Sequence record: MF327008
Strand: one strand, 5' to 3'
DNA from: Shigella phage Sf24
DNA: 64,000 bases
Shown: positions 1 to 64,000 of the stretch, piece by piece
How positions within the stretch are numbered: the stretch's first letter is position 1
How the letters are laid out: each line of letters opens with the position of its first letter
Position numbers and translations under genes: made by a program
The notes under the pieces: generated by a model
Databases searched by the model: none
Seen by the model: the letters and a program-made list of their open reading frames with translations, nothing else
What the model was told of the DNA's origin: nothing

Positions 1-103
1 AAATTCTTCGGCTTCTCCCATATCGAAAAAGCGTTGAATGATTCTATATTCTCGATGAACTGCTTTATCAAAAAGTTCTAAATTTACTCTATATGATTTC
101 ATT
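1..103 (-). CDS. partial CDS, N-terminal ~34 codons, continues past window start; product unknown
   Basis: ATG near 101-103 on minus strand preceded by GAGGA; early promoter just upstream. Confidence 0.4.
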
Positions 104-125
104 TCAATATCCTCATTTGCCCAAT

Positions 126-160
126 TAATTATACCACATCCTTGTGGTAAAGTAAACTAC
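126..160 (-). promoter_or_regulatory. T4-type early promoter
   Basis: minus strand reads GTTTAC ...17 nt... TGGTATAAT; inverted repeat CCACA/TGTGG between the boxes. Confidence 0.6.
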
Positions 161-1974
161 TGGCTCATCCATTCTTTACGAAGATCAGCATTATCTCCCA
201 TGAGCATTTCAAAAAGCTCTTTCCAATTCTCAGGAAGTTTAACAACATCATATACTGGATTTTGAATCATCTCACGATATTCAGATTTTTCCAAAGAGCC
301 AAGTCCTTTAATATAACGGATGCTATGTTTAGGTAGAGCATTTTTGGCACTCTCATATTCAGCGACTGTATAAAACCATTCTTGTTTTTTACCGACCTGA
401 GCGATGATTACAGGAGTTTTGACAAAGCGAATTCGTCCTTGCTCAAACAGTTCTGGCCAATTACTAAAAAATCCAAGAAGAGAAGGATAAATGCTTCCTA
501 AACCATCATGGTCAGCATCGGTCATAATAGCAATATTATGATAATTCAAGTTTTCAGCTTTTTCACCAAGAACTAATCCAGTGATTGCGCAAATATCAAA
601 TAGTTCTTTGTTTTTAAGCATATCAGCATATGACATACCCCAACTGTTGAGAACTTTACCGCGCAATGGATAACCACCATGAAGTTCTTTATCACGAACA
701 TCAATAAGATATCCGATAGCAGAATCACCCTCAGTCAAGAAAAGAGTAGTGTCAGCATCTTTACCACAAAGATTCGCTTTGATATGTTTATGAACCTTAG
801 CTTTAGAAGCCTTTTTAGCTGCTTTAGTTTCTGCTGCTTTTTCTGCCGCCAATTTACGAGCCAACGCAGCTTCAATAATTGGCATTAAAATTGCTTCATT
901 ATTTAGAATAGCGCGTGAAATCTTTTTAGCATCAAGCTGAATATGACTACGAATTTCGCCAAATGGAGAAGTCAAACGCTCTTTAGTTTGAGAATCAAAT
1001 CGCATGTTTTTCATATCACGAACAAACATAACGATAGTCAAACATTCTTTGACACGTGCTTTAGTTACATCAATTTTGAACTTACGTTTGATTTGTGGAA
1101 TAAGGTCTTCACAAATATCATCCATAACACAGTCAATGTGATGGCCACCATTCTTAGTGTGAATGTTATTCACATAAGTTAATTGACGAAATCCATCCGG
1201 TGAACGACCAACAGCAATAGAACAATTTTCTTGTTCTTGAACGATAGCATGTTCATCATACTGTCGTGCATATTTCTTAAAATTGCCCTGAACCTTTTTA
1301 CCATTAAAGGTAAATTGAATATCAGGATAAACTACTGCAAGTGTCTGGAGACGATCGAGTGTAATGTCAAGATAAACCTGAGATAGCTCATTAGTTTCAA
1401 ATGACATAAAATCAGGAATGAAAGTAACACGAGTTCCTTTCCATTTTCCAGGAATATCTTCCCATGATTTATTTTCCATGCCGTTTGAACAACGAACTAC
1501 AATATTATTTTGACCATCACCAGTTTCACCAACAAACATCACAGAAAAAATGTTTGTCAAACTAGAACCAACACCGTTCATACCGCCGGTGACGCGTTCT
1601 TTATCATCACCGAAGTTACCACCTGCTTTTGGAATAGTCCATGCAGCAACAGGACCAGGAATTTCTTCACCGGTAGGTGTTTTAACCATCGCTTGTGGAA
1701 TACCACGACCGTTATCTTCAACTGTTACTTGATTATTTTTAATAGTAACATTAATTTTATTTGCGAATTTAAACTTAGTACGAATACCTTCATCTACTGA
1801 GTTATCAATAATTTCATCAATAAGCTTAACAAGACCAGGTACATACTGAACACTTTCCCATTTACCAAACAGAAAGCGCTCATGCATTTCATTAGCTGAA
1901 GAGCCAATGTACATGCCACTACGCTTTTTGATATGTTCAATATCGCTCAGAATTTTAATTTCATTCTTAATCAT
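157..1974 (-). CDS. 39: DNA topoisomerase II large subunit, single ORF equivalent to T4 gp39 plus gp60
   Basis: N-terminus MIKNEIKILSDIEHIKKRSGMYIGS matches T4 gp39; ~605 aa continuous; GAGGA RBS before the second Met. Confidence 0.93.
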   Translation of the reverse strand: MIKNEIKILSDIEHIKKRSGMYIGSSANEMHERFLFGKWESVQYVPGLVKLIDEIIDNSVDEGIRTKFKFANKINVTIKNNQVTVEDNGRGIPQAMVKTPTGEEIPGPVAAWTIPKAGGNFGDDKERVTGGMNGVGSSLTNIFSVMFVGETGDGQNNIVVRCSNGMENKSWEDIPGKWKGTRVTFIPDFMSFETNELSQVYLDITLDRLQTLAVVYPDIQFTFNGKKVQGNFKKYARQYDEHAIVQEQENCSIAVGRSPDGFRQLTYVNNIHTKNGGHHIDCVMDDICEDLIPQIKRKFKIDVTKARVKECLTIVMFVRDMKNMRFDSQTKERLTSPFGEIRSHIQLDAKKISRAILNNEAILMPIIEAALARKLAAEKAAETKAAKKASKAKVHKHIKANLCGKDADTTLFLTEGDSAIGYLIDVRDKELHGGYPLRGKVLNSWGMSYADMLKNKELFDICAITGLVLGEKAENLNYHNIAIMTDADHDGLGSIYPSLLGFFSNWPELFEQGRIRFVKTPVIIAQVGKKQEWFYTVAEYESAKNALPKHSIRYIKGLGSLEKSEYREMIQNPVYDVVKLPENWKELFEMLMGDNADLRKEWMSQ

Positions 1975-2026
1975 CACTTATCCTCGTTTGGTTTCGGGAA
2001 TATTATACTCCGGTAGTCATAAAGCT

Positions 2027-2044
2027 AAAGGCCCGAAGGCCTTT
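2027..2044 (-). terminator. stem-loop with UUCG loop on minus transcript
   Basis: GGCC-CGAA-GGCC palindrome flanked by A/T runs. Confidence 0.5.
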
Positions 2045-2313
2045 TATTTAAAACGAATAGTTGAATCCTTAAAGAACAGCCCAGAACATACTGTTCCTTC
2101 TACTTTCTGCCCAGTAGGTCCAACAGCACGAAATCCAGTGTGTTGGAAATCATTTTCAGAGCAACCGAACCAGTTATATCCAGTGATTTCAATATTAGTA
2201 AAACCACTTGAAGACAAAACTTTAGTTGCATTATCAGCATCAGTACATCCTACTAAAGATACTGCTAATACTAATGCTGCAATAGAACGATTAATATATT
2301 TCATAATTTTCAC
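2044..2313 (-). CDS. small lipoprotein (39.1-position ORF)
   Basis: signal peptide with lipobox LVGC; intergenic fit. Confidence 0.6.
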   Translation of the reverse strand: MKIMKYINRSIAALVLAVSLVGCTDADNATKVLSSSGFTNIEITGYNWFGCSENDFQHTGFRAVGPTGQKVEGTVCSGLFFKDSTIRFK

Positions 2314-2681
2314 TTAAATTTAATGGCTTGAAGGAGACTAATAACTCTCAAACGACTTCTTTCATCTTTAACTGTAAAAGAAAGAGGGTCACCAGATTTC
2401 ATAGTAATAGTACATTCAAAATCAAAATCTTCTGTGACTTCTTCGAAGAAGTCAAATTCTTCATCATAAATTAGAACACTACTTTGCAGACTGTGAAGAG
2501 TTTTTCCAGCATTTCCAGATGCTGTACCAATCATTGTAACATTATGACCTTTCATATCTTCAACGATAAATTCACTAGTCAATATTACAGCATTAATAGA
2601 ACTATTCCTATTACTAGCAGAAAGTAGATATTTCTGTTCTTCACCTTCACAAATGCGATATTTCTTACCAATTTTAAACAT
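2310..2681 (-). CDS. hypothetical protein (39.2-position)
   Basis: 123-aa ORF, start overlaps upstream stop. Confidence 0.55.
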   Translation of the reverse strand: MFKIGKKYRICEGEEQKYLLSASNRNSSINAVILTSEFIVEDMKGHNVTMIGTASGNAGKTLHSLQSSVLIYDEEFDFFEEVTEDFDFECTITMKSGDPLSFTVKDERSRLRVISLLQAIKFK

Positions 2682-2683
2682 AA

Positions 2684-2860
2684 TTACCCTTTAAGTAAGT
2701 CGTAAAAACCACCATTCACATGCTTAGGAGCAGAAGGCCGACGAGTAGACAAACGGTGACATTTAGGGCAAACATCATTTTCTCGTTCAGAAATCTTTTT
2801 AATTTTTTCATATTCATGCCCGCAATCTTCGGATTGGCATTTATAATCATACATTGGCAT
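2684..2860 (-). CDS. small zinc-ribbon protein (FmdB-like CxxC...CxxC), ~58 aa
   Basis: MPMYDYKCQSEDCGHEY...CPKCHRL; AAGGA RBS; fills gap between flanking ORFs; below track size cutoff. Confidence 0.5.
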   Translation of the reverse strand: MPMYDYKCQSEDCGHEYEKIKKISERENDVCPKCHRLSTRRPSAPKHVNGGFYDLLKG

Positions 2861-2862
2861 AA

Positions 2863-3288
2863 TTATTCCTTAAAGTGTGCTTTCAGCATTTGATACAAGG
2901 ACCATGCCTGTTCATTATTTTCAATAGTAACTTTCATGACTGGGAATTCTGTGAAATCTTCTATTTGTTCTTGCTCTTGCTCTTCCTGCTCTTGCTCTTC
3001 AACTGCCTGATATGGATTTTCCACTTCATCAAAGAACCCAGCTTCGTTAGTAGAAAGCCAGATAAAGTTTTCGTCAAGGATATCACCATGTGTTGCATAT
3101 CCAACTGTGCCAGTAGATGTCACAATTTTAGTAGGACGACCAAGATGGTCAACATCTAAAATTTTAAAAGGATGCATACCTAAACGGCGTGCATAGATTC
3201 CGTTATCAGTATGGTCTTTAATAAAATTTTCTTGAGCTTGTTTATTTTTAAATTGATACCATTTATTAACTTCAAATTTAATAGCCAT
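2863..3288 (-). CDS. goF: GoF-like protein (141 aa)
   Basis: size and position between 39 and cef as in T4. Confidence 0.6.
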
Positions 3289-3503
3289 TAATAAATTTCC
3301 TTCCAGTAAGTTGTACCGTCTTCAGTGATTTCACGGAATACACCATAAATCGGTTGTTTATCACCAACCTTTTCATACACATAAACCGAAGTCAAGTGAG
3401 TAAACTTAACGGTATGTTCCTTTTGAACTACTACCAAATCTGGATCGAATAATACATCTTCAAATTCGTCATTAGTGCAGTTCTGAACAATTTTACGTTT
3501 CAT
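3288..3503 (-). CDS. cef: Cef-like protein (71 aa)
   Basis: 71 aa, position after goF as in T4. Confidence 0.6.
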
Positions 3504-3516
3504 TACAATTTCCTCA

Positions 3517-3786
3517 TTAATTGAACAGTGGAGCGATGCGTTTCAGAAGAGTAGCAGCACCTTTGGCAAATTTTACATCATGAAAAACAGTTTCTTCTTC
3601 CGTTACAACACGAGCTTTAATGTTTTCACAATCCCAATTTTTGCGAACAATCTTCAAAAGCTGCAGTAAATCTTTACATTCAGCAATATCGATAACACAT
3701 CCACGAGGATCTTCCATTATCGCACGATAACCGTAAGCCATACCATAATCATTGAAAGATTGCTCGATGATAATTAAATTTTCCAT
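3517..3786 (-). CDS. hypothetical protein
   Basis: start at internal Met MENLIIIEQ preceded by GGAGAA; track N-terminal extension reads through leader. Confidence 0.55.
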   Translation of the reverse strand: MENLIIIEQSFNDYGMAYGYRAIMEDPRGCVIDIAECKDLLQLLKIVRKNWDCENIKARVVTEEETVFHDVKFAKGAATLLKRIAPLFN

Positions 3787-3810
3787 TTTATTCTCCAAGT
3801 TGTTTTCTGT

Positions 3811-3853
3811 ATCAGTAGTTGATATTGATATAGTACCATAATCAACTACTGAT
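3811..3853. repeat. perfect 13-bp inverted repeat with 17-nt spacer in the leader/promoter region
   Basis: ATCAGTAGTTGAT ... ATCAACTACTGAT; spacer contains TATAGTACCA. Confidence 0.7.
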
Positions 3854-3893
3854 GTATATAGTTTTATGAAAAAATTTTAAACTTTATGCAAAT

Positions 3894-4313
3894 TTATGCT
3901 AAAGCTGCTTCGCACCATTTTTTAATTTGGAATTCAGGAACTACCATGAACTGGCCTGCAAAAACAATATTGTAGAGCTTGACACCATCTTCTACCCAAC
4001 GGTCCGAAATAAAACCAGCGACTTGATTCGTTGTCCATGGAGTTCCATCTGTTGCTGCCGCAATTGTGAATTTATGGTCTTTTACAACTAAAACTGAAGA
4101 ACAAAGTTTCCATTTAAATGCGCTTTCTTCTGGCTCAATGAATTGGCCTGAGACGTAACCAATGTTACCATCGGAGTCACGAACTTTAACCTCGTTACGA
4201 CCAAAAACTGGATCACTTACAGAAAGAACTTCAACCAACTTTCCTGCAACTTTAGAACGAGAAGCAACGGATACATATACGTAATCACCAGTAGAGAGAT
4301 TTACAATATTCAT
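3894..4313 (-). CDS. hypothetical protein, member of local paralog family (motB region)
   Basis: C-terminal motif RWVEDGVKLYNIVFAGQF shared with the next two ORFs. Confidence 0.6.
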   Translation of the reverse strand: MNIVNLSTGDYVYVSVASRSKVAGKLVEVLSVSDPVFGRNEVKVRDSDGNIGYVSGQFIEPEESAFKWKLCSSVLVVKDHKFTIAAATDGTPWTTNQVAGFISDRWVEDGVKLYNIVFAGQFMVVPEFQIKKWCEAALA

Positions 4314-4325
4314 AATAATAATTCC

Positions 4326-4799
4326 TTAAGCTTTACGAGGAGAAGCATAACGAGTGATTTCAGATTCTTCAACAACCCGGAAGTCACCTAAGAATACGAT
4401 ATTGTAGAGCTTTTCACCATCTTCAACCCATTGGTCTGTGATGAAGCCACACATCCTATCAGTTTTACTTGGACCAACGAAATCATCAATATAATCGAAT
4501 TCTTCATCAGTTACAAATTCAACGCCTTTACACAACGCCCATTTAAATTGTGCATTAGACTCAGTGGATTCAACTTCTTCAACAGAAGCAAAATGAGAGC
4601 TAACACGAGTTTCCAGAAATTTAGGACTTACGTAAGCGTACTGAGTTTCAGTTTTTCCAGAACTAGGAATGATTCGAACTTTAACTTCTTTAACACGACC
4701 AGTACCATTAGTACGAAGTCCTACCACTTCAACTAGACGACCTGCAGCTTTAGAACGAGATGCAGATGATACACGCTTAATTTCACCGATAGTAATCAT
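4326..4799 (-). CDS. motB: MotB-like protein (157 aa), paralog family member
   Basis: position between cef and dexA; shared motif QWVEDGEKLYNIVF. Confidence 0.45.
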   Translation of the reverse strand: MITIGEIKRVSSASRSKAAGRLVEVVGLRTNGTGRVKEVKVRIIPSSGKTETQYAYVSPKFLETRVSSHFASVEEVESTESNAQFKWALCKGVEFVTDEEFDYIDDFVGPSKTDRMCGFITDQWVEDGEKLYNIVFLGDFRVVEESEITRYASPRKA

Positions 4800-4835
4800 A
4801 ATTTTTCTCTCTTTGTTGTTAAGATTTATTCTCCA

Positions 4836-4872
4836 TGAGAGCCATTATAACAGGCTCTCTATAAAGTAAACT
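4836..4872 (-). promoter_or_regulatory. T4-type early promoter with stem-loop flanking the -10
   Basis: GTTTAC then TGTTATAAT on minus strand; 7-bp inverted repeat GAGAGCC/GGCTCTC around the -10. Confidence 0.55.
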
Positions 4873-5366
4873 TAATTAAGGATATTAATTACTGCACTAC
4901 GTGGAACTACACTAAAATCACCTGCATGAACAACGTTCAGAAGTTCAACACCGTCTTCAATCCACTGATCAGTTACCCATCCACTCACTGGACCTGCGAA
5001 CGGACGTCGAATTGAAACAGCTTTACACAACAAATCAGTAGGCTCAATAGGCTTAACCAGAGTACCGTACATACAAGCGATATCCATATCAATACAGATG
5101 TCTTTAACGGGTTCTACTTCTTCAATCAACAGTTCAAAGTCGGTGCTTGGAAGGGCGGTAGTAGAAATTGTACCGTATGAATTTTTAATTTCTAAGAATA
5201 ACCAAGGGCCTTCAGCTTGTTTGATGAAGTTAACAATAGTGAAACTATTACCTTGAGTGGCGCCTAAAATTTCACAAAACTTTTCATAAGCTCGCACTGA
5301 AGCACCATACCAGTTGATTTGCTTTTCGTCTTTCAGGATGTAAGTAGCTGTAGTACTGATATTCAT
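4872..5366 (-). CDS. hypothetical protein, paralog family member (164 aa)
   Basis: shared motif QWIEDGVELLNVVHAGDF. Confidence 0.6.
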   Translation of the reverse strand: MNISTTATYILKDEKQINWYGASVRAYEKFCEILGATQGNSFTIVNFIKQAEGPWLFLEIKNSYGTISTTALPSTDFELLIEEVEPVKDICIDMDIACMYGTLVKPIEPTDLLCKAVSIRRPFAGPVSGWVTDQWIEDGVELLNVVHAGDFSVVPRSAVINILN

Positions 5367-5378
5367 GATGTTTTCCCC

Positions 5379-5882
5379 TTAATCTAAGGTAATAAAGCCT
5401 TTTAATTCGGCATGTGACTTGCGGAACATTACTTGATGACCGCCAATGATAACTTGGTCATCAGGTACTTCGTATACAGCGAGATAAAATCCTTTAGAAG
5501 CTAATTCTTCACGCTCTTCTCGTGTGAACCATCTCATCATATCATATTCGCTAGCGAAAGCAAAATGATAAAGAGCTATAAACCATCCTGGAATATAGTG
5601 ATCTACGCCTACATATTCTTCTTTCTCAAAATTAGTATTAATTGCTATATTAGCATTTTTAACTAATAATTTGTCTTCATGCGGCACAGGAATTCTTTTA
5701 TTATCATTACTATGATGCATAAAATTGGGTCTGTCATAACCTACGCGTAATAACCACTCTTCACTCCATGAATCTATTATACTCCTGTACGGAGTTATTT
5801 GAACACAAAGATCTCGACGTATTGTTATAGCATCTTCATAATTAAGAATACTAAACGATGATTCAACACGATAAATTTTCAT
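5379..5882 (-). CDS. hypothetical protein
   Basis: internal Met MKIYRV preceded by GAGGA; early promoter upstream. Confidence 0.55.
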   Translation of the reverse strand: MKIYRVESSFSILNYEDAITIRRDLCVQITPYRSIIDSWSEEWLLRVGYDRPNFMHHSNDNKRIPVPHEDKLLVKNANIAINTNFEKEEYVGVDHYIPGWFIALYHFAFASEYDMMRWFTREEREELASKGFYLAVYEVPDDQVIIGGHQVMFRKSHAELKGFITLD

Positions 5883-5907
5883 TTTATTATCCTCAGTAGC
5901 TATGGTG

Positions 5908-5940
5908 TTATAGTACCACAACTAACCGAGGAAGTAAACA
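5908..5940 (-). promoter_or_regulatory. T4-type early promoter
   Basis: GTTTAC ... TGGTACTATAA on minus strand. Confidence 0.5.
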
Positions 5941-5945
5941 ACTTT

Positions 5946-6629
5946 TTATCGTTTTGTTGGAAGAGATAGAGGATCGCAATCTTCCTCTGATGGAGCATCT
6001 TCAAGACCCATAGCATATCGCAAAGCGTACTTCATCATCAGGATGTCTTTCGCACAGTCATGAATAGAATCATGTGCAACGAATCCATCTAAAGTTCCCT
6101 TTGGAAGAGGACATGTGGTCATATCACGAACAAGCAGAAGTGCTTCAATTCTGGTACGAATATCACGCTGATTCCAAAATTTACAAGGTTCTAACTTAAA
6201 TGTATCAAGCTCATTCTCGGAAACGCCGTTAAGACGTTGAATATCGCGAATGAGATCGACTAAAATTGGAAAATCAAACGACATTCCACGGCACCAGCCT
6301 TGAGATTTCCAAGGATCGATATTATGCGCATTGATGTAATCATTAAATTTTGCAATACCATCGATAGTGCTTACATCTTCATCTGATGGCGCAATATTTT
6401 TTCGAGCTTCAGGAGATTGATTCTTCCACCATTCGATAGTGCTTTTAGTAAAAAGACGATGTCCTTTTTGGCTTTTTAAATCAAATTTGATTTTAATGCC
6501 ACGTGAAACTAATTCATCAAATGTTTCAACGACTTCTGGATTAGGGTCAAAAGCAATTACAGCCAAATCAATAACAGCTGCTTTTTCACCGCTTCCCATT
6601 GTTTCAAAATCTATAATAAAATCAAACAT
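5946..6629 (-). CDS. dexA: exonuclease A (DEDDh 3-5 exonuclease)
   Basis: 227 aa as T4 DexA; MFDFIIDFETMG motif. Confidence 0.85.
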   Translation of the reverse strand: MFDFIIDFETMGSGEKAAVIDLAVIAFDPNPEVVETFDELVSRGIKIKFDLKSQKGHRLFTKSTIEWWKNQSPEARKNIAPSDEDVSTIDGIAKFNDYINAHNIDPWKSQGWCRGMSFDFPILVDLIRDIQRLNGVSENELDTFKLEPCKFWNQRDIRTRIEALLLVRDMTTCPLPKGTLDGFVAHDSIHDCAKDILMMKYALRYAMGLEDAPSEEDCDPLSLPTKR

Positions 6630-6871
6630 TAAATTTTCCTTGCTAAATCGCGAATTTGACCTACAGTATAATCTTGGATATAAACTTTATTAATAGGCTC
6701 ATCAATAAATTTTGCCATAGATTCAATATCTTTTTGTATCTCTTCAAGACTGTATACTATCTTTAAAGCTTTTTCGCGAATAGTAATATTTTCAGGACTA
6801 GAATTTTCCTCAATGACAGCTTTAACATTTGTCATAAGAGATTTAAACTGATGCAAACTTAATTCAATCAT
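6629..6871 (-). CDS. hypothetical small protein (dexA.1-position), paralog set
   Basis: likely start at internal Met; similar C-terminal segment to next ORF. Confidence 0.5.
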   Translation of the reverse strand: MIELSLHQFKSLMTNVKAVIEENSSPENITIREKALKIVYSLEEIQKDIESMAKFIDEPINKVYIQDYTVGQIRDLARKI

Positions 6872-7124
6872 TAATAACCGCCTTATAAAGATGGCTAATT
6901 TCACCTAAAACATAATCACTGATTGTGACAGTTTTCACTTCACCACAAAAGAATTCTAACGCAATTAAATCTCGTTCAATTTCTTCTAATTGAAGCATTA
7001 ACTTGCCAGATTCAATTTTTACATTTCTACGATTTTTACTATAAGCTATTTCATAAATTTCGCTCACTTTATCTTGAAGCAGATAAAACTGGTCTTTAGT
7101 TATTTCCACGAATAGCTTCCTCAA
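6864..7124 (-). CDS. hypothetical small protein, paralog set
   Basis: 86-aa ORF; start codon uncertain (track start looks non-ATG). Confidence 0.4.
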   Translation of the reverse strand: MRKLFVEITKDQFYLLQDKVSEIYEIAYSKNRRNVKIESGKLMLQLEEIERDLIALEFFCGEVKTVTISDYVLGEISHLYKAVIND

Positions 7125-7356
7125 ATTTAATTAGTAATTTACAGACACTTTCATCTAGTGTAATTACCGTATCTGTATTACTGTGATATGATTGTTTTTC
7201 AATTCGTTTAATTGCTAATATAGTATCACTTATAAGATAAAGCTTATGAAGGAGCTCAGCTCCTGTTACCATAACATCGAGATTATCTTGCTTATTAGTA
7301 TGCTTCCTTATACCATCTATTAGACGATTTAAATATTTTGAATTGATGTTAATCAT
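7096..7356 (-). CDS. hypothetical small protein
   Basis: 86-aa ORF immediately downstream of dda. Confidence 0.5.
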   Translation of the reverse strand: MININSKYLNRLIDGIRKHTNKQDNLDVMVTGAELLHKLYLISDTILAIKRIEKQSYHSNTDTVITLDESVCKLLIKFEEAIRGNN

Positions 7357-7362
7357 ATAGCC

Positions 7363-8682
7363 TCACACATAAAACACATCATAACGACCACGTGTTACAC
7401 CAACATAAAGAAGCTGCTGAGCTAGTTCAGCATCTGCATAATGAATACAAGGCGTATAAATGAAAGCACGGTCTACAGACATACCCTGAGCTTTATGGAA
7501 TGTTGATGCAGGAAGTGCTTTCACTTTACTAAACTGTGATTTAGCATCCCAAAAATCACTCCACGGAGCCTTTCCGCCTTTATTCCAATTTTTATAAGTT
7601 TCTGCCGTTTTACCTAAAAACAGGTTAAACTTATATAGCTCTTCATCAGATGAAATTATTTTAATCTTTTCACGATAATATTCATCATCGCCGTAAGTTT
7701 CTACTGTTAAATCCCAATGACGAATTAAGTATTCTCCAGGAACACCACGAGCTTTAACAAACGTTGATGTATACTCTGCTTCTATAATACGAACTAATTG
7801 TCCATTATTAAAAATAATTTCTGATACAGGCTTTCCATCAATTTTATATGTTTTAATTAATGGTTCCTGCATTACAATAATTTCACCAACAATAAAATCT
7901 TTATCAGTTTCAAAAATCTTTTTACGAATAATATTGTTTAACTTGTCAACAGATTTATTCGTAAATGCCATTACGCGATTTTCAAACAAATCATCTAGTG
8001 ATTTGACGATTGAAAAATAATTTACCATAAAATCGCGTAAAGCGGTATCACCAGTAAATCCACGTACTCCATGCCCGTCAACAACTTTATCATAAATCCA
8101 CTTACCATTACGAACATCAGTAGCTACATCAATAATAGGAGCATTACTGCGTTTAACTTCAGTAAGTTCACACTGATAAAAATCTTTGTGTGTAAAGAAT
8201 GGACTGATATAAGCAGTATTTTCTCCTGGGTCAACAGGTCTAATTTGCTTATTATCACCTATTCCAATTATAGTACACCACGGCGGGATAGTTGAAAGCA
8301 GAATTTTAAATAGCTTTCTATCATACATTGACACTTCATCGCAGATTAATACTCTGCATTTAGCTAAATCTGGTACTTCTTTTTGTTCAAAAAGAACGTT
8401 TTCTTCATATGTTACCGGGTTAATTTTAAGAATGCTGTGAATAGTACTCGCTTCTTTCCCTGATAGTTTTGAAAGAATCTTTTTAGCTGCATGTGTAGGA
8501 GCTGCTAAAATAATACCAGTTTCACCCGTAGATATTAAAGCTTCAATGATGAATTTAGTAAGAGTAGTCTTACCGGTACCAGCAGGTCCATTAATAGTTA
8601 CATGATGTTTCTTTTCTTTAATAGCCTTCATAACAATGTTAAAGGCATTTTTCTGGCCTTCGGTCAAATCATCAAATGTCAT
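7363..8682 (-). CDS. dda: Dda DNA helicase (SF1)
   Basis: 439 aa; Walker A GPAGTGKTT; T4 Dda-like N-terminus. Confidence 0.92.
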   Translation of the reverse strand: MTFDDLTEGQKNAFNIVMKAIKEKKHHVTINGPAGTGKTTLTKFIIEALISTGETGIILAAPTHAAKKILSKLSGKEASTIHSILKINPVTYEENVLFEQKEVPDLAKCRVLICDEVSMYDRKLFKILLSTIPPWCTIIGIGDNKQIRPVDPGENTAYISPFFTHKDFYQCELTEVKRSNAPIIDVATDVRNGKWIYDKVVDGHGVRGFTGDTALRDFMVNYFSIVKSLDDLFENRVMAFTNKSVDKLNNIIRKKIFETDKDFIVGEIIVMQEPLIKTYKIDGKPVSEIIFNNGQLVRIIEAEYTSTFVKARGVPGEYLIRHWDLTVETYGDDEYYREKIKIISSDEELYKFNLFLGKTAETYKNWNKGGKAPWSDFWDAKSQFSKVKALPASTFHKAQGMSVDRAFIYTPCIHYADAELAQQLLYVGVTRGRYDVFYV

Positions 8683-8990
8683 CGGAAAGTCCCTGCAATT
8701 GGAATACTAACAATACGCCCAGTATCTAGAATTCGTTGATATAATCTTTGTGTATCTACATCAGGCTTAACATGTTTAACTTCTATTTTATTAAACCAAA
8801 ACTTGCGTGGAGTCTCAACTAGTCTTGGAATTCCCATACCTAAAGCTAGTTTATATTGGTCTTTGAGAGTAGTAAAAACTCTATCAGCAATCTCTCTTTC
8901 AAAAAACACAGCAGGACGATGTTCATCAAGTGGAACTGGCGCAGTAAATCCATCTTTGTCTCGGTAAACTATCGCATATACATAAACCAT
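8679..8990 (-). CDS. dda.1: hypothetical protein (dda.1-position)
   Basis: 103-aa ORF overlapping dda start. Confidence 0.55.
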   Translation of the reverse strand: MVYVYAIVYRDKDGFTAPVPLDEHRPAVFFEREIADRVFTTLKDQYKLALGMGIPRLVETPRKFWFNKIEVKHVKPDVDTQRLYQRILDTGRIVSIPIAGTFR

Positions 8991-8991
8991 A

Positions 8992-9738
8992 TTATCCTCG
9001 GATAAGTTTAAAAATTGAACAATTTAGCGGGTATCCTCTTTTCAGTTTAAGTTTATCAATAAAAGACAAGTTTTGATACCGCTCTACACCTTGAATAATT
9101 TTATCACACATATCATATTGCATTTCTGCTTCTGACAACTTTTTCACAATTTTCCAATCCGAGCCTTTAAGAAGAACGTTCAGTTTAACAACTTCAGCGC
9201 CTTCTGCTATGCGAGAACCATCAATACGAGCTTTAAGTGCTATAATTCTTAGCTTAATGTCAGAGGTCTGTTTTGATTTAGAAAGCTGAGAAATGTGTTC
9301 AATTCGGTTTTCACGTTTTTTCTGTATAGCTTTAATTTGATTATAAGTCTTTTTGATTTTAGCCCATTTCTTTTCATCTAAATTTAGTTTATGAACTTTT
9401 TTCGCAGATGAACGACCAATTCGCAAAGCAAATAAATCACGCTTTTCAATCAACTCTTCTAAAGTGTAATCAGAACGAAATGTATTATACTTTTTCTTTA
9501 CTGCAATAACATTCCCTTTAATGTATCCAACGTTATTATCAAAACGTTCTAATGATAATTTCTCTCCTTCAATACGATTATCAAAAGGTTCTCCCGAGTA
9601 AGCACAAACTTTCTGATCTAAAATGTTCTTAATGTAATTGAAGTCTAAGTTAAAATCTTTAGAACGTCTTTTTGCAGATGCCTGAGTATGCTCTAAACGA
9701 CGTTTAATTTTACGAATTTGGTTATTAGACAGCTTCAT
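8992..9738 (-). CDS. srd: Srd-like protein
   Basis: 248 aa, position between dda.1 and modA as in T4. Confidence 0.6.
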   Translation of the reverse strand: MKLSNNQIRKIKRRLEHTQASAKRRSKDFNLDFNYIKNILDQKVCAYSGEPFDNRIEGEKLSLERFDNNVGYIKGNVIAVKKKYNTFRSDYTLEELIEKRDLFALRIGRSSAKKVHKLNLDEKKWAKIKKTYNQIKAIQKKRENRIEHISQLSKSKQTSDIKLRIIALKARIDGSRIAEGAEVVKLNVLLKGSDWKIVKKLSEAEMQYDMCDKIIQGVERYQNLSFIDKLKLKRGYPLNCSIFKLIRG

Positions 9739-9769
9739 ATTTTTCTCACATCTTACGGACGGTTAACTA

Positions 9770-9806
9770 CTTATACTATAACATTTTTACTTTAACTTGT
9801 AAACAA
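9770..9806 (-). promoter_or_regulatory. T4-type early promoter upstream of srd
   Basis: GTTTAC and TATAGTATAA-like -10 on minus strand. Confidence 0.45.
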
Positions 9807-9861
9807 CTTTATGTAAAAATGCTTTAAAAATTTCATGGTATAATGAATCTAAGTCCTTCCG

Positions 9862-10464
9862 TTATAGATTAAATCCTTCAAAATCAAGAGTATAGATAGT
9901 GTATGTTGAATACTTTTTGTACTCATATCTATCTGCAATTCTAAATACACTTCCAGCCGGTATCATTACTTCTTGTTCATCTGAAACTAATTCCATATTA
10001 CGATAACGATGGCTATCCGGAAACTTAAAGTTTGGATTGTATTCTTTACAGCGTAGAGCTTTTATAGCATACTCCTGGAAATTGAATACCATAGGAGCTT
10101 TGAATTCAAAAATAACCTGTGTGTTATACTCTAAACCGGAAGCAAAATGTAGAGCTATATTTTTATCATATGAAGCTGATACGACTTTATCAAATGTAAT
10201 AATATCAATTCCTTGATTTAATACTTGCTTAGTCTCAGCTGGAACACCTCTCCAAAGAGGTTTATCGTTTGGAACCAAACGAGATTTGATTATTTCATTT
10301 AACCAAGTATGGTCATCTGGCTTATTAGTAATACAATGAATTAAAAGTTCAATTTCAGATAAATTAAACCCTTCAGAAAGCAATTCTTCACGAATAGAAG
10401 CACGCACCGATGCATCCATTGATTTTATTTTAAAATCTTTTAGTTGCATTACTGAGTATTTCAT
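9862..10464 (-). CDS. modA: ADP-ribosyltransferase ModA
   Basis: 200 aa, adjacent to the 207-aa ModB paralog, T4 order. Confidence 0.8.
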   Translation of the reverse strand: MKYSVMQLKDFKIKSMDASVRASIREELLSEGFNLSEIELLIHCITNKPDDHTWLNEIIKSRLVPNDKPLWRGVPAETKQVLNQGIDIITFDKVVSASYDKNIALHFASGLEYNTQVIFEFKAPMVFNFQEYAIKALRCKEYNPNFKFPDSHRYRNMELVSDEQEVMIPAGSVFRIADRYEYKKYSTYTIYTLDFEGFNL

Positions 10465-11084
10465 TCAACTACCTCAATATCATAAACTTTAAATGTTCCA
10501 AATGAATCGTGTAATTTTTCTTTTGAAATAGAAGTTATTTTATACTTTCCAATTGGAATCATCCATTCTTGTTCATGCACAATCATCATTAAGTTATCAG
10601 TACGCTCTGAATCTAATCCATCAGTATCTTCATATGTATACTTAAACTCAGTATTAGGAGAAGAAAGTATAATATCGCTGATATGGTCAGAATAATTAAA
10701 AGCTTTATCAGTTTTTAAACGAAGTATTGTTTCAGTGAAATATTCAGCATAAGAAAAAGAACACGCTGTATGCAAACTAGTAGTAAATGAATCTACTCTG
10801 TTCGTTGAAAACACTTCTCCAACTTGTAAATCTTTAATAAGTTCTTTTGTCGATTTTGATATACCACGATATAATTGATAAGGCGATTTAGTTAAATGCT
10901 TTTTAATGATTTTATTCAACTGTCTGTGAAGAGCTTCATTCTTTTTGGCTTCCATACATTGCCAAAGAACAGACTGCTCAAAGTCAGTAAATTTTTCACA
11001 GACTTTTTTATACATATCATATTGAAAATCAACGCTTTCAGCTTTTATAGATAACTGTTCAACATCTGCAGGATTAATAATCAT
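10461..11084 (-). CDS. modB: ADP-ribosyltransferase ModB
   Basis: 207 aa, paralog of ModA. Confidence 0.8.
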   Translation of the reverse strand: MIINPADVEQLSIKAESVDFQYDMYKKVCEKFTDFEQSVLWQCMEAKKNEALHRQLNKIIKKHLTKSPYQLYRGISKSTKELIKDLQVGEVFSTNRVDSFTTSLHTACSFSYAEYFTETILRLKTDKAFNYSDHISDIILSSPNTEFKYTYEDTDGLDSERTDNLMMIVHEQEWMIPIGKYKITSISKEKLHDSFGTFKVYDIEVVE

Positions 11085-11104
11085 GATAGCCTCCGTATAC
11101 TTCA

Positions 11105-11141
11105 GAAGCTATCATATCATCGTTAGAAAGGAAAGTAAACA
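11105..11141 (-). promoter_or_regulatory. T4-type early promoter upstream of modB
   Basis: GTTTAC ... TGATATGAT on minus strand. Confidence 0.5.
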
Positions 11142-11151
11142 ACTTTTTGAA

Positions 11152-11334
11152 TTATTTTGCCCAGGGAGCCCAAGGCGGAGGGTCAAGATGGTATGAAGCT
11201 AGTTCTTCTAGAAGAGCATCTGGGGCTTCAATTCCATAATTCTGTAATACTATACGGTACTCTTTCTTATAATCACTAGAATCATTCTGGTTATTCGTAG
11301 AATGATTATCTTCTAACATCTCAAATAAATCCAT
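11152..11334 (-). CDS. hypothetical small protein
   Basis: 60-aa ORF in intergenic space. Confidence 0.45.
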   Translation of the reverse strand: MDLFEMLEDNHSTNNQNDSSDYKKEYRIVLQNYGIEAPDALLEELASYHLDPPPWAPWAK

Positions 11335-11342
11335 ATTAATTC

Positions 11343-11813
11343 CTAGCGATAAAAACCAAAGTGACGATTAGCTTCAACAATCTTTCTTTCTTCTTCGGAC
11401 ATTCTCCAGCGTAGTCCAACATCAAAATGAGCCCAGACCATCTTAACAAATGCGTTTATATCTTTAATATCTTCAATAATGAATGTTTTACTTTTAGAAG
11501 GTTGACTCGCTAATTTAACTTTATCGTCTTCAAACATGTCAAAAAGACCATATTCATGAGCTCTTTTATAGCCTTTAATAGTTAAAGCTTCAGAAGAAGA
11601 AAATGGTGAATCTGTATTCTGCAAAATATCTTCAGTATGCTTTATAATTAGAATAACATTTTCTGGATATTTTCTTTCTTTTATATCTTTAATTAAAATA
11701 TCCGGATTTTCTGCTAAAGGAATAATTAACGAGCATTTTTTATCAAGTGTATTTACTGATTTACCTTCTTTAGACATAAATTCTATTGAATATAATTTTG
11801 CTACTTCAATCAT
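11343..11813 (-). CDS. hypothetical protein
   Basis: 156-aa ORF. Confidence 0.55.
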
Positions 11814-11970
11814 GTGATTTCCTTTTGCCTACTAATGGACCGTCAGGAATTTTGTTTTCCTGAATGTATTTCTCATTTTCTTCCATCATTTTACTACCGA
11901 TTTTAAGAAGCAAATCTAAGGCTTCATTTGCTTTAGCTTTAGCCTCTTCTAACGTCATGTTCTTGTTCAT
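11806..11970 (-). CDS. hypothetical small protein (~54 aa), translationally coupled
   Basis: ATG overlaps upstream stop and its stop overlaps downstream start; below track cutoff; coordinates approximate. Confidence 0.4.
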
Positions 11971-12170
11971 GATTTATCCCCATAGATATCTCTCATCAAT
12001 TTAAGTGCTGAGCGTTCTAATTTCTTTTCTTTCTCAGCACTAATCATTGATTTCATCCATTCTTCCGATTCGTTCTGCATTTCTTTATTTGCCTGTTCAA
12101 CCCAACCATCGTCAATATACATTGAGTTTGGTCTATTGAACCATTCAAACATTTTCTTCAGAACTTTCAT
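11967..12170 (-). CDS. hypothetical small protein
   Basis: 67-aa ORF. Confidence 0.5.
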
Positions 12171-12630
12171 TTATTTTACCTAAAACAACAGTAGGAGCAT
12201 CATCAAATTCATGAATTTTTAGCAAATTTGGATGTAAACTATTCCATACAGAAGAAATAAAGTATGATAAAGCATCTTCACTCACAATTATAAATTTATT
12301 TCCTTTATCTATTTTCCAGCTATATACTGAATCATACGAATAGAAAGATAGAGGATTATCATTATATTGTTCTGCGCTAACATTAATGTATTCGGATTTA
12401 GTAAATGCTTCAATTGCTCTAAATGGAATATTTGGTACAGTTTCAATAATTCCGATCTTTTTAAGTTTTATTTCAGCATCTTCTGGAACTGGCATTGAAA
12501 CAAAATTTTCTACGAGATACATTGGGTCACAATAACCCTTATCAATCATTACTGCTACGGTAATTGGAACGTCTTTAGCAAACGACATACTATTACTGCT
12601 AATATACATTTCAAACAAAATCGCTTCCAT
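12145..12630 (-). CDS. hypothetical protein
   Basis: likely start at internal Met MEAILFEMY. Confidence 0.5.
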
Positions 12631-12638
12631 AATTTTCC

Positions 12639-13133
12639 TCAATCGCAAGATGTAGATGAACAACCAGAATCACAAGAACTTCCACATGAATCACCAGTCC
12701 AAGAACTAACAGCCGTGACTGTTATAATAGGAGCGGTATCGATATAGCTTTCTGAACGTCTTGAATCTAAATGTTCTTTTAACTTTTTAGAATTCAATGG
12801 AAGCGCACCTGCACCAACATTACCAGCTTTTTCTGGTTGACGAATAATTTCTTCCATCGTATCGTCGCTCGCATAAACATTAGTATCATATGAATCAGAA
12901 CTAGACTGTGTATTAGATGATGTAGTAGGTGTTGACCAGCGCCAAGGATTTTTATAATATTCTTGGGCTTCTTCATAAGTCATAGTAACTGCTTCTACTG
13001 TTCCATCTCCCATATAAACATACTCAACTACAGTTAAAGGAAGGTAGTCATTTGAAATAGGAACTACACCTTCCCCAGGAGTCGTAGAGAAAAAATCTGT
13101 AAAGAAACTTTTAAACCAATTAAAGATAAACAT
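12639..13133 (-). CDS. hypothetical protein with Ser/Cys-rich C-terminal tail
   Basis: C-terminus [15 protein letters not shown]. Confidence 0.55.
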
Positions 13134-13339
13134 TACAAAAAGCCTCTCTTAAATTCGACTTGCTTCTCGCCATAATCATATCGAATCTCTGCATTAAATT
13201 CGACAGAACCATCTGCGTACATCATAAATGAATGCACAACAACTTCTGTAGACCATGGCTGTAGTTCATATTTCTTCATTACATGCCGTGAAATGATAAT
13301 ATCTAAATCTTCATTTGGTTTAATCCAGCGATTTAACAT
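13133..13339 (-). CDS. hypothetical small protein
   Basis: 68-aa ORF downstream of an early promoter. Confidence 0.5.
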   Translation of the reverse strand: MLNRWIKPNEDLDIIISRHVMKKYELQPWSTEVVVHSFMMYADGSVEFNAEIRYDYGEKQVEFKRGFL

Positions 13340-13363
13340 AGTGCTCTCCTCTATAAGATAATT

Positions 13364-13395
13364 CTATTATACCATACTCATTTTGGAAAGTAAAC
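13364..13395 (-). promoter_or_regulatory. T4-type early promoter
   Basis: GTTTAC ... TGGTATAATA on minus strand. Confidence 0.6.
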
Positions 13396-13410
13396 CATTT
13401 AAATGAAAAA

Positions 13411-13430
13411 AGGACTCCCGAAGGAGTCCT
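13411..13430 (-). terminator. intrinsic terminator after soc
   Basis: AGGACTCC-CGAA-GGAGTCCT hairpin followed by U-run on minus strand. Confidence 0.65.
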
Positions 13431-13435
13431 TGAAT

Positions 13436-13681
13436 TTATTCACCAGTTACTTTCCACAAATCTTCATTTGCAGCAATCCATTCAGTACGTTGATTTTCTT
13501 CATATACTGTAGAATATGCTGCTTTTTCTGAAGGGAATGTCTGATAATGAGCACCAGAAATTTTGTGAACGTCAGAATAAAGAGGGAAAGCTACAGAAAT
13601 TTCCTTTCCTTCAATTTTCTTATTTCCATCTAATTTCTGCTCAAATGTTTTGATATTAACATAACCGCGAGTACTAGCCAT
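13436..13681 (-). CDS. soc: small outer capsid protein Soc
   Basis: MASTRGYVNIKTFEQKLDGNKKIEGK... near-identical to T4 Soc as recalled. Confidence 0.93.
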   Translation of the reverse strand: MASTRGYVNIKTFEQKLDGNKKIEGKEISVAFPLYSDVHKISGAHYQTFPSEKAAYSTVYEENQRTEWIAANEDLWKVTGE

Positions 13682-13697
13682 GTAATTCTCCTTTTAT

Positions 13698-13907
13698 TTA
13701 AATTACATGATTATTTATAATAAATTCTCGCGGAACGTTAAAATACCCAATTTTAGTTAATATAACAATATCGCCGTTAATAATTACCGGAGAATAATCT
13801 TCTGGAGCATTAAATTTCCAATGGGCTCTAATATTATATCCATCAGAACCAAATGCTCGAGTAGCCGGTCTCCCGGCTTTTTGCCACGCGTAGAAATCAA
13901 ATTTCAT
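13698..13907 (-). CDS. hypothetical small protein (soc.1-position)
   Basis: 69-aa ORF. Confidence 0.5.
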   Translation of the reverse strand: MKFDFYAWQKAGRPATRAFGSDGYNIRAHWKFNAPEDYSPVIINGDIVILTKIGYFNVPREFIINNHVI

Positions 13908-14104
13908 TTTGAATGCTCTATAATTAATTTTAAGGCTTCTTCGCTGACAAAAATTTCATCAAGACCTTCTTCTATAACCCAATCAACCATACGAAGTTGA
14001 TTAGTTAAGAGCTCACATACGAGCTCCTTGTTATAATCTTTAAATAGCTGGTCAATACGTTTCTTATGGGCTTTCTTAAGCTGACGCTTATTTAAACGAG
14101 CCAT
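13904..14104 (-). CDS. hypothetical small protein (soc.2-position)
   Basis: 66-aa ORF; no segF-like homing endonuclease here. Confidence 0.5.
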   Translation of the reverse strand: MARLNKRQLKKAHKKRIDQLFKDYNKELVCELLTNQLRMVDWVIEEGLDEIFVSEEALKLIIEHSK

Positions 14105-14622
14105 TAATAACCTCGGTCTTGACGAGCGAAGTTTTCAGCATTTTTCAGGTAATAAAGTTTAAAGATTTCTTCAGCTGACATTCCAAGAGCAATAAATTTA
14201 TTCATGAAAAAGTGAAATTGGTCAATCAGTTCAAATTTAATTTCAAGCTGATCTTCGGGAGATAAATCTTGAATTTTCTTGGATTGCATTTCAGAATAAC
14301 GTTTCTTCCAAGGTTTCCATACAGCAGAAGCTTCTTTTTCACCATTACTCATACCACCAAGAGAAGTATATAGTTCGCGAGTTTCATCTGCGATATAATC
14401 GTCTTGGTTTCGCAACCAAGCAAGAACTTCTCCTGCGGTTTCAAGTGAATCAGGATGACGATTTGTTTCTGGTTTATCATTAGCCAAACGAATCTGTAAA
14501 TGCCGCTGCATGTCAAGCATAACCTGCAATGGGTCAATACTGTGCATAATATACTCAGCATATGCACGATTTGCTTTATCAACACCTTCGATCAAATGAG
14601 CACATTCATTAAAGTGAGCCAT
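14104..14622 (-). CDS. 56: dCTPase/dUTPase gp56
   Basis: MAHFNECAHLIEG N-terminus as T4 gp56; AGGA RBS. Confidence 0.88.
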   Translation of the reverse strand: MAHFNECAHLIEGVDKANRAYAEYIMHSIDPLQVMLDMQRHLQIRLANDKPETNRHPDSLETAGEVLAWLRNQDDYIADETRELYTSLGGMSNGEKEASAVWKPWKKRYSEMQSKKIQDLSPEDQLEIKFELIDQFHFFMNKFIALGMSAEEIFKLYYLKNAENFARQDRGY

Positions 14623-14682
14623 TATTTTTCCTTTCAATTCATTAATAAGTTAAATAATTATATCATTTGAGTATGTAAGCAA

Positions 14683-16022
<1,340 letters not shown>

Positions 16023-16045
16023 TATATCATCCTCAGCAATTTGTT

Positions 16046-16079
16046 TTATAATACCATAACAAGCTGAGAAAGTAAACAA
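16046..16079 (-). promoter_or_regulatory. T4-type early promoter driving nuclease-like ORF, dam and 56
   Basis: GTTTAC ... TGGTATTATAA on minus strand. Confidence 0.55.
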
Positions 16080-16115
16080 ATTTATGATAAATATTAATTT
16101 AAAGGAGGACGACGC

Positions 16116-16316
16116 ATGGTACAAAAATTAATGGCAATTGTTAATGCCATCAAAGGTAATAAAAAACGTATAGCTTTTACTATTTCTGCTATGGTAGGAA
16201 TTTTACTCTGGAACTTTATTTTATCACCTGTTGCAATTGCACATGGTATTAATATTCCAGTAGTTACTCTTGATACATTCGTAGATTTAGCATTTGCTTT
16301 AGTTGGGTTAATTTAA
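16116..16316 (+). CDS. small hydrophobic membrane protein, plus-strand gene
   Basis: AAGGAGG 7 nt before ATG; occupies the only non-coding gap between gene 61 and the nuclease-like ORF; ATAAATA late-promoter-like box ~25 nt upstream. Confidence 0.55.
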   Translation: MVQKLMAIVNAIKGNKKRIAFTISAMVGILLWNFILSPVAIAHGINIPVVTLDTFVDLAFALVGLI

Positions 16317-17341
16317 ATCTTAGCATATTTAGATAACCTCATTTTAGCCATCAACCCCTGGGCAATATTATTTTTCATATATTCCATAATTTGTTCAGGG
16401 GTTGCACCTTCCTTTCTAATCATATCATTAACATCTTTTGATTTCCAGGGAGATTTATCCCAAAACATAACTCTTTCTCCTGCATCAACTAATTTAGTCA
16501 TTCGTTTGATAGTGTCAGGGTGACGAGGTTCATTATCTAAAACCCACACTCGTCTATCTTTAAATGGAACAACTTCTAGGTCTAATTGACCACCCGTAAT
16601 AGCTATACCATTTTCAATAAAAAGTGAATCTATAGGTCCTTCTAGAACATATACATCACCATCTTTAACTCGTTCAACACCGTAAATTTTTGTTGCCTCA
16701 GGATAAGCTTTGATGGTGATATACTTTTGTGGAGCATCTTTCTTTAATGCACGTCCTTGAAAAGACTCAGCTTTTCCGTTAGCATTATAAATTGGAATAA
16801 CAAGACGAGGCTCAGAAATTTCCTTTTTGTATGTTCCCGGTGCTATGCTATTAACTAATTTAGGCCATTCGGTTGTAAACCAAAGATATTTCCATTTATC
16901 CTTTGGAATACAACGAGCTTTTACATATTTTATAATTGGATGGTCTTCCGCCAGTTTATCTAATCTAACGCATGACGGAAGAGATTTAATTATTTTCTTC
17001 TCAGGCTGTTTAGGAAGTTCTTTAGGTTTTTCTACTGGACGACTTTTACCTTTTTCTTTTCTTATTTCAAAGATATACTCACGATATAAATCAGGTTCAA
17101 ACTCCTTTAAATATATTCCGATTGGTGCATGATAGTTACAGTTATAACAATGAATATTTCCTTCATTATTATCACCATAATACCATCCACGGGCTTTATT
17201 TTGGTCGGTTTTTGAATCTCCACAAACAGGGCATCTAAACCGCAACTTAAAGGTTGAACTATTATTTACTTGTGTAAATTTAGGTAAATGAGCTAATGCA
17301 CGGTATGCAAACTCATTATCAATCCAAGGTATTGATGACAT
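16313..17341 (-). CDS. 61: DNA primase gp61
   Basis: 342 aa; zinc-binding CPVCGDSK; T4 gp61-like. Confidence 0.9.
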   Translation of the reverse strand: MSSIPWIDNEFAYRALAHLPKFTQVNNSSTFKLRFRCPVCGDSKTDQNKARGWYYGDNNEGNIHCYNCNYHAPIGIYLKEFEPDLYREYIFEIRKEKGKSRPVEKPKELPKQPEKKIIKSLPSCVRLDKLAEDHPIIKYVKARCIPKDKWKYLWFTTEWPKLVNSIAPGTYKKEISEPRLVIPIYNANGKAESFQGRALKKDAPQKYITIKAYPEATKIYGVERVKDGDVYVLEGPIDSLFIENGIAITGGQLDLEVVPFKDRRVWVLDNEPRHPDTIKRMTKLVDAGERVMFWDKSPWKSKDVNDMIRKEGATPEQIMEYMKNNIAQGLMAKMRLSKYAKI

Positions 17342-17343
17342 TT

Positions 17344-17508
17344 TTACTCTTCTTTTTCTTTAGATTCCTCTTTCTTCTTTTTAGGAATCTGTTCAGGACC
17401 TTTATTTACTACAGCACCTGACGTTGTTCCAGTAGAGATATTTTCAGGATTACCACCTGAATCTCCAGCGACCATATCTTCTTTAATAAATTCTTTATAT
17501 GTTTTCAT
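17344..17508 (-). CDS. mini-ORF with capsid-targeting-sequence-like N-terminus MKTYKEFIKE (61.1-position)
   Basis: AGAGG RBS; N-terminus resembles the internal-protein CTS; length 38-54 aa depending on an A-run I could not read unambiguously. Confidence 0.35.
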   Translation of the reverse strand: MKTYKEFIKEDMVAGDSGGNPENISTGTTSGAVVNKGPEQIPKKKKEESKEKEE

Positions 17509-17509
17509 A

Positions 17510-18136
17510 TTAACCTCTATTCATAAAAGCATTAAAAATTTGGTCATCAATAGAAACATTTACTTTAGACTGTTTTTCTGATGGTAATTCATATCCACAT
17601 ATCACAATTTTATGATCAATATCAAAATACACAGAAGCAATATGATTAATGATATTTTCAGTGAAGTCTAAATCGACATCAATATCTTTTTGACCAAAGC
17701 CCAAAGGATAAATAATGCGAGTAATTCGATTATCTTTAACAAAGATTCCACCGACATACTCTGTACTGCGTTTAAAGTCTACACGCCGACGAAATGAAAA
17801 ATATTCAGGCTCTTTATGAGCTCGGCTCATAGGACACAACGAATAACTAGAATAAGAGATGTCAAATCCTACGCCTTCAATATGAGCCAAAGTGTCATGA
17901 TTAAACCAATTATAATCGTACGCCAAATCCATTAGATTATAATATGTAAAAGGCACCGGATTAACATCATTAGTCACAAGCATGTAATTAGCAACTGCTA
18001 TAATTTCATTGTTTTTAACGAATACAAACCGTGATTGATGCGAATGACCTGGACCCGCGTTTTCACGATTAATGATATAACACTGGGCACCTTTATATTT
18101 GTATGTATCTTTGCACTTGTGCATTTGATAGAGCAT
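17510..18136 (-). CDS. hypothetical protein at the 61.2 position (possible AdfA-like anti-DarT factor)
   Basis: 208-aa ORF between 61 and sp; assignment by synteny only. Confidence 0.5.
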   Translation of the reverse strand: MLYQMHKCKDTYKYKGAQCYIINRENAGPGHSHQSRFVFVKNNEIIAVANYMLVTNDVNPVPFTYYNLMDLAYDYNWFNHDTLAHIEGVGFDISYSSYSLCPMSRAHKEPEYFSFRRRVDFKRSTEYVGGIFVKDNRITRIIYPLGFGQKDIDVDLDFTENIINHIASVYFDIDHKIVICGYELPSEKQSKVNVSIDDQIFNAFMNRG

Positions 18137-18429
18137 TATTCACCTACCACTTCAGCGATGATATTTTTGTTATTAAAGTTTTTATCGCAATACAGAACAT
18201 AATTATACTGCATTACACCACCAGACTTAAGCTGTTTTTGCACTTCAGCTTTCATTTCAGGACGATCGCGCTCAACAATATTCATAATATCCGCTTCAAT
18301 TTGAGTTTCAACCTCAGTCTGATCAGCAGTCATAGACCATTCGCACAAATCTTTATCATAACCTGCCATAGCAGGCTGAGCAGCACAAGAAGCTAAAGCA
18401 AAAATTGTAGCAAAGATAAATTTTTTCAT
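18136..18429 (-). CDS. sp: Spackle periplasmic protein
   Basis: 97 aa with signal peptide MKKFIFATIFALASCAAQPAMA; T4 sp-like. Confidence 0.85.
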   Translation of the reverse strand: MKKFIFATIFALASCAAQPAMAGYDKDLCEWSMTADQTEVETQIEADIMNIVERDRPEMKAEVQKQLKSGGVMQYNYVLYCDKNFNNKNIIAEVVGE

Positions 18430-18452
18430 GATAATCTCCTCAGTAGTTTATG

Positions 18453-18488
18453 TTTATATAGTATCTCAATTTCCAACAAAAGTAAACA
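18453..18488 (-). promoter_or_regulatory. T4-type early promoter upstream of sp
   Basis: GTTTAC and TACTATA -10 on minus strand. Confidence 0.45.
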
Positions 18489-18489
18489 G

Positions 18490-18747
18490 TTATTTTAAAA
18501 CTTCTGTGTAATCACATGTTACAAACTGTTTCTCTAGCTTGACGATTTTACGAAAGTATCTTTTACATTGACGAATCTGTCGCTTAGTAGGGCGCACAGC
18601 AAACTTAATAAATTCCACTCGACCAAATGGAGGGCTTTCTTCTGATGGAATATCTAACACCAATTCCCACGTATCTGCAATAAGTGCTTTGAATTGAGTA
18701 TTTTTCCTAACGTTATACGGAGTAGGTTTAAATAAAACAATATGCAT
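18490..18747 (-). CDS. 61.4-position protein (possible TifA-like)
   Basis: start at internal Met MHIVLF with GAGGA RBS, just after dmd stop. Confidence 0.5.
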   Translation of the reverse strand: MHIVLFKPTPYNVRKNTQFKALIADTWELVLDIPSEESPPFGRVEFIKFAVRPTKRQIRQCKRYFRKIVKLEKQFVTCDYTEVLK

Positions 18748-18748
18748 A

Positions 18749-18931
18749 TTATCCTCGGCAATCCACTTCACATACTTTCTTGTCATCAATGAAAGCTTTA
18801 ACTAATGCTTTATTAACTTCAGCATACTGAGTAGTAGCCCATTGAACGTCATCTTTCATCATTGTGGTTTCTTTAGTAAACATGCTTTCATTCTTAAACC
18901 ACCCCATAAAAACTACCTTTACCAATTCCAT
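18749..18931 (-). CDS. dmd: Dmd antitoxin (discriminator of mRNA degradation)
   Basis: 60 aa MELVKVVFMGWFKNESMFTKE... near-identical to T4 Dmd as recalled. Confidence 0.9.
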   Translation of the reverse strand: MELVKVVFMGWFKNESMFTKETTMMKDDVQWATTQYAEVNKALVKAFIDDKKVCEVDCRG

Positions 18932-18957
18932 AACAATCTCCTCATTTAACCAACAAG

Positions 18958-18990
18958 ATTACTATACCATAGTCTTGTCAGCTTGTAAAC
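18958..18990 (-). promoter_or_regulatory. T4-type early promoter upstream of dmd
   Basis: GTTTAC ... TGGTATAGT on minus strand, overlapping end of gene 41. Confidence 0.5.
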
Positions 18991-20417
18991 TAAAATTTTA
19001 ATTCATTTGCCAAAGCATCTAACTGAGCTCGAGTAGATTCATTTCTTTGATAGCGATTCTGCTCAGCCTGAATCTGTTGTGAACCTGCTACTTCGTTCAC
19101 TTCAGTTGGAGTAGAATCTTGTTCAATTTCTACCCATTTCTGATTTCCTTTTTGAACACCCATCAAAAACTTATTCCATTTATTCTTATCGCCATATCGT
19201 GATTTGATTTGCTTAATGAGTTGTTGTTCAGCAGCTGCTAGCTCCTCGGTTTCAATGACCGCAAGCATAAAATCAGCTGTTGCTGGAAGACCAGCAGATT
19301 CTGCAATATCGCTCATGTTAACATCGGAAGAGTCCCAAGCTTGTTTACCAACCTGCGCTGCGGTCCAAAGAACAGTTTCGGTTTCAACAGCAAGAGCACG
19401 CAATTCCTCTGCAATAGCTTTAACAGTTGTGTAACTATTTTCTGAATAAACTCTAATGCGGCAAGATTTACAAATACCTAGATAGTCGACAATAATGATT
19501 GTTGGAACAAAATTCTTCTTGAGCTTCAATTCATTCAAGAGAGACCTGAATGTATTAGCGTCTGCTCCACCAGTAGGATATTGCTTAACGATTAAACGAC
19601 CGAGAGTAGATTTCTCACGCCATTTTTCCATTTTTCCTTTATATTCGGCGTAAGAAATATGTCCATCATCAATATCGTCAAGAGAAACATCGAGCATGTT
19701 AGCATCAATACGTTTAGCACAGACTTCTTCTGCCATTTCCATGGAGATATAAAGAACGTTATGACCAAGCTGCAAATAATCTGCTGCTAATGAGCAAAGT
19801 CCTAATGATTTACCAACGTTAACGCCAGCCATTAAAACGTTCAGTGTTCCTGTTTCAGCTCCGCCTTTTGTAATTTTATTCAAAATACGAAGTTTAAATG
19901 GAACCTTACGAGCTTTATTCATATAAGATAGCCAGCGTGCTTCGTAGTCATCCATCCAATCATGACCAACGTAGCTATCAAATGAAATTGATAATGCTTG
20001 GCGCATGATGTCAGGAATAGCACCTACATCTGGCATTTTCTTATTTCGTTTTTCCGGAGGAAGCTCAGCATTAGTTTGAATTTCGATTATTTTAGACGTA
20101 GCATTAAACATCGCCCTTTGCTGAACATATTTTTCTGTTTCTTTTACTAACCAACTATGGTCTTCCGGAGAATCAGCTAGTTTTGAAATAAGTGTTTTTA
20201 CACCAGAATATTCTGTTTCAGTAAATGAACTATTTTCTAATGCAACATTTAACGCATTAATAGATGGAACGCTATGATACTCATTAACATGAGATTTAAT
20301 TAATTTGAATGTATTTTTAGCTGGACCACTTTCAAAATATTCTGAATCCATATATGGCCAAACTTTTGAAAAATAAGCTTGATCAAATATGAGATGAGAA
20401 AGAATAATTTCTACCAC
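18990..20417 (-). CDS. 41: replicative DNA helicase gp41
   Basis: 475 aa; Walker A GVNVGKS; DnaB-like. Confidence 0.92.
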   Translation of the reverse strand: MVEIILSHLIFDQAYFSKVWPYMDSEYFESGPAKNTFKLIKSHVNEYHSVPSINALNVALENSSFTETEYSGVKTLISKLADSPEDHSWLVKETEKYVQQRAMFNATSKIIEIQTNAELPPEKRNKKMPDVGAIPDIMRQALSISFDSYVGHDWMDDYEARWLSYMNKARKVPFKLRILNKITKGGAETGTLNVLMAGVNVGKSLGLCSLAADYLQLGHNVLYISMEMAEEVCAKRIDANMLDVSLDDIDDGHISYAEYKGKMEKWREKSTLGRLIVKQYPTGGADANTFRSLLNELKLKKNFVPTIIIVDYLGICKSCRIRVYSENSYTTVKAIAEELRALAVETETVLWTAAQVGKQAWDSSDVNMSDIAESAGLPATADFMLAVIETEELAAAEQQLIKQIKSRYGDKNKWNKFLMGVQKGNQKWVEIEQDSTPTEVNEVAGSQQIQAEQNRYQRNESTRAQLDALANELKF

Positions 20418-20426
20418 ACTTACTCC

Positions 20427-20765
20427 TTAAAAGAATTTAAATTTTTTCTTTGACCTTTTATTAAATGCATCTTGCAGTTGCATTGTAATACATTTTTCTA
20501 CATGAGGAGCTAACTCAGCTTTTCTTTCTTGGTCAAGAACAGCAAAGTCCATTACAACCTTTCCATCAACCCAATCCAGTTTAGTTACATACACTATATG
20601 TGTAGAACCATCTTCTAGTTTAATGACAATCTCCTGGATAACATTTTCCATAGCGGATTTAATTATCTTAAGAGACTCATTAAAAAGACGTTCTTTTCTT
20701 TCTTTTTCCCCCTCCGAAGAGGGGGATTCATCGATAATTTCTAAATCTAAATCATCTTTACTCAT
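20427..20765 (-). CDS. 40: gp40 head vertex assembly chaperone
   Basis: position between uvsX and 41; start at internal Met MSKDDLDLE. Confidence 0.65.
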   Translation of the reverse strand: MSKDDLDLEIIDESPSSEGEKERKERLFNESLKIIKSAMENVIQEIVIKLEDGSTHIVYVTKLDWVDGKVVMDFAVLDQERKAELAPHVEKCITMQLQDAFNKRSKKKFKFF

Positions 20766-21939
20766 TAAATTCTTCCATATCACTTAACTGCTCGAGGTCA
20801 GTTTCTAAATCAGCTGCTGATTTACTTTTACTTTCTGGAGATTTAAATTTTTCAACCTTTGAGTTAATCAATTCATCAACTTCAGCTTCAACAATTTCAT
20901 TACTATCAATAGCACCTAACTGATAAGCACGTTTAATAGCATCTCGGAATGGCTGATGCTTAAATAAAGGACCCCAGAATGTAGTGCAGTTGGTATCTTT
21001 TGCACGCCAAGATTTTTCTTCGCGAATCATCTCACCGGTTTCTTCGTCAAGAAATTCACGAGCATACCAGCCATTTTTAGGTTTTACCACAAATCCTAAT
21101 TCAAGAGCCATATCTAACAATCCAGAATAAGGATCGATGCCACCGTCAAATTTAACATCAATAAAGAATTTACTTTTTTCTTTAACGGTACGAGATTTTT
21201 CTACATTTAGAACAAATTGATACCCCTGAAGATCAGAACCATCTTTAATCTGGCGCTTACCGATAATGAATACAGTATCAGCCGAATACATTACGCCTGT
21301 ACCACCTGTCATCACGGTTTTACTAAACATTTCAATTGTTTCAATTGTATGGTTAACCGCAACACATGGAATATTTTTAATGCTAAAGTAAGGAGTAACA
21401 ATACGGAATAATGACTTCAGTGATTTAGCACGAGTCATATCTGCCACAGATTTTTCATTCAAGGCATCTTCAGTTTCTTTCTTAGAAGCCATATTACCGA
21501 TTGAGTCGATGAATACAATAACTTTTTCACCGCGCTCAATAGCTTCAAGCTGATTCACCATATCAATTTTTAGCTGTTCAACTGACTGAATCGGCGTATG
21601 AATTACTCGTTCTGGGTCAACCCCCATGGATCGCAAATAAGCTGGAGTAATACCAAATTCGCTATCATAGAATAGACAAACCGCGTCAGGATATTTGTTC
21701 AAATATGCCGCAACCATAGTCAAAGACATATTTGATTTAAAGTGTTTAGAAGGCCCTGCGAAAATAGTTAAACCAGACTGCATACCGCCATCAATCGCAC
21801 CAGAAATAGCAATATTAAGCATTGGAATTTTTGTACGAATTACATCCTTTTCATTAAAGAATTTAGATGTAGTCAGTTCAGCAGTCATTTTAGAAGTGGA
21901 AGCTTTAATCAAACGGGATTTTAAATCTGCAATAGACAT
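20758..21939 (-). CDS. uvsX: UvsX recombinase (RecA-like)
   Basis: 393 aa; GPSKHFKS Walker A; T4 UvsX-like. Confidence 0.93.
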   Translation of the reverse strand: MSIADLKSRLIKASTSKMTAELTTSKFFNEKDVIRTKIPMLNIAISGAIDGGMQSGLTIFAGPSKHFKSNMSLTMVAAYLNKYPDAVCLFYDSEFGITPAYLRSMGVDPERVIHTPIQSVEQLKIDMVNQLEAIERGEKVIVFIDSIGNMASKKETEDALNEKSVADMTRAKSLKSLFRIVTPYFSIKNIPCVAVNHTIETIEMFSKTVMTGGTGVMYSADTVFIIGKRQIKDGSDLQGYQFVLNVEKSRTVKEKSKFFIDVKFDGGIDPYSGLLDMALELGFVVKPKNGWYAREFLDEETGEMIREEKSWRAKDTNCTTFWGPLFKHQPFRDAIKRAYQLGAIDSNEIVEAEVDELINSKVEKFKSPESKSKSAADLETDLEQLSDMEEFNE

Positions 21940-22016
21940 TCATTTTTTCCATAGGCATCATTATATTTTCCTCACTGGTTAAAGATAGAGTAATTATAAC
22001 ACAATAAATTTAGGCA

Positions 22017-22865
22017 TTAATCAACTGCTATTGGATGAATAACATTAAACTTATGAAATGCTTCTGATTTTTCTTTACGTGAAACGCACATGCGAAGAAC
22101 CTTTAATGGTTCGTCTTCTTCACCCAACGATTTTCGTTTTTCAATATTAGAAGTTTTCCAACGAGCTTGCTCTGGAAACTCTCTATTGATTTGCTCAAGC
22201 GCTCTATTATGTTTAGAATTACTACGAATTGAACTGCACCCGCCAGGAGCTTGTGCTTTTCCAGATACAACCAGATATTTGAACAAGGCCAAATGCGGAT
22301 AACCTTGATTAATTAAATTGAGAAATGCATACATATCTTCGCACAAATCAATTTTTCCATACCCAATTTGTTCTGTCGTAAGTTTTCCAAGGTCATACCA
22401 TGTATTCGTGAATCCATATGAATTTTCACGATAATTACCCCAAGATGAAGTAATTTTAAAAATTGGTAGGCGAGCATGACCATGATAATACCCGCAATCC
22501 ATGGCATCCTCAACGTATTGAATCAATTCATAGAACTGTTCACGGGTTAATTGATTAATTTTATCTACGCAGCGACGATCATCTTTCTTTCGCATTGAGC
22601 TCATACGAATAGTAGTATCATCGTCAATCATCCAGATTCGTTGACCTGCATACATATCAGTAATTGCTTTACGAGTACCGGCAATTCCGTTTACATCATC
22701 AGGAATAGTTATAATTTTAGCTCTAGACCCATAGGCATCATAATAAGCTTTTTCTTCATGTTCACGCACTACAATATGGGGTTCATAATCAGTCGGAAAC
22801 ATATCAAGGGCAGAAACTGCCCCGACACGCTGATAACTTGGAATTACGAATTGAATCATTTCCAC
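22017..22865 (-). CDS. GT-A fold glycosyltransferase, likely beta-glucosyl-HMC-alpha-glucosyltransferase
   Basis: DDD (DXD) motif WMIDDDTTIR; sits where T4 has beta-gt, between uvsX and 42. Confidence 0.6.
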   Translation of the reverse strand: MEMIQFVIPSYQRVGAVSALDMFPTDYEPHIVVREHEEKAYYDAYGSRAKIITIPDDVNGIAGTRKAITDMYAGQRIWMIDDDTTIRMSSMRKKDDRRCVDKINQLTREQFYELIQYVEDAMDCGYYHGHARLPIFKITSSWGNYRENSYGFTNTWYDLGKLTTEQIGYGKIDLCEDMYAFLNLINQGYPHLALFKYLVVSGKAQAPGGCSSIRSNSKHNRALEQINREFPEQARWKTSNIEKRKSLGEEDEPLKVLRMCVSRKEKSEAFHKFNVIHPIAVD

Positions 22866-23596
22866 TCACCTTTATAGTCTTTTTTCACAATATGAGTTTC
22901 GCCAGTATTCCACCAATGATCAACCAAGTAAAAATGACGAGAATATACATGAAGACTTCCGACATTCCATATAATAGAACCTGCTTTATACTGACGAGTT
23001 GAATCGCCTGCATTCAAATCAGATACTAATTTATCTAATACGTATTTTTGCCATGCATAATCATTACGGAATCCGAAGACCACGTCATTTGAGCGCATGC
23101 TTACTACTGCATTGACTTTCTTATCACGAATCAGGTACTGTACTGTATTAGTACACATGAAATCTGACATACCATCTTTATTGTAGTCAAATTGCATGGA
23201 TGGACGAGTATAAATCATGATACCACGTCGAGAATCAGGATTTTGACCAAGTTCAGCTAAACACATATCATACTGGGCATAGTTATCTTCTGACCAAATA
23301 GCCCAACCATAATTCGAGTTAATTTCGCCTTTAGAAGATGCTACTTGTTGCCAAATCTTCGGTGTTTCACCTGGAATATCTTTAACAAACAAACTCTTAG
23401 ATTTATACCATTCAAGTTCGCGCTGAATGTATTCATCATTAAGAGCGCCAAAAATAAACGGTTCATCTGCTACAAATGATGCGCCAATAATTTCAATAGT
23501 TTTAACACCGGTTTTATCAACTACGAAATCTTTTTCCTTTAATGCAAGCCCCAAATGAAGACGGATTTCTCCAACTGTCATATAATCGTTAATCAT
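22856..23596 (-). CDS. 42: dCMP hydroxymethylase gp42
   Basis: 246 aa; thymidylate-synthase-like; T4 gp42-like. Confidence 0.92.
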   Translation of the reverse strand: MINDYMTVGEIRLHLGLALKEKDFVVDKTGVKTIEIIGASFVADEPFIFGALNDEYIQRELEWYKSKSLFVKDIPGETPKIWQQVASSKGEINSNYGWAIWSEDNYAQYDMCLAELGQNPDSRRGIMIYTRPSMQFDYNKDGMSDFMCTNTVQYLIRDKKVNAVVSMRSNDVVFGFRNDYAWQKYVLDKLVSDLNAGDSTRQYKAGSIIWNVGSLHVYSRHFYLVDHWWNTGETHIVKKDYKGEWK

Positions 23597-23749
23597 TTAA
23601 ACCTCAATTGATGCATTCATATTTAATTTGTAACAGTAATAAACTCCAACCTATAATAAGTGGCGGAATCATAAGAGGAACTGTTACGCTATAGTATATA
23701 CTTATTATAATCATCAAGATTAAAAGCAACACTGCTATAATTTTGCTTT

Positions 23750-24001
23750 TCATTCCTTCTCTCTGATGATAATTACCTGATTTGGTTGTGCAGACTTTTT
23801 AGTTTCACCCGCAATTGACCAAATAAATGTAATAAACCAACCAATAATTGACCAGTTAAACAGTAAAGATGTGAAAAAGATTCCTACTGTCGATTTTGAC
23901 CCACGCATCAAGGCGATAAACCATGGAAGCATGTATATAATAATAGCCAACACACCTGAAACTAAAACCATAAAAATTGAACCTGCTACTAAAGTTTCCA
24001 T
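23750..24001 (-). CDS. imm: immunity to superinfection membrane protein Imm
   Basis: 83 aa, two TM helices, METLVAGSIFMVLVSGVLAIIIYMLPWF. Confidence 0.88.
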   Translation of the reverse strand: METLVAGSIFMVLVSGVLAIIIYMLPWFIALMRGSKSTVGIFFTSLLFNWSIIGWFITFIWSIAGETKKSAQPNQVIIIREKE

Positions 24002-24008
24002 GTTTTCC

Positions 24009-24389
24009 TCACTTAGTCAAATTTTTTACACATGAATTATAAGAATTCACTACATACTCCATCGGAGCATTTTTACCGGTACGCCATTGGTAATTATTAG
24101 CCCAATTAGCCCAAATTTCGGCGCAGTAGTTTTCAATTTTTTCTTCGCGTGTAATTACATCAGAATTACGATATGCTTGAGCAGATTCATCTGGACGAAT
24201 AGCTTCGTCAAAATTCGCCTGCATTTGTTCGACTGTTTGCTTTGGAGCTTCTTTATAACACTTGACATTAGGATTATAAAATTTGCTTGAACAGTTTACA
24301 ATTTTTCCTACATCAGACTGATTTACTACCGGTCCTTGAGCTACACAACCAGTAAGACCTAATGCAATAACCAAAATAGCGATTTTCAT
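24009..24389 (-). CDS. lipoprotein (imm.1-position)
   Basis: signal peptide with lipobox LTGC. Confidence 0.6.
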   Translation of the reverse strand: MKIAILVIALGLTGCVAQGPVVNQSDVGKIVNCSSKFYNPNVKCYKEAPKQTVEQMQANFDEAIRPDESAQAYRNSDVITREEKIENYCAEIWANWANNYQWRTGKNAPMEYVVNSYNSCVKNLTK

Positions 24390-24399
24390 AATAATTTCC

Positions 24400-24636
24400 T
24401 CAAATGCAAGTAGTAATTACTCCAGTAGTGCTTATGCAGGTATTACCCATTTGCACACCTAAAGATCCATTTGTATTCACATGAAGATTATCATCAATTT
24501 TAACTGATATTTTACCATTAGTGTGAATAACGGTGCTAGATTCAATCACAGGTTGAGTATCATTTTCAACACTAACAAATGGAACTGCTGCTAATGCAAC
24601 TAAACAAACTGCTAAGCATCCCATAACAATTTTCAT
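24400..24636 (-). CDS. small secreted protein
   Basis: signal peptide; GGAGAA RBS; shared leader cassette. Confidence 0.55.
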   Translation of the reverse strand: MKIVMGCLAVCLVALAAVPFVSVENDTQPVIESSTVIHTNGKISVKIDDNLHVNTNGSLGVQMGNTCISTTGVITTCI

Positions 24637-24667
24637 TTTATTCTCCAAATCCGTATTAGTTGATAGT

Positions 24668-24700
24668 TGTATAGTACCATGGAAGAACAGGGATGTAAAC
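24668..24700 (-). promoter_or_regulatory. T4-type early promoter within repeated promoter cassette
   Basis: GTTTAC ... TGGTACTATAC; cassette sequence recurs at four other sites. Confidence 0.5.
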
Positions 24701-24787
24701 AGTTTTGTGAAAAATTTTTAATGAATTTACAGGACCTAGAATCATCTGTTTTTCATAAGTATAGATTTATATTACTTGTATGAAAAA

Positions 24788-24803
24788 GGGACCAGGAGGT
24801 CCC
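24788..24803 (-). terminator. intrinsic terminator after gene 43
   Basis: GGGACC-AGGA-GGTCCC hairpin followed by U-run on minus strand. Confidence 0.6.
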
Positions 24804-24816
24804 TAGATTTATTCTA

Positions 24817-27513
24817 TCAGCCAAACAGGAAGTCTAACGAAGCTTTTTCTTCATAGTCCATACCAGCCGATTCACACATGCCTGCAAGCGGTTTAACAAA
24901 CGATTTTTGGAACAAAGTTGAGTAGTCAATCCAAGACAGTACGTCAGAACGAATTTCTTTTGGAAGTTCTGTACCCGACGGCCAAGCAATGCATTTGTCA
25001 CCAAATGGATTTCCTTCACGCAATGGAAGAACCATTACTTTATTTCCATCCAAAATTGGAGCTACACCTAAACCGCTAACAGCTCGACGATAAGTTAGCA
25101 CACCACGAATATGGAACGGACATTTAAATCCTGGCCAACCTTTATCATCATATTTCGCTATATCGTTCGCAGTTTTTACTTCAGCAATAACTTTATAGTC
25201 AAGTTGACGATATTCTTTCTCGAAGTTCTTGTAATATTCTTGGACAGACTCTTCACCTTCCTGAAGAATACGACGAATACTTTCTTCGAGAGCTTCTTGG
25301 ACCGCTTTAGGCGTTGAACTCTGCTGAGTTTCCATACCCATGATTTTTAGATGCGGTTCAGCAAATCGCTTATCTTCCATATCATAAACGTTCAGAGCAT
25401 AACGCTTTTTCGCTTTCCAAAATCCACCAACGCCCTTTGAACCAAGTGGAGGGCAAGAAATAGCTTCACGGTCCATATGCATCAGATGCTCGCGGTTATT
25501 CATATAATCACATAACTCACGATATGCAACATCAATCATAGGTTCCATCTTTTTCTTACCAAACTGATTCATGAATTCAACTAAATCATTTTGTTCTTTA
25601 AAGCGATCAAGACCTACTTTTTCAATAACTTTATCTACACAAACATATACCGAATCAGTATCACCTGCTGCGATGAAATCTTCACCATTAGTTCCACATA
25701 CTTTATTCAGATATTCATTAATTTTGCGAGCAATCCACTGAATACCGACTTGACCGAAAATTGTGATAGCAGTAGCATTTCGCAAATCATAGTAGCGGAA
25801 ATGAATATTACCAAGAGCACCATAAAGACTGTTAATAAGAATTTTACGGTTCAGCTGATTTGTGTTAGCAAGTGTAGCTGCTTTTTCACATTCTTCAATC
25901 AGACTATTGAGAACAGATTCGGTGTAATTCGATAATTCATTTAAGAAATCATCACTGAACTTAACATATCGTTCAACTTCTGGTTTAGTTGAGCAAGACC
26001 CTGCACCTTTCATAATAATCTTTTTAATAGCTTCGGCATTCATTTCTTCCGCGAACATTTTCTTTTTCCAATCTTTACGCTGGAAAAATACTTTAGCGAT
26101 TTCCTTTGGAATGATACCTTCTTGGTGCTTATCATACATCCATCCATTCGGAGAGCAAGAATATTCATCACTTGGCTTAGGAGCTGTTCCTGTGATATAT
26201 TCATGAATTGGATGAACTTTAAACTGCCCGCGAATAGTCTCAGGACTAATGTTAACCTGACGAATAATGCTAGGATACAGAGACGTCAAGTCAAAACTCA
26301 TAATGTATCGACGAGCAATCGGTTTAGGTTCAAACACAAATGCACCTGGAAAACTCTGTTTAACATGCGAACCTTGTTGAGGAATAACCTTATGTTCACC
26401 TTTAAGTGAGTTAAAAATAATAGCGTCCCAAGTTTTAATAGGACTCATTACACCAGAAAAAGGCATTTTAGCGTAATAAGACATACTTAAAACTAGATCG
26501 ATAAACCCACGAATTTTATCAATTGCTTGAACTGATTCTACGTCAATGATGTTATAACTAATGTATCGTTGATGATTAGTCTCACGAAGTTTATTAATAG
26601 GACCATCGTACGGCAATTTACCTTTTTTGGTTTCATGTTGAGCAACTGATTCCAAAGAGAACGATGGCAAATTAGTAAATGCGAATTTCTTGTACAAATC
26701 TAAATAATCAAGAATAGACACGCCATCAATAGAATAAATTTCTTTGCTACCGTACATATTTTGAATTAGTTTAGATTTTACCCGACCGATTGGAGAGAAG
26801 CGTTTCATACTACGTTCACCGAGAACCATTTTAACGCGATTCATGATATACGGAACGTCAAATCCCTCAATATTCCAACCAGTAAAAATAGCAGGTCGTT
26901 TCTGTTCCCAGAGATTAATATATTCCATGAGCATATCGCGCTCATTATCAAATGGCATATAAATTACTCGGTCAAGAATTTCTTGAGGAACTTCATCACC
27001 ACCTTCACAGTCAAGCTTAGCAGCTAACTTTGCATCCCATTTTGATACTGAACCATACATTGAATTCAAAAGGTCGAAAACATAAAAACGATCATCAATT
27101 GAATCGTAATGAGTGATAGCATCAATTTCATATTCAGCTTTCATTGGGTCAGGAAATTTATCACCAGTAACCTCAATGTCACAGTTAGCTACACGAACAA
27201 ATTTTCGGTCATAAACAATTTCTGAACCGTATGTATCACTGATATAAGCGAGTTTAAAATCGTTCATACCGAGAGCTTCGAGACCGATGTCTTCCATTCG
27301 TTTCATCCAATCTCGAGCATCTTTCATTGATGGAAATTTTTGAGGAGCGCAGTTTTTACCATAGATGTCTTTGTATTTTGACTCTTCCTTACAATGCCTA
27401 AACATAGTCGGAAGATATTCTACTTCACGAGTACGTTCCTTTCCGTTTTCATCAATATAACGTTCAACAATGTTATTTCCAACTGTTTCGATAGAGATAT
27501 AAAATTCTTTCAT
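24817..27513 (-). CDS. 43: DNA polymerase gp43 (family B)
   Basis: 898 aa; T4 gp43-like N-terminus MKEFYISIETVGNNIVERY. Confidence 0.95.
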   Translation of the reverse strand: MKEFYISIETVGNNIVERYIDENGKERTREVEYLPTMFRHCKEESKYKDIYGKNCAPQKFPSMKDARDWMKRMEDIGLEALGMNDFKLAYISDTYGSEIVYDRKFVRVANCDIEVTGDKFPDPMKAEYEIDAITHYDSIDDRFYVFDLLNSMYGSVSKWDAKLAAKLDCEGGDEVPQEILDRVIYMPFDNERDMLMEYINLWEQKRPAIFTGWNIEGFDVPYIMNRVKMVLGERSMKRFSPIGRVKSKLIQNMYGSKEIYSIDGVSILDYLDLYKKFAFTNLPSFSLESVAQHETKKGKLPYDGPINKLRETNHQRYISYNIIDVESVQAIDKIRGFIDLVLSMSYYAKMPFSGVMSPIKTWDAIIFNSLKGEHKVIPQQGSHVKQSFPGAFVFEPKPIARRYIMSFDLTSLYPSIIRQVNISPETIRGQFKVHPIHEYITGTAPKPSDEYSCSPNGWMYDKHQEGIIPKEIAKVFFQRKDWKKKMFAEEMNAEAIKKIIMKGAGSCSTKPEVERYVKFSDDFLNELSNYTESVLNSLIEECEKAATLANTNQLNRKILINSLYGALGNIHFRYYDLRNATAITIFGQVGIQWIARKINEYLNKVCGTNGEDFIAAGDTDSVYVCVDKVIEKVGLDRFKEQNDLVEFMNQFGKKKMEPMIDVAYRELCDYMNNREHLMHMDREAISCPPLGSKGVGGFWKAKKRYALNVYDMEDKRFAEPHLKIMGMETQQSSTPKAVQEALEESIRRILQEGEESVQEYYKNFEKEYRQLDYKVIAEVKTANDIAKYDDKGWPGFKCPFHIRGVLTYRRAVSGLGVAPILDGNKVMVLPLREGNPFGDKCIAWPSGTELPKEIRSDVLSWIDYSTLFQKSFVKPLAGMCESAGMDYEEKASLDFLFG

Positions 27514-27529
27514 AGATATTCCTTAGTTT

Positions 27530-27552
27530 ATAGCCCGAGTTATTAGGCTCTT
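27530..27552 (-). promoter_or_regulatory. gene 43 translational operator-like hairpin
   Basis: minus strand GAGCC-UAAUAACU-CGGGCU just upstream of AAGGA RBS of gene 43. Confidence 0.45.
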
Positions 27553-27571
27553 GATATATTATACTCCAAAT

Positions 27572-27589
27572 AAGGGGCCGAAGCCCCTT
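27572..27589 (-). terminator. cUUCGg hairpin
   Basis: GGGGC-CGAA-GCCCC; a GAGTATAAT -10-like box follows on minus strand. Confidence 0.5.
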
Positions 27590-27593
27590 TGCT

Positions 27594-27830
27594 TTAAATT
27601 TCTACTGTACAACGCGATATAACGGACTTGCCATCTTTATTTGTGGTTTTGATAATCGCATGAAATGCGCGTTGGCGTGGGTAAACTAATCGTTGGAATT
27701 CTTTTTGGAATTCTATTTGTTTATCTTCCGGGAGGTCAAAAACCAGTTGGGTAGAAGACAGACCATATGTTTGTTTTAGATTTTCGAATATTAGAAAAGC
27801 TTCGGTAAACTGAATCTCTGATTGTGTCAT
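27594..27830 (-). CDS. hypothetical protein between regA and 43 (~78 aa)
   Basis: internal Met MTQSEIQF with AAGGT RBS. Confidence 0.45.
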   Translation of the reverse strand: MTQSEIQFTEAFLIFENLKQTYGLSSTQLVFDLPEDKQIEFQKEFQRLVYPRQRAFHAIIKTTNKDGKSVISRCTVEI

Positions 27831-27840
27831 ATAATTTACC

Positions 27841-28209
27841 TTAATTACCAATCGTATATTTAGGAACGAGTTTCCATTCATGTTTTTGTTTAAAAGAAAT
27901 AACTCGGAAGTTATTAGTTAAATCTTTCATAAAAGTTCTTTGACCAGGAACGATTTCAATCAGTCCCCAATCTTCTAACAGCCATGCAATCGAATCACGA
28001 CGAACTTCATCTTCTTCTGTCATTTCAACTTGACGGCCATCCATACGAAGCATTTCTTTAAAATGAACGATATAGTATAGTCCTTTTTTCTGAAGAATAT
28101 GACAGGACTGATACAGAACTTTATCTTTATTATTAGCAATTCCCATACGAGTCAAAGTTTCTTTTACTTTCAGAAAATCTTCAGGTTTTTTAAGAGTAAT
28201 TTCAATCAT
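27841..28209 (-). CDS. regA: translational repressor RegA
   Basis: 122 aa MIEITLKKPEDFLKVKETLTRMG, T4 RegA-like. Confidence 0.92.
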   Translation of the reverse strand: MIEITLKKPEDFLKVKETLTRMGIANNKDKVLYQSCHILQKKGLYYIVHFKEMLRMDGRQVEMTEEDEVRRDSIAWLLEDWGLIEIVPGQRTFMKDLTNNFRVISFKQKHEWKLVPKYTIGN

Positions 28210-28210
28210 T

Positions 28211-28774
28211 TTACCATTCCAATGCTAGTTTTTTGAGTTGTTTCTGTTCTTTTACGTTCTTAGTCACTTCTTTCAAAAAATCATCCGTGACTAATCCTTT
28301 AAGTTCTTTTAATACTAAAGGTAGTTTTCCATTTTTAGTAAGAATTGATTTATAGTTAATTGCATCATTTGTATTAACTTGATACCGCTTAGCAAGTAAC
28401 TTAATAATCAATACTTCGGTGGAATCTTCGACCAGTTTTGCCCATTTACCATATCTTTTACCCCGAGGAACTGCAGCCATCAGATAATTAAAATGAGCTT
28501 CATCACTTAAGCCTGATCCAATTAAATTCATAGCATATACAGCTGGCATGCACTCTGGAAATTGTGATAATGCATTTTCAACCATGAATTTTGAATAATC
28601 TTTTTGAGCAATAGAGCATTTAGTTTTATTATTAATAGCTCCAATTATTTCAAAAAATTCATTTTCAGCTTTTTCTTTAAAAGAATCAGCAGCAGATTGG
28701 ACAGCTGTCCAATCTTTTGAATACCAAGCAACTTGATGCTCGTTTAATTGAATATCATCTTCAAATAAGCTCAT
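28211..28774 (-). CDS. 62: clamp loader subunit gp62
   Basis: start [14 protein letters not shown] as T4 gp62. Confidence 0.88.
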
Positions 28775-28775
28775 A

Positions 28776-29735
28776 TCACTTCCACTGCATTTCACATGCT
28801 AATTGAATGAAAAGATAAGCTAAATGTAATTCAGTGTTAGCTGCAATACCATGATACTGATTATTTTCACCAACAATTTCGTACATACGAATAATACTTT
28901 GCGGAGTTACACGTGAATAGATTTCTTCGGCAAGTTTACCCACGAACCACGAATAATCAGCTGCATATTTTGGTGCTAAAGCTCTGAGTTGTTTAACATC
29001 TTTATTTTTGAGAGACTCAAGAACATCATCAATAGCACCACGATCGTTAGTAACCAGTGATAAAATACCAGCATCCAAAACACCTTTAGATGAATAACTA
29101 TCGAGCTCACCAATAGTTTTACGAAAATCAGGAAAATTCTTTTTAACCAAAGCTGCTACAACTTTCATATCAGCTATAGCAATTCCTTCATGCTTGCAGA
29201 TTTCAGTCAATCGACGAATCATCTGCTTCATCATTTCAATTTTATCTTCATCGGTCGGTTGACCGAATGTAATAACTCGGCAGCGTGACTGGAGAGGTTT
29301 AATAATACCATCAATATTGTTAGCAGTAATAATAATACTACAGTTTGAACTATAAGCTTCCATAAAGGAACGAAGATGTCGCTGAGACTCTGCTAACCCT
29401 GAGCGGTCAAATTCATCAATAACGATTACTTTTTGACGACCATCAAATGAAGCGGCGCTGGCAAAATTAGTCAAAGGACCACGAACGAAATCAATTTTAC
29501 AATCTGACCCATTCACAAACATCATATCAGCATTTACATCATGACACAATGCTTTCGCTACAGTTGTTTTACCTGTTCCTGGAGAAGGAGAATGAAGAAT
29601 AATATGTGGAATCTTACCTTTACTTGTAATAGATTTAAAGGTTTCTTTATCAAAGGCGGGAAGAATACATTCATCGATAGTAGATGGACGATATTTCTGT
29701 TCAAGAATGTGTTCTTTTTCATTTACGGTAATCAT
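28776..29735 (-). CDS. 44: clamp loader ATPase gp44
   Basis: Walker A SPGTGKTT; start MITVNEKEH as T4 gp44. Confidence 0.92.
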
Positions 29736-29767
29736 AATTTCCTCATTCAAGTTTTAGTGTAAATTAT

Positions 29768-29786
29768 AAAGGGCCGAAGCCCTCTA
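29768..29786 (-). terminator. cUUCGg hairpin between genes 45 and 44
   Basis: GGGC-CGAA-GCCC. Confidence 0.5.
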
Positions 29787-30473
29787 TTAAAAATCGTGGG
29801 TAGAATCAGCTTCAAGAGCTACTACATAATTCGCATGTTCACCTTCAAATTTAGCAGCGCCTTGTTTACCTTTTGCCCAAAGCAGAAGTTTATAATTTCC
29901 TGGTTGCATTTTCATATTTGCCATATTGATAATGAAATTAAATGTATTTTCACCATCATAATCACCAAGAGTCAAAGAATATTTAACACGGGTAAGAGCA
30001 GAATCTTCTACTTTATTAAAACCGTTAATTACGATTTTACCTTCTTTTACCGTGATAGCAATTGTATCAATTTGCAGACCACGAGATACACGCAACAGCT
30101 GTTGAAGGTCTTCAGCTTTAATTTCAGTAACAACAGATGCTACCGGGAATGGAATTGGTTTATTAGGAGCAACTACTGTACTCGGATCGGCTGCTGGCCA
30201 AAAAATTGTTGAACGAGCATCAGCAATTTTAATATTTCCATCTTCTGACTGGGAAATTTCTGCATCATCATTAACTAGAGACAGAATACCGAGAAAACCG
30301 TTCAAATCGTAAATTGCTACATCAAAATCAATAACGTCAGAAATATTTGCTTCCGCATAAGTTGTACCATTAACTGCGCGAGTCATAATAAATTGACCGG
30401 ATTTAAGCATAATACCGGAGTTAATAGTAGCGAAATTTTTAAGCAGAGCAGTAGTATCTTTAGACAGTTTCAT
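29787..30473 (-). CDS. 45: sliding clamp gp45
   Basis: 228 aa MKLSKDTTALLKNFATINSGIML, T4 gp45-like. Confidence 0.93.
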   Translation of the reverse strand: MKLSKDTTALLKNFATINSGIMLKSGQFIMTRAVNGTTYAEANISDVIDFDVAIYDLNGFLGILSLVNDDAEISQSEDGNIKIADARSTIFWPAADPSTVVAPNKPIPFPVASVVTEIKAEDLQQLLRVSRGLQIDTIAITVKEGKIVINGFNKVEDSALTRVKYSLTLGDYDGENTFNFIINMANMKMQPGNYKLLLWAKGKQGAAKFEGEHANYVVALEADSTHDF

Positions 30474-30528
30474 GTAATTTCCTTCAATTCAAATGAGATT
30501 TAATTTTATAACTAATTTAATAAAGCAA

Positions 30529-30918
30529 TTAACGATTAAAATCAGCCGCAATTGTTTCAGCAACAATTTGAGCAGCAACAATTAGGCGTTCATCTGCATT
30601 ACCGCAATATTCATCTTCTAAACGTTCACCGCATGAAGTCATAATAAATTTAGCACCGGCGTTTAGGGATTCTGCAGTATGTTTGCGCATTAGTTCAATC
30701 CATTTATTACTTACTTCACGATCGATAGCTTCATAATACGCATGACGAGCAGGTGCAGATTTAATTTTGTTCTGAATAACTTCCATTGCGTTATCAGAAA
30801 GAGACAAAACCCATGCGCGACGAATTTTATTTTGGTTTTGCGGATTTGAGTCAGAACGCACGTGTTTTGGCTGAATATCTTTTACATCAACAGTATAATT
30901 CACAGTAATTTTAGTCAT
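30529..30918 (-). CDS. rpbA: RNA polymerase binding protein RpbA
   Basis: 129 aa, position after gene 45. Confidence 0.7.
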
Positions 30919-30927
30919 AATACACCT

Positions 30928-31116
30928 TTAGTCATAATAATCAGTAACAGTCCAAGCTTCATTTCTATTGGACATTATTTTTGTATATTCTGCTTTAAAT
31001 GCATTCCTAAGCATAGATTCAGTAACTATATGCTCTTCATTAGAAAAATTATTTCTCAGAATATATCGTTTTATTTCAGGAAAAGTTAATAGATGCTGTC
31101 CAGTTGAATATTCCAT
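30928..31116 (-). CDS. hypothetical small protein (45.2-position)
   Basis: 62-aa ORF. Confidence 0.5.
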   Translation of the reverse strand: MEYSTGQHLLTFPEIKRYILRNNFSNEEHIVTESMLRNAFKAEYTKIMSNRNEAWTVTDYYD

Positions 31117-31171
31117 GTTTTTCCTCCATAGAGATTATACTCTAATAAATTAAAGCATAATCTCTTATAAA

Positions 31172-32854
31172 TTAAACCATTACAGTAAATCGACCAACTT
31201 TCTTCATTTGAAGATGCTGACCATATTCTTGCGGGTCATGGTCTTTATGCGAAATTATAAAAACATTAGTGTTTTTCATTGAATTTATAATATTAGCTAC
31301 ACCTTTAATACCTTCGGCATCAAATGACCCATCAAACACTTCATCGAGTATTAACGTACTAATACTAACACCAGATACAATAGAAGCAATATCACGCCAA
31401 GTAAATAAAAGAGCAATATCAATTCGTGCTTTTTCACCTTCACTAAATGAAGCATAACTAAAATCTTCACGACCACGGGATTTAATTGTCTCATTAAATT
31501 CTTCATCTAATGTAAACACATAATCCGCTTCCATTATTTTAAGATAATGGTTAATCTGCTTATTAAATAATGGAACGTACTTTTTAATAATAGCACCTTT
31601 AATACCAGAATCTTTGAGCATATCAGTCAAAATTCCTCGGTGGTATTTTTCCATTACTAAATTAGTTTTTGTCTTAACAATTTTATCAAGTTCTTCTTGA
31701 AGCAGTGCTATTTCATCAGCATGGTCAATAAACTCAGAAGATGCTTTTTCTATAGCTGCTTTAACTTTTTTAGCTTTATCTACCGTCGTGATTAGAGATT
31801 GCTTTTTATTGCGAATATCATTTGCCAACGACTGCTGAGTTTTAATATTATCTCGGTATTCATCAACAAGAACTTTTAAATTATCACGGTGTGTTGAAAG
31901 CTGTTCAAACGAATGCGTACATTCAGAAACTTTATCTTTAATTTTAGAAACAACTTTATCACCGGAACTTAATTGTGACAAACAGGTTGGACATAATCCA
32001 CCTTCGTGATACATATTAATGACTTTATTATACGAGTCAATTTTTGATTTAATTAAAACTGCTTCTTGACCGATTTTATTAAATGCATCAGTCGGGTCTT
32101 CATCCAAAACAATATTAACTAATCTTTCGTTAGCTTCTTCTATTTCCGATTTTAGCGTTCTAGCTTCTTTTGCCAAATCATCATACATATTTTGTAGACG
32201 TGTAAGGTTGTCACCCGTTAATTTTTTCTGGCGTTCAACGTTATCATTATATATTTTAATTTGTTGGATAATACTATCTTTTTTAACATCAAGCACTTGG
32301 TTCTGCGAATTTAATTCACGTATTAGTGCTTTATTAAGCTTATCCATTTCAGCTAATGTTCCTACCTCAAGCAGGTCTTCCACAAGCTTTCTTCGCGCAG
32401 GGGTCGACAAACCCATGAAAGGGGTATACCCTGCTGTACCAAGGACAACAATCTGCTTGAAACTGGCATATGACATTCCGATAAGCTGTTCAAATTCTGC
32501 TTGGAAATCTTTACTGCTGGCAGATTCATTAAGACGTGTACCGTTAACGGTGATTTCGAAAACGTTTGGTTTTTGTCCTCTTTTGATATAGTACTTTTTC
32601 TCATCATATTCCATCCACAGTTCAACTAAAAGTTCTTTCTTATTTGTGCTGTTTATTAATTGACCTTTCTTTACATCACGAAATGGCTTGCCAAAAAGCC
32701 CAAATGTGATGGCTTCTAACATAGTAGACTTACCACCGCCATTTCGGCCAGTAATAAGAGTTTTTTGAACCTTATCTAATTGAATGTCAATAGGATTTCC
32801 ACCTACTGACATTATATTTTGATACCTAACTCGGTTTAGTTTAAAATTCTTCAC
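31172..32854 (-). CDS. 46: recombination endonuclease subunit gp46 (SbcC/Rad50-like)
   Basis: 560 aa; Walker A GRNGGGKST; coiled-coil middle. Confidence 0.92.
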   Translation of the reverse strand: MKNFKLNRVRYQNIMSVGGNPIDIQLDKVQKTLITGRNGGGKSTMLEAITFGLFGKPFRDVKKGQLINSTNKKELLVELWMEYDEKKYYIKRGQKPNVFEITVNGTRLNESASSKDFQAEFEQLIGMSYASFKQIVVLGTAGYTPFMGLSTPARRKLVEDLLEVGTLAEMDKLNKALIRELNSQNQVLDVKKDSIIQQIKIYNDNVERQKKLTGDNLTRLQNMYDDLAKEARTLKSEIEEANERLVNIVLDEDPTDAFNKIGQEAVLIKSKIDSYNKVINMYHEGGLCPTCLSQLSSGDKVVSKIKDKVSECTHSFEQLSTHRDNLKVLVDEYRDNIKTQQSLANDIRNKKQSLITTVDKAKKVKAAIEKASSEFIDHADEIALLQEELDKIVKTKTNLVMEKYHRGILTDMLKDSGIKGAIIKKYVPLFNKQINHYLKIMEADYVFTLDEEFNETIKSRGREDFSYASFSEGEKARIDIALLFTWRDIASIVSGVSISTLILDEVFDGSFDAEGIKGVANIINSMKNTNVFIISHKDHDPQEYGQHLQMKKVGRFTVMV

Positions 32855-33114
32855 AAAAGATTCCTTTTAATGTATCTTTTAGACCATTCTATCATATCAT
32901 CATAATCTAAAAAGTATTCATCAAATTCAGCCATGCAAACAACACCTTGTACTGTTTTTGATGTAATATAAATTATTCCAACATATCTGGAATCTTCTTC
33001 GGTGTAATCAATATTTGCTACGAATTCATCGTTAATGTCAAATGTCGAAAACTTCACAGTATGCATCCTTAATACAAGATACAGCCATATCTCGTAATGA
33101 TTTAGGTGTGTCAT
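32851..33114 (-). CDS. hypothetical small protein (46.1-position)
   Basis: 87-aa ORF; start uncertain. Confidence 0.45.
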   Translation of the reverse strand: MTHLNHYEIWLYLVLRMHTVKFSTFDINDEFVANIDYTEEDSRYVGIIYITSKTVQGVVCMAEFDEYFLDYDDMIEWSKRYIKRNLL

Positions 33115-33301
33115 TATCTAAAATGTTGAAGTTAAAAGATACAGCCCAGTCAGTGCAGACCGTAACCTTTTTAATACAATCATCTTCAACCTCTAGCGGT
33201 TCAAACCAATATTCAATAATTTCTTTATTCCCAATATCATCTTTTACTTCGCATTCAAAATGCTGACTCATCATAACATTTTTAAATTCATCAAAAGTCA
33301 T
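33038..33301 (-). CDS. hypothetical small protein (46.2-position)
   Basis: 87-aa ORF. Confidence 0.5.
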   Translation of the reverse strand: MTFDEFKNVMMSQHFECEVKDDIGNKEIIEYWFEPLEVEDDCIKKVTVCTDWAVSFNFNILDNDTPKSLRDMAVSCIKDAYCEVFDI

Positions 33302-34317
33302 TGTGTTGCCTCTACATATAACTGATTTGCATATTGAATAAGTGCTTCGCGATCAGAATCAGTGATGTCTGGAATTGCATTAATGTATTCTTCCATCAAC
33401 GTCTGAAGAGATTGAACTTCCACTTCTTCGCTATCATCTGACTCAACAGAGTTATCAATCTTTGACACAACTCGTAATGAATGCACAACTTTTTCTAGTT
33501 CAGATTCGAACTTCGTTAAATTTTTGTCTACTTCAGTTACTATAACACGCACTGATAGATTTGTAAAATCTTTATAGTCAATTTTTCCCTTAAATGGATA
33601 TTGAATTCGACGATGCCAGGTAGTGTTGTTTGGAATAAATTCCATTCGTTCTGTTTCTGTATCAAACATCCAGAACCCGCGAGGGTCATTCTCGTCACCT
33701 GCAGTTAGTGTCCATGGTGTCCCAATATATCTGACGTTAGCAGCCTCAGAGATAGTATGGAAGTGACCAGACCACACTTCTTTATAAGTCTTAAGGAAAT
33801 CAGGTTCAAGACCATGAGATTTCATTCCTTTATAAAAATAAAATCCGTTCAGTTCCCAGTGACCAACGCAAAAAGAAGCAGATGAAGTTTTGATGTGTTC
33901 AAGAATTTCACCAGTATTTTCTTCGCACATCCAAGGAATTAAATCAATCAAACATCCGTCAAAATCTACTGTAGTAGGCTTATCATATACTTTAACATTA
34001 GAATATTTAGCCAAAAGCTCAGTAGAAGCATTTGGAGTTAAAGTATTTTTAAAGTGCATATCATGGTTTCCTACAACAGTATGTAGGGTAATACCAGCAT
34101 CATCAAGCATTTGAACTATTTCACGGGCGAACTCCATAGTTTTATGTGTGATTGCTTTTCGCACATCAAAAATATCGCCGTATTGAATCCATGTAGTAAT
34201 TCCATTTTTCTTAGAATATTCTATTGCTTGTTTAATTCCATCCAACTGAATGGATTGAACCCACTCATCATCGGCTTTAACACCTAAATGCCAATCACCT
34301 AAATTTAAAATTTTCAT
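33298..34317 (-). CDS. 47: recombination nuclease subunit gp47 (SbcD/Mre11-like)
   Basis: 339 aa; phosphoesterase motifs GDWHLG, GNHD. Confidence 0.92.
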   Translation of the reverse strand: MKILNLGDWHLGVKADDEWVQSIQLDGIKQAIEYSKKNGITTWIQYGDIFDVRKAITHKTMEFAREIVQMLDDAGITLHTVVGNHDMHFKNTLTPNASTELLAKYSNVKVYDKPTTVDFDGCLIDLIPWMCEENTGEILEHIKTSSASFCVGHWELNGFYFYKGMKSHGLEPDFLKTYKEVWSGHFHTISEAANVRYIGTPWTLTAGDENDPRGFWMFDTETERMEFIPNNTTWHRRIQYPFKGKIDYKDFTNLSVRVIVTEVDKNLTKFESELEKVVHSLRVVSKIDNSVESDDSEEVEVQSLQTLMEEYINAIPDITDSDREALIQYANQLYVEATQ

Positions 34318-34454
34318 ATATCAAGAACCGTCATTGAAATGCAAAATAAAATTATTGAAATAAATCCATCTGGAGTGCTAAAGAACCCAATCCAACATGC
34401 TCTAGTGAATAGATAAAATGCGAGAAAAAGTATCACATATCCAAGAAATATCAT
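34314..34454 (-). CDS. small hydrophobic peptide (~46 aa) coupled to gene 47
   Basis: MIFLGYVILFLAFYLF...; stop overlaps gene 47 ATG; coordinates approximate. Confidence 0.4.
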   Translation of the reverse strand: MIFLGYVILFLAFYLFTRACWIGFFSTPDGFISIILFCISMTVLDI

Positions 34455-34477
34455 TATATCAAACTCCGTATAAAGCT

Positions 34478-34496
34478 AAAGGGCCGAAGCCCTTTA
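34478..34496 (-). terminator. cUUCGg hairpin after a-gt
   Basis: AAAGGGC-CGAA-GCCCTTT. Confidence 0.55.
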
Positions 34497-35696
34497 TTTT
34501 GTAATAATGTCAAACTGTTCTTTAAAGCAGAAGCTTGAATCTTGATGCTGATACAAAAATTCATAAGCTTTTTCGCGTTCACGGTCATAAAGAGTTCGGT
34601 CAGATGACAGTTCTTTAATACGCTCAAATGTTGATTCCATGTCATTTTCATCAAACCAAACGATACCGCTATCATGAGAAATTAACGGAGTATTATCAAC
34701 ACGGAATTTTAAATTTTCGCCAGTAGATTTCCAAAATACCGGAATTGTTCCACATGCACCAAGCTCGAGATGAGTATATTCTAAAGAACGTTGTAGATAT
34801 TTTTTGTCCAACTTACTCAGCTGATAACCAAATCCGGATTTACTCATGCGTTCAAGCATTTCGCTATTTACATAACGGTCAAGAATTTGCGTTGGCAAAT
34901 TAGGAGCAATTTTAATTTGGTCTACTTGATGAAGACGATAATACTCGTATGGAATTCCTTTTTCTTTAATAGGAATGAACGCTGGAGAACGTTCCAGACC
35001 TTCCATAATAGTACTTAGTCCTGCAGGTTTAAGATGTTTTTCATGAAAATCAAACATCTGATAAAAACCTTTCCATGTAGTCGTACGACCAATCCAACGG
35101 TTGATATTCATGTTAATTTCAGAAACATCTTTCCAGTAGGTTGACCGAACCTTCGCAATATCCATAGGAGGCTGAAAGTTATATACTGTCGGTGCTTCTT
35201 CAATATCATCAAACAGAGAAACTGTTTCAGGATACCATTCTTTCATCAGAACTTTATTAAAATCACCATTATCAGAATGGCTAAAAATAACATCAGCTCG
35301 ACGAACAGTTTCTTCTAATCCCAAATTTCGGCGCAAAGAAAGAGAAGAATGGTCATGTTGATAAACTACAACACGAACAGAAGGTTTAATGTTATCAATA
35401 ATTTTTTTATAGTTATTAATAGTGTCTTCTTCAACCGAAGTAGCAGGAACTGAATTGATAATTAGAATATCACAATCATTTACCAGCTTAAGTGTTTTAT
35501 CATATTCTTTTGCCAATAAAACCGGAATTGAAAATGATTTATAATCATGCGCGCAATTACGAGTAAATGATTTATCTTTAGCATAAACCAAAGTTACTTC
35601 ATGACCATTCTTAATAAACCAATCACGTTGCTCAAGAGAAAATTTAGTTACACCACAACCTTCAAGACCTCGAGCCATAAAAATACATACTTTCAT
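34494..35696 (-). CDS. a-gt: alpha-glucosyltransferase
   Basis: 400 aa; MKVCIFMARGLEGCGVTKFSLEQRDWFIKNGHEV near-identical to T4 a-gt as recalled. Confidence 0.93.
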   Translation of the reverse strand: MKVCIFMARGLEGCGVTKFSLEQRDWFIKNGHEVTLVYAKDKSFTRNCAHDYKSFSIPVLLAKEYDKTLKLVNDCDILIINSVPATSVEEDTINNYKKIIDNIKPSVRVVVYQHDHSSLSLRRNLGLEETVRRADVIFSHSDNGDFNKVLMKEWYPETVSLFDDIEEAPTVYNFQPPMDIAKVRSTYWKDVSEINMNINRWIGRTTTWKGFYQMFDFHEKHLKPAGLSTIMEGLERSPAFIPIKEKGIPYEYYRLHQVDQIKIAPNLPTQILDRYVNSEMLERMSKSGFGYQLSKLDKKYLQRSLEYTHLELGACGTIPVFWKSTGENLKFRVDNTPLISHDSGIVWFDENDMESTFERIKELSSDRTLYDREREKAYEFLYQHQDSSFCFKEQFDIITK

Positions 35697-35745
35697 TTAA
35701 TATCCTCTTTGTTTTGGTTTATTTTACCAAAAATTTATAAAGCAA

Positions 35746-35765
35746 TATAGGAGCCGAAGCTCCTA
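35746..35765 (-). terminator. cUUCGg hairpin
   Basis: ATAGGAGC-CGAA-GCTCCTAT. Confidence 0.55.
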
Positions 35766-35939
35766 TCCACATAATACGCCATACAGAGGCTCATTAGAAC
35801 TTTTAAATTTTATGCGCTTATATTTTATAGTTCCTTCTGCTTTAGCTTTATCATGAGACGCTTTAAAGAGTCTCATCATTTCCTCTTTAGAGGAACGAAT
35901 TTTATTATAATCTATTTCAGAAGTCTGGGTGTTCATCTT

Positions 35940-36146
35940 TCATAACTGCCACCATTTTTTGACTTGATAAGAATCAACCCACACTTTCATATTAGGGTCT
36001 GCTCTTACAATAGGAGGATTAACTTCTTTAATTGAACTATCATGGTATTCTTTTTCAGAAATTTTCACACAAAGATGACCATTCAAAGATTCAGTAAATC
36101 CTGCATTAATTTTAAGACGCTTGAATTTTACGTGTGTAAGCATCAA
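35940..36146 (-). CDS. hypothetical small protein
   Basis: 68-aa ORF. Confidence 0.45.
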   Translation of the reverse strand: MMLTHVKFKRLKINAGFTESLNGHLCVKISEKEYHDSSIKEVNPPIVRADPNMKVWVDSYQVKKWWQL

Positions 36147-36429
36147 TCATATCCTCAATTTGCGATCTAGTAGTCTTCCAAAGAATACTGATGAGTTCAT
36201 CGTTATATGGCTGTTTTAGAATATCCCGACTTTTCTTGATAGCATATTCGTATTGAGCAAAATTATTATTTTCAGCTGCGATCTGAGCGTGCTTATAAAG
36301 ACGATTCAGTTCGCGTTTGTTTTTAGACAATAACTTATTTGCTTTTCTTTCTGCTTCAAGACGGTTCTTTTCTTCAATAGAAGAAATAAGCTTTTCCACT
36401 TCATCATTAATTTCGGGTTTATCAGTCAT
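36112..36429 (-). CDS. hypothetical protein
   Basis: 105-aa ORF. Confidence 0.5.
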   Translation of the reverse strand: MTDKPEINDEVEKLISSIEEKNRLEAERKANKLLSKNKRELNRLYKHAQIAAENNNFAQYEYAIKKSRDILKQPYNDELISILWKTTRSQIEDMIDAYTRKIQAS

Positions 36430-36430
36430 A

Positions 36431-36649
36431 TTATTTCTCTAATATAAAATAAAAATCATCATCTGTTAAATGATACCGATAGTTTAATTCTACACCATTA
36501 GATTTAAAAGCGGTATCATACGGATTTTCTGGATCAATATCAATGTCAAGAGCTAAAACTTCCCTGAGATACATTTTAAGTAAATAGGGAATAGCTTCAA
36601 CTTCAGGTATTTCTTCCAAGAATCCGGAGAGGTTAATCGTTAGCCTCAT
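36431..36649 (-). CDS. hypothetical small protein
   Basis: 72-aa ORF. Confidence 0.5.
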
Positions 36650-37190
36650 ATAAAAAATCCAAACTAGGAGAATCGTCTACAACACTTTTCTTTTCAGCCC
36701 CCGGTGTTCTATAGGTTGATTCTTCGTAATGCGTCATTTTATCATAGATGTCTTGAATAAAAGTTTCATCTACTAACGCAACCATATCGTCGTCACGACT
36801 GTCATAGACATTGTGAACGAAGTAACTATATTTCTTTGCAACTTCCTTACGTTCTTTTTTAATACGCTGGACGAATGCATTAAAACAAGCTTGAGTTATA
36901 TACGCATGTGGGTTTTTATATTTCGTTTCATCAAAATTATGAAGCCCCTTAATAGAAGCTTCTATACCATCTGCAATCATTTCTTGTTTCCAAGACTGGG
37001 TGTATCCTGAAAAGTTGAAACGTTTAGATAAGCCTTCTGCAATAAGCATAATGGCTAATCCAATAGTATCATTTTGACGAACTACTTTATTTGGGTCTTT
37101 ATTATTTGCTAATTCTGTTTTCCAATCAATAATAGCTTGTAAAAGCTCTTTATTGTTTACGTAATTATATTTAGGCTTAGTTTCTGACAT
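36633..37190 (-). CDS. 55: late sigma factor gp55
   Basis: [23 protein letters not shown] as T4 gp55. Confidence 0.92.
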
Positions 37191-37268
37191 TTTCACCTCT
37201 TAGCTCAATTCATAGATCTATTATATCATAATATTTGAAGATCTATCTTAAAGCATAGAGGATATCAG

Positions 37269-37538
37269 TTATCTAAGTAAACAGTATGCTTGGAATACTT
37301 TTTCCATCATCCTTTTAAATTCATGAATATCTATATAATGACTAGTTAAATCAGCATGATATAAAAAGTCTAAAAACTTTTCATGTGTACTAACATATTC
37401 GCTTTCATTTAATTCAGAAACATGGCTTTCCCAATATCCAACACCAGTCTTATTTGGGAAAAATGAAATTTTCATGTATTGGTCAACATAGAAAATGCCA
37501 TAATTTTCAATAGTAATAGAAATATTAATAAATTTCAT
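37269..37538 (-). CDS. hypothetical small protein
   Basis: 89-aa ORF. Confidence 0.5.
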   Translation of the reverse strand: MKFINISITIENYGIFYVDQYMKISFFPNKTGVGYWESHVSELNESEYVSTHEKFLDFLYHADLTSHYIDIHEFKRMMEKVFQAYCLLR

Positions 37539-37750
37539 ACATTCATCAACTTAGCCGCTTCAAGAGCTGCATCTAGTGAATCAAATTGGTCAACATATTC
37601 AATCAATTCGCCATAATTGGCATATAACCACCATTGGCTAAATTCATACTCAAGGATGAATCCATTTCCTTCAATTTGAGTTAAACCATTGCCGTTTGTA
37701 TTTACTTCATATCCGGCAAGACGCAAATCGTTAATAAGAGCTTCGTTCAT
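37535..37750 (-). CDS. hypothetical small protein
   Basis: 71-aa ORF. Confidence 0.5.
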   Translation of the reverse strand: MNEALINDLRLAGYEVNTNGNGLTQIEGNGFILEYEFSQWWLYANYGELIEYVDQFDSLDAALEAAKLMNV

Positions 37751-37752
37751 AA

Positions 37753-38079
37753 TTATACCTTAGTAATTTTCAGGTCTGCAAATTTTTTCTTGCGTTGATT
37801 TTTCATGCGACGAATAGTTTTATCGGAAATTTCATGCTTTTGATAAGCTTTAGATTCTACACCAAAAGCTTTAACATCAAATTCTGACAAGATATATTGA
37901 ACCAACAATTCACGGACAGTATTGCGTCCAATCTTCTGATTATTCTGTTTCATCGTTTGATGAAGCTCTTTTTCCCATTTATCCAAACTTTGAGGAGTTA
38001 CAATATCGCCTTTTTCTAGCAAAGAAACTACTTTATCATATGCGTAAGAATTGATGGCGTTTTTAATTTGAATAGTCAT
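37753..38079 (-). CDS. hypothetical protein
   Basis: 108-aa ORF. Confidence 0.5.
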   Translation of the reverse strand: MTIQIKNAINSYAYDKVVSLLEKGDIVTPQSLDKWEKELHQTMKQNNQKIGRNTVRELLVQYILSEFDVKAFGVESKAYQKHEISDKTIRRMKNQRKKKFADLKITKV

Positions 38080-38117
38080 ACATTATCCTCAATTGCGTTA
38101 AAATTTTATTATCCAAA

Positions 38118-38133
38118 AAGGGCCGAAGCCCTT
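38118..38133 (-). terminator. cUUCGg hairpin
   Basis: AAGGGC-CGAA-GCCCTT. Confidence 0.55.
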
Positions 38134-38332
38134 AGCTAAACTTTTTGGCACCCTTCCAGCCTTCATACATCATTGCGGCTGATATTAATATTGCTCCTGA
38201 GCATTTTGAATATTTGGTATTCCAAAACCAGTTTAGAAAAACTTCGTCATCAATACCTTGGGCTATCATGTTTTCAAAGAACTGACGACGAGCTTCAGCA
38301 ATTCGTTGTGATAATTTAGATTCAGGATTCAT
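38132..38332 (-). CDS. hypothetical small protein
   Basis: 66-aa ORF. Confidence 0.5.
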   Translation of the reverse strand: MNPESKLSQRIAEARRQFFENMIAQGIDDEVFLNWFWNTKYSKCSGAILISAAMMYEGWKGAKKFS

Positions 38333-38464
38333 TTAAATTTTCCAGTTACCGTTTTCATCAATAAATTCAATCCAGTCATTTACTGACCACTTAGTTGTAT
38401 CGCCTTTGGGGGCAGAATTTAAAGTGTATAACCCCTGCTTAAAAAGCATTCGTTTGATATTCAT
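38333..38464 (-). CDS. hypothetical small protein (~43 aa)
   Basis: internal Met MNIKRMLF with GAGGA RBS. Confidence 0.4.
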   Translation of the reverse strand: MNIKRMLFKQGLYTLNSAPKGDTTKWSVNDWIEFIDENGNWKI

Positions 38465-38471
38465 ATTTTCC

Positions 38472-38765
38472 TCAACTGTAACGATAACATTTGTTTGATT
38501 TACGTTTTGCAACACGATGAGAAGTATTGTAATCCAAATCATCCTCAACGTATACATCTTTTTTCAACTGACGAACTTCTTTACGCAGTTGACGATTCAT
38601 CTCATTCTTGACTTCTGAATCAACGCCATAAAAACGTTTCCATTTGTCCGAACGGAAGATATTTTTATTCAAAGTTTCTTCTGATACACCGTCAGGTGCT
38701 TTACGTCTAGCCATGCAATTAAAATCTTTAGAAGACAATTCTTTACGACGATACGTTTTACCCAT
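38472..38765 (-). CDS. hypothetical basic protein
   Basis: internal Met MGKTYRRKELS. Confidence 0.45.
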   Translation of the reverse strand: MGKTYRRKELSSKDFNCMARRKAPDGVSEETLNKNIFRSDKWKRFYGVDSEVKNEMNRQLRKEVRQLKKDVYVEDDLDYNTSHRVAKRKSNKCYRYS

Positions 38766-38940
38766 GGAGTTTAATTTCCTTAGCAACTGAACTAAATGCA
38801 GCACGATCGCAAATCATGCGTTTATGTAACTTGAGTATAATATAGCAAACTTCAAAACTATTTACATGAGTAACACGAACAGCATTACCATTAATGAGAT
38901 AATACTGTCCCTTTTTAATTTCTTTATCAACCACAACCAT
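38758..38940 (-). CDS. hypothetical small protein
   Basis: 60-aa ORF after early promoter. Confidence 0.5.
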   Translation of the reverse strand: MVVVDKEIKKGQYYLINGNAVRVTHVNSFEVCYIILKLHKRMICDRAAFSSVAKEIKLHG

Positions 38941-38968
38941 ATCAATTCCTCAAAGGTAATTCATATGT

Positions 38969-39001
38969 TAATAATACCACGGTTTGAACTTGTTGTAAAC
39001 A
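38969..39001 (-). promoter_or_regulatory. T4-type early promoter
   Basis: GTTTAC ... TGGTATTATTA on minus strand. Confidence 0.55.
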
Positions 39002-39078
39002 ACTTTGTGAAAATATTTTAGGGAATGACAAGAAGGGAACGATAGCTTAGAATGGTAATATACAGAATGCGAGAAAGA

Positions 39079-39098
39079 AAGGCCCAGAGGGCCCGTCT
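39079..39098 (-). terminator. intrinsic terminator after nrdH
   Basis: GGCCC-AGAG-GGCCC hairpin with U-rich tail on minus strand. Confidence 0.55.
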
Positions 39099-39406
39099 TA
39101 ATCTTCTATGATATCTCTATCATATCCAAGTGAAATGAGAGTTTCTTTGAAGTGTTTAATGTTCTTTTGCCTAGAATCATTAATGAAAATGACCGGATAC
39201 CGAATATTAAGAGATGTGAATCCGGCGCGTTTGGCAAGAGATACAATCAGTGGACGATCATACTCAATCTTACCATTATTAGTAAGAACTTTATAGAAAG
39301 TAAAAGGAGCATTGAGCTCCTTTAGAAGTTTTGTAACTGATTGACATCCAGGACAACGACCTACTTCATCTGGAATTCCATAGACTTCAATCTTATTTTG
39401 TTTCAC
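39098..39406 (-). CDS. nrdH: glutaredoxin-like NrdH
   Basis: CPGC redox motif; position next to nrdG. Confidence 0.65.
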   Translation of the reverse strand: MKQNKIEVYGIPDEVGRCPGCQSVTKLLKELNAPFTFYKVLTNNGKIEYDRPLIVSLAKRAGFTSLNIRYPVIFINDSRQKNIKHFKETLISLGYDRDIIED

Positions 39407-39408
39407 AA

Positions 39409-39621
39409 CTATTCCTTACTAAGAGCAGCATTCAGCTTGTTAGTAATTTTATCCAGACGCTCATTGAACTCACTAGAAGATAAGCCCTTTTCTGGAGAAA
39501 TCAAACTAATCACGAAAAATATAGCAATAAAAGGAATAAGGAAAATAGCTCCAACTGCCATAAACAGAAAGAATGTTACAGTTGTAAGAAAATCAGCTAA
39601 ACCTTTACGAAATTTATACAT
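39409..39621 (-). CDS. small membrane protein
   Basis: 70 aa with hydrophobic helix. Confidence 0.5.
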   Translation of the reverse strand: MYKFRKGLADFLTTVTFFLFMAVGAIFLIPFIAIFFVISLISPEKGLSSSEFNERLDKITNKLNAALSKE

Positions 39622-39736
39622 ATTTTACCCTTAATTAATTAACCAAGCATTGATAAGCACTAAACTATATTGGGAATAAAATTCTGGACCAAAATGAAAA
39701 ATCATATCATTTATAGTATCCATAATGTAATTCAAT

Positions 39737-40207
39737 TTAATCATGTTTCCACACCCCATCGGTATTTGACCAAAGTCGCTGATTATCTGATCCTCGCCAC
39801 AGCTTTTTGGTCGGAAGATTTTTCTCATACTTCCCATCAATAATAACATCAACATATTTAAGCATTTCTAGTTGTTTAATATCTTCAAATTTATATCCTG
39901 TCCACAACCAAATGCTTTTATTGGGATAAAGATTTTTTACTGTTTGAACAATGCAATGAACAACATCTCGGTTATCAGGATAGAGAGGGTCTCCTCCAGT
40001 TATAGTTAATCCTTCTATATAATCATTATTCAAACATTCAATTAATTGCTCTAGTGTTTCACCAGTGAATGGAACACCGTTTCTAGCGTTCCATGTTGAT
40101 TTATTATAACACCCTTCGCATTTATGCAAACAACCTGTAACGAAAAGAACGACCCTGCAACCAGGGCCATTCACAAAATCACAAGGATAAAATCTATCAT
40201 AATTCAT
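39737..40207 (-). CDS. nrdG: anaerobic ribonucleotide reductase activating protein NrdG
   Basis: 156 aa; radical-SAM cysteine cluster CLHKCEGC. Confidence 0.88.
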   Translation of the reverse strand: MNYDRFYPCDFVNGPGCRVVLFVTGCLHKCEGCYNKSTWNARNGVPFTGETLEQLIECLNNDYIEGLTITGGDPLYPDNRDVVHCIVQTVKNLYPNKSIWLWTGYKFEDIKQLEMLKYVDVIIDGKYEKNLPTKKLWRGSDNQRLWSNTDGVWKHD

Positions 40208-42021
40208 TGATGCTTAACCCTATGCATGATTTCTTTATTTTTACCGAGATTAAATCCGCGCTCGTTAGGATTTCCCAAATAACCGCATGTTCTTCTTATA
40301 GTATTCATCTTTTTGGGATCAGTTTCTCCACAAATAGAACAAACAAATCCGTTTTCAGTAGGAGTCATTTCATGAGTGCTTCCACACGTAAAACATTTAT
40401 CTACTGGCATGTTAACACCAAAATAATCTAAATGTTGTGCAGCATAATCCCATACAGCCTCAAGACCTTTTAGGTTATTTTTCATATCAGGAAGTTCAAC
40501 ATAAGAAATGTGACCACCTGTCGCAATGAAATGATATGGTGCTTCACGAGAAATCTTTTCAAACGGAGTGATATTTTCTTCTACTGAAACATGGAAACTA
40601 TTAGTGTACCAACCTTTATCAGTAACATCTTTTACGCTTCCATATTTTTCAGTATCAAGTTTACAGAAGCGATAGCAAAGGTTTTCAGCAGGAGTAGAAT
40701 ACAAGCTAAAAGCAAAACCGGTTCTTTCGGTCCACTGCTTAAGACGAGCATTCATTTTAGTTAAAATTTCCTGTCCAATATCACGACCGACAAGAATATT
40801 CAATTCGTGAATACCAATGTATCCTAAGGACACTGAACTTCTACCGTTTTTAAATAACTCAATTATATCGTCATCAGGTTTAAGACGAACCCCGAATGCA
40901 CCTTCTTGGTAAAGAATAGGAGCAACAGTAGCTTTAACTCCTTTTAAGGAACTAATTCTACACATCAATGCTTCAAAACATAAATCCATTCTCTCATTGA
41001 ACAATTCGGCAAATTTCTGTTCATTGAACTGTGTTCCAATATAAGAATCTAGCGCAATGCGAGGAAGATTCAGTGTTACAACACCAAGATTATTACGTCC
41101 ATCAAGAATTTCATTACCAGTCGAATCTTTCCATACGCTCAAGAAACTACGGCATCCCATCGGAGAAACAGGAACAGATGAACCAGTGATAGCTTTATTG
41201 TTCTTAGCTGAAATAATATCAGGATACATCCTTTTGCTTGCACACTCTAGAGCAAGCTTCTTAATATCATAGTTCGGATCATCTTTATAAAGATTAACAC
41301 CTTCTTCGACGAACATAACAAGCTTAGGGAAAATAGGAGTTATCCCATCACGACCAAGACCTTTAATACGATTTTTCAGAATTGCTTTCTGAATCATTCG
41401 TTCAGTCCAGTCAGTTCCCGTACCAAATGTAATTGTTACAAAAGGCGTTTGTCCGTTTGAACTAAAGAGAGTATTTACTTCATATTCATAAGCTTGGAAT
41501 GCATCGTATACGTCTTTTTCTGTTTTAGATTGAGCATAATTTAACGCATCAGCGATTTGCCATTTTTCTGCATCCTCAATATGTTTTGCATAGGTGCGTT
41601 TAACATAAGGAGAAAGTACTTTATCTACATTCGCAAAAGTCGTTCCGCCATATTGATGGGAAGCAACTTGCGCAGTAATTTGTGCCATAATTGCAGTAGC
41701 AACACCGATTGATTTAGGAGTTTCAATCTGCGCATTACCAAGCTTAAATCCGTTCTCAAGCATTCCTTTTAAATCTACTAAACAACAATTAGTAAATGGA
41801 AGAGCAGGGGAATAATCAATATCATGGAAATGAATAATTCCGCTTTCATGCGCTTTCATAATAAAAGACGGGACCATATTTTTGGCAATGTGTTTAGACA
41901 CAATACCAGCCATAAGGTCCCGTTGAGTTGGAAAAACACGAGAATCTTTATTAGCATTCTCGTTTAAAAGGTCTTTATTAGTTTTATGAATCAATCCTTC
42001 AATTTCTTTTTCAATTGTCAT
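40204..42021 (-). CDS. nrdD: anaerobic ribonucleoside-triphosphate reductase NrdD, intronless
   Basis: 605-aa continuous ORF; C-terminal glycyl-radical region and Zn-ribbon. Confidence 0.92.
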   Translation of the reverse strand: MTIEKEIEGLIHKTNKDLLNENANKDSRVFPTQRDLMAGIVSKHIAKNMVPSFIMKAHESGIIHFHDIDYSPALPFTNCCLVDLKGMLENGFKLGNAQIETPKSIGVATAIMAQITAQVASHQYGGTTFANVDKVLSPYVKRTYAKHIEDAEKWQIADALNYAQSKTEKDVYDAFQAYEYEVNTLFSSNGQTPFVTITFGTGTDWTERMIQKAILKNRIKGLGRDGITPIFPKLVMFVEEGVNLYKDDPNYDIKKLALECASKRMYPDIISAKNNKAITGSSVPVSPMGCRSFLSVWKDSTGNEILDGRNNLGVVTLNLPRIALDSYIGTQFNEQKFAELFNERMDLCFEALMCRISSLKGVKATVAPILYQEGAFGVRLKPDDDIIELFKNGRSSVSLGYIGIHELNILVGRDIGQEILTKMNARLKQWTERTGFAFSLYSTPAENLCYRFCKLDTEKYGSVKDVTDKGWYTNSFHVSVEENITPFEKISREAPYHFIATGGHISYVELPDMKNNLKGLEAVWDYAAQHLDYFGVNMPVDKCFTCGSTHEMTPTENGFVCSICGETDPKKMNTIRRTCGYLGNPNERGFNLGKNKEIMHRVKHQ

Positions 42022-42491
42022 TTTAAACTCTTTCTAAGCTGCTTCTTAAATGAAGCTATTAACTGTGTTTTAGTGTCAGATTCATTATATTCAAATCCTC
42101 TTTGAAGCATCTCGGCCATCATTTCCTCTTTTCCTAAACGAGAAAATTCCTTTGATTTATCTCCAACAAAGTTAGGGTGAATATTATTTTGGGTGTAATC
42201 GGATTTTAAATAAGTAAGTAAATTTTCTAACCATTCAAGATAATCAACGCCTTGTCCCTTTAAGCCAGAACGATTAAATTTGTGCTTCATTTGACCTTCT
42301 GTGGCATTGCAGAGATTACAAAGCAATCCACGTACTTTTCCTGCTTTTGGTCCATTTAATTCATGGTCATGGTCGAGGTGATTAGCTTGAACGTCAGGAT
42401 TTAGTTCTCGTTGGCAAATTAAGCATTTACCGTTTTGTGCATCATAAAATTTCTGTTTTTCTTCTTTATATAATTTGCCAGTCAATAACAT
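42018..42491 (-). CDS. 49: endonuclease VII gp49
   Basis: 157 aa; T4 endo VII-like zinc motif CLICQ...HLDHDH. Confidence 0.9.
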   Translation of the reverse strand: MLLTGKLYKEEKQKFYDAQNGKCLICQRELNPDVQANHLDHDHELNGPKAGKVRGLLCNLCNATEGQMKHKFNRSGLKGQGVDYLEWLENLLTYLKSDYTQNNIHPNFVGDKSKEFSRLGKEEMMAEMLQRGFEYNESDTKTQLIASFKKQLRKSLK

Positions 42492-42496
42492 AATAA

Positions 42497-42525
42497 AACC
42501 CTTACCTTAAATAGATAAGGGTATT
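42497..42525 (-). terminator. stem-loop between pin and gene 49
   Basis: ACCCTTA/TAAGGGT 7-bp stem with T-run. Confidence 0.4.
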
Positions 42526-42533
42526 TATTATTT

Positions 42534-43019
42534 TCAAGTATTGTAAAACATTTGATTCAATCGCTTATATTGCCGAATCTTTTGGTCAGAAAAAGAAATT
42601 TGAGTTTCAAGCCATTCAATATATTCTGCCGCAGCTTGCATCAAATTTCCTTCATAGCCATCGTTATTTTCTTGTGCAGCTAATTTAGCTAATGCATATG
42701 AAATACGTTCACCTTGAAAATCGGCTTTAGGCTTCTGAACAACTTGATTAGTTCGCTCTACAACTTCTTCAATTTCGCCATTTTCGACTGATTCAGTATT
42801 CCACAAGCACCAATACGTAATTGGCTTATCGTAGATGTTAATAATCTTTCCATCAGAAAGTTCAATTTCAATAATTCCAGTGTCAGGCTCTATATCATCT
42901 TCACATTCTTTTGCAAGTTCACGAACTTTAAAGACAGTACCTGCACTAAGTTCCGGCCAGTAATTACACAGCCCTTTATCAGCACGATTAATTCTAAACC
43001 ACTTATTTACTGCAATCAT
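42534..43019 (-). CDS. pin: Pin-like protease inhibitor
   Basis: ~161 aa from internal Met, position after gene 49. Confidence 0.55.
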   Translation of the reverse strand: MIAVNKWFRINRADKGLCNYWPELSAGTVFKVRELAKECEDDIEPDTGIIEIELSDGKIINIYDKPITYWCLWNTESVENGEIEEVVERTNQVVQKPKADFQGERISYALAKLAAQENNDGYEGNLMQAAAEYIEWLETQISFSDQKIRQYKRLNQMFYNT

Positions 43020-43142
43020 GTCCCATCTCCATATCAATTAAGTCATTTATTGTTGGTTCATTATATACTGTTTCTTCATCAGTGTAAACCGGTTCTTCCG
43101 GCTCTGGCTCTACAGTTTCCCATCTAGCCGCCCACCAAGGTT

Positions 43143-43463
43143 TTATAGCGTAATCCATTCTCGTACTGTCTGAGTTACTACACGTTCACGGGGCTCGACT
43201 AGTTCAACAGTCGGAACTGCATAATACCAGTCAGAATGATAAGAACCTGAGCGAGTTTCATTTACGGAAACATGTACATTGTGTTTTGGACTAAAATAAA
43301 CACACTGACGATATTGGCATTTACCATCTTGCACCCAGTCTTCTATTTCGATAGGTTTAAGATAATCCGAAAAATCGAAATCATAATTTTCTGAAAATGC
43401 ATCATGGTCTTCGATGATTTCACTCAGAACTGCATCAACATCTAATTTATTTTCAATATTCAT
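43143..43463 (-). CDS. hypothetical protein
   Basis: 106-aa ORF. Confidence 0.5.
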   Translation of the reverse strand: MNIENKLDVDAVLSEIIEDHDAFSENYDFDFSDYLKPIEIEDWVQDGKCQYRQCVYFSPKHNVHVSVNETRSGSYHSDWYYAVPTVELVEPRERVVTQTVREWITL

Positions 43464-43473
43464 TTTTCACCAA

Positions 43474-43644
43474 TTAATTTCGCAATTTATTAAGTTCTTC
43501 ATAATCAATCCATGATTCTAGTCCTGATGGCAAATCAGATTCAATTTCCCAAAGAAGTTCTTCAATTTTCTGAAGACGATCTAGTTCTTCAGCAGGAATA
43601 GTAACCATTGACGGAGTTCTTGATACGCTAATATCGTAAATCAT
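43474..43644 (-). CDS. hypothetical small protein
   Basis: start likely at internal Met. Confidence 0.4.
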   Translation of the reverse strand: MIYDISVSRTPSMVTIPAEELDRLQKIEELLWEIESDLPSGLESWIDYEELNKLRN

Positions 43645-43646
43645 AT

Positions 43647-43862
43647 TTACCCCAGTTTGACCATACAATCGCCGTATTTCCATTTAGAAATAGACTTTTC
43701 ACCATTAGAATAATAAACTTCGAGTTTAGCACGGTTATTTTTAATTTGAATAACTTTGGCTGTCATCAAAGTTCCATAACCATAGTAAACTGCGACTTCA
43801 TCACCTACATATACCGCGCTTCCGCGGTAGTCATGGATATAATCAGTTCCTTCGAGCATCAT
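43647..43862 (-). CDS. hypothetical small protein
   Basis: 71-aa ORF. Confidence 0.5.
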   Translation of the reverse strand: MMLEGTDYIHDYRGSAVYVGDEVAVYYGYGTLMTAKVIQIKNNRAKLEVYYSNGEKSISKWKYGDCMVKLG

Positions 43863-44122
43863 TTAAAGTATTCCCGCAATTGGTCAAATCCACCAATATG
43901 ACTTCCATCAGGAGCAAATACTTGTGGCATCGTCAAACCAATTTGAGTATCACGACCTAGTTTCGTCAGAAGCTCAGCAATTTTCTCATCATCAAAAACA
44001 CCTTTTTCCGGCATAATGTTGATAAATTCAAACGGCTGTTTCTTTACAGTCAAAAGACGTTTTGCATTATCGCAATACACACATTTATGGATGTTGCTAT
44101 TATAACCATATACTTTAAACAT
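43859..44122 (-). CDS. nrdC: thioredoxin/glutaredoxin NrdC
   Basis: 87 aa; CVYC redox motif; T4 NrdC-like. Confidence 0.88.
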   Translation of the reverse strand: MFKVYGYNSNIHKCVYCDNAKRLLTVKKQPFEFINIMPEKGVFDDEKIAELLTKLGRDTQIGLTMPQVFAPDGSHIGGFDQLREYFK

Positions 44123-44123
44123 A

Positions 44124-44366
44124 TTATTCCTTAATTCCTAGTACTTGTTTAAAAGTCTCGTCGTAATCAAGACTTTGACCCGTTTGTTCTTTATGTTTGT
44201 ATATAATATCACTTACTTCTGATAGCATATTTTTATATGAACGAGTTAAAGCAGATTTAAGCACGCTGTATCTATCAGGAAATTTACCATGTTCATTATA
44301 ATAAGCTATTGCTAATTCACGGACTGCCTTTTCAGCAGCCTCCATATATTCTTTACGCTTGGTCAT
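44124..44366 (-). CDS. hypothetical protein (nrdC.1-position)
   Basis: 80-aa ORF. Confidence 0.5.
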
Positions 44367-44368
44367 TT

Positions 44369-44758
44369 TTAATCCAAAATATTATTAGGCATTGGTTGAA
44401 CACTCACAAGTTCTTTAAAGAACTCAGTAGAGTCAGGCAATTTAACCATTTCCGGAGCATGCTTACTGAATTTATGTTTACATTGACGGCATTTATATTC
44501 AAGCTCTGGTTTACGCCAGTTAATCAATTGAACTTGTTCAGTACCGCATTCAGGGCAATTAGGAACGTTTTTAGAAGCTCTTTCACGTCGTTCAACCATA
44601 GCCATAATAGCATCCCATGCTGGAGGTTTAAAATCTAAATCGTCGCAGCCGTGAATCTTTCCACGCATTTCCATATCATCTTCCTCACCAGCCATAATAA
44701 TTTTAATTAGACTGGAATTACTTGAAGCTGCAATGTCTTCTAATAGACGCTTTTTCAT
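44369..44758 (-). CDS. zinc-ribbon protein
   Basis: CPECG...CRQC motifs. Confidence 0.5.
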
Positions 44759-45684
44759 TTCAATACCTCAATAGCATTGCGTAAACCATTTGCTTTTGCA
44801 TTAAGAGCTTTTAACAATTTGGTGTGTTCTGCAATTTGGGCTTCAACTTCAATCAAACGGGCATTGAGATATTCACGTTCTTCACTCAGATTATCAACCT
44901 TTTCTACTTTAGGCTCTTTTACAACTGTCTTATATGTATTAGGGTTCTTCAGTTTAATTAGAATGCGTGAACTGTATAACATTGAACCATTATCTTCGGT
45001 TTCGTCATACATTTCCACTACGTCCATAATTTTTAACATCATGCGGAGTTTATAAGACAACGAACGAATAGTTTTGTTGTGCTTATTAATTTCTTTAGCT
45101 GTCATGGTGCCAAGATTACGTGAGTAATAATAAGGAACCTGGATATTAATTAATACTGATGAACCACCTGGCTTGTGTGTTACTTCATCAGCAATAACCC
45201 AGTCCTTAACATGAACTGTATTTGTACGGTCATCGCCCGCGGTAAATAGTTTGCGAGCATGCTTAAAAAGCATATTCACTTGGTCATTGAATTGACAAGC
45301 AAATTTATCAGCAAATTTAGTTTCAGGAATGGTAGATAACCAATCAGCCAAATGGGTCTTTTTAACATCGTTAACAATAGTAAATTCAACCAAATCAGTT
45401 ATAGATGTCGCAGATTTAATGAAGCTCGGCTTCATAAAGTTTTTAATGTTATCACGAGCTACAGTAGAAGATAACATACGAGAACGTTTAAACCATTCAA
45501 GCAAATTGCCTAACGAATGAGAATAAGCGTTTTGAGTATCTTTACAGATATGATTTTCCTGACCAACATATTGAAGGAAATCACGAAGAATATTATTGAT
45601 TACTGCTCTGTGTCCTATCTGATAATTACGATGTTTAGTAATAAGACTGTCAAAATAATCAATATAATGTTTACGAGTTTTCAT
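44755..45684 (-). CDS. hypothetical protein, coiled-coil-tailed paralog 1
   Basis: 309 aa; N-terminus MKTRKHYIDYF; C-terminal heptad-like tail. Confidence 0.6.
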   Translation of the reverse strand: MKTRKHYIDYFDSLITKHRNYQIGHRAVINNILRDFLQYVGQENHICKDTQNAYSHSLGNLLEWFKRSRMLSSTVARDNIKNFMKPSFIKSATSITDLVEFTIVNDVKKTHLADWLSTIPETKFADKFACQFNDQVNMLFKHARKLFTAGDDRTNTVHVKDWVIADEVTHKPGGSSVLINIQVPYYYSRNLGTMTAKEINKHNKTIRSLSYKLRMMLKIMDVVEMYDETEDNGSMLYSSRILIKLKNPNTYKTVVKEPKVEKVDNLSEEREYLNARLIEVEAQIAEHTKLLKALNAKANGLRNAIEVLK

Positions 45685-45736
45685 GTTCTTCTCACTTGGT
45701 TAATGATTTATGCTCCGAGCCATCCTTGGCTTTAAA

Positions 45737-46738
45737 TTACTTAATTAACTGTAAAGCTTGTTCAAGACGATCCAAGCGATTGACAGATTCTTCCCAAATC
45801 TTTTTAGCCTGCTCATATTCTTTCTGCGCTTTATTAGAAATTTCTAGAACTTCTTTATAAGCTTTTTCTAATGCAATAACTTCTGGACGAATTTCTATCG
45901 GTTCAGGTGAATCATCAAGACATTCCATTAGTTCCTCAAGAGTAGTTTCTTCTTTAGGAGTATTCACAATTTCCTCACATTTTTGTTGATAAATTTCTTT
46001 ATCAGTAGGTGAATAAGCACATTTCACTTCACGAAGACTAATTACAATTTTATATCCTTCCCATCCGCATATATTCTTAAAAGGATATGTATGAATATTT
46101 TCTACTGTTTCCATACAAAGTAATGCAGTCTCTAACTGACGAGTTATAGTGCTAGCAATTGAGAAAAATTTATTAATATTCTTTTGGTTAGCGTTTGGTG
46201 TAAAAAATCCATAATTCACAAAAATAGCTACTTTATTTTCATCAAGCTCATATTCTTTTACGATAATCATATCAGAAGCCAAAGGATGAATTTGACGATA
46301 ATCGCCATAACATAATTTAGAAGCTGATTTTAGAATTTGTCCTTTGAAAAGTCTGAAATTACTAATCCAACGACGAGTAAAAATATTCTCAGGGTCTTCT
46401 TTATTATTAAGATGATAAGAATTAACATCACCGAACCAATTATATCCTACTACATCTTTGGTTCGTTTAATTTCTTTCCCAAAATTACCAAGAATATCCC
46501 GATTAACCAAATATGAAAGAAGACGAGACTCTTTAAAGGTTTTCTTGATATTATCTTTATCTACACGGCTAGAAATTTTACGAATTTCATGAATAAATTT
46601 AGTAGAAGAAACAATACTTGCATCAACACTATTGAGCCATTGATTGATAATAGAAATCACACTATTCTGACTAGACATAGGTTTAACTTTATCATCAATA
46701 ACGCTATTGAATGATTTGATATATTCGTTACGAGTCAT
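45737..46738 (-). CDS. hypothetical protein, coiled-coil-tailed paralog 2
   Basis: start MTRNEYIKSF with GAGGAG RBS; C-terminal coiled coil. Confidence 0.6.
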   Translation of the reverse strand: MTRNEYIKSFNSVIDDKVKPMSSQNSVISIINQWLNSVDASIVSSTKFIHEIRKISSRVDKDNIKKTFKESRLLSYLVNRDILGNFGKEIKRTKDVVGYNWFGDVNSYHLNNKEDPENIFTRRWISNFRLFKGQILKSASKLCYGDYRQIHPLASDMIIVKEYELDENKVAIFVNYGFFTPNANQKNINKFFSIASTITRQLETALLCMETVENIHTYPFKNICGWEGYKIVISLREVKCAYSPTDKEIYQQKCEEIVNTPKEETTLEELMECLDDSPEPIEIRPEVIALEKAYKEVLEISNKAQKEYEQAKKIWEESVNRLDRLEQALQLIK

Positions 46739-46765
46739 ATTAATCTCCTCAGTAGAAAGTAAGAA

Positions 46766-46800
46766 CATTATACCACATCCTTGTGGCAAAGTAAACTAGT
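46766..46800 (-). promoter_or_regulatory. T4-type early promoter, copy of the promoter at 126-160
   Basis: TTATACCACATCCTTGTGG(C/T)AAAGTAAACTA shared with window start. Confidence 0.6.
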
Positions 46801-47821
46801 TTAGTGCATTTAGTGCATTGTTCAGTTTAGAACGTTGCTTCGTAAGATTTTTGACTTTTTCTTGAGCTTTTTCTAGCATCTTTTCAGCTTCTAACACTTC
46901 ATTGGTCGCTTTAACGAGTTCATCATCTACTGCCTTGATAGACTTCTCAATCGCATCGGCATGCCATTTTTCAACAGGTTTAAGACTCGGATTTTCAACA
47001 GGAAGAAAATTCACTTTATTGAATTTCCATGCATCTTTATTACCTGAACTATACATCCAAAATTTAGGATCGTTTGATGAGTAATTGGATAAATTTAAAT
47101 TTAAGTTATCTTGCACTTCTTGCTTTTTCTCTTGCGTGACTTCGTCCTTTCTCAAAAAATCGTATTTAAATGAAACGATCATATCAAGTTCATATGTTGT
47201 TGTGTCTAATTTAAATCGTTCGAAATGCTGTGAAATCTTAGACTGAACAGCAGCAACAACATCCATATACTTAAATGCTTCTGTCAACTGCGATTTAAGA
47301 CATTCGCAAATTGAAAGAGAATTTTTTGTATTAGGTTTAAAGCTAATTCGTGCAGTTCTATTATTTTCTTTTAATGGTCTTACTTCCATCTGAAGAGTAT
47401 AACCATCAAATTTCAGGTTCTTTAAGTTAATATCAGAACCTTTTAATCGACTCGCAGTTGATAAAATTTGCTTTAATTGTCTACGGAATAGAGCAATAAA
47501 TCTCCATTCAATACGATAATGATTTGGATTGAAAAATCCAGATGATAAATCGACCTTACTTTGACCAACGCCTTGAACAAATAGAGGATTTTTATAATCA
47601 ATAGTTTTACAGAAATCGGTGAGCTGCTCACGAGCAGTCATTTGTGTAATATACCCCGCTTTACTAAAATGACGTAACCATTCACTGCTATTCATATATT
47701 TAAAGTGAATATCACGATTAACTTTATCAGGGTCTAAATTATTTTGGCACAAAAATGTCATAACATCACGAGTATAGCTGGCATTACGAACCATATCTTC
47801 AATTTGAGAACGAGTTTTCAT
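46796..47821 (-). CDS. hypothetical protein, coiled-coil-tailed paralog 3
   Basis: 341 aa; N-terminus MKTRSQIEDMV. Confidence 0.6.
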   Translation of the reverse strand: MKTRSQIEDMVRNASYTRDVMTFLCQNNLDPDKVNRDIHFKYMNSSEWLRHFSKAGYITQMTAREQLTDFCKTIDYKNPLFVQGVGQSKVDLSSGFFNPNHYRIEWRFIALFRRQLKQILSTASRLKGSDINLKNLKFDGYTLQMEVRPLKENNRTARISFKPNTKNSLSICECLKSQLTEAFKYMDVVAAVQSKISQHFERFKLDTTTYELDMIVSFKYDFLRKDEVTQEKKQEVQDNLNLNLSNYSSNDPKFWMYSSGNKDAWKFNKVNFLPVENPSLKPVEKWHADAIEKSIKAVDDELVKATNEVLEAEKMLEKAQEKVKNLTKQRSKLNNALNALN

Positions 47822-47829
47822 GGTGTTCC

Positions 47830-48738
47830 TTAAGATTTAAGTAAATCAACAATTTTAATTAACTTTTCACGCTCGGATTTAGCTTTACTACTCAGTCCAG
47901 ATAGTCTGAAAATTTCATCATCATATTGTTGAATAGAAATATTCAGCTCTTCAATCTGTTTATTAAAATAATCAATTTGTTCAGAATGTTTTTCGTTACT
48001 ACGAACTGGTACAGGTTTTGTAGGCAATTTAGTTGAACTGGATTCATCCGGGCGATAAATTAAAATACAACTTGAACCAATAGGGCATTTTGCACCAGAT
48101 GAATATTCTAATGTTCCAGCTTCTTTTAAAACTTCAAAAGCTAAACAGAGATGATGCCCCATATTAACATAATCTGTAGAGTGAGCTCTGACGTAATAAT
48201 CATCGCCGCGAATACTAAATTTAAAGCATTTAAGGTCTTCTGTATTATTGGTCTTAAAAATCATTTGTTTATCTAGACCTTTAGCTAATCGAGCGCCTAA
48301 TGCTAATAATCGTCGTTGATTTTCCCACAAATCTGCGATCATTTGGTCAAATGATAATTTCGGCATTAGTCGACCGTAAAGATCATAGCCTTTATTATAA
48401 TTGCGAAGAATTTCACTTGCATTAATACGAGACAATGCTCCAATTTTATTAAGGGCTTTCATAATGCGATTAGATAAACCCATTCCAGACCCGTTTGTTC
48501 GCTGTAAATGTTTTTCTAATCCAAATCCAATATCAACTTTAAACTTATCTAAAATTTCTGCATGAACATCTCTGTCAATAACATTCAAATCCAAAGTTGG
48601 GTTAAATCTATGAAAAAATTTATCTGGCTCTCCACGACGAAGTACAGTCCATTCATTCAATTTTTTATTAACTAAAGATTTAATTACTGCATTGACATTA
48701 TTAATTACTACTGACATATTTTCCTCACTCAATTTCAA
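47830..48738 (-). CDS. hypothetical protein, coiled-coil-tailed paralog 4
   Basis: 302 aa; C-terminal coiled coil. Confidence 0.6.
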   Translation of the reverse strand: MKLSEENMSVVINNVNAVIKSLVNKKLNEWTVLRRGEPDKFFHRFNPTLDLNVIDRDVHAEILDKFKVDIGFGLEKHLQRTNGSGMGLSNRIMKALNKIGALSRINASEILRNYNKGYDLYGRLMPKLSFDQMIADLWENQRRLLALGARLAKGLDKQMIFKTNNTEDLKCFKFSIRGDDYYVRAHSTDYVNMGHHLCLAFEVLKEAGTLEYSSGAKCPIGSSCILIYRPDESSSTKLPTKPVPVRSNEKHSEQIDYFNKQIEELNISIQQYDDEIFRLSGLSSKAKSEREKLIKIVDLLKS

Positions 48739-49132
48739 TTTTACTAAATACGCAGAATATGATGGAAAAGACTATATAAGCACCGCATACAGATTGAACT
48801 AATACCATTCCAAAGAACCAAACAATATTATCAAACAATGTCTGTTTTACGTCGAAAGGACGTAAACTTACAGTAATATTATCGCCTTTTTCTATTGATG
48901 AATACATCTCTGGGGAAATATATTCGCTAAATCTATAACCGTCTTTGAGTTCATATACGGCAATAAACGATAAACTAGACCCCTTTCCTTGAGTTCCTGC
49001 AAGGGTATTAACTACAGTAACATCATAATCTTTATAATGCATATAATCATTAATTGCGTAATAACCATATGCAATTACTATACATAAACAACATATCAAT
49101 AAATTCAATCTTTTAATTATCAACTGTTTCAT
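48725..49132 (-). CDS. membrane protein
   Basis: N- and C-terminal hydrophobic helices. Confidence 0.55.
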   Translation of the reverse strand: MKQLIIKRLNLLICCLCIVIAYGYYAINDYMHYKDYDVTVVNTLAGTQGKGSSLSFIAVYELKDGYRFSEYISPEMYSSIEKGDNITVSLRPFDVKQTLFDNIVWFFGMVLVQSVCGAYIVFSIIFCVFSKIEIE

Positions 49133-49187
49133 AATAATCTCAATTAAAAGGGCTTAGAACCATTATACCATCCTTGGTATAAAGCGG

Positions 49188-49715
49188 TTATGCGAGTACC
49201 GTCTTTAACCGTTCTTCAAACTTCCGAAGAGTATTCTGGCGTTCAGCTCTTTGCTTTTTATAAGTTTCAATACGCTCTGAAATGAGAGTGTATCGTTCAT
49301 TTACTGATTCTTTCATAAAATCAGGAATTTCACGAGAAGCTTTAATCTCGTCAAATTTATCAATAACAGCTTGCTCTTCAACAATTAAGTTATCATACAT
49401 CAAAATATCTTTCTTGATGAACTCAATATCTTCTTGAGTTACACGAGATAATTTAGATGCTTTATCCTTTTTGTACTGTTCATTAGTATCACGAGACCAG
49501 TGTAATGTACGATTTTTATTCGTATTTTTGTAAATTTCTACAATACCAATCTCATCGATAATAACGATCCAATTCCAACGAGATTTGTAAATTTGTCCTC
49601 CGTCAACCGTGATTTCACCTCCGATTGAGATGTCATTAAAGAACTTGCTTTGTGCTTCAGATTTAAATTTACCATCATTGTAGTTTACCAAGTTGAAAAT
49701 ATCTTTAGCATTCAT
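49188..49715 (-). CDS. hypothetical protein
   Basis: start MNAKDIF with GGAGGA RBS; track extension reads through promoter. Confidence 0.55.
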   Translation of the reverse strand: MNAKDIFNLVNYNDGKFKSEAQSKFFNDISIGGEITVDGGQIYKSRWNWIVIIDEIGIVEIYKNTNKNRTLHWSRDTNEQYKKDKASKLSRVTQEDIEFIKKDILMYDNLIVEEQAVIDKFDEIKASREIPDFMKESVNERYTLISERIETYKKQRAERQNTLRKFEERLKTVLA

Positions 49716-49740
49716 TTTCTGTTCCTCCGTAGTTGATAGT

Positions 49741-49775
49741 TGTATAGTACCACAGAGGAACGGTCTTGTAAACAA
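49741..49775 (-). promoter_or_regulatory. T4-type early promoter in repeated cassette
   Basis: GTTTAC ... TGGTACTATACAACTATCAAC. Confidence 0.5.
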
Positions 49776-50090
49776 CTAAAAGAAACTTCTTTCACAATTT
49801 TTTCCACTGAACCAAGCGCTCACTGCTTTCTTAGTCTCAGGAGCAGTGTTATCCATAAACCATTCAAAAGCAGCCTTTTTATGATTCTGGAGGGCTTCTC
49901 GGGCTTTAATCTGCTCACGGTCTATTAACACTAACATATGAGCCTTTCTTGTCACCAAGGGCTTCTTATGATTTTTTGAATACTCCCAATCATTTGTCCA
50001 TCGCATCGTTGTTGCGAACTGAAATACTGCTTCTTTAATTTTAGTTTCGTAAATTTCACGAGCCTTTGAGTATAACATCATTACCTCCAT
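49776..50090 (-). CDS. hypothetical protein
   Basis: 104-aa ORF. Confidence 0.5.
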   Translation of the reverse strand: MEVMMLYSKAREIYETKIKEAVFQFATTMRWTNDWEYSKNHKKPLVTRKAHMLVLIDREQIKAREALQNHKKAAFEWFMDNTAPETKKAVSAWFSGKNCERSFF

Positions 50091-50179
50091 TTACCAGTTT
50101 AATTCTAGTCATCTTTTTGATGGCAGTCCATATAATCTATTTCTGAACTGCCTTTTTATCTTAGAAGGCCTCTTATGAA

Positions 50180-51148
50180 TTATTTCAGAAGAGTAACCTC
50201 AGCGATTTCTTCCCAACCGTTTTTGTCGGTCATAATAAAGTCAGCAAGATAAAGAGCAGTACGCAGTGAAACATTGCGTAAACGATTAACATTGACTTTC
50301 ATCCATGATAATGCTTTATAAGTTTCTTCATCAGAAAGACCGCGCTTTTGCATCATGTCAGTTGAAAGAATAACATCTTCAACCCTGACCATAATTTCTT
50401 CATTAGTGTGAACACCCAAATCCAAATAAACTGAGCGGGACACTAATGCTTGTAAGTGTGGGGCAAGTTTAGTACCACGGTCTAATTCGCGGTCAATGTC
50501 AACGTTTGTGATAAAAACAATCGTTCCTTTAAATTCAAACTCACGCTCAATGCCTTTTTCTTCTAAGTAAGAAGATGCAGTGCTCCAGCAGACTTTACGG
50601 GTCTCTCCAGTGTCCAGAGCAGCTTTTAGAAGATTAAGAATGTCCATATCAGAGAAAACATCCACATCATCAATCAAAAGGACAGAATTCTCTTCACGAT
50701 TATTCCAAAGCTGTTCATAAAGACCAATACCAGAGATTTTACCATTAATGCTTTTATACTCAATGTATCCAATATCATTTGCTTTATTTAAAGCTTTATC
50801 TAAAGAATACGTTTTACCAATACCTGCTGCTCCCGAGATAATTAATGAACGAATGTTTCCGTTAATAATACCATTCGTCATCATTCCCATAACATTAAAT
50901 CTTTTATTAATGCGGGTTTTCATATCTTCATACGATTCTTTAACTTCTTCAACTTTTACACCATCATATGAAATGTCTGATTTGTAAACCCAAACACCGC
51001 GACGTTTACCGTCAATTTCAACAAAAACTTTACCATCTCCTTGTGCATCTACCGGAGCATTATCCGGGAACCATTCGCCTAAGAGCTCAAAAGTTCCAGA
51101 GATTTCTTTACCGAAGTAGATACCCTTATTGATAGTTACAGTTTTCAT
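50180..51148 (-). CDS. AAA+/P-loop ATPase
   Basis: Walker A GAAGIGKT, Walker B VLLIDDVD; start MKTVTINKG with GGAGAA RBS. Confidence 0.65.
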   Translation of the reverse strand: MKTVTINKGIYFGKEISGTFELLGEWFPDNAPVDAQGDGKVFVEIDGKRRGVWVYKSDISYDGVKVEEVKESYEDMKTRINKRFNVMGMMTNGIINGNIRSLIISGAAGIGKTYSLDKALNKANDIGYIEYKSINGKISGIGLYEQLWNNREENSVLLIDDVDVFSDMDILNLLKAALDTGETRKVCWSTASSYLEEKGIEREFEFKGTIVFITNVDIDRELDRGTKLAPHLQALVSRSVYLDLGVHTNEEIMVRVEDVILSTDMMQKRGLSDEETYKALSWMKVNVNRLRNVSLRTALYLADFIMTDKNGWEEIAEVTLLK

Positions 51149-51180
51149 TTTATTCTCCAAATCCGTATCAGTTGATAGTT

Positions 51181-51216
51181 GTATAGTACCACAAAGCTTT
51201 ATGCTTGTAAACAGTT
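51181..51216 (-). promoter_or_regulatory. T4-type early promoter in repeated cassette
   Basis: GTTTAC ... TGGTACTATAC. Confidence 0.5.
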
Positions 51217-51243
51217 TTGTGAAAAATTTTTGAAATAAAAAAA

Positions 51244-51261
51244 AGGGAGCCCGAAGGCTCC
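51244..51261 (-). terminator. intrinsic terminator
   Basis: GGGAGCC-CGAA-GGCTCCC hairpin with U-run on minus strand. Confidence 0.65.
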
Positions 51262-51264
51262 CTA

Positions 51265-52278
51265 TCATTTATAATAACTTCGGTGGTTTTCAAGATAGAC
51301 CTTCTCAAGGAAGTCATCCCAAAAACTCATGTCTACTTTTTGCTGCATACCGTTCTTAGAAGCTTCAGTAGATGCTGCTTCTACTTGATCGACCACATCT
51401 TCCAAAAACTCTTGAACCGTTTTAAATGGATGCTTACCCAACTTCACGTCGAGAATAAAGGGAGCATCTTTGAGTGGATAAATCAAGTCGCCAGTTTTGT
51501 AAATTTCCAATAGTTGAAGTCCACCACGACAAGCATGACTCAGAGCTTTCCAATCAATACCTTCATTAGCTTCGGCTTTACGAGCACGTTCACCATATTC
51601 AGCATCTAATTTGTTCAGTGACTGCTTAAGCTCAATAAGAGAAAGCGTTGTCTGATATTTACGACCCAATACAGTGTAGAACGTTTGTGGGCCTGTTTTC
51701 TTATGATTATGGAACACCCATTCACAGAATTCGTTTTCTGGAAGACGATGCTTAATATCTTCAACTTTAGTGCGACGCTGCTTAATAGAACCATCTTCTT
51801 GGTAATCAACCCATTGCTCAGGGATTTGATTAACTACTTTCAATACATCGCGTAATGCAGCCAAACGAGAACCCTTGACACCATATTTAGAAGCTTGCTT
51901 GCGAACATATCCTAAATAGGATTTCATGTTAGTCGTATAAAAACGAGAACGGTTGTCTTGAATAAACTTCCACACATCAGGCAAATCAGATTTAACCACT
52001 AGTTCAGGTGGAGTGTGAAGCATATCCAATGCTACAGTTTCACCATCTGCTGCTAATTTAAAGAAATATTTAAGACTGTATAGTTCATGGTCAATATCAT
52101 CTTTAGTGTTTTTAGATGATGTGTTATTAGTGTTTTTACTCATGTGCTCTTTGACATTTCCGATAAGAATATCACGAGCAGGAGGAACAAAAATTTCTTT
52201 AAAATCTACATCAGATTCTGGGGTAGAAGTTCCATAAAGATGACTACCAAAATAGCTTTTCATTACTGTTTTCATCAT
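51265..52278 (-). CDS. nucleotidyltransferase-fold protein
   Basis: GSHLYGTSTPESDVD matches pol-beta-type GS...DxD signature. Confidence 0.55.
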   Translation of the reverse strand: MMKTVMKSYFGSHLYGTSTPESDVDFKEIFVPPARDILIGNVKEHMSKNTNNTSSKNTKDDIDHELYSLKYFFKLAADGETVALDMLHTPPELVVKSDLPDVWKFIQDNRSRFYTTNMKSYLGYVRKQASKYGVKGSRLAALRDVLKVVNQIPEQWVDYQEDGSIKQRRTKVEDIKHRLPENEFCEWVFHNHKKTGPQTFYTVLGRKYQTTLSLIELKQSLNKLDAEYGERARKAEANEGIDWKALSHACRGGLQLLEIYKTGDLIYPLKDAPFILDVKLGKHPFKTVQEFLEDVVDQVEAASTEASKNGMQQKVDMSFWDDFLEKVYLENHRSYYK

Positions 52279-52736
52279 TCAGCCTTATATTCAATAACAG
52301 GACATACTTTAGCTTTACGAGCTTTTAAAAATTCAACGATAATCGATTTCTTGGGTTGAATAGGAGGTAAACCTTTATACGCCCTATCAATATTTTCTAT
52401 GTGTAAAGCATAATCCTTTTTCCATTTATAATCTTTATATTTTTCATGCAAATGTGCAGGAATAACAAATGAACCGATAATAAGTAAAACAACCAAAAGC
52501 GCAAGTATAAATGCTGATGGAATAAGAGTCCATAAACTACCAAAAATAAGCCATTTCTGCATGATTTCTGCGCAGATAATAGTTAGACCTGCGAGTATAG
52601 TACATCCGAAAAAAGAAACGAAAAATGTAGGAATAACAACAGACCAAAAATATGCACACAGTGTCTTAGGTCGTTTCCATTCATCATTAAACATTTTGAA
52701 TAATTTATAGTGCCAAGAGTTTTCATTAATAATCAT
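52275..52736 (-). CDS. membrane protein co-transcribed with the nucleotidyltransferase
   Basis: three predicted TM helices; stop overlaps downstream start. Confidence 0.55.
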   Translation of the reverse strand: MIINENSWHYKLFKMFNDEWKRPKTLCAYFWSVVIPTFFVSFFGCTILAGLTIICAEIMQKWLIFGSLWTLIPSAFILALLVVLLIIGSFVIPAHLHEKYKDYKWKKDYALHIENIDRAYKGLPPIQPKKSIIVEFLKARKAKVCPVIEYKAE

Positions 52737-52738
52737 AA

Positions 52739-53260
52739 TTATCCTTTCATTGAAGGTGTAACAGTTGTTAAATACTTAATCATAGCTTCAGCTTCTGATT
52801 TTGATAATGAAATTTCTCCATTGTTTTGACGAATAGAAATAAAATCCGGATGACGGTCACCACCAGCTTTTAAAATACACATATAAGTATCAGTTTCATC
52901 TTCAATATCTGAAATGATTGAAGCAGTTCCGCATGAATGTGGTTTTTGATAAATCAATGCAGCTTTTCTTCCGCCATTTGACTGTTCATAAACTTTTAAT
53001 ACATCAAACAAATCACTTCTTTTATCAATAGCTAAAATGTTATTTTCATCTTCAATGTTAAATCCTTCGGATACTTCATAAAGTGTCACCCATAAATCGC
53101 CAATATCAATAACAGCGTTCACTTTTCCATGACTTTCAAGAGCATGACAAATTTTCTTGATTTCGTCATAACTCATTTTAATAATATCATCTCCTTGACT
53201 AAGGAAGATGTCATTTTTAAATTCAACACGAATTAAACCGCTTCCACTTGAAATAAACAT
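52739..53260 (-). CDS. hypothetical protein, paralog pair member
   Basis: C-terminal ISLSKSEAEAMIKYLTTVTPSM resembles next ORF. Confidence 0.55.
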   Translation of the reverse strand: MFISSGSGLIRVEFKNDIFLSQGDDIIKMSYDEIKKICHALESHGKVNAVIDIGDLWVTLYEVSEGFNIEDENNILAIDKRSDLFDVLKVYEQSNGGRKAALIYQKPHSCGTASIISDIEDETDTYMCILKAGGDRHPDFISIRQNNGEISLSKSEAEAMIKYLTTVTPSMKG

Positions 53261-53266
53261 ATTTCC

Positions 53267-53812
53267 TCACTTTGAAATCATAGTTGGAATAACAGAATCA
53301 AGATAAATCTTTAGCGCAATAGCTTCGTCTTTGTTTAATGTAATGATATGTGATCGAAAATCGTCAATTTGACGAATAGATACTACATCTCCCTCTTCAT
53401 AGCATTTTGAAACATTTAAAATAGTTTCATCATTCTGATTACAGGAGTTAGTAATAATAGCATTACATTTTTTAAACCATTTTAAACTATGTTTTCTTTC
53501 ATTAGAATAATAAAAATATTTAATCTTATCTATAAAACTATCCCAATGGATAACTGATAAGCATATTGACTCGCTTTCAATATTAAATCCTGGGCATGAA
53601 GAATAAAAATGAATTTTATGCTCATCATTAATGCTTACAATTTTATCAGTATAAGGATTTTCAATTTTGGTTAAATGAATGATTTCACTAGGCGTAAAAT
53701 ACAGCATATCGTCTTCTTGTGTCAAACGATACATATTATTTACTTTTTCTATAGCCAATTCACCAAAAAGTGAACTAACTTCTAATACTAATCGTTTCGC
53801 CGCTACCGTCAT
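53267..53812 (-). CDS. hypothetical protein, paralog pair member
   Basis: C-terminal ITLNKDEAIALKIYLDSVIPTM. Confidence 0.55.
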   Translation of the reverse strand: MTVAAKRLVLEVSSLFGELAIEKVNNMYRLTQEDDMLYFTPSEIIHLTKIENPYTDKIVSINDEHKIHFYSSCPGFNIESESICLSVIHWDSFIDKIKYFYYSNERKHSLKWFKKCNAIITNSCNQNDETILNVSKCYEEGDVVSIRQIDDFRSHIITLNKDEAIALKIYLDSVIPTMISK

Positions 53813-53940
53813 TACATACTCCTCTGAATCATATCAATAATGGTGTTCACCAGATTATAAGTAAACATTGGGTAATTATATTGAATCACCACATACACAA
53901 CAAACAAAACTTTCATTCTCTTCTCCTTGGCAGTTGACAA

Positions 53941-53976
53941 GATTACTATACCATAACCTTGCCAACTTGTAAACCA
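53941..53976 (-). promoter_or_regulatory. T4-type early promoter
   Basis: GTTTAC ... TGGTATAGTAAT with flanking imperfect inverted repeat. Confidence 0.45.
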
Positions 53977-54150
53977 TTAAATGACGTTTTCAATAAAATT
54001 CTGAAGCTTTGTGTGAGCATCAACCATGATTTTCATTTCTTCTTTTGCGAAAGCTGTACCTCTTTCCCGAGCAGAATACTCATAGTCAGAAACTGCATTA
54101 GCATATTCTTCAATTAGCTTCATTAAAAACATCTGCTTTTCAGTTTTCAT
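53977..54150 (-). CDS. small acidic helical protein (~57 aa), paralog family
   Basis: MKTEKQMFLMKLIEEYANAV; GGTGG RBS; coordinates approximate. Confidence 0.4.
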   Translation of the reverse strand: MKTEKQMFLMKLIEEYANAVSDYEYSARERGTAFAKEEMKIMVDAHTKLQNFIENVI

Positions 54151-54334
54151 TATTCCACCTAATCATTTCAAGATATTGAACTAACTTAGCTTTGGATTTA
54201 TCCAAATCTCTTTTAGCTGCTTCTATACCGTCGTATGAATATCCTTCACAATGCTCAACTGCTAATTGATATGAATCTATTTCAATATCACGTGCTAATT
54301 TAATGATTTTTTCAAACTGTTCACGTGTTAGCAT
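54140..54334 (-). CDS. small acidic helical protein, paralog family
   Basis: MLTREQFEKIIKLARDIE. Confidence 0.5.
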   Translation of the reverse strand: MLTREQFEKIIKLARDIEIDSYQLAVEHCEGYSYDGIEAAKRDLDKSKAKLVQYLEMIRWNNEN

Positions 54335-54336
54335 AA

Positions 54337-54540
54337 TTAAACTCTCGTATTATGATCGATAATTTCATCAAGAAACATATCTAACGCTTCTAAAGCATTA
54401 TCAACTTTAGCTTCAAGTTCTTCAATACTTTTATTTGCAATGCCTGACGAAAACCAAGCAAAGTCACTAAGTTCCTCATCTGCTTTACGAATTAAAGCTA
54501 CCAATTCCTTAATTTTATCCGCTTGTTCGATACTAATCAT
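54337..54540 (-). CDS. small acidic helical protein, paralog family
   Basis: [24 protein letters not shown]. Confidence 0.5.
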   Translation of the reverse strand: MISIEQADKIKELVALIRKADEELSDFAWFSSGIANKSIEELEAKVDNALEALDMFLDEIIDHNTRV

Positions 54541-54728
54541 TATTCCACCACATATGAAAGAGAGAATATTGCACACGCCATGTGAGTTGCAACTTCATCA
54601 CACATATTATAACGTTTCTTAAGAAATTCTACAAGTTCTTCACTAGTAACTTCATCCATGTCGACGAAAAAATCACCATTAATGATGACGTAGATATTTC
54701 CTTCTTGATTGAGTGCTTCAATTTTCAT
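54540..54728 (-). CDS. hypothetical small protein
   Basis: start MKIEALNQ with GAGGAG RBS after promoter cassette. Confidence 0.5.
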
Positions 54729-54754
54729 GATGTTCTCCTCTTTATCCGATAGTT

Positions 54755-54787
54755 GTATAGTACCACAGCTCAAACGGAAAGTAAACC
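54755..54787 (-). promoter_or_regulatory. T4-type early promoter in repeated cassette
   Basis: GTTTAC ... TGGTACTATAC. Confidence 0.5.
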
Positions 54788-54802
54788 GGTAAAATGAAAA
54801 AA

Positions 54803-54818
54803 GTCTCCCGAAGGAGAC
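54803..54818 (-). terminator. intrinsic terminator
   Basis: GTCTCC-CGAA-GGAGAC hairpin followed by U-run on minus strand. Confidence 0.65.
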
Positions 54819-54823
54819 TAATG

Positions 54824-55210
54824 TTATTCGAGGGAAAGAAGATATTTACTCTGGTAAAACATTCCAGTAATATCATCTATCGTGCTTTGAATGGCTGGAG
54901 GCATTTCTTTATAAATGCTGTTAGATTGGTCTAGTATACGATCAATCATTTTAATTGTGTCGGTAGGAAGTTTACTAGCATCTGGAGTTGAAGGTGTGTA
55001 TTTTCTACCAGAATACCCCAAATATTGCTCACCAAATTTATCAATCAAATCTGGCAACTCGGAGAAAATAAAATCGTATGCTTTGTGTCTAGCATAACTT
55101 TTAGTTTCAAAATGTGCAGAATGAAAATAAGCTTGTGCAGCCATTAATAAACCTAAGTATTCATCTGCCTTTGAAGGTTTTCCACTTTGTGAAAAGTCGC
55201 TGAATTTCAT
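54824..55210 (-). CDS. hypothetical protein (rI.-1-position)
   Basis: 128-aa ORF adjacent to rI. Confidence 0.55.
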
Positions 55211-55500
55211 TCAGTCTCCAATTTAATGTTCATAATTCTAGCGTATGATTGTGCCATCTCCGCGCCTCGTTCTATACATTCAAAATCAGAAGAGCACGGG
55301 TCATTTTTATAGGTCGTTCTCATAAAACTATAGAATTGTTCAGACGATTCTACGCTTTTATTTTCAAAAAGCATATAAACGTGCCTAATACCAGATTCCA
55401 TAAATTTATCAAAATGAGGATCGACATTCGCTTCAATCGATGGAGATAAAACAAATGACAATCCTAGCATGGCAAAAAGTGCCGTTGCTTTTAAGGCCAT
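55207..55500 (-). CDS. rI: lysis inhibition regulator RI
   Basis: 97 aa MALKATALFAMLGLSFVLSPSIEA signal-anchor, T4 RI-like. Confidence 0.88.
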   Translation of the reverse strand: MALKATALFAMLGLSFVLSPSIEANVDPHFDKFMESGIRHVYMLFENKSVESSEQFYSFMRTTYKNDPCSSDFECIERGAEMAQSYARIMNIKLETE

Positions 55501-55512
55501 AAAGGCCTCCTA

Positions 55513-55725
55513 TCATTTTTGTCCTGTATTTACTTTATGCCGATGCACGGCCTTAACTTTATCAAGGTATTTTTCAAAATTTCGCAATCTAGTATAGTCT
55601 GCCGGAGATTGGTTGAGTGATACTTCTCGACGCAAAGCTGAAATGATATTTCCAACTTCCCTACGAATTTCATCTAATTGAAGAACAGTAAGATTGCGAA
55701 GTTGCTTTTCAGTTAATTGTAGCAT
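55513..55725 (-). CDS. hypothetical small protein (rI.1-position)
   Basis: 70-aa ORF. Confidence 0.5.
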
Positions 55726-55767
55726 ATATACCCCTTTAGTTAGATAAACCTATTTATAACTTTTGCA

Positions 55768-56349
55768 CTAACCGAGCTTTTTAGTTAATTCATTCCAATG
55801 TTTTCTACACAAAGAAACATAAATTTCATCACCAATACAGATTTGATTACCTTCTTTAACTGGTGTTCCATCTTCCATTAATCGAGCTGTCATAATCGCT
55901 TTTTTACCACAATGACAAACTGCCTTTAGTTCAATAAGTTTATCTGCAATCGCTAAAAGTTCTTTAGAACCTTCAAACAATTTTCCAGCGAAATCAGTCC
56001 TTAATCCATAAGCCATAACAGGAACATTATATGTATCAACAATTCGGCTCAATTGATGTACTTGTTCAGTTTTTAAAAATTGGGCTTCATCTACAAATAC
56101 GCAATGAATATCTTTTTGTGCTTCAGCCCATTTATAGAACTCGAAAATATCCATATCATCTGTAATAATATTCGCTTCCTGTTTAATTCCAATGCGAGAA
56201 ACAACTTCACAGACAGAATCGCGAGTATCAATAGCAGGCTTAAGAACTAATACACTCATTCCGCGTTCTTTATAATTATGTGCAGCAGTTAAAAGAGAAG
56301 CAGATTTTCCAGCATTCATTGCTGCATAAGTAAAAATTAAACTCGCCAT
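55768..56349 (-). CDS. tk: thymidine kinase
   Basis: 193 aa; P-loop MNAGKSASLL; T4 Tk-like. Confidence 0.92.
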   Translation of the reverse strand: MASLIFTYAAMNAGKSASLLTAAHNYKERGMSVLVLKPAIDTRDSVCEVVSRIGIKQEANIITDDMDIFEFYKWAEAQKDIHCVFVDEAQFLKTEQVHQLSRIVDTYNVPVMAYGLRTDFAGKLFEGSKELLAIADKLIELKAVCHCGKKAIMTARLMEDGTPVKEGNQICIGDEIYVSLCRKHWNELTKKLG

Positions 56350-56350
56350 T

Positions 56351-56539
56351 TTAGTCCTTAGTTAAATTTTCTAAATATGTTTCTAAATCATTTTCAGCTT
56401 TATCGATAGATTTTACTAATTCGTAATATGTTTCGGCATCTCCATAATCAGAAGATAATTCAAAAGACAAATCCTTTTCTAAACTAATAATTTCACCAAC
56501 TAAAAATAATATTTCGTTCTTTTGTTCACGAGTAATCAT
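56351..56539 (-). CDS. small acidic helical protein, paralog family
   Basis: MITREQKNEILFLVGEIISLEKDL. Confidence 0.5.
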   Translation of the reverse strand: MITREQKNEILFLVGEIISLEKDLSFELSSDYGDAETYYELVKSIDKAENDLETYLENLTKD

Positions 56540-56721
56540 AAAGAATTTATATAATCAATGAGTTCTTGTTCTTTATTATCGAATTCTTTAGAAAGTTCTT
56601 CGTATTCATTTGCATTAAAAGGACCGCATTCATCACAAACTTTTTCCAATTCACTGTTTTTATCCATAACTTCGTGGATAAGAGAAAAGAGTTTGTCTTT
56701 TTGTTCTTTGCTTAAACTCAT
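56536..56721 (-). CDS. small acidic helical protein, paralog family
   Basis: MSLSKEQKDKLFSLIHEVMDKNSEL. Confidence 0.5.
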   Translation of the reverse strand: MSLSKEQKDKLFSLIHEVMDKNSELEKVCDECGPFNANEYEELSKEFDNKEQELIDYINSL

Positions 56722-56887
56722 ATATTAATTTCCAAAAGTTTTAAAATAATTCGCTTTTGCTTAAATATTTCCACAGTTAAATGATCAGTATCTTTTTGAC
56801 CAATTCCAATGGCAAAACCTTTATTAACAGCGAGTTCAATTAAATTATCAAGTTCACGTAACACTTCATATTGTAACTCAGAACTAT

Positions 56888-57094
56888 TCATTTCGGTTTA
56901 CCTTCTTTAACGAAATCTGGATAAGGATAAAATCCCGAATAAAATCCTTCACCTTTATGATTGATGCATCCTTTATTAGAACAATAGCACCAATAATCGA
57001 AATCACAAGCCATTTCATCGTTGCATAAAGCAAAAACAACCGGCCATTTACACTTTTCACAGTGGGCATTTTTAAGAATACTAGTTTGGCTCAT
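56888..57094 (-). CDS. Cys-rich small protein
   Basis: CEKCKW...CYCSNKGC pattern. Confidence 0.45.
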   Translation of the reverse strand: MSQTSILKNAHCEKCKWPVVFALCNDEMACDFDYWCYCSNKGCINHKGEGFYSGFYPYPDFVKEGKPK

Positions 57095-57303
57095 AACCAT
57101 GTAACCTTTAAGCAATATTCTTCTACATGTTGTTTACGACCTTTCTTATCAATAAAGGTATATTCAACGAATGTCCCAATGTAGTCTTTATCTACATCAT
57201 GTGGACTATTAATTGGACATTTAGTACGGCAAATGCGTTCCCATTGACGAATAATTACTGCTTTGTTTTTAGGATCAAACGGATGTGGGTAATGCACTTT
57301 CAT
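57091..57303 (-). CDS. hypothetical small protein
   Basis: 70-aa ORF. Confidence 0.45.
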   Translation of the reverse strand: MKVHYPHPFDPKNKAVIIRQWERICRTKCPINSPHDVDKDYIGTFVEYTFIDKKGRKQHVEEYCLKVTWL

Positions 57304-57754
57304 AATCCACCACTATTAAATCAATATCAGGAGTAAACATGTCGATTAATTTAGAAACCTTATCCCAATCGCCGCCAGCAATACCACAACCTATGCGTGG
57401 AATGTAAATTACCGGTTTAAACAAAAGGGTTTCTGCCTGTAGATTTAATTCTATCATGCAGTTTACTAAAGCACCATAATCAAGATTAGGACCTGGTTCG
57501 TATTGCGTATACAGGTTATAGCATATACCAAATCCCGTAGGACTATGTTTAAAAACAATAGACATATCGCCTAATTTATCGCGAGAACCGTACTCAGTAG
57601 TGGTTTTATCTATTTCTAAAATTTTGGGATAGGCTCTGGCTAATTGACCCGCTACACCTGAACCCATAGTATGAAAACAATTGCACCCGTGCGCAATAAT
57701 ATTACCTTGAAGAAATAGGGCGACAATATCGCCCTTGATATATTTTACAATCAT
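57275..57754 (-). CDS. macro-domain protein (ADP-ribose binding/hydrolase fold)
   Basis: GDIVALFLQGNIIAHGCNC...MGSGVAGQLARAYP and IGCGIAGGDW resemble the macro-domain glycine-rich loops. Confidence 0.6.
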   Translation of the reverse strand: MIVKYIKGDIVALFLQGNIIAHGCNCFHTMGSGVAGQLARAYPKILEIDKTTTEYGSRDKLGDMSIVFKHSPTGFGICYNLYTQYEPGPNLDYGALVNCMIELNLQAETLLFKPVIYIPRIGCGIAGGDWDKVSKLIDMFTPDIDLIVVDYESALPTSV

Positions 57755-58092
57755 CTAGTACTCAATCCTCGATTATAAGAATCTACCAAACGGTCAACCA
57801 TTGAATGACAAGCGGCTTTATCTTTCTCCTCCGCAACTGAACATTCTAAGGTATTCCACTTTTTAGCATATCGTTTTAACAATGTATCATTTTTGTATCT
57901 GCTTGATTTATCTCTTTCTCCGTCTTTATATGCATATATTAATTTCTGCGCAAATTCAGCTTGGCATGCTTTATTTTTCCCGCAATAATCCGCTGCAGTA
58001 CGGTTTACATACTCTCTAATTTCAGTATATGATGTATCTGCTAACGCAGAAAATGAAATTAATCCTATACATAAAACCAAAATTTTAGTCAT
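57751..58092 (-). CDS. secreted Cys-containing protein
   Basis: signal peptide MTKILVLCIGLISFSALA. Confidence 0.5.
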   Translation of the reverse strand: MTKILVLCIGLISFSALADTSYTEIREYVNRTAADYCGKNKACQAEFAQKLIYAYKDGERDKSSRYKNDTLLKRYAKKWNTLECSVAEEKDKAACHSMVDRLVDSYNRGLSTR

Positions 58093-58630
58093 TTACTATT
58101 TCCAAAAGTTTATTATTTTTAAGGTAATTAGCCTTTTCTAGGACTTCAGAAGCATATTTAGAACCTGCTTTAACATTCCATCCCGAATTATAAGAGGATA
58201 TTGCTTTTCTTATATCGCCCTTATGTATATTTAACCAATAAGAAAGTTCAATGTACGCCCAGGAAGCTGAATTGGACCGTTTATTCAACATTCTTTTTAT
58301 TTCAGCATCGGTCATATTATAACCAAGTTCCTTAACTCTTGCTCGCATAGTAGGCAAATAATTTTGGAACATTCCGTAGGCGTGATGCTTTGGTTTAGAT
58401 TTTAAATTAACTCCGCCAGAGCTTTCTTGCCATAAAATAGCAGCCATTATATGACCTAATCCGCTCTTGTGGATATTTTTGTGTGTTTTATATTTTCCAT
58501 CCTTAGAAAATTGTTCCCCGAATTGATACGCGTAACGCATGTTATCGAGTTGGACATTACTGAAAGTATGCTCGGAGCTATGTGCCATCATTGAAATGGC
58601 CAATAGACCAGCGAGTAGTGCTTTTCTCAT
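58085..58630 (-). CDS. periplasmic lytic transglycosylase (SLT domain)
   Basis: signal peptide; motifs ILWQESSGG, AYGMFQ, SYNSG. Confidence 0.65.
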   Translation of the reverse strand: MRKALLAGLLAISMMAHSSEHTFSNVQLDNMRYAYQFGEQFSKDGKYKTHKNIHKSGLGHIMAAILWQESSGGVNLKSKPKHHAYGMFQNYLPTMRARVKELGYNMTDAEIKRMLNKRSNSASWAYIELSYWLNIHKGDIRKAISSYNSGWNVKAGSKYASEVLEKANYLKNNKLLEIVND

Positions 58631-58637
58631 GCTTACC

Positions 58638-59099
58638 TCATTGAGTTTTAATTACTGCTTTAGAAGCCTTTCCTGGTAAACGACGACTGTTGATAATTGC
58701 CATCCTGCATTGAAGTGACGGGTTTTTGAACTTCTCATTAGGCTTACAAACCGTAAATCCAAGCCAAAGATTTCCATCTGTGATTTCTAAACGTCCAGGA
58801 CGATATTCAACCCCATCAATAAAATCCTCGTCAATGTCAGGACGCGGAGGCATACTCAGGAATTCATTAACTTCTAAAACATGGTCTTTTATTTTATGGA
58901 ATAATTCAAAAACATATGTCTCATCAATCTCCCGTTGAATTGCACGATCAAGAAGATGTTGAGAATATTTTAGATGAAACGATGAGACTCCTGCTGCCTT
59001 TGATGCCTCACGAATCTCATTGTTAATTTGACGAAACTCCGACTCAAAGTGACGACGAAGCTTATTTCGACGGATAAAAACTTCTGTATTGATAGTCAT
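58638..59099 (-). CDS. regB: endoribonuclease RegB
   Basis: 153 aa MTINTEVFIRRNKLRRHFESEFRQ, T4 RegB-like. Confidence 0.9.
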   Translation of the reverse strand: MTINTEVFIRRNKLRRHFESEFRQINNEIREASKAAGVSSFHLKYSQHLLDRAIQREIDETYVFELFHKIKDHVLEVNEFLSMPPRPDIDEDFIDGVEYRPGRLEITDGNLWLGFTVCKPNEKFKNPSLQCRMAIINSRRLPGKASKAVIKTQ

Positions 59100-59126
59100 G
59101 TTATTCTCCTCTTAACTGATAGAAAA

Positions 59127-59157
59127 ATTATACCACAGTCAAGAGGAAAAGTAAACA
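59127..59157 (-). promoter_or_regulatory. T4-type early promoter upstream of regB
   Basis: GTTTAC ... TGTGGTATAAT on minus strand. Confidence 0.6.
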
Positions 59158-59158
59158 A

Positions 59159-59437
59159 TTATTCTTTAAATCTAATCAATTTATTCATAGACTTTGAAAC
59201 TTCTGCACGAACCTCATGCAAGTTTTTAAGCTGTTCAAGACGCTGTTCATAGTAAGCAATTTCATCTTCTTCGAGACAGTCCTGTGAATCTTCTTTAAGA
59301 TAACGTGCATAGTCCTGGAAAGCTTTACGGACTACTTCCTGGAAGTCATCAAGACTTTGAATTTTCTTAGGAGCAACAGATACACGACGAGGGGCAGTAT
59401 AATACTCATAACCAAACCCTGCACTTAATTGAGCCAT
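59159..59437 (-). CDS. hypothetical protein
   Basis: start likely at internal Met. Confidence 0.45.
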
Positions 59438-59703
59438 TAGTATTTTTCCTCTGGTTGGAACACTGCACGACAAGCCCACATACTGGCTTCTTTGAGTTTC
59501 GTTTTAGCAATAGTTAACTGATCGAGGCTTTCAGCATAATTCTTCGCGAGTTCATCATCTTCACAATTATCTAGTGCTTCCCAGAATTCATCGTATAAAG
59601 CGTCAAAGATAAGTCCTAAACGAACTTCAGCGTCTTTAATAGCATTCACTTTACCGATTTTCTCTTCAGTATGCGGCTTATAACCTTTAATGTCTTCAAT
59701 CAT
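59437..59703 (-). CDS. hypothetical protein
   Basis: start likely at internal Met MIEDIKG. Confidence 0.45.
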
Positions 59704-59917
59704 ATTTGACTTCCTCACCAGTACATAAATTATATTCAACTAAACGAATAGGTTCATGAATGCCATATCCTTGAACAGAAATTTCTGTTGTAGGATAAAT
59801 TCCATCAATACCACCCATATTCCATGCTTCATTAAATTGCTGTTCGCCTGAATTACTAAACCACTCGGCGAAAGCATTTAACACATCTTTAGAACCTTCA
59901 ATAATTATCTTTGCCAT
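59696..59917 (-). CDS. hypothetical small protein
   Basis: 73-aa ORF. Confidence 0.5.
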   Translation of the reverse strand: MAKIIIEGSKDVLNAFAEWFSNSGEQQFNEAWNMGGIDGIYPTTEISVQGYGIHEPIRLVEYNLCTGEEVKYD

Positions 59918-60279
59918 TACAAACTCTCAGTAAAGGTACGAGCGATAACGTCGCGCTGCTGTTCCGGAGTCAGAGAGTTAAAGCGAACTGCATAACCGGA
60001 TACACGGATGGTCAGCTGCGGATATTTTTCCGGATGCTTAACTGCATCTTCCAGAGTTTCACGACGCAGAACGTTAACATTCAGGTGTTGACCACCTTCA
60101 ATTTTAACCGTAGGCTGTGGTTCAATTTCAATTTCACGGGCATGCAAACCGTAGAAAATTTCCGGGTCTACAAAAGAGTCCTCTTTAAAGGTTTTAGAGA
60201 CAATAATTCGTGCTTGAATACCATCTTCAAAATAAATAGTACCTTTATGCGTGCCTTCAAGAATTTGATATGCTTTCAT
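59917..60279 (-). CDS. autonomous glycyl radical cofactor, GrcA/YfiD-like (T4 Y06I-like)
   Basis: C-terminus [59 protein letters not shown] with glycyl-radical motif RVSGYAV; GC-richer, host-like composition. Confidence 0.85.
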
Positions 60280-60285
60280 ATAACC

Positions 60286-60615
60286 TCAATTAGAAAATAA
60301 ATTTATCCAAGATTGTTCTTTAATTAAAAATGGCTCAGAATCATATGCCATTAAACTTTGGGTGATTAGTCCTTTAAAAGGTCCATCAATAAATTCCATG
60401 GTAAAATATGGAATTTTATTCATTAATCTTGCATTAGGAGCAGTGCACAAAACTCTGCATCCTTTGAATACGCCTTTTTGTAATTTGTATTGCTTAGGAT
60501 AAAATTCGCTCAAGACGTTGTTATTTGCCAAAATTTCAAAATGATTCACCAATTTATTTTTAATAGTTTTTGGCGAAAAATAAAGATATTCGAAAAGTTG
60601 CGTGTCTGTCATCAT
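60286..60615 (-). CDS. hypothetical protein
   Basis: start likely at internal Met. Confidence 0.45.
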   Translation of the reverse strand: MMTDTQLFEYLYFSPKTIKNKLVNHFEILANNNVLSEFYPKQYKLQKGVFKGCRVLCTAPNARLMNKIPYFTMEFIDGPFKGLITQSLMAYDSEPFLIKEQSWINLFSN

Positions 60616-61115
60616 TGCATTCCGATTATGAAAAACTGTGGACGAGTAATACCACCAATGCAACATTTAATATTACAGCAGCAGTGTACAGTGTCAATAT
60701 GGACACTATAAATCTTATCCATATCAGGAGATTTGACAGGCTCGTCAATTATATACAAAATTCGCGAAAGCGATAAACCTCTGAACTTACTTCCTTTATT
60801 ACCGATAAAACTACGGACAGAATCGGTAAATAAACGGAATCGAATATCATCGCTAGAATAACGAGAAAATTCTTTTTTAATGTGGCCTGCAGAAATTTTA
60901 GCGTAAGCTGAAGTATTAGAAAGAACAATAACTGTTCCACCGTCATACAACCAATTAGCGGCAAAATTAGTTACTGCAGTTGATTTACCAGATTGACGTC
61001 CACCATCTAGTCGAAGTGTGCAGTACTGTTTAAGTAATTCTTCAAATGGCGGGATATATTCGTTTTTACAAATTTCTTCTACTCTAGCGTCAGAATGGTG
61101 TGTAAAAGCATTCAT
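60612..61115 (-). CDS. small P-loop NTPase
   Basis: Walker A GGRQSGKST; Walker B-like IIDEP. Confidence 0.55.
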   Translation of the reverse strand: MNAFTHHSDARVEEICKNEYIPPFEELLKQYCTLRLDGGRQSGKSTAVTNFAANWLYDGGTVIVLSNTSAYAKISAGHIKKEFSRYSSDDIRFRLFTDSVRSFIGNKGSKFRGLSLSRILYIIDEPVKSPDMDKIYSVHIDTVHCCCNIKCCIGGITRPQFFIIGMQ

Positions 61116-61303
61116 CAGGATAGATAAGGACCAGTTAAAAATGTTCTCATTTTATTCTCTCTAAATTTGGGCCATTCCGTGGCGCATGAATTGTCCATTT
61201 CTGTATTTACCCATTACCGCACTCAGGCTCGACCTTATTACAGGTTGGCGGGAATCCCTCATAGAATCATGAGGTCCAGGTTGTTCCCATATTTCTTATT
61301 TGC

Positions 61304-61777
61304 TTATTTGAATGATTTGACGTACTGAATAGAGCCTTTGCTATTCACGAAAGCGATTTTACCATTTTTGTTATACATGGTAGCAGTACGCTGATAGCCA
61401 TAAGTTTGCTTACCAGATTGATAACCAACTAATGCAAAATTATCTTCACCCATTTTATTCTGTTTGGCGCGGATACGTTCATGACCGTGCGCCATAAGAA
61501 CCTTAGCATCGCCAGTTGAAATTGATCTACGAGTTTTTTCATCTTCAACTGTATTAACAAAGTCGTCAAATGAATCAAATTTAGCGTGAGATTTATTATA
61601 CAGTTTTCCATCTACTGCATAATTATATCCCTGTACATCCATCTCAACTTCTGTACCATCATCCAATACAGCAGTGATTTTTTGACCTTTTTTAAATTTC
61701 AAAAGATCAGTAAAAGATTCAGCAATAATTTGAGAATTAATAGCTGCTTCAGTGATAAATTCTTGATATGTTTTCAT
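61304..61777 (-). CDS. internal protein (IP) with capsid targeting sequence
   Basis: N-terminus MKTYQEFITEA matches the T4 IP CTS consensus MKTYQEFIAEA. Confidence 0.75.
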   Translation of the reverse strand: MKTYQEFITEAAINSQIIAESFTDLLKFKKGQKITAVLDDGTEVEMDVQGYNYAVDGKLYNKSHAKFDSFDDFVNTVEDEKTRRSISTGDAKVLMAHGHERIRAKQNKMGEDNFALVGYQSGKQTYGYQRTATMYNKNGKIAFVNSKGSIQYVKSFK

Positions 61778-61786
61778 ATGTTTCCT

Positions 61787-62203
61787 TTAAATGTAAATAT
61801 TTTTACCGTAATACTTATACCAGTGTGGTTTCATTAAAATTTTTTCATCAAGTCGTTGTTGACTCAATTTAATAGCTGATTTGCATGGATTATAATCATT
61901 TTTCCATTCTACTGGAATATCGCTGATGTCAGGAACTTCAGTATCTTTTATACTGAACCCTCGTTTTAAGCATTCCGTTATAATGTCTAATTGACGCTTT
62001 CGCAAAAATTCTAACTTATCGTAAAAGAACGTAACATGACCAGAACCTAAAATAAACTCGGAAGATATTTTAAAATCTTTAACGCGCTTACCGTTTGCCA
62101 CATGCTTACGAACTATACCAAAAACACGCGGCAATTCACGGTATTCTGCGATTAAATGTTGATCAGCAAGTTCAGATACTAAAGTCAAATTAATACGAGT
62201 CAT
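61787..62203 (-). CDS. denV: endonuclease V, pyrimidine dimer glycosylase DenV
   Basis: 138 aa [30 protein letters not shown]4 DenV-like. Confidence 0.93.
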
Positions 62204-62225
62204 TTTATCCCTCCAAGTAACTGTG

Positions 62226-62259
62226 AATATACTATCACAATTCTAGGAGAAAGTAAACA
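62226..62259 (-). promoter_or_regulatory. T4-type early promoter upstream of denV
   Basis: GTTTAC and TGTGATAGTAT on minus strand. Confidence 0.45.
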
Positions 62260-62262
62260 ACT

Positions 62263-62793
<531 letters not shown>

Positions 62794-63249
62794 TTAAAAG
62801 AGGCTGTTCATTATTCGGTAAAGTGAAGGACCCATCACATATTGCCACTGAGTACGAGGAATAAGGGCAAAAGCATCCATCTCTGGAATCATAACACCAT
62901 CTTTATTTTCAAAATAAGACTCGCAATGGCAATTTCTGAACATCTCATGCTCTACTGGAATCGTATAATAAAATAACTGTAAGTCTTTATTACTAGAATA
63001 TTTAAATACACCTAGGTCTTCTAGAAGGTCTGGATTATAATTGTTAAAACCAGTCTCTTCTGAGCATTCTCTTCGTGCTGCATCTAATGCGCTTAAATCA
63101 GAATTTTCTACACGCCCCTTTGGAATATCCCAGCGATGTGCCATCATTCCAGGCTTACGAGAACCAGTAACTCGTCCCATAAATAAATCTTTATCTTCTG
63201 TCATAAAGATAATACCAGCTGATAATGTTTTCATTTTAATTTCCTGCAT
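62794..63249 (-). CDS. nudE: Nudix hydrolase NudE
   Basis: Nudix box GRVENSDLSALDAARRECSEETGF. Confidence 0.85.
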   Translation of the reverse strand: MQEIKMKTLSAGIIFMTEDKDLFMGRVTGSRKPGMMAHRWDIPKGRVENSDLSALDAARRECSEETGFNNYNPDLLEDLGVFKYSSNKDLQLFYYTIPVEHEMFRNCHCESYFENKDGVMIPEMDAFALIPRTQWQYVMGPSLYRIMNSLF

Positions 63250-63719
63250 TCAGTGATAAAATTATTTAAATTTTGAGTATATTTCTTTTCATCAAAAATC
63301 TTTTGCTGCCTACGTAACCGCCATGGCATTTCAATGAACACGCACCATATTCCTGATAGTACTGCTGCTGTAAAAATATTAACAAGTATAATTAAAAGAA
63401 TCCAATCTTCCGTTCTGCCTACTGGACTTTCTCCAAAGAAGCAAAATACAAATGATGTCACAGGAAAACTAATAATATACCACAGAATAACCTTCTTATC
63501 TGTGAACCAATCAGCGTTCGTTAACTTAGCACGACCATTTTGAATACACACGAATTTATCATCTGTTACAGTAGATGGCTTAACTGCTTGATATCCCATT
63601 CTAAACTCCCTAATTAATCGTTTCTTTGTATCTTTAGAACAGCCACTCCAATCAACTCTATCAACTGAAATGCCATCGTCCCCATCATCTAAATCATACC
63701 AGCGAGTTTTTAAAATCAT
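63231..63719 (-). CDS. membrane protein, paralog pair
   Basis: two TM helices; C-terminus NFITECRKLK. Confidence 0.5.
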   Translation of the reverse strand: MILKTRWYDLDDGDDGISVDRVDWSGCSKDTKKRLIREFRMGYQAVKPSTVTDDKFVCIQNGRAKLTNADWFTDKKVILWYIISFPVTSFVFCFFGESPVGRTEDWILLIILVNIFTAAVLSGIWCVFIEMPWRLRRQQKIFDEKKYTQNLNNFITECRKLK

Positions 63720-63985
63720 TTAATTTTCCTACAATCACTCACAAACTCTTCCATTGATTCTTTTTCAATATAAGACATGTAGTTATTATATTCATTTAAT
63801 TGTATTTTGTAATCCTTTTTTCTTTGCCAATTTATTTTAAAATTATCATAATGAAAATATAACATGGTACCAAAGAATGAAAATAATGAAATCGCTATAG
63901 TATAACGAAGTTCACTCCAAACTTCTATTATATCTACTATACCGCTGACGTTACTGCGGATGTTTAAAATAATACAGTCAATCAT
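63716..63985 (-). CDS. membrane protein, paralog pair
   Basis: hydrophobic core; C-terminus EFVSDCRKIK. Confidence 0.5.
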   Translation of the reverse strand: MIDCIILNIRSNVSGIVDIIEVWSELRYTIAISLFSFFGTMLYFHYDNFKINWQRKKDYKIQLNEYNNYMSYIEKESMEEFVSDCRKIK

Positions 63986-64000
63986 TAATCCAATAAGACT

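Follow-up and report, generated by a model that had tools for sequence, protein, structure and literature searches.

A conserved, probably late-transcribed gene for a small membrane protein converges on the primase gene of T4-type phages

A short plus-strand open reading frame (ORF) beside the DNA primase gene of Shigella phage Sf24 was analysed by comparative genomics, protein modelling and searches for transcription and translation signals. The best explanation of the data, to which we assign a probability of roughly 0.7, is that the ORF is a conserved T4-type gene, most likely transcribed late, whose 66-aa product would reside in the inner membrane. Purifying selection and synteny across genera indicate that it is a genuine, conserved protein-coding gene of T4-type phages. 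Here the window means the whole 64-kb stretch of DNA that was analysed.

Results

Position and strand context of the ORF

For a 1201-nt query around the ORF, identity was 99.9% with Shigella phage Sf25 and about 98% with T2 and numerous other phages; the window is a genome segment of a Tequatrovirus (T4-like phage), and the Sf25 annotation coordinates coincide with those of the window. The minus-strand genes are arranged in the order 41, dmd, 61.4, sp, 61.2, 61.1, 61, the gap that contains the ORF, a nuclease-like gene, dam and 56 (Table 1). An earlier note, made from the letters of the window alone, had called the ORF the only convincing plus-strand gene in a uniformly minus-strand region, and the annotation of Sf25 bears this out: 92 of the 94 features annotated in its first 49 kb lie on the minus strand, and the sole other plus-strand feature is a 28-aa ORF placed on a GGCCC...GGGCC hairpin, which is more likely to be a terminator than a gene. 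Positions 1..49000 contain 72 plus-strand ORFs that are 50 aa or longer. Of these, only 16116..16316 has a Shine-Dalgarno core 4-10 nt before its start, and it is also the only one that is not antisense inside a minus-strand gene. The convergence on gene 61 that had been noted was confirmed, with both stop codons sharing the tetranucleotide TTAA. The further statement that the ORF fills the only non-coding gap between gene 61 and the nuclease-like gene was correct as to its position in the gap, which however also holds a minus-strand promoter and a hairpin followed by a U-run.

Table 1. Features of the ORF locus and ATAAATA boxes elsewhere in the window (positions in the window).
Feature	Position	Strand	Remarks
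CDS, 66 aa	16116..16316	plus	ATG start; likely small inner-membrane protein; PHROG 2024
Shine-Dalgarno sequence AAGGAGG	16102..16108	plus	7-nt spacer to ATG
T4 late-promoter-type box GATAAATA	16086..16093	plus	consensus TATAAATA; G for T at -13
Gene 61 (DNA primase)	16313..17341	minus	convergent partner; stop overlaps ORF stop in TTAA
Nuclease-like gene, 186 aa	15462..16022	minus	PD-(D/E)xK, type II restriction-endonuclease-like; just upstream of dam
dam	14683..15462	minus	
Early (sigma-70 type) promoter, TTTACT-17-TATTAT with TG	16048..16076	minus	serves nuclease-like gene
Hairpin, 9-bp stem, then UUUUUG	16128..16153	minus	terminator-like, for gene 61 transcripts
Stable 19-bp hairpin	16352..16404	plus	36-88 nt past ORF stop, in gene 61 3' end; z -3.5
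Box before soc	13712	minus	
Box before gene 49, AATAAATA	42522	minus	
Box before rI.-1/rI	55751	minus	
Boxes before e	62771 and 62784	minus	

The translation signal is unusually distinctive for this genome segment. The motif AAGGAGG occurs once in the 64-kb window when both strands are counted, and every orthologue has a GGAG(G/A) at the corresponding position. A hydrophobic 66-aa ORF with AAGGAGG and a 7-nt spacer, as originally described, was confirmed; an example peptide of the product is IAFTISAMVGILLWNFILSPVAIAHGINIPVVTLDTFVDLAFALVGLI. The ribosome-binding site is strong, and efficient translation is likely.

Conservation and selection

The ORF was detected by tblastn in 697 phage records, with at least 80% coverage in 688; about 500 of the records are Tequatrovirus at 80% identity or more, and 196 show less than 60% identity. 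Intact copies occur in about 690 of the phage records. Its plus-strand position convergent on the primase gene was found in all nine lineages of T4-like phages examined, drawn from Tequatro-, Mosig-, Gapriver-, Karam-, Marfa-, Dhaka-, Mosuguk- and Kanagawavirus. Overlap of the two stop codons is usual, not invariable; it involves the same 4 nt in other genera and 21 nt in PM2. The protein matches the PHROG 2024 profile at E 8.3e-31, with residues 2-66 aligned to positions 1-65 of a 65-position profile. The annotation of the Mosigvirus orthologue notes its similarity to RB69ORF029w, and the ORF, RB69ORF029w and Sf25 gp162 belong to the same family and the same locus.

A second subfamily (type B) emerged from a profile search; it is present in 118 further records, where it also adjoins the primase gene. 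Subfamily A contains the T4 and RB69 proteins and VR26 gp031, while subfamily B contains VR26 gp032 and the proteins of Klebsiella phages Potts1 and Marfa, of JS98, WG01, PM2 and Kosakonia 305, and of Dhakavirus phages. Both types occur in tandem in the Gapriverviruses; in RZ a homing endonuclease interrupts B, and EAWsc9 lacks B.

The earlier note had proposed conservation and Ka/Ks as a check, and the outcome favoured a coding gene, since the ORF is kept across genera and pairwise dN/dS was 0.12-0.5 for most pairs. Only comparisons of Tequatrovirus with CkP1, the most divergent copy, for which synonymous sites are saturated, rose above this range and gave 0.6-0.76 in three pairs and about 1 in three. 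Identity between genera was about 0.5, 0.8 and 0.4 at codon positions 1, 2 and 3, respectively, and this pattern (2 >> 1 > 3) is the signature of a hydrophobic coding sequence. The only length variant, OE5505, has an in-frame deletion of three codons. Amino-acid identity outside Tequatrovirus is 27-54% (46-54% for Mosig- and Gaprivervirus, 28% for Karamvirus CkP1), and across 24-25 diverse members W32, N33, P38 and G44 are invariant and P48 and G64 nearly so.

The ORF is retained while its left neighbour varies. The neighbour is the restriction-endonuclease-like gene with dam in the window and in T2, dam only in T4, and elsewhere either gp56 directly (Ec_MI-02, sutha and three IMG/VR contigs) or other small genes. 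The nuclease-like gene is not needed for the ORF, because the ORF occurs in phages that lack it; a functional pairing of the two was considered and rejected on the grounds that T4 and dam-less phages without the nuclease still have the ORF.

The copy in T4 and the annotation record

T4 itself has an intact copy (NC_000866, 17738..17938) that differs at 3 residues. It is unannotated in both NC_000866 and AF158101, each of which shows a 309-nt gap between dam and 61. In a 2006 comparison of T4-like genomes, RB69ORF029w was treated as an ORF novel relative to T4 (PMC1524935), probably because the T4 copy was unannotated. Sf25 gp162, with identical coordinates, is annotated as a 'predicted membrane protein', so that the framing of the ORF as a fresh discovery has to be given up: it is already annotated there and in hundreds of other records.

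A conserved late-promoter-type box

The note's observation that an ATAAATA box about 25 nt upstream resembles the core of the T4 late promoter proved sound. The heptamer lies at 16087-16093, 22 nt before the ATG, and transcription is predicted to begin some 6-7 nt past the GATAAATA box, near position 16100 (near 17722 in T4). ATAAATA was found 9 times in the window against an expected 40.7 +/- 6.0, a 4.5-fold depletion, indicating that the genome avoids this heptamer. The copies that are followed by a Shine-Dalgarno sequence and an ATG stand before soc, 49, rI.-1/rI, e and the ORF. In T4, all of these but the ORF are expressed late as a matter of established knowledge.

The sequence upstream of the orthologues cannot be aligned between genera, and the ATAAATA core is nevertheless present 13-22 nt before the orthologous ATG in 8 of 9 lineages. 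The box reads GATAAATA in Tequatrovirus and Mosugukvirus, AATAAATA in dam-less Tequatrovirus, Mosigvirus and Dhakavirus, CATAAATA in Gaprivervirus, and TATAAATA in Marfavirus and Kanagawavirus; the exception is Karamvirus CkP1, with ATTAAATA. The deletion of about 540 bp that removes the nuclease-like gene from T4 stops exactly between the GAT and the AAATA of the box and leaves the box intact. That so many lineages keep the core although the flanks are unrelated speaks for a gp55 late promoter, and this conservation of the box across lineages is the strongest argument for it.

The deviation from consensus at -13 is of a known kind. In a published list of 50 T4 late sites, 32 agree fully with the consensus, A replaces T at -13 in 9, and the others carry different single deviations; sites of the variant type are active in vitro and coincide with RNA 5' ends found in vivo (PMC2988020). 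In other T4-like phages this T is not well conserved (PMC1524935). A published HMM scan of RB69 late promoters lists no site at ORF029w, which counts against the assignment. A scan of the locus found no good sigma-70 plus-strand promoter. We conclude that the ATAAATA box is very likely to be a late promoter, and late timing of ORF expression is a strong inference from it.

Predicted architecture of the product

The product is hydrophobic (GRAVY +1.26). Residues 1-18 are amphipathic and basic (K4, K13, K16, K17, R18), residues 19-42 have a mean hydropathy of 2.0, residues 43-48 form an HGINIP turn within a predicted loop at 43-51 containing G44 and P48, and residues 49-66 are hydrophobic with D53 and D57, ending in ...AFALVGLI with a net charge of -2. 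The AlphaFold2 model, built from a 24-sequence alignment, has a pLDDT of 81.5 and helices at 2-12, 16-42 and 52-63. For RB69ORF029w, a TMHMM-type prediction published in 2006 gave a transmembrane (TM) segment at 21-41, and no signal peptide was predicted (PMC1524935, Additional file 2). The suggestion that the ORF encodes a small membrane protein is borne out by the hydropathy profile, the modelled helices and the prediction for RB69ORF029w, and the product is likely to be a small inner-membrane protein with one long TM helix (about 16-42).

The distribution of charge is shared by the whole family, since in 24 of 24 members the net charge is +1 to +5 in the N-terminal segment and 0 to -2 in the C-terminal segment. 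With a basic N-terminus and an acidic or neutral C-terminus, the positive-inside rule would place the N-terminus in the cytoplasm (N-in). The last helix (52-63) is acidic and, at 12 residues, too short to span the bilayer; it probably lies at the membrane interface on the periplasmic side or forms a re-entrant segment there. An Asn beside a Trp in the middle of a TM helix, followed by a Pro, is a type of feature that mediates helix-helix association in membranes.

Searches for named relatives

Pfam, NCBIfam and PADLOC gave nothing above noise for any member tested. A full-library phmmer search returned full-length or nearly full-length relatives of 61-66 aa and a few truncated family fragments (44-72 aa); three long repetitive proteins that were also matched were rejected as repeat-driven. 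The profile search extended the family to other T4-like genera and included no named member. Foldseek searches of the AlphaFold2 model against BFVD and PDB yielded only family members or noise, and the family HMM run against the six-frame translation of the 64-kb window matched only the ORF itself, with no paralogue, Imm, Sp and RI included. A non-coding RNA reading of the locus was rejected, as Rfam gave a single chance miRNA match (E 0.42). The names in the source records are 'hypothetical protein', apart from 'holin' labels in two records. Literature searches covering Ribo-seq, transcription start-site maps and RB69ORF029w yielded nothing on expression or function.

Minus-strand elements and the downstream hairpin

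Phages ASO78A and fPS-65 annotate 16048-16076 as a T4 early-type promoter and the 16128-16153 hairpin as a terminator. The early promoter stands back to back with the late box. The hairpin is embedded in codons 5-13 of the ORF (-14.9 kcal/mol, z -3.2) and is confined to Tequatrovirus, with no such structure in other genera. This restriction means that the hairpin cannot explain the conservation of the ORF; within Tequatrovirus some of the sequence conservation could serve the minus strand, the hairpin overlapping the 5' end of the ORF.

Downstream, hairpins similar to that at 16352-16404 recur in several genera. RNAalifold found no consensus structure for it, counts of base pairs were not above those of shuffled sequences, and no Rfam family matched; its role as a 3' end structure of the late transcript is uncertain. 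A scan of 16316-17600 found no plus-strand intrinsic terminator, and because no terminator separates the genes, the late transcript probably continues, as antisense RNA, into at least the 3' end of gene 61.

Discussion

Proposed mode of expression and action

The events that would follow from these signals are as follows. Transcription would occur late, most likely from the gp55-type promoter GATAAATA about 15 nt upstream of the ribosome-binding site, and a monocistronic or short gp55-driven transcript is moderately to highly likely. Its product would likely be an N-in bitopic or hairpin inner-membrane protein, with the basic N-terminus in the cytoplasm and the acidic hydrophobic last helix facing, or dipping into, the periplasmic leaflet. 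The invariant Trp-Asn, the Pro and the Gly/Pro turn suggest helix-helix association, either as a self-oligomer or with a partner membrane protein. What such association might serve is a matter of speculation: a part in some late envelope process, for example the timing of lysis, lysis inhibition or the maintenance of membrane integrity, is a tentative possibility, membrane energisation would be another candidate late membrane event, and an oligomerising late membrane factor is a guess at the role that we hold with low confidence.

Alternative explanations

Could the gap be a regulatory spacer only, made up of the gene 61 terminator and the early promoter of the next gene, with the ORF a chance open frame? 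The minus-strand promoter and the hairpin with its U-run do occupy the gap and are annotated in relatives, and the ORF is missing from the T4 reference annotation. Together, however, these elements take up no more than about 60 nt of a 290-nt gap, and the ORF persists without the hairpin outside Tequatrovirus, with a coding pattern of codon-position identity and dN/dS well below 1. Its in-frame indels, conserved strong Shine-Dalgarno sequence and two paralogous subfamilies are equally at odds with a chance frame, so that the comparative data as they stand already contradict this explanation, which we consider scarcely credible. A different job for the same late promoter would be to make antisense RNA over the 3' part of the primase gene, shutting off or destabilising its mRNA, with the protein of secondary importance. 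Stop-codon overlap in nearly all lineages leaves no room for a terminator, none was predicted on the plus strand in 16316-17600, and T4 late transcripts of either polarity are on record, with both strands transcribed at different times at several sites (PMC2988020). Antisense transcription alone nevertheless leaves unexplained the purifying selection at the protein level, the conserved Shine-Dalgarno sequence and the invariance of residues midway along the TM helix, and the hairpin 36-88 nt past the stop could cut the transcript short or protect it, although it has no support from covariation. As the main purpose of the promoter, antisense RNA thus appears unlikely. It may well come on top of the protein's own function instead of competing with it as an explanation, and such an added effect on primase mRNA is itself rated as unlikely. 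The composite version, in which a conserved late T4 gene missed by annotation is a membrane player through its Trp-Asn/Pro motif and is in addition an antisense of gene 61, is doubtful.

Other alternatives accept the protein and differ as to what it does. A holin or pinholin-type lysis protein would be small, membrane-embedded and probably late-expressed, as the ORF product is; the label 'Holin' is attached to OE5505 (UniRef, BFVD) and 'holin family protein' to EAWsc9, and the tandem paralogues of Gaprivervirus recall holin/antiholin pairs. Against this, Pfam holin models matched 0 of 24 members and NCBIfam holin models 0 of 6 scanned, even at E <= 10, and no fold match to named holins was obtained beyond the family itself. 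The layout of charge is also wrong, the charged hydrophilic segment being N-terminal and the C-terminus hydrophobic, where holins carry their charged tail at the C-terminus. The endolysin gene e is about 46 kb away (at about 62.7 kb in the window) and the neighbours are instead the primase and the restriction-endonuclease-like gene with dam, while the second paralogue is dispensable, as seen from its disruption in RZ and absence from EAWsc9. Lysis by T4 relies on the holin T, on RI and RIII as antiholins, and on the spanins PseT.3/PseT.2. The labels in OE5505 and EAWsc9, which no model backs and with which both charge layout and distance from e conflict, were rejected, and we regard a holin function as highly improbable. 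The earlier note had offered a late-expressed membrane effector, an exclusion factor or a toxin-like peptide. The ORF product is a small hydrophobic phage protein, and Imm and Sp, small envelope exclusion proteins of T4, are encoded in the window. The family profile showed no similarity to either in the six-frame translation, however, and the exclusion genes of T4 are early whereas the ORF has a late-type signal; an anti-defence role found no PADLOC match. For a toxin-like peptide, the only type I toxin signal was to Ldr at E 0.1 in 1 of 24 members; there is moreover no dedicated antitoxin or antisense RNA unit, the minus-strand elements belonging to the neighbouring genes. A superinfection-exclusion or anti-defence membrane factor, or a type I toxin-like peptide, is on this evidence improbable, and nothing in the analysis supports any of these roles, the 'effector' included. 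A probably late-transcribed gene for an inner-membrane protein that may associate within the membrane is the account that we retain.

What is new and why it matters

The gene is already known as an ORF or hypothetical protein in hundreds of phage genomes and as PHROG 2024. The additions made here are modest: the conservation across genera of a late-promoter core, the strict linkage of two subfamilies to the primase gene, the argument on topology, the rejection of the 'holin' label and the omission from the T4 reference annotation. The overall gain is likewise modest because public records already annotate the conserved hypothetical protein. T4 is nonetheless among the best-studied viruses, and annotation-based genome-wide screens and proteomics would skip this ORF. 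It is among the very few genes transcribed opposite to the prevailing direction in the early region, and it lies beside the primase gene in every lineage examined. A small membrane protein made late is an obvious candidate for fine-tuning lysis or the envelope, with possible relevance to the biology of lysis inhibition and to the engineering of therapeutic T4-like phages.

Comparison with known systems

One parallel in the window is the T4 RI antiholin (rI.-1/rI, 55207..55725, minus strand), which is likewise a small envelope protein with an N-terminal membrane segment and whose unit also has a TATAAATA-type box and a Shine-Dalgarno sequence. RI acts late, as the ORF product would. RI has a periplasmic domain of roughly 70 aa, however, compared with about 24 residues after the TM helix in the ORF product, the two share no sequence similarity, and the role of RI in lysis inhibition is experimentally established. 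Small holins (T7 gp17.5-type, class II/pinholin S21-68) are alike in size (60-70 aa) and membrane embedding, and are expressed late, as the ORF probably is. Their charged cytoplasmic C-terminus is the opposite of the basic N-terminus and hydrophobic C-terminus of the ORF product, there is no family match, and the ORF lies outside any lysis cassette. Imm and Sp of T4 are also small membrane or periplasmic proteins, from the same early-gene block, but they are early and on the minus strand, whereas the ORF is on the plus strand with a late-type signal and no sequence relation to them. With PHROG 2024, RB69ORF029w and Sf25 gp162, by contrast, there is no difference in kind: the ORF is one more member of that family.

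The 66-aa gene in other T4-like phages

The 66-aa membrane-protein gene was found intact in both T4 reference records (NC_000866 and AF158101). It is annotated in neither, and the interval between dam and gene 61, on which it converges, appears in both as a 309-nt 'intergenic' gap. In the Gapriverviruses both subfamilies of this protein, A (T4, RB69 and VR26 gp031) and B (VR26 gp032), are encoded in tandem, with only 9 nt separating gp031 from gp032 in VR26. The second copy is truncated beside an inserted homing endonuclease in phage RZ, and is absent from EAWsc9.

Coordinates of the small gene, its neighbours and other plus-strand features
Feature	Location	Strand	Remarks
Intact 66-aa gene in T4	L013 (T4 stretch around dam-61) 3239..3439 = NC_000866 17738..17938	plus	same GATAAATA box and SD
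Small-protein loci in Gapriverviruses	L010 1995..2401; L017 595..975; L011 1995..2310		
REase-like gene	window 15462..16022	minus	186 aa; adjoins small ORF
19-bp imperfect hairpin	window 16352..16404	plus	z −3.5; within 3' end of gene 61
Sf25 gp202, 28 aa	window 39060..39146	plus	on GGCCCAGAGGGCC hairpin; flanking genes convergent or adjacent
ATAAATA without SD or ORF	window 17708-17714	plus	
ATAAATA without SD or ORF	window 60232-60238	plus	
ATAAATA without SD or ORF	window 63179-63185	plus	

Other plus-strand signals and the downstream hairpin

Besides the small ORF, the annotation of the near-identical phage Sf25 places a single plus-strand CDS in the first 49 kb, gp202, which more probably marks a terminator than a gene. 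The ATAAATA heptamer is strongly depleted in the window, where it occurs nine times. Three of these boxes lie on the plus strand and are followed by neither an SD nor a plausible ORF; gene 61.2 contains one of the three. They may serve as antisense promoters late in infection, or may simply be left over by chance.

The hairpin downstream of the small ORF sits 36-88 nt beyond its stop codon. Comparable hairpins are present in Mosig-, Gapriver-, Marfa- and Karamvirus and none was found in Dhakavirus. Pair counts for the hairpin are no higher than in shuffled sequences. It could form a 3'-end structure of either transcript, or be a by-product of coding.

The nuclease-like neighbour

From its sequence, the product of the adjoining minus-strand gene is predicted to be a compact type II restriction-endonuclease-like protein of the PD-(D/E)xK type. 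D72 and E85-x-K87 are invariant, the PADLOC model REase_II matches the protein (E = 2.4e-4), and Pfam DpnII gives a weak match (E = 0.011). Homologues form only about 10 clusters in a search of 5.8 billion proteins. T4 lacks the gene because about 540 bp have been deleted relative to the window (window 15548..16086 compared with L013 3140..3215), leaving some 60 nt of its 3' end upstream of dam. The deletion junction falls within a short TGAT/GAT repeat, exactly where the late-promoter box of the small gene starts.

In Sf24, a separate early-type promoter is predicted ahead of the REase-like gene, whose stop codon overlaps the dam start; with this arrangement, the two genes look like a nuclease-methylase pair carried by a phage.

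Follow-up and report, generated by a model that had tools for sequence, protein, structure and literature searches.

The DNA analysed here, hereafter called the window, is a stretch of 64,000 nt from Shigella phage Sf24 (record MF327008). As shown in Table 1, a complete open reading frame lies on its minus strand between gene 61 and gene 61.2. The mini-ORF that the original prediction had placed at this site is real, and it is flanked by adfA and the primase gene. Its 54-aa product was MKTYKEFIKEDMVAGDSGGNPENISTGTTSGAVVNKGPEQIPKKKKEESKEKEE, with the N-terminus MKTYKEFIKE. The genes are tightly arranged; the start codon follows the adfA (61.2) stop by 1 nt, and the 2-nt spacing of 61.1 and 61 suggests translational coupling.

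Table 1. Features of the gene 61.1 locus and comparator features elsewhere in the window
Feature	Position	Strand	Basis or remark
Gene 61.1 ortholog, 54 codons plus TAA, complete	17344..17508	-	ATG-to-TAA reading
Leader, residues 1-10 (MKTYKEFIKE), CTS-like putative propeptide ending in an I-K-E gp21-type site	17479..17508	-	IP comparison
N-fist-like module, residues 11-38 (DMVAGDSGGNPENISTGTTSGAVVNKGP), homologous to gp23* residues 66-93	17395..17478	-	BLASTP, hhalign, PDB
Tail, residues 39-54 (EQIPKKKKEESKEKEE) and stop codon; a Lys cluster, then a hydrophilic end that varies	17344..17394	-	Family alignment
Purine tract AAAAAGAAGAAAGAGGAA, natural 1-nt indel site leading to the T6-type 62-aa tail	17365..17382	-	Codon reading, variant comparison
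GAGG Shine-Dalgarno sequence of 61.1	17514..17517	-	5 nt before the start, within the final adfA codons
61.2 = AdfA (anti-DarT factor A), upstream neighbour in a tightly packed operon with 61.1	17510..18136	-	Pfam PF23813, E 5e-137; PMC9391042
DNA primase gene 61, downstream neighbour	16313..17341	-	ATG 2 nt past the 61.1 stop
Sigma-70-like early promoter upstream of dmd, TTTACA-17-TATAGT with TG	18961..18989	-	Sequence scan
Comparator IPIII internal head protein, canonical CTS MKTYQEFITE	61304..61777	-	Motif scan
Late promoters TATAAATA near the IPIII comparator	62771-62778, 62784-62791	-	Sequence scan

The 54-aa protein matched phrog_1823 (short form) over residues 1-54 of 54 with an E value of 7e-34, and it also matched phrog_2086 (long form), at the C-terminal positions 109-154 of the latter, with an E value of 2.6e-16. 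The locus was 99.9% identical to Shigella phage Sf25, in which gp164 (Sf25_gp164) is annotated as 'similar to T4 gp61.1', and 463 T4-type records matched the locus at 95-99% identity. A comparison with T4 61.1 had been proposed together with the original prediction, and the T4 protein (P0167) differed from that of the window by one residue only, Y4F. The ORF is an intact ortholog of T4 gene 61.1, and the exact 54-aa protein was present on at least 1000 public contigs.

Most records of T4-like phages (Straboviridae) contain a member of the 61.1 family, and it always lies shortly before the primase gene. In the T4-type phages, CC31, Acj61, IME13, and CHI14, 61.1 and 61 were directly adjacent, and one or two small ORFs lay between them in the RB49-type phages and KP27. 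The position between the helicase gene 41 and the primase gene 61 was kept in the window, Sf25, kaaroe, KP27, CC31, Acj61, IME13, and CHI14. The order 41-61.1-61 was present in IME13, which carries none of dmd, tifA, and adfA. The family was recognised in 1492 records and a gp23 N-fist in 1630, apparently in the same phage groups.

The leader was compared with the capsid-targeting sequences (CTSs) of the internal proteins IPII (MKTYQEFIAE) and IPIII (MKTYQEFITE) and of Sf25 gp268 (MKTYKEFATE). It was identical at 8 of 10 residues to each of these three sequences of the same phage type, and positions 5 and 9 alone differed from IPII and IPIII. At the DNA level, 26 of 30 nt were identical to ipII and ipIII. 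Over 142 kb of sequence from this genome type, translated in six frames, 5 occurrences of the motif MK[TS][YF]x[EDQ][FVLIM]xxE were counted, each at an ORF start, namely those of IPII, IPIII, 61.1, and two further IP-like ORFs; the resemblance of the leader is thus far from chance. Mutagenesis of the IPIII CTS has assigned positions 4 and 7 to targeting and positions 8 and 10 to processing (review PMC9026906), and the determinants Tyr4, Phe7, Ile8, and Glu10 are all present in the leader. The CTS-like N-terminus claimed in the original prediction was thus borne out by the residues kept and by the restriction of the motif to IP-type starts. Moreover, of the 173 distinct sequences in the family, all but one (172) have Glu at the position equivalent to P1, and P3 was L, I, M, F, or V in 167 of the 172 Glu-bearing ones, in short and long forms alike.

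Nevertheless, the leader does not track the CTS exactly. The 61.1 leader of Dhakavirus CLB_P2 was MKSFKEVMNE, with Val at targeting position 7, whereas the IP-like ORFs of this phage retained MKTYNEFLNE and MKTYQEF. This divergence lowers our confidence in targeting outside the T4 genus. Furthermore, the CTS-like leader is not shared by the whole family: many genera carry the long form (approximately 150 aa), in which the N-terminal domain is helical and a CTS is missing.

Beyond the leader, the protein resembled the major head protein gp23. In BLASTP, residues 2-38 of gp61.1 aligned without gaps to residues 57-93 of gp23 (16 of 37 identical, E 1e-8), and hhalign paired residues 7-46 with gp23 62-101 at a probability of 98.2% (E 3.5e-14). 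The PDB sequence matches of gp61.1 were T4 gp23 chains only (6uzc residues 58-94, E 1.3e-5). The Glu10-Asp11 junction of gp61.1 is in register with Glu65-Ala66 of gp23. According to PMC7136217, the N-fist consists of gp23* residues 66-91, the opening 26 residues of mature gp23*. In the sequence scanned, the motif common to gp23 and 61.1 occurred exactly twice per genome, once in each of the two genes. All Gly, Pro, Asp, and Ile backbone positions of the gp23 N-fist are common to the 61.1 module. However, His72 and Tyr74, which are invariant in gp23, are replaced by Ser/Ala and Gly, respectively, in the 61.1 family, and 61.1 may therefore not bind the partners of the gp23 N-fist. Residues 2-38 are thus homologous to the maturation cleavage site plus the N-fist of gp23, with residues 11-38 being a paralogous copy of the N-fist.

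The covariation of the 61.1 module with the gp23 N-fist of its own genome was calculated for seven genera (Sf25, KP27, kaaroe, CC31, Acj61, IME13, and CHI14), the Vibrio pair being left out. The identity was 17.7 of 38 for own pairs and 17.5 of 38 for others (permutation p 0.42), which, at the low power given by a nearly invariant gp23 N-fist, shows no sign of co-evolution or gene conversion with the own gp23 in these seven genera. The 54-aa protein did not match Pfam Gp23 (PF07068, HK97 fold); that family covers gp23 residues 88-517 only, and the 61.1 protein stops 16 residues past the module. In PMC9546572, gp23 residues 66-105 are described as disordered, inside the unexpanded head and beside the scaffold, and the 61.1 module was likewise predicted to be disordered (pLDDT 43-56). 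The labels 'major capsid protein' and 'head morphogenesis protein' attached to 61.1 in some records are over-annotations of a 28-residue similarity. This gp23-like body of the peptide had been overlooked in the original prediction.

The tail of every family member contains a K/R cluster after GP-x3. As to a basic, DNA-associated character, the Lys cluster is present, yet the mature peptide of the window has a pI of 5.0; the T6 form and those of other genera have a pI of 8.3-10.3. The dN/dS ratios were 0.17 for the leader, 0.07 for the module, and 0.30 for the tail, and gene 61.1 is under purifying selection. In the AlphaFold2 model of the long form (alignment A4; pLDDT 64.6, pTM 0.38), the N-domain was helical, at moderate confidence, and the module was disordered. 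A Foldseek search of this model against the PDB returned nothing below an E value of 6.9, and the fold thus gives no clue to function. Searches of Pfam and NCBIfam with the short and long forms gave sub-threshold noise and no family, and none of the known DNA-binding or replication families was matched by 61.1.

The 61.x transcript likely originates at the early promoter upstream of dmd. As for late promoters, the first TATAAATA met on the minus strand upstream of the gene is at 55758, approximately 38 kb away, and there is none from 17508 up to that position. The IP genes of this phage type, in every case, had such a promoter within approximately 1.2 kb. In T4, the 61.1 RNA has been classed as 'early', and so have the ipI, ipII, and ipIII RNAs (PMC9697503 supplement); early transcription therefore does not exclude packaging. 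The 61.1 protein was undetected in the T4 time-course proteome, where it is listed as NA (PMC9697503 supplement). A cleavage after Glu10 would turn the main tryptic peptide into a semi-tryptic one, which would fit this absence from a standard tryptic proteome. Knock-down of T4 61.1 had no effect on laboratory fitness (PMC11879866 supplement). In the literature searched, 'gp61.1' appeared in gene tables only, with no published function, and no virion, prohead, or cleavage data on it were found; it is not mentioned in the review of T4-related genomes, the T4 head reviews, the SPN3US/T4 processing paper, or the main text on the HIDEN-SEQ transposon-library dataset (bioRxiv 10.1101/2025.11.20.689424). 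In the passages searched, the papers on the 3.3-3.4 Å T4 head structures describe no extra N-fist-like density or peptide.

Since the leader keeps the CTS residues and the hydrophobic-x-Glu site is near-invariant, a prohead-targeted peptide cleaved by gp21 is the best available reading. We tentatively propose, with a probability of about 0.45, that gp61.1 is a passenger of the prohead core from which gp21 would release a 4.6-kDa N-fist-like peptide. The protein would be translated from the early dmd-61 transcript and persist into late infection. The leader would draw it into the scaffolding core of the prohead, as the CTS does with IPI-III, and the gp23-like segment possibly also helps in this recruitment; the corresponding segment of gp23 lies inside the unexpanded prohead, beside the core (PMC9546572). 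Within the core, gp21 would cut after Glu10 (Ile8-Lys9-Glu10), in exact register with Glu65-Ala66 of gp23. The predicted product of the 5.9-kDa full-length protein, starting with DMVAGDSGG, would be an intrinsically disordered, N-fist-like peptide of 44 residues and 4.6 kDa. It may be retained with the DNA and injected, as the original prediction had suggested; it may also escape by the pores of the capsomers, as scaffold fragments do, or attach to the shell. Its uptake into the prohead, its processing there, and its later course are what we infer from the sequence.

Several observations speak against a packaged, gp21-cleaved gp61.1. There is no late promoter within approximately 38 kb upstream, unlike the IP genes; the protein was undetected in the T4 time-course proteome; and the high-resolution T4 head structures, in the passages searched, are described with no extra N-fist-like density. 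The CTS-like leader is not family-wide, the long forms being without a CTS, and the leader of CLB_P2 has Val at targeting position 7. The mature peptide is slightly acidic (pI 5.0), whereas the IPs are basic, and His72 and Tyr74 of gp23 are not kept. The knock-down without a fitness effect counts weakly, as the same is true of the IPs.

With IPI, IPII, IPIII, and the IP-like ORFs, 61.1 shares the MKTY-x-EF-x-x-E decapeptide with its targeting and processing residues. The IPs also have a hydrophobic-x-Glu gp21-type site at positions 8-10, early RNA in T4, and laboratory dispensability. However, 61.1 is far smaller than the IPs, with 44 aa after the predicted cleavage. Its body is a conserved copy of a capsid-protein segment, whereas the IP body is a polymorphic anti-restriction protein; it sits in the replication gene cluster, whereas the IPs are encoded at the ipI or ipII-ipIII loci; and it spans genera with no late promoter nearby, whereas the IPs are poorly conserved. 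With gp23, 61.1 has in common the cleavage-site Glu in register and all the Gly, Asp, Ile, and Pro scaffold positions. Unlike gp23, it ends where the N-arm and the HK97-fold body start, with a Lys cluster in their place, and it is not a capsid protein.

The small T4 core-derived peptides II and VII (gp67/gp22-type) arise by gp21 cleavage after Glu inside the prohead, and some of them stay in the head; they are acidic and come from late, essential scaffold-core proteins. The predicted 61.1 peptide would likewise be small and released by a cut after Glu, but 61.1 is early, non-essential, and capsid-protein-like. The vertex protein gp24 has a propeptide of 10 residues, MAKINELLRE, followed by S, and shares with the 61.1 leader the pattern hydrophobic(4)-x-Glu(6)-hydrophobic(7)-hydrophobic(8)-x-Glu(10). 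This propeptide is removed by gp21 (PMC9546572). Unlike 61.1, gp24 has no N-fist and is a shell protein with the full HK97 fold. The genes dmd, tifA (61.4), and adfA resemble 61.1 in being small, laboratory-dispensable, and located in the same early operon. They have no sequence relation to it, and they are lineage-restricted, whereas 61.1 occurs across genera.

If targeting and cleavage hold true, gp61.1 would be a new component of the T4 prohead core and a natural fragment of a capsid protein maintained as its own gene, and the maturation junction of gp23 would be the suggested origin of the CTS. Few assembly pathways in biology have been studied as thoroughly as that of the T4 head, and the CTS is widely used for loading foreign proteins into T4 heads in vaccines and delivery vectors. 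A further-reaching version, which we regard as rather doubtful, is that gp61.1 acts as a free 'N-fist' supplied in trans, loaded into the core by a leader derived from the gp23 propeptide and cleavage junction. After gp21 cleavage, it would do a job beyond that of the N-fist of gp23 itself, either docking to the shell or scaffold (expansion timing, head geometry) or being injected as a capsid-mimicking peptide. In that case, gp61.1 would be an evolutionary link showing that the internal-protein CTS was copied from the gp23 maturation site.

Among the alternatives, gp61.1 may act in the cytoplasm as an early soluble copy of the gp23 tip and cleavage junction, a mimic or decoy occupying a host or phage factor that recognises nascent gp23. 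Conceivable targets include a defence protein that senses capsids, a protease of the host, EF-Tu, and the chaperonin, and the leader would then merely be a homolog of the gp23 propeptide end. We consider this explanation unlikely. It agrees with the early transcription and the absence of a late promoter, with the long forms that have no CTS, and with dispensability on laboratory E. coli, as seen for anti-defence genes. The location within the dmd-tifA-sp-adfA cluster also fits, for Srikant et al. described this cluster as an anti-TA island whose remaining genes are 'attractive anti-toxin candidates' (PMC9391042), and so do the known properties of gp23, which binds EF-Tu and triggers Lit through its N-terminal quarter (PMC3014915). 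Nevertheless, the support for defence inhibition by 61.1 comes from the neighbourhood alone, and the protein has no homology to any named family. The gene is present in most Straboviridae, fixed beside the primase gene, while dmd, tifA, and adfA come and go, which is not the patchy pattern of counter-defence. Furthermore, own-genome covariation with gp23 was not seen, and the near-invariant hydrophobic-x-Glu site has no obvious role in the cytoplasm. A cytoplasmic mimic, if true, would represent a novel type of phage decoy, encoded beside the known anti-toxin genes. A Gol/Lit mimic was set aside, since the gp23 similarity of 61.1 ends at Pro93, which we take to be where the Gol segment starts.

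An action in trans on the capsid lattice or its assembly seems improbable to us. Here the free N-fist-like peptide would bind gp23 or the gp22 scaffold; by capping docking sites before expansion, by filling sites that lack an N-fist in cis, or by competing with the N-terminus of gp23 for the scaffold, it would modulate the stability of the shell, the formation of the Soc site, or the length of the head. All Gly/Pro/Asp/Ile backbone positions of the N-fist are available for this in 61.1, and the family apparently occurs in the same phage groups as a recognisable gp23 N-fist. According to PMC9958956 and PMC9546572, the N-fist touches four subunits and helps to form the Soc site, and head length is influenced by how the N-terminus of gp23 contacts the scaffold (PMC9546572), both of which favour such a factor. 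However, the gp23-specific His72 and Tyr74 are lost, covariation with the own gp23 was at the level of other pairs, and the knock-down had no fitness defect. In addition, the 3.3-3.4 Å head papers, in the passages searched, describe no additional peptide, and vertex-adjacent sites are already covered by the N-terminus of gp24 itself (PMC9546572).

We hold it very unlikely that gp61.1 is a replication accessory, that is, a small DNA-binding protein with a lysine tail that would work with the primase-helicase and whose gp23 likeness would be the relic of an old duplication. The place between the helicase gene 41 and the primase gene 61, directly before the latter, which is conserved in seven genera, the 2-nt gene spacing, the conserved K/R cluster, and the early expression are consistent with it. 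Nevertheless, it is the gp23-like module rather than the basic tail that is most tightly constrained, the site of protease type has been retained, and no known DNA-binding or replication family was matched. Moreover, the T4 primosome has been reconstituted without gp61.1.

The original prediction had also described an A-run followed by a rare AGG codon that decides between 38 and 54 aa, and had left a +1 frameshift site, a decayed gene, and a reading artefact as explanations. The in-frame codons at the tract are CCT AAA AAG AAG AAA GAG GAA TCT. AAA-AGG exists in the +1 frame only, and the zero-frame codon after AAA is GAG, a common one. The 54 aa were read in frame without ambiguity, and the reading artefact is the explanation that stood, as direct codon reading gives a single 54-aa ORF. 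For a programmed +1 frameshift, a slow or rare 'hungry' zero-frame codon is absent, and the tails vary by a fixed 1-nt indel; RNA folding around the tract was no better than that of shuffles (z -0.83), and an Rfam search of the same region gave 0 matches. Decay or truncation does not agree with an intact ORF whose identical protein recurs on so many contigs and which is under purifying selection over its whole length (dN/dS 0.07-0.30). The purine tract AAAAAGAAGAAAGAGG, the T6-type deletion, and truncated variants in single metagenome assemblies (P0017) speak for a programmed +1 frameshift, gene decay, or an ORF cut short at 38 aa, but for this window the direct reading of the codons has already refuted that option.

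The 1-nt deletion that moves the tail to a 62-aa product is real in T6-type phages, but the window itself does not have it. Deletion of one G from AAGAAGAAA[G]AGG gives exactly the 62-aa T6-type variant (P0002). Since the +1-frame reading equals the T6-type product, the earlier confusion mirrors a real natural indel polymorphism and not a feature of the window.

The original prediction had described a short ORF with an N-terminus resembling the capsid targeting sequence (CTS) between genes 61 and 61.2; its coordinates, strand, placement and N-terminal sequence were confirmed by ORF reading, gene order and annotation. The gene order on the minus strand is helicase 41, dmd, 61.4/tifA, sp, 61.2, 61.1 and primase 61. 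The Shine-Dalgarno sequence of 61.1 (GAGG, 5 nt upstream) lies within the terminal codons of the AdfA gene 61.2. A gap of 1 nt separates the end of 61.2 from the start codon of 61.1, and one of 2 nt the end of 61.1 from the downstream ATG. The surrounding 2.65 kb were 99.9% identical to Shigella phage Sf25 (Tequatrovirus), whose counterpart is annotated as 'similar to T4 gp61.1', and shared 95-99% identity with 463 further T4-type records. PHROG 1823 matched gp61.1 end to end (E 7e-34), and the T4 protein differed from that of the window only at residue 4, with Phe for Tyr. Gene 61.1 is already known and annotated as hypothetical. No statement on its function, its CTS-like leader or the homology described below was found in the literature searched, the coverage of which was incomplete, and an earlier mention is possible. 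Downstream of the primase gene lie Sf25_gp162 and Sf25_gp161, an insert that is apparently absent from the T4 map.

Features of the 61.1 locus and of the sequences compared with it (window numbering, or fetched locus:position)
Feature	Coordinates	Strand	Remarks
Gene 61.1 ortholog	17344..17508	-	54 codons, ATG to TAA; protein MKTYKEFIKEDMVAGDSGGNPENISTGTTSGAVVNKGPEQIPKKKKEESKEKEE
Purine tract, tail of 61.1	17365-17382	-	natural indel hotspot; database proteins P0002, P0182, P0185
Gene 61.2, AdfA, anti-DarT factor	17510-18136	-	Pfam PF23813, E 5e-137
Sf25_gp162	16116-16316	+	66-aa ORF, predicted membrane protein; just downstream of primase gene
Sf25_gp161	15462-16124	-	annotated 'putative effector protein'; adjoins Sf25_gp162
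IPIII	61304-61777	-	157 aa, MKTYQEFITE...; comparator for CTS within window
Two late promoters, TATAAATA	62771-62778; 62784-62791	-	upstream of e-ipII-ipIII unit
CTS/propeptide pattern	L002:8581-10146; L002:10230-11513; L003:17610-18417
CLB_P2 IP-like ORF	L039:11327-11950		starts MKTYNEFLNE
CLB_P2 IP-like ORF	L039:9062-9352		MKTYQEFSKS, from internal Met
Long form, KP27	L005:2144-2632
Long form, CC31	L010:877-1341
Long form, Acj61	L011:868-1347
Long form, CHI14	L013:877-1344
Long form, XZ1	L008:39414-39893	-

It had also been proposed that an A-run followed by a rare AGG codon decides between products of 38 and 54 aa. The in-frame codons at the tract are CCT AAA AAG AAG AAA GAG GAA TCT AAA GAA AAA GAA GAG TAA. 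AGG is never in frame, 'AAA AGG' belonging to the +1 frame, and the ambiguity disappears, as 54 codons are in frame and there is no source of a 38-aa product. A programmed +1 frameshift was rejected, since AAA is followed in the zero frame by GAG, a common codon, folding of the RNA around the tract was no better than that of shuffled sequence (z -0.83), and an Rfam search at the tract gave no match. When one G is dropped from AAGAAGAAA[G]AGG, the translation is exactly the T6-type 62-aa protein, ...PKKKKRNLKKKKSKNVINTLD (P0002), which makes the tract a natural indel hotspot, with lysine-rich tails encoded in both frames. The T6-type 62-aa product overlaps the gene 61 start, and there are further variants with 59 and 68 aa. 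Decay of the gene was likewise rejected, because the identical protein is present on at least 1000 public contigs and dN/dS among 12 diverged short-form orthologs was lowest in residues 11-38 (0.07), with 0.17 in the leader (residues 1-10) and 0.30 in the tail, values that are rough because dS is near saturation.

Sequence comparison showed that, beyond the leader, gp61.1 copies the tip of gp23, the major capsid protein, a feature that the original prediction had missed. BLASTP aligned residues 2-38 with residues 57-93 of Sf25 gp23 without gaps (16/37 identical, E 1e-8). When the profile of 46 family members was compared by hhalign with that of gp23 N-termini from seven genera, the probability was 98.2% (E 3.5e-14, 40 columns), and a search of all PDB sequences with the family profile returned T4 gp23 chains only (6uzc residues 58-94, E 1.3e-5). 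The prohead protease gp21 cuts gp23 between Glu65 and Ala66, and the Glu10-Asp11 junction of gp61.1 aligns exactly with this cut. The 26 residues 66-91 of mature gp23, directly after the cut, form the N-fist (PMC7136217). Before head expansion, the N-fist is internal and disordered; in the expanded head it is exposed at the outer surface, where it touches four subunits and takes part in building the Soc binding site (PMC9958956, PMC9546572). The corresponding module (residues 11-38 in gp61.1) was predicted by AlphaFold to be disordered. Common to both families is E-x-x-[VI]-[AG]-G-D-x-G-x5-I-[AS]-x-G-x-[TS]-[TS]-G-x-[VI]-x3-G-P, in which the shared positions are glycine, aspartate, isoleucine and proline. 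The gp61.1 family differs at both His72 and Tyr74, which are invariant in gp23, and after Pro93 the N-arm follows in gp23 but a lysine cluster in gp61.1. The protein is homologous to one piece of gp23 and is not a capsid protein; the labels 'major capsid protein' and 'major capsid domain-containing protein' in some records stem from this short similarity and are not literal. Since the Pfam Gp23 model starts at gp23 residue 88, gp61.1 has no Pfam match. The N-fist motif occurred exactly twice per genome in the scanned sequence, in gp23 and 61.1. Co-evolution of the module with the N-fist of the same phage was not detected in a comparison of low power (17.7 vs 17.5 identities/38, p 0.42).

The CTS resemblance of the leader is real. 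In the same phage type, the N-termini are MKTYQEFIAE in IPII, MKTYQEFITE in IPIII, MKTYKEFATE and MKSYAQFLNE in the IP-like Sf25 gp268 and gp262, and MKTYKEFIKE in gp61.1. When 142 kb of this genome type were translated in all six frames, the motif MK[TS][YF]x[EDQ][FVLIM]xxE had only five matches, all at the starts of these ORFs. As reviewed for the Mullaney-Black experiments, residues 1-10 of IPIII are enough for packaging, with residues 4 and 7 serving chiefly for targeting and 8 and 10 for processing (PMC9026906); all four are identical in gp61.1, with positions 5 and 9 as the sole differences. Virtually any protein fused to the CTS gets encapsidated (PMC7697877).

When 1.84 billion representatives were searched exhaustively with a family profile, only 50 clusters were returned, all of 50-251 aa and with two architectures. 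The short form is that of the window; the long form (~125-165 aa) carries a ~100-residue helical N-terminal domain before the same module and a K/R tail. In many genera the homolog has ~155 aa and a conserved N-terminal domain, with the motif W-x-A-[YF]-x3-I-I-D-x2-G ... F-H-x2-[VI]-R; Pfam and Foldseek gave no match for this domain, and its AlphaFold model was of moderate confidence. Several long forms finish with a conserved ...KRKR-x-K-[VI]-N-L-x-K-L tail. The Glu equivalent to the gp23 cleavage site was present in 172 of 173 distinct family sequences, and two residues before it stood L/I/M/F/V in 167 of the 172; as aligned, this family-wide hydrophobic-x-Glu is the pattern of gp21 sites. 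Gene 61.1 directly precedes the primase gene in T4-type phages, Karamvirus CC31, Acinetobacter phage Acj61, Tulanevirus IME13 and Winklervirus CHI14; in RB49-type kaaroe and Slopekvirus KP27, one or two small ORFs lie between the two genes. By tblastn, 1492 phage records held a 61.1 relative and, in an approximate comparison, 1630 held a near-full-length match to the N-fist-containing gp23 segment. The gp23 matches of cyanophages, ViI-like phages and rhizobiophages started only past the N-fist, and these groups were not among the leading 61.1 matches listed in this approximate comparison.

The simplest reading, to which we assign a probability slightly under one half (about 0.45), is that gp61.1 would be a passenger of the prohead core, cut by gp21 after Glu10. 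This is suggested by the order of CTS-type leader, gp23-register site, gp23-like module and lysine cluster. The leader matches the requirements mapped for core entry, and cleavage in register with that of gp23 would free a 44-residue, 4.6-kDa peptide whose module copies a segment internal to the prohead, beside the scaffold. Since unexpanded heads have 14-17 Å pores, the presumed exit of scaffold fragments (PMC9546572), the peptide may leave the head rather than stay. The packaged peptide proposed originally is plausible as a targeted, cleaved product, on firmer ground than the original prediction was aware of, and its injection is speculative. T4 61.1 RNA is 'early', which is compatible with core entry because ipI, ipII and ipIII RNAs are early in the same dataset (PMC9697503 supplement). 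The standard T4 proteome lists gp61.1 as not detected (PMC9697503 supplement), which could be explained if cleavage made its main tryptic peptide semi-tryptic. Several observations count against a core passenger. Unlike the IP genes, 61.1 has no late promoter within ~38 kb upstream; no report of gp61.1 in heads was found in the literature searched, and no mention of extra density in the searched passages of head-structure papers (PMC9546572, PMC7136217); the mature peptide of the window is slightly acidic (pI 5.0). Long-form relatives are without a CTS-like leader, and in the Dhakavirus CLB_P2 (Escherichia phage) it has drifted to MKSFKEVMNE; since IP-like ORFs of CLB_P2 keep MKTY..., leader and CTS do not strictly co-vary. 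At its N-terminus gp61.1 is like the CTS-bearing internal proteins, a class defined by its occurrence in heads, by synthesis late in infection and by a basic character; gp61.1 has no nearby late promoter, and its mature peptide in the window, despite the lysine cluster, is slightly acidic.

Alternatively, gp61.1 may mimic the tip of gp23 in the cytoplasm, as the anti-toxin genes in the neighbourhood would favor (PMC9391042), a reading weakened by the broad and fixed distribution of 61.1. It could also be a lattice or scaffold factor acting in trans, or a DNA-binding peptide linked to primase. Knock-down of 61.1, which a T4 CRISPRi-ART screen scored as 'Not Fit', did not lower fitness on laboratory E. 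coli (PMC11879866 supplement), a result that fits any accessory role.

One pattern is common to the IP CTS (MKTYQEFIAE/, the slash marking the cut), the gp24 propeptide (MAKINELLRE/S) and the gp23 propeptide end (AFGSFLTE/A). The gp24 propeptide has 10 residues, and the pattern lies in how hydrophobic residues and Glu are spaced, which is the same in all three. Since gp61.1 ties the CTS in register to the junction of gp23, the shared pattern suggests that the CTS may descend from the maturation site of the capsid protein itself, for which the decapeptides alone give no statistical support.

In the metagenomic relatives P0040, P0053 and P0058, a second segment past the lysine cluster starts with the CTS-like M-x-E-V-x-x-F-K-x-F-[VM]-E-G and looks like a downstream CTS-bearing ORF, fused or adjacent. 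P0175, a 537-aa archaeal 'diphthine--ammonia ligase', shares a 90% cluster with the 54-aa phage protein, almost certainly as a clustering artefact. The gp61.1-like P0018 and P0039, in which several residue types are systematically replaced by F/I/L (e.g. MKIFKEFIKEDMVVGDLGGNFENIF...), probably stem from assemblies that are recoded or full of errors.

Follow-up and report, generated by a model that had tools for sequence, protein, structure and literature searches.

The genes lying between the helicase gene 41 and the primase gene 61 of phage T4 were called the 'anti-TA island' by Srikant, Guegler and Laub (eLife 2022; PMC9391042). The product of one of them, Dmd, directly inhibits the RNase toxins RnlA and LsoA and is the classical RnlA inhibitor (PMC9391042). 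Gene 61.4 was renamed tifA in the same study, and its T4 product neutralises ToxN as a protein. Native tifA expression in T4 overcomes chromosomal toxIN, knockouts plating ~100-fold worse, and the phage gets past plasmid-borne toxIN only once dmd-tifA has undergone segmental amplification (PMC9391042). Expression of the dmd-61.4 locus starts from an early T4 promoter that precedes dmd, and a promoter downstream of tifA is also mentioned (PMC9391042). TifA binds RNA via a basic C-terminal helix, and neither the P53A/T54A nor the K55A/R56A/R59A variant still binds RNA or inhibits ToxN (Guegler et al., PMC10853763). Residue 41 tunes TifA potency, with Phe (T4) weak and Ser or His strong; when overexpressed, the TifA proteins of T2, T4 and T6 (>96% identical) neutralise E. 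coli ToxN and three close homologues (PMC10853763). T4 gene 61.2 is adfA (PMC9391042, PMC11257639). T4 lacking adfA has no phenotype on DarTG1, even without AdfN (gp30.3), the main anti-DarTG1 enzyme, and the authors proposed that T4 AdfA is adapted to another DarT homologue; T4 AdfA supplied in trans nevertheless suffices to restore growth of phage RB69 on DarTG1 (PMC11257639). Residue 164 of RB69 AdfA is a specificity determinant: with Arg there is no DarT1 binding, and with His there is strong two-hybrid binding and neutralisation (PMC11257639). The remaining named gene, sp, encodes Spackle, a periplasmic inhibitor of the gp5 tail lysozyme that gives superinfection exclusion (PMC7677548).

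The window analysed here is a 64,000-nt stretch of Shigella phage Sf24 (MF327008), a Tequatrovirus genome. Its positions 17510-18931 on the minus strand almost certainly constitute a T4-type 'anti-TA island' of the kind already published. According to the ORF list, the ends of this interval coincide exactly with the 61.2 stop codon and the dmd start codon. The preliminary description had placed four small genes together here between genes 61 and 41, and the ORF list, the family matches and the T4 gene order all agree with that placement (Table 1). The order of transcription is 41, dmd, 61.4, sp, 61.2, 61.1, 61, the same as in the T4 reference annotation, and order and spacing of the block match both the T4 reference genome and the Sf25 annotation. 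Shigella phage Sf25 is the nearest relative of the region 17300-19000 (99.9% identity), which is also 95-99% identical to ~390 other records, hundreds of Tequatrovirus genomes among them. Altogether 538 phage records matched the region, and in 328 the match extended over 80% or more of its length.

Table 1. Features of the Sf24 locus and its flanks, in order of transcription of the block, with codon differences from T4.
Feature	Coordinates	Strand	Length	Synonymous codons vs T4	Non-synonymous codons vs T4	Remarks
gene 41 (helicase)	18990-20417	minus		52	0	upstream flank of dmd
dmd (61.5)	18749-18931	minus	60 aa	1	1	
tifA (61.4)	18490-18747	minus	85 aa from ATG	8	3	
tifA-sp spacer	18430-18489	minus	60 nt			
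sp (61.3, spackle)	18136-18429	minus	97 aa	5	1	
adfA (61.2)	17510-18136	minus	208 aa	20	5	
61.1	17344-17508	minus	54 aa	4	2	last before primase gene 61, just outside 17510-18931
gene 61 (primase)	16313-17341	minus				downstream flank
66-aa ORF	16116-16316	plus	66 aa			phrog_2024; Sf25 counterpart annotated predicted membrane protein
186-aa ORF	15462-16022	minus	186 aa			phrog_8706

We asked whether the four ORFs are genuine genes. Each of dmd, tifA, sp and adfA matched a family (Pfam, PHROG) with E values from 2.4e-20 to 5e-137, and the scores against the Pfam models for AdfA, T4_Spackle, DUF7279 and Dmd far exceeded the curated cut-offs; none of Dmd, TifA, Sp, AdfA and 61.1 is represented by a model in NCBIfam. 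Stop and start codons abut or overlap in an operon-like manner (TAATG, TAATATG): the tifA ATG lies 1 nt past the dmd stop (junction GGATAATATG), the adfA start overlaps the sp stop in a TAATG (junction GAATAATG), and the adfA/61.1 junction reads GGTTAATATG. On the strength of the family matches, the wide conservation among phages, the bias towards synonymous changes relative to T4, the operon-like packing and a promoter-like site upstream of dmd, we therefore judge the four ORFs to be real genes and not chance ORFs. The ORF list also allows 61.4 to be extended to an upstream TTG, which would give 99 aa. Plus-strand antisense ORFs (e.g. 18103-18396, 97 aa) were dismissed, as they lie fully within well-supported minus-strand genes and had no independent support.

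The promoter-like site upstream of dmd (18989-18961, minus strand; TTTACA, 17 nt, TG-TATAGT) lies directly past the gene 41 stop. It is the best promoter match of the region, of the early sigma-70 type, with 10 of 12 positions matching and an extended -10 TG, and in the 58-nt spacer around it 2 bases are changed relative to T4, each on the downstream side of the -10 hexamer. The site likely drives a dmd-tifA operon, an assignment based on position and literature and not on statistics, because the total of promoter-like hits in the region was not above the shuffled expectation (8 vs 8.7). The arrangement, with tifA immediately downstream of dmd and the promoter-like site upstream of dmd, is the one described in PMC9391042. 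In the spacer between tifA and sp, 100% identical to T4, lie GAGGAG, the ribosome-binding site of sp, and a promoter-like element, GTTTAC...TACTAT, where the promoter scan returned a 9/12 site (18456-18428); we infer a putative promoter here. No terminator was detected when the block was scanned, a result that fits read-through into gene 61, and a search of 17200-19100 against Rfam (E up to 1) revealed no structured RNA.

The 208-aa ORF had been proposed to be AdfA-like by synteny. It matched Pfam PF23813, 'Anti-DarT factor A', over residues 1-208 against profile positions 1-211 (E 5e-137; 454.5 bits, cut-off 27), and 203 of its 208 residues are identical to T4 gp61.2 (97.6%), so that homology now identifies it as AdfA. 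The five substitutions relative to T4 are L62P, D66Y, N82T, V84A and P190S. The first four restore the residue carried by most family members, T4 being the outlier at those positions. These four substitutions form a cluster in residues 62-84, and two of the four positions fall in residues 77-94, the stretch of lowest AlphaFold confidence (pLDDT <50). In the alignment, His165 of Sf24 AdfA corresponds to Arg164 of RB69. Among 16 AdfA cluster representatives drawn from a search of 5.8 billion proteins, this column is His in 14, Asn in one and Arg (the RB69 type) in one. The family is narrow, every homologue found being at least 69% identical. A PDB sequence search with AdfA at E up to 1 gave no match, and AlphaFold2, run on a shallow alignment of 16 sequences, gave a moderate model (pLDDT 69, pTM 0.55). 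For these reasons a fold or mechanism assignment for AdfA was dropped, in agreement with the published statement that the protein has no homology to known families.

Likewise, the 85-aa ORF had been proposed to be TifA-like from its position at 61.4, and sequence comparison now confirms the assignment. The product shares 82 of 85 residues with T4 gp61.4 (96.5%; changes A35S, A81T and I83V) and matched Pfam PF23945, DUF7279 (E 2.4e-20; 72.6 bits, cut-off 24.5), and phrog_2375 (E 5e-38); we identify it by these matches as TifA. The RNA-binding residues P53, T54, K55, R56 and R59 are all present and are invariant among Sf24, T4 and RB69. Position 41 is Phe, the weaker T4-type allele, and not the Ser or His of the high-potency forms; this residue concerns TifA potency and not family membership. 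A35S falls where the predicted ToxN-facing loop begins. No match was found in a PDB sequence search with TifA. Sf24 TifA would thus be expected, from its allele state, to be functional but of low potency, like that of T4. The preliminary description had asked for a homology comparison of the 208-aa and 85-aa products with AdfA and TifA, on which its interpretation was made to depend; homology was found for both.

For sp and dmd, which had been recognised from their sequences from the start, the identities held. Sp matched Pfam PF25676, T4_Spackle (E 1.3e-44), carries an N-terminal signal peptide, is identical to its T4 counterpart in 96 of 97 residues (99%; change K53E), and matched the crystal structures PDB 6x6o, 6xc0 and 6xc1 (E 8e-62; 6x6o over residues 1-97). 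Dmd matched Pfam PF17587 over its full length (E 1.8e-45), is identical to T4 Dmd in 59 of 60 residues (98%; change I22T), and matched chain B of the solved complex structure PDB 5hy3, 'Antitoxin Dmd' (5hy3_B; E 9.6e-37). The description of the block as a counter-defence island of four genes holds for dmd, tifA and adfA, which are anti-defence genes, but not for sp, a superinfection exclusion gene (PMC7677548). Spackle, whose listed functions also include resistance to lysis from without, is an exclusion factor against other phages and not a counter-defence against host immunity.

The block had also been put forward as a place to look for further inhibitors, an idea found in Srikant et al. 2022 as well. 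No ORF without an assignment is left within 17510-18931, and the only unassigned gene of the block, 61.1, lies just outside it. The 61.1 product matched phrog_1823 (E 7e-34) and no Pfam or NCBIfam model, and a literature search for a gp61.1 function found nothing. It also matched only the C-terminal positions 109-154 of the 156 positions of a longer family, phrog_2086. In RB69, two neighbouring ORFs, ORF032c (positions 1-52) and gp61.1 (positions 64-155), share phrog_2086 between them; they lie at 3318-3784 of the piece of NC_004928 compared. From these partial matches 61.1 of T4-type phages looks like a truncated remnant of a longer (~156 aa) gene family; its sequence is Gly/Ser/Lys/Glu-rich and largely of low complexity, and it is probably disordered.

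Many Tequatrovirus genomes carry in the island an extra 118-aa ORF (phrog_4122), found by tblastn in 333 phage records. In Escherichia phage FriedrichZschokke/Bas41 (MZ501067) it lies on the minus strand between 61.1 and adfA, at 511-867 of the piece compared; it is absent from Sf24, where the corresponding position is ~17509. The ORF matched the Pfam AdfA model (E 8.8e-8, profile positions 113-211), shows 34% identity over AdfA residues 109-208, and its C-terminal SIDDQIFNAFMNRG is identical to that of AdfA. By this alignment the ORF corresponds, as a stand-alone paralogue, to the C-terminal half of AdfA, the half that bears the His165 specificity residue. The literature consulted assigns it no function, and it is a candidate for a further anti-toxin factor. 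Beyond primase, Sf24 and Sf25 carry two genes between dam and gene 61 (15462-16316), where T4 has an empty gap of ~300 bp. The minus-strand one gave a weak, sub-threshold match to the DpnII restriction-endonuclease-like family PF04556 (E 0.0099; 15.7 bits, cut-off 23). RB69 likewise has a plus-strand ORF of similar size to the other, at the same position relative to gene 61.

Compared with the T4 island (PMC9391042), gene content, order, strand, lengths, spacing and the flanking genes 41 and 61 are the same, and the proteins are 96.3-99% identical. The differences from T4 consist of 5 substitutions in AdfA, 3 in TifA, 2 in 61.1 and 1 each in Dmd and Sp, and Sf24 belongs to a different Tequatrovirus species, with Sf25 nearest to it. 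The Mosigvirus RB69 also has dmd, tifA, sp, adfA and 61.1 in the same order between 41 and 61, but additionally holds imm, imm.1 and ORFs 032c, 033c, 040c and 041c. Its AdfA (71% identity to that of Sf24) is of the Arg164 type, which fails to bind DarT1 (PMC11257639), and its TifA (56% identity) is shorter, carries His41 and is more potent (PMC10853763). RB69 imm and imm.1 lie inside the island, between sp and tifA (5012-5690 of the NC_004928 piece compared), whereas T4 imm is ~6 kb away, beyond gene 42; the slot therefore gathers both exclusion and anti-toxin genes in some lineages.

In a wider comparison the block resembles anti-CRISPR and anti-restriction islands, which are clusters of small, early, non-essential inhibitors of different host immune systems with varying cargo, and the same analogy to anti-defence islands was drawn in PMC9391042. 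It fits that pattern in that dmd, tifA and adfA lie within 1.4 kb and relatives add further cargo, the 118-aa AdfA paralogue in some and six other ORFs in RB69. It departs from it in that the targets are TA toxins and not CRISPR or restriction-modification systems, no aca-type regulator gene is present here, and the exclusion gene sp is interleaved.

The gene identities would stay the same if AdfA and TifA were adapted to homologues of DarT and ToxN different from the E. coli proteins tested in the laboratory, a refinement that does not exclude the main explanation and that we hold to be possible but doubtful. Phenotypes on the model DarT1 and ToxN systems would then be weak or absent. Such retuning is favoured by the silent adfA deletion of T4 and the other DarT homologue proposed for it (PMC11257639), by the variation in potency and specificity among TifA homologues, which may suit the cognate ToxN (PMC9391042, PMC10853763), and by the Sf24 substitutions themselves (5 AdfA and 3 TifA positions), yet T4 AdfA did rescue RB69 on DarTG1 in trans (PMC11257639). 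The broad activity of overexpressed T2, T4 and T6 TifA also argues against it, as do the tested specificity residues, AdfA His165 and TifA Phe41, which are T4-like in Sf24. Variable regions between core genes are known in T4-like genomes, and this counts for a different reading, one that we consider unlikely: that the block is no functional island but a hyperplastic slot between two essential replication genes, in which anti-toxin genes would sit together without mechanistic or regulatory meaning. The mixing of the exclusion gene sp with anti-TA genes would fit such a slot, as would the presence of imm, imm.1 and four further unassigned ORFs in that of RB69 and the insertion of the 118-aa ORF in many Tequatrovirus genomes. 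That ORF, however, is itself an AdfA paralogue and therefore points to functional clustering. Moreover, three of five small genes in 1.6 kb each inhibit a different TA toxin, which is more than random T4 early genes would give, and dmd and tifA share an operon and undergo joint amplification under selection (PMC9391042). We retain the reading of the block as a functional anti-TA island.

The remaining alternative concerns the 85-aa ORF alone, which might act as RNA, either as a toxI-like pseudo-antitoxin or as a decoy substrate of ToxN, and not as a protein. Other phages do escape ToxIN with toxI-like RNAs, and a putative site of ToxN cleavage lies towards the 3' end of the T4 tifA mRNA (PMC9391042). 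For T4 this reading has already been refuted: deletion of the tifA start codon abolishes activity, a recoded tifA with 55 of 258 nt changed still works, and removal of the ToxN site has no effect (PMC9391042). In Sf24, the region gave no Rfam match and the tifA changes relative to T4 are mostly synonymous (8 vs 3), and we find an RNA function scarcely credible. As for novelty within the island reading, it is very unlikely that 61.1 is a fifth inhibitor of a host toxin or defence, or that Sf24 AdfA neutralises a DarT homologue that T4 AdfA does not.

Taking the functional island as the preferred reading, the locus would work as follows; the gene identities, allele states, operon-like packing and promoter-like site were observed here, and all steps of binding and inhibition are taken from the T4 and RB69 literature. 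An early promoter immediately downstream of gene 41 would drive transcription of a compact block of early, non-essential genes, whose small proteins would act within minutes of DNA injection. Dmd would bind and block the RNase toxins RnlA and LsoA. TifA would bind RNA via its basic C-terminal helix and, together with RNA, trap the ToxN endoribonuclease in an inactive ribonucleoprotein enriched in 16S rRNA. AdfA would bind the DNA ADP-ribosyltransferase toxin DarT1, and Spackle, exported to the periplasm, would inhibit the gp5 lysozyme of later-arriving T-even phages.

From its alleles, Sf24 should behave like T4, with Dmd giving resistance to RnlAB and LsoAB. It should overcome low-level (chromosomal) ToxIN but not plasmid-borne ToxIN, and its AdfA should be able to bind DarT1, redundantly with AdfN/gp30.3, which is encoded outside the window. 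Homology does not guarantee a phenotype: the T4 adfA deletion is silent on DarTG1, and T4 TifA is weak on plasmid toxIN. Because deletion of adfA in T4 has no phenotype, plaque assays on DarTG1 hosts could be negative without contradicting the adfA assignment.

The interpretation offered in the preliminary description is correct but reproduces a published idea. As a discovery the locus is of little value, the island, its genes and their mechanisms having been published for T4 and RB69 and the Sf24 alleles being near-identical. Annotation is where it is of practical use: sequence is enough to name the adfA and tifA orthologues with confidence, yet nearly all deposited relatives, Sf25 included, still list them as 'hypothetical protein'. 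Furthermore, His165 of AdfA predicts the ability to bind DarT1, and Phe41 of TifA predicts a phage that overcomes only low-level ToxIN. Allele states of AdfA and TifA read in this way allow host-range predictions for phage-therapy candidates.

Follow-up and report, generated by a model that had tools for sequence, protein, structure and literature searches.

The locus considered here raises the question of whether four consecutive genes of Shigella phage Sf24 (MF327008), coding for proteins of 295 to 341 aa, form a single family and which function such a family has. A first-pass annotation had read them as tandem diversifying paralogs of an anti-defence or host-interaction type under arms-race selection. 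The window, i.e., the whole stretch of 64,000 nucleotides that was analysed, is Tequatrovirus (T4-like phage) DNA, and the region is 97% identical at the DNA level to Tequatrovirus records.

Gene identities and start codons

The four genes follow one another on the minus strand, flanked by nrdC.2 and nrdC.7, and their order agrees gene for gene with the T4 annotation, with the same layout in Bas37. Judged from sequence and collinearity, they are the orthologs of T4 nrdC.3, nrdC.4, nrdC.5 and nrdC.6, which are already known as genes:

44755..45684, minus strand: nrdC.3 ortholog, 309 aa (phrog_1435, E 8e-117)
45737..46738, minus strand: nrdC.4 ortholog, 333 aa (phrog_1435, E 3e-169)
46796..47821, minus strand: nrdC.5 ortholog, 341 aa (Pfam DUF7235, PF23882)
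47830..48717, minus strand: nrdC.6 ortholog, 295 aa (phrog_2257, E 2.5e-153)

The lengths of 309 and 341 aa are those of the first-pass annotation, which had assigned 334 aa to nrdC.4 and 302 aa to nrdC.6; both of these are revised. nrdC.4 starts at an ATG with a GAGGAG ribosome-binding site ahead, the listed 350-aa ORF being a TTG extension. The 302 aa of nrdC.6 relied on an upstream TTG, and the start is most likely the ATG at 48717, which is preceded by a GAGG ribosome-binding site, coincides with the first residue of the phrog_2257 match (residue 8 of the TTG-extended ORF) and corresponds to the start used in the T4 and Bas37 annotations. The C-terminal helices of the nrdC.6 product are intact in the window, while the T4 reference copy of the gene is frameshifted.

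The nrdC.5 product scores 408.3 bits on PF23882, for which the cut-off is 30, and the same profile has no match in the other three products; these belong to families held apart from NrdC.5, phrog_1435/PF26897 for nrdC.3 and nrdC.4 (PF26897 being the precomputed Pfam assignment of nrdC.4 homologs) and phrog_2257/PF26899 for nrdC.6. Searches of Pfam, NCBIfam and PADLOC found no enzyme or defence-system domains in the four proteins. The thioredoxin/glutaredoxin label was rejected, given that Pfam and NCBIfam assign no thioredoxin family and that the AlphaFold models are differently folded; many GenBank records carry the word "thioredoxin" because the label spread from the gene name nrdC.x, and the annotation of these genes in hundreds of records is wrong.

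Anti-defence evidence and early expression

With T4 nrdC.5 supplied in trans, a T4 deletion mutant plates again on dsr1-carrying cells, and the same work is the source for NrdC.5 as an anti-Dsr1 factor (Srikant, Guegler and Laub, eLife 2022; PMC9391042). Dsr1 is a sirtuin NADase, and its sensor domain recognises the major capsid protein of the phage (bioRxiv 10.64898/2026.01.04.697583). The ortholog in the window, equal to T4 NrdC.5 in length and position and 94–95% identical to it, would be expected to have the same activity. Published inhibitors are also encoded by the neighbouring genes: 49.2 acts on OLD, nrdC.1 on Septu, and the nrdC.8 ortholog on Druantia III. The products of this T-even anti-defence island, which surrounds nrdC, are small (80–175 aa) and not homologous to the four proteins, with which they have in common the locus, the strand, early expression, dispensability and variability among relatives. 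The anti-defence assignment of the first-pass annotation is right for at least one of the four genes, nrdC.5, and for the other three paralogs it stays a conjecture.

A promoter lies in the gap between nrdC.5 and nrdC.4:

46767..46796, minus strand: T4-type early promoter (GTTTAC, 15 nt, TGGTATAAT)

Its sequence, GTTTACTTTGCCACAAGGATGTGGTATAAT, is identical at 29 of 30 positions to that of the promoter at 128–157 on the minus strand, in agreement with the earlier observation that one of the genes carries a copy of the promoter found at the window start. The spacer contains the palindrome CCACAAGGATGTGG; the element scores 10/12 in a promoter scan, with an extended -10, and the pattern search found the motif 11 times in the window, where 0.06 occurrences were expected. 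From its sequence and position it is predicted to drive nrdC.4 and nrdC.3, and all four genes would be transcribed early, by T4-type early promoters.

According to the T4 literature all four genes are non-essential, as found by HIDEN-SEQ and in the T4 and Bas37 transposon maps; transposon insertions are tolerated at 91–100% of their sites, whereas tail genes have zero insertion counts. The Bas37 orthologs, bas37_0198, 0199 and 0201 for nrdC.3, nrdC.4 and nrdC.6 and bas37_0200 for nrdC.5, had no significant fitness effect within the two Bas37 host comparisons consulted. An early promoter, dispensability and anti-defence neighbours, the general profile of anti-defence genes, are thus found here, and this evidence is circumstantial for nrdC.3, nrdC.4 and nrdC.6.

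The explanation that we favour, with moderate confidence, is that the locus encodes an expanded family of early, dispensable inhibitors of immune-sensor proteins, generated by tandem duplication, in which NrdC.5 neutralises Dsr1; nrdC.3, nrdC.4 and nrdC.6 are probably inhibitors of other immune systems. A single gene directly after nrdC.2, of a kind found in T4-like phages only, would have been duplicated in tandem to give four remote paralogs. NrdC.5 would bind Dsr1 stoichiometrically ahead of the appearance of the late proteins, and the other paralogs, presumably built on the same scaffold, may be aimed at different defence proteins. The variable alpha/beta core could be the recognition surface, and the conserved amphipathic C-terminal helix could serve self-association or docking.

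A functional analogue, proposed by function alone, is DSAD1 of phage SPbeta, which inhibits the DSR2 sirtuin NADase. In both pairs a phage protein neutralises a defence-associated sirtuin that senses a component of the virion, the tail tube in the case of DSR2 and the major capsid protein in that of Dsr1; the binding of DSAD1 is solved, whereas that of NrdC.5 to Dsr1 is presumed.

Architecture and core fold

The four proteins are predicted to be of one common build, in which a helical domain at the N-terminus is followed by an alpha/beta core, a disordered linker and, at the C-terminus, a further helix. In the NrdC.5 ortholog the last three elements are located as follows:

47150..47512, minus strand: core, aa 104–224, with the motifs ILxxAxRLxxxD and LxxAFxYMDVV and a tail-terminator-like fold
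46979–47149, minus strand: disordered linker, aa 225–281 (AlphaFold2 pLDDT 25–38)
46799..46978, minus strand: C-terminal helix of 59 residues, aa 282–341 (282–340 in the AlphaFold2 model), heptad-like

In the core, two helices are followed by a beta hairpin, a third helix and another beta hairpin. The confidence of the NrdC.5 model is moderate (AlphaFold2 pLDDT 69.6); the NrdC.6 model reaches a pLDDT of 77.9 and has two predicted C-terminal helices. All four proteins end in a helix of 40–60 residues behind a low-complexity linker, and within each family variation is greatest in the core and conservation is greatest in the C-terminal helix. Coiled-coil tails had been attributed to all four proteins, but a clear heptad pattern is confined to NrdC.5 and NrdC.4: in a crude heptad test against shuffled sequence the values were p<0.005 for NrdC.5 and p=0.01 for NrdC.4, marginal for NrdC.3 (p=0.06) and not significant for NrdC.6.

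The core resembles in fold the tail terminators (lambda gpU, T5 p142, DUF3168, STM4215/2gjv), with alignments of 100–113 residues, and, over 62–88 residues, RNA polymerase alpha. The latter likeness bears on an account that we hold to be unlikely, though the strongest of the alternatives, according to which anti-defence is a property of nrdC.5 alone and the remaining paralogs have taken on roles outside immunity, in host takeover or housekeeping, for example by binding the RNA polymerase of the host, or another complex of several subunits, with a core like the alpha-subunit dimerisation domain. Modification of the host's transcription machinery is common among the early proteins of T4, and in the two Bas37 host comparisons considered the orthologs of nrdC.3, nrdC.4 and nrdC.6 were without a conditional phenotype; however, the alignments to RNA polymerase alpha are shorter than those to tail terminators, the genes sit among others with proven anti-defence activity, laboratory hosts can be infected without any of the four, and their copy number and alleles differ among close phage relatives, as is typical of host-range genes.

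The likeness to tail terminators is at the level of the fold only. Pfam and PHROG scans of the four proteins found no tail-terminator family, and T4 gp3, gp15, gp19, gp13, gp14 and gp4 reach at most 1.1% by hhalign against the family profiles; no homology to structural proteins was therefore found, the resemblance being without sequence signal. Moreover, the four proteins add to the terminator fold N-terminal helical domains, the linker and the long C-terminal helix, and they have an early-type promoter and are dispensable, whereas tail terminators are late, essential parts of the virion. Identity as a tail terminator or completion protein was rejected on the lack of sequence signal, the early-type promoter and the tolerated insertions. 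The fold is also the starting point of a more doubtful proposal, somewhat less probable than a role restricted to nrdC.5, in which the family arose by exaptation of a virion-neck module: a domain of tail-terminator fold would have been copied from late structural genes and joined to an N-terminal helical domain and to a C-terminal helix that associates with itself, to act as an early decoy or plug against bacterial receptors that sense virion folds (Dsr1/Avs7-type sensors and other Avs families), with one receptor per paralog. The question raised is whether virion folds are recycled by phages as early decoys against sensors of structural proteins.

If the favoured reading of a family of immune-sensor inhibitors is true, the validated anti-Dsr1 protein is a handle on a whole scaffold family whose copy number rose from one to four in the phage lineage that has been studied best; nrdC.3, nrdC.4 and nrdC.6 become three candidate immune inhibitors within T4, and the variable tail-terminator-like core becomes the region to mutate or swap for specificity.

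Paralogy, copy number and divergence

The four genes are true paralogs, though distant ones: nrdC.3 and nrdC.4 resemble each other directly, and nrdC.5 and nrdC.6 are linked to them only by profile–profile comparison, bridging sequences and matching AlphaFold architectures. Among the pairwise BLASTP comparisons, that of NrdC.3 with NrdC.4 (25% identity over 231 aa, E 4e-8) is significant and all the others are non-significant; the two proteins, both assigned to phrog_1435, reach an hhalign probability of 98.3%. NrdC.4 and NrdC.5 match with 88.2% probability (E 3e-6), collinearly across 248 columns, and the reversed-sequence control gives 0.1%. NrdC.6 compared with each single family gives 1–11%, which is not significant, and compared with the merged profile of the other three with intermediates gives 95.2% (E 2.7e-8; reversed control 0.1%); its membership rests on profile–profile and fold-level evidence, without direct pairwise similarity. 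Two homologs serve as bridges: P0237 of Marfavirus matches the HMMs of both NrdC.4 and NrdC.5, and IME523 gp085, a single-copy Kanagawavirus homolog, matches the merged profile (97%) and the NrdC.6 profile (92.9%).

The order of secondary-structure elements is identical in the AlphaFold models of NrdC.5 and NrdC.6, which also have common BFVD targets in distant phage proteins (E5E4A2, A0A2S1GM98, A0A1V0DXL6), and the superfamily alignment has conserved motifs, among them PxxxPVE where the tail begins and LxxAhxxLK where it ends. An exhaustive HMMER search of 1.84 billion proteins with the merged profile returned this phage family alone, therefore the signal is specific rather than generic; within the window, no further ORF is matched by the family profiles. 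Collinear profile similarity together with a common fold and architecture, by which a single superfamily is recognised, was found for all four proteins. The earlier reading of tandem divergent paralogs in an accessory region is thus borne out, except that the M(K)TR N-terminus described for all four is present in NrdC.3, NrdC.4 and NrdC.5, and NrdC.6 begins with MSVVINN.

It is improbable, in the light of these data, that only nrdC.3 and nrdC.4 are paralogous and that nrdC.5 and nrdC.6 code for unrelated proteins of comparable length, which resemble them by composition, a common alpha/beta motif and convergent tails. Besides the BLASTP and single-family hhalign results given above, such a view is consistent with the three separate families of PHROGs and Pfam, with the lack of cross-detection between families by tail-only HMMs and with the hairpin-helix-hairpin unit being a common structural motif. 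On the other hand, the profiles match collinearly while reversed-sequence controls reach 0.1–0.8% overall, the two bridging homologs are independent, the exhaustive search is specific, the NrdC.5 and NrdC.6 models agree in all elements and in their distant BFVD matches, and the locus position is kept while the copy number rises stepwise. Least probable of all is that the four genes encode exclusion or defence factors against competing phages or mobile elements instead of inhibitors of host immunity: accessory, dispensable and variable T-even early genes do include superinfection-exclusion functions, but the analysis found nothing that speaks directly for such a role, nrdC.5 rescues the phage from a host system, the best scores of PADLOC defence models in the four proteins (12–13 bits) are not meaningful, and no membrane segments, nuclease or NTPase domains were found in them.

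The family occurs in T4-like phages only and in every case follows nrdC.2. Marfavirus, Kanagawavirus and Jiaodavirus have a single copy each, Mosigvirus, Dhakavirus and Gaprivervirus have three, and Tequatrovirus has four; the survey of copy number suggested by the first-pass annotation thus gives one to four copies across T4-like genera at a constant locus position. Identity to T4 is 95.5% for NrdC.4, 93–97% for NrdC.6 and about 61% for NrdC.3, whose divergent allele is 78% identical to the Mosigvirus type. The pairwise dN/dS values against T4 are 0.13–0.31 across the four genes, 3–10 times those of the core neighbours (0.02–0.05) yet well below 1, and do not demonstrate the arms-race selection that had been proposed. 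The highest value, 0.31, belongs to nrdC.3; because its dS against T4 is about 1, its low identity, as far as these substitution rates indicate, reflects replacement by a divergent allele and not rapid point substitution.

Gene models, paralogy and distribution of the nrdC.3-nrdC.6 array

The array consists of four tandem genes, A to D, which the T4 reference annotation identifies as orthologs of nrdC.3, nrdC.4, nrdC.5 and nrdC.6, flanked by nrdC.2 and nrdC.7, with nrdD, gene 49, pin and nrdC upstream. The window is AT-rich (G+C about 34%) and the A-D stretch shows 95-97% DNA identity to several hundred Tequatrovirus genomes.

Genes of the array
44755-45684, minus strand: A (nrdC.3), open reading frame of 309 aa
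45737-46738, minus strand: B (nrdC.4), 333 aa, ATG start with GAGGAG ahead
46796-47821, minus strand: C (nrdC.5), open reading frame of 341 aa
47830-48717, minus strand: D (nrdC.6), 295 aa from the ATG at 48717

All four minus-strand reading frames of the first-pass annotation are present, although its 302-aa version of D uses an upstream TTG and the 295-aa product is likelier; in fact, the ATG at 48717 is most likely the start, since it is preceded by GAGG, the PHROG profile begins there and the T4 and Bas37 annotations agree. A longer TTG-initiated B, which passes through the promoter, is not credible. The M(K)TR N-terminus, attributed to all four proteins, is common to A, B and C but absent from D.

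The four genes had also been proposed as paralogs, which holds by BLASTP for A-B, while B-C and D are connected by profile comparison, without BLASTP significance. A and B clearly are paralogs: they share 25% identity over 231 residues (BLASTP, E 4e-8; no other pair among A-D is significant), fall together in phrog_1435, and are related both by A against the B-family HMM (E 1e-20) and by hhalign (98.3%). PHROGs and Pfam keep three families apart, phrog_1435/PF26897, phrog_2351/PF23882 (DUF7235, the family of C) and phrog_2257/PF26899. In profile-profile comparison, B and C are collinear over 248 columns (88%, E 3e-6) and D has no significant match to any single family. The merged profile combining the A, B and C families, searched exhaustively with HMMER against 1.84 billion representatives, retrieved 18 proteins, all of this phage family, including the distant members P0237 (Marfavirus), scored by both the B and C HMMs, and P0240 (from a Klebsiella phage relative). 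With these two intermediates added to the merged profile, the D family matches it at 95.2% (E 2.7e-8, 132 columns), against 0.1-0.8% for reversed-sequence controls; moreover, Enterobacter phage IME523 has a single-copy homolog that is hit by the merged profile (97%, E 1e-10) as well as by the D profile (92.9%, E 4e-7). Beside these bridging matches, the reading in which the four proteins are not truly one family, as their separate database entries might suggest, is the less likely one.

Superfamily motifs (alignment of 15 sequences)
N-terminus: TR
Helix: SR(L/M)LS..(V/A)(A/N)RD.L..FG
Helix: F....F......IL..A.RL..G.D.R
Helix: L..AL..M(D/E)(T/V)V
Tail start: P...PVE
Terminal: L..A(L/I)..LK

Two further candidates were rejected: nrdC.8, suspected to be a short member from its similar C-terminus, scored E 3.7 with the tail HMM and gave no match with full profiles, and the proteins of about 257 aa next to the family gene in Marfa, IME523 and JD18, where it is single-copy, are unrelated to the family.

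The family constantly occupies the position directly after an nrdC.2-like gene, with one copy in Marfavirus, Kanagawavirus and Jiaodavirus, three in Mosigvirus, Dhakavirus and Gaprivervirus, and four in Tequatrovirus. Homologs of A, B, C and D were found by tblastn in 652, 552, 580 and 740 phage records, respectively, nearly all from enterobacterial T4-like phages.

Fold of the core and C-terminal tails

Structures were modelled with AlphaFold2 for C on the merged alignment (mean pLDDT 69.6) and for D on its own family alignment (pLDDT 77.9). The two models have an identical order of elements, in which an N-terminal helical domain is followed by a core of two helices, a beta hairpin, a helix and a second beta hairpin, then by a low-confidence linker and a long C-terminal helix, which is single (59 residues) in C and divided into two helices in D. 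In BFVD both models have their matches in common, uncharacterised proteins about 300-370 aa long in other T4-like phages (Acinetobacter Acj61, Erwinia Cronus, Yersinia fHe-Yen9-01), which places C and D in one fold family extending across T4-like phages.

Within each family, conservation is highest in the C-terminal helix (entropy 0.71-0.73 bits in B and D), and among the folded regions the alpha/beta core varies most (1.26-1.34 bits in B and C). The coiled-coil tails proposed for all four proteins are supported by a crude heptad score for C and B, but A is marginal and D not significant. Tail-only HMMs built with one family left out each time did not detect the other families, so that homology of the tails is not demonstrable from sequence alone; on both results, the tail is a common architectural feature, and a coiled coil is probable for C and B only.

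In the comparison with PDB structures, which covered the C model, its core aligned with tail terminators over 100-113 residues at about 3 Å; similar scores, over shorter alignments, were reached by RNA polymerase alpha N-terminal domains, and tail-completion proteins gave weak Foldseek matches. T4 gp3, gp15, gp19, gp13, gp14 and gp4 have no sequence homology to the family, and Pfam and PHROGs scans of A-D contained no terminator families. Since there is no sequence relationship and the genes are early and dispensable, the likeness is one of fold only and not of family membership. That this likeness reflects an exapted neck-protein fold, deployed early to decoy receptors sensing virion proteins, is improbable.

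Sequence searches of the PDB gave nothing meaningful, the best E being 0.44 with C and 0.011 with the merged profile (a designed helical repeat protein), and the D-family profile having no match at E ≤ 1; NCBIfam and PADLOC searches found no family at threshold. Residues 30-86 of A (44755-45684, minus strand) resemble the N-terminal SAM-like domain of tyrosine recombinases/XerD, with values far short of the cut-offs (Pfam PF02899 E 0.07, NCBIfam E 0.0016), and this resemblance may be that of a generic helical bundle only. A thioredoxin domain is absent from all four proteins. In hundreds of GenBank records these genes, nrdC.3 to nrdC.6, bear the annotation 'thioredoxin' or 'Thioredoxin, phage-associated', which spread from the gene name.

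Anti-defence neighbourhood and proposed function

A T4 clone with deletions fails on ECOR17 owing to dsr1, which encodes a sirtuin NADase defence protein, and regains plating on MG1655 with dsr1 when nrdC.5, described as an early gene, is supplied in trans (Srikant, Guegler and Laub, PMC9391042). According to a 2026 preprint (bioRxiv 10.64898/2026.01.04.697583), the major capsid protein of the phage triggers the sensor that Dsr1 has in common with Avs7. The array itself is located within an anti-defence island, whose orthologs of published inhibitors are listed below.

Inhibitor orthologs around the array
43143-43463, minus strand: 49.2 ortholog (T4/T6 49.2, published OLD inhibitor)
44124-44366, minus strand: nrdC.1 ortholog (published Septu inhibitor)
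49188-49715, minus strand: nrdC.8 ortholog (Bas37 counterpart is the published Druantia III inhibitor)

These three window proteins are 97-99% identical to those of T4. OLD is inhibited by T6 Gp49.2, Septu by T4 NrdC.1 and Druantia III by Bas37_0203, which is the NrdC.8 ortholog as judged from position and length. At the downstream end of the same accessory block, nrdC.10 and nrdC.11 (50180-51157 and 51265-52275, minus strand) form a conserved pair, the former with weak sub-threshold AAA/STAND-like NTPase signatures and the latter an RlaP-family nucleotidyltransferase (PF10127).

The best-supported reading is that nrdC.3-nrdC.6 form a family that expanded in tandem within this phage lineage and whose early, dispensable members inhibit sensors of host immunity. 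In T4 the target of NrdC.5 is Dsr1, which C of the window would share, and homology, context and variability suggest that nrdC.3, nrdC.4 and nrdC.6 target other systems. The family protein would bind an immune sensor stoichiometrically, with the variable core as the putative recognition surface and a putative scaffold role for the conserved C-terminal helix.

In the HIDEN-SEQ transposon study of T4 and Bas37, nrdC.3 to nrdC.6 and their Bas37 orthologs are non-essential, and in the two host comparisons analysed they show no significant conditional effect. Roles outside immunity for the paralogs other than nrdC.5 are less likely than sensor inhibition, and so is a function of the whole family as exclusion factors. 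A literature search on the function of nrdC.3, nrdC.4 and nrdC.6, or on a named anti-Dsr1 factor, returned nothing besides PMC9391042. All four genes are already known as T4 ORFs, one with a published role; the searchable literature yielded no union of the four in one superfamily, no account of its stepwise expansion and none of the tail-terminator-like core.

Divergence, rearrangement and the early promoter

At least three allele classes of nrdC.3 exist, with identities of at least 93%, about 77% and about 60%. In the window, nrdC.2 and nrdC.3 form a mosaic block (44369-44758 and 44755-45684, minus strand; identity to T4 of 77% and 61%) with dS against T4 of about 0.9-1.0, compared with 0.08-0.27 in the flanking genes (93-99% identity), which indicates replacement by a divergent allele. 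The nrdC.2 product has 129 aa in the window and in Bas37 and 104 aa in T4, and that of the window carries a sub-threshold zinc-ribbon signature (Pfam Zn_ribbon_8, 26.5 bits; cut-off 34.4). Pairwise dN/dS against T4 is 0.31 for A, 0.19 for B, 0.13 for C and 0.17 for D, and 0.02-0.05 for gene 49, nrdC, 49.2 and nrdC.8; A-D are under relaxed constraint, these pairwise values being no demonstration of positive selection.

A 167 kb metagenome contig (P0120) carries an in-frame fusion of NrdC.5 residues 145-273 with NrdC.3 residues 129-309, in which nrdC.4 is deleted and the junction lies at a short FN..VN similarity, showing natural rearrangement between paralogs. The nrdC.6 of phage Sf25 (P0122) contains an internal duplication of 83 aa starting at QIEEL, the same point at which the 275-aa nrdC.6 of the T4 reference (NC_000866; comparison locus L001, 12067-12894) becomes frameshifted in its tail (...QIEEL); other T4 records lack this frameshift, and intact genes of 295-296 aa are found in the window (47830-48717), in T4 record MT984581 and in the HIDEN-SEQ T4 annotation table. 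A 173-aa protein of the representative library (P0235) shares its final 53 residues exactly with the NrdC.5 tail. The 120 residues before them have no match in the window, the comparison loci or any phage record, and either an exchange of modules or a chimeric assembly would account for the protein.

A T4-type early promoter lies in the gap between C and B (46767-46796, minus strand) and is, as had been noticed at first pass, a copy of the one near the window start, just after gene 39 (128-157; 29/30 identical). It belongs to a 33-bp cassette, TAGTTTACTTT[A/G]CCACAAGGATGTGGTATAAT, which occurs twice, 46.6 kb apart (128-160 and 46767-46799, minus strand), and takes in the stop codon of the gene upstream. 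T4 evolution experiments have reported deletions and amplifications for which repeats like these could provide the substrate. The cassette spacer carries the palindrome CCACAAGGATGTGG, which is outside the general T4 early-promoter consensus.
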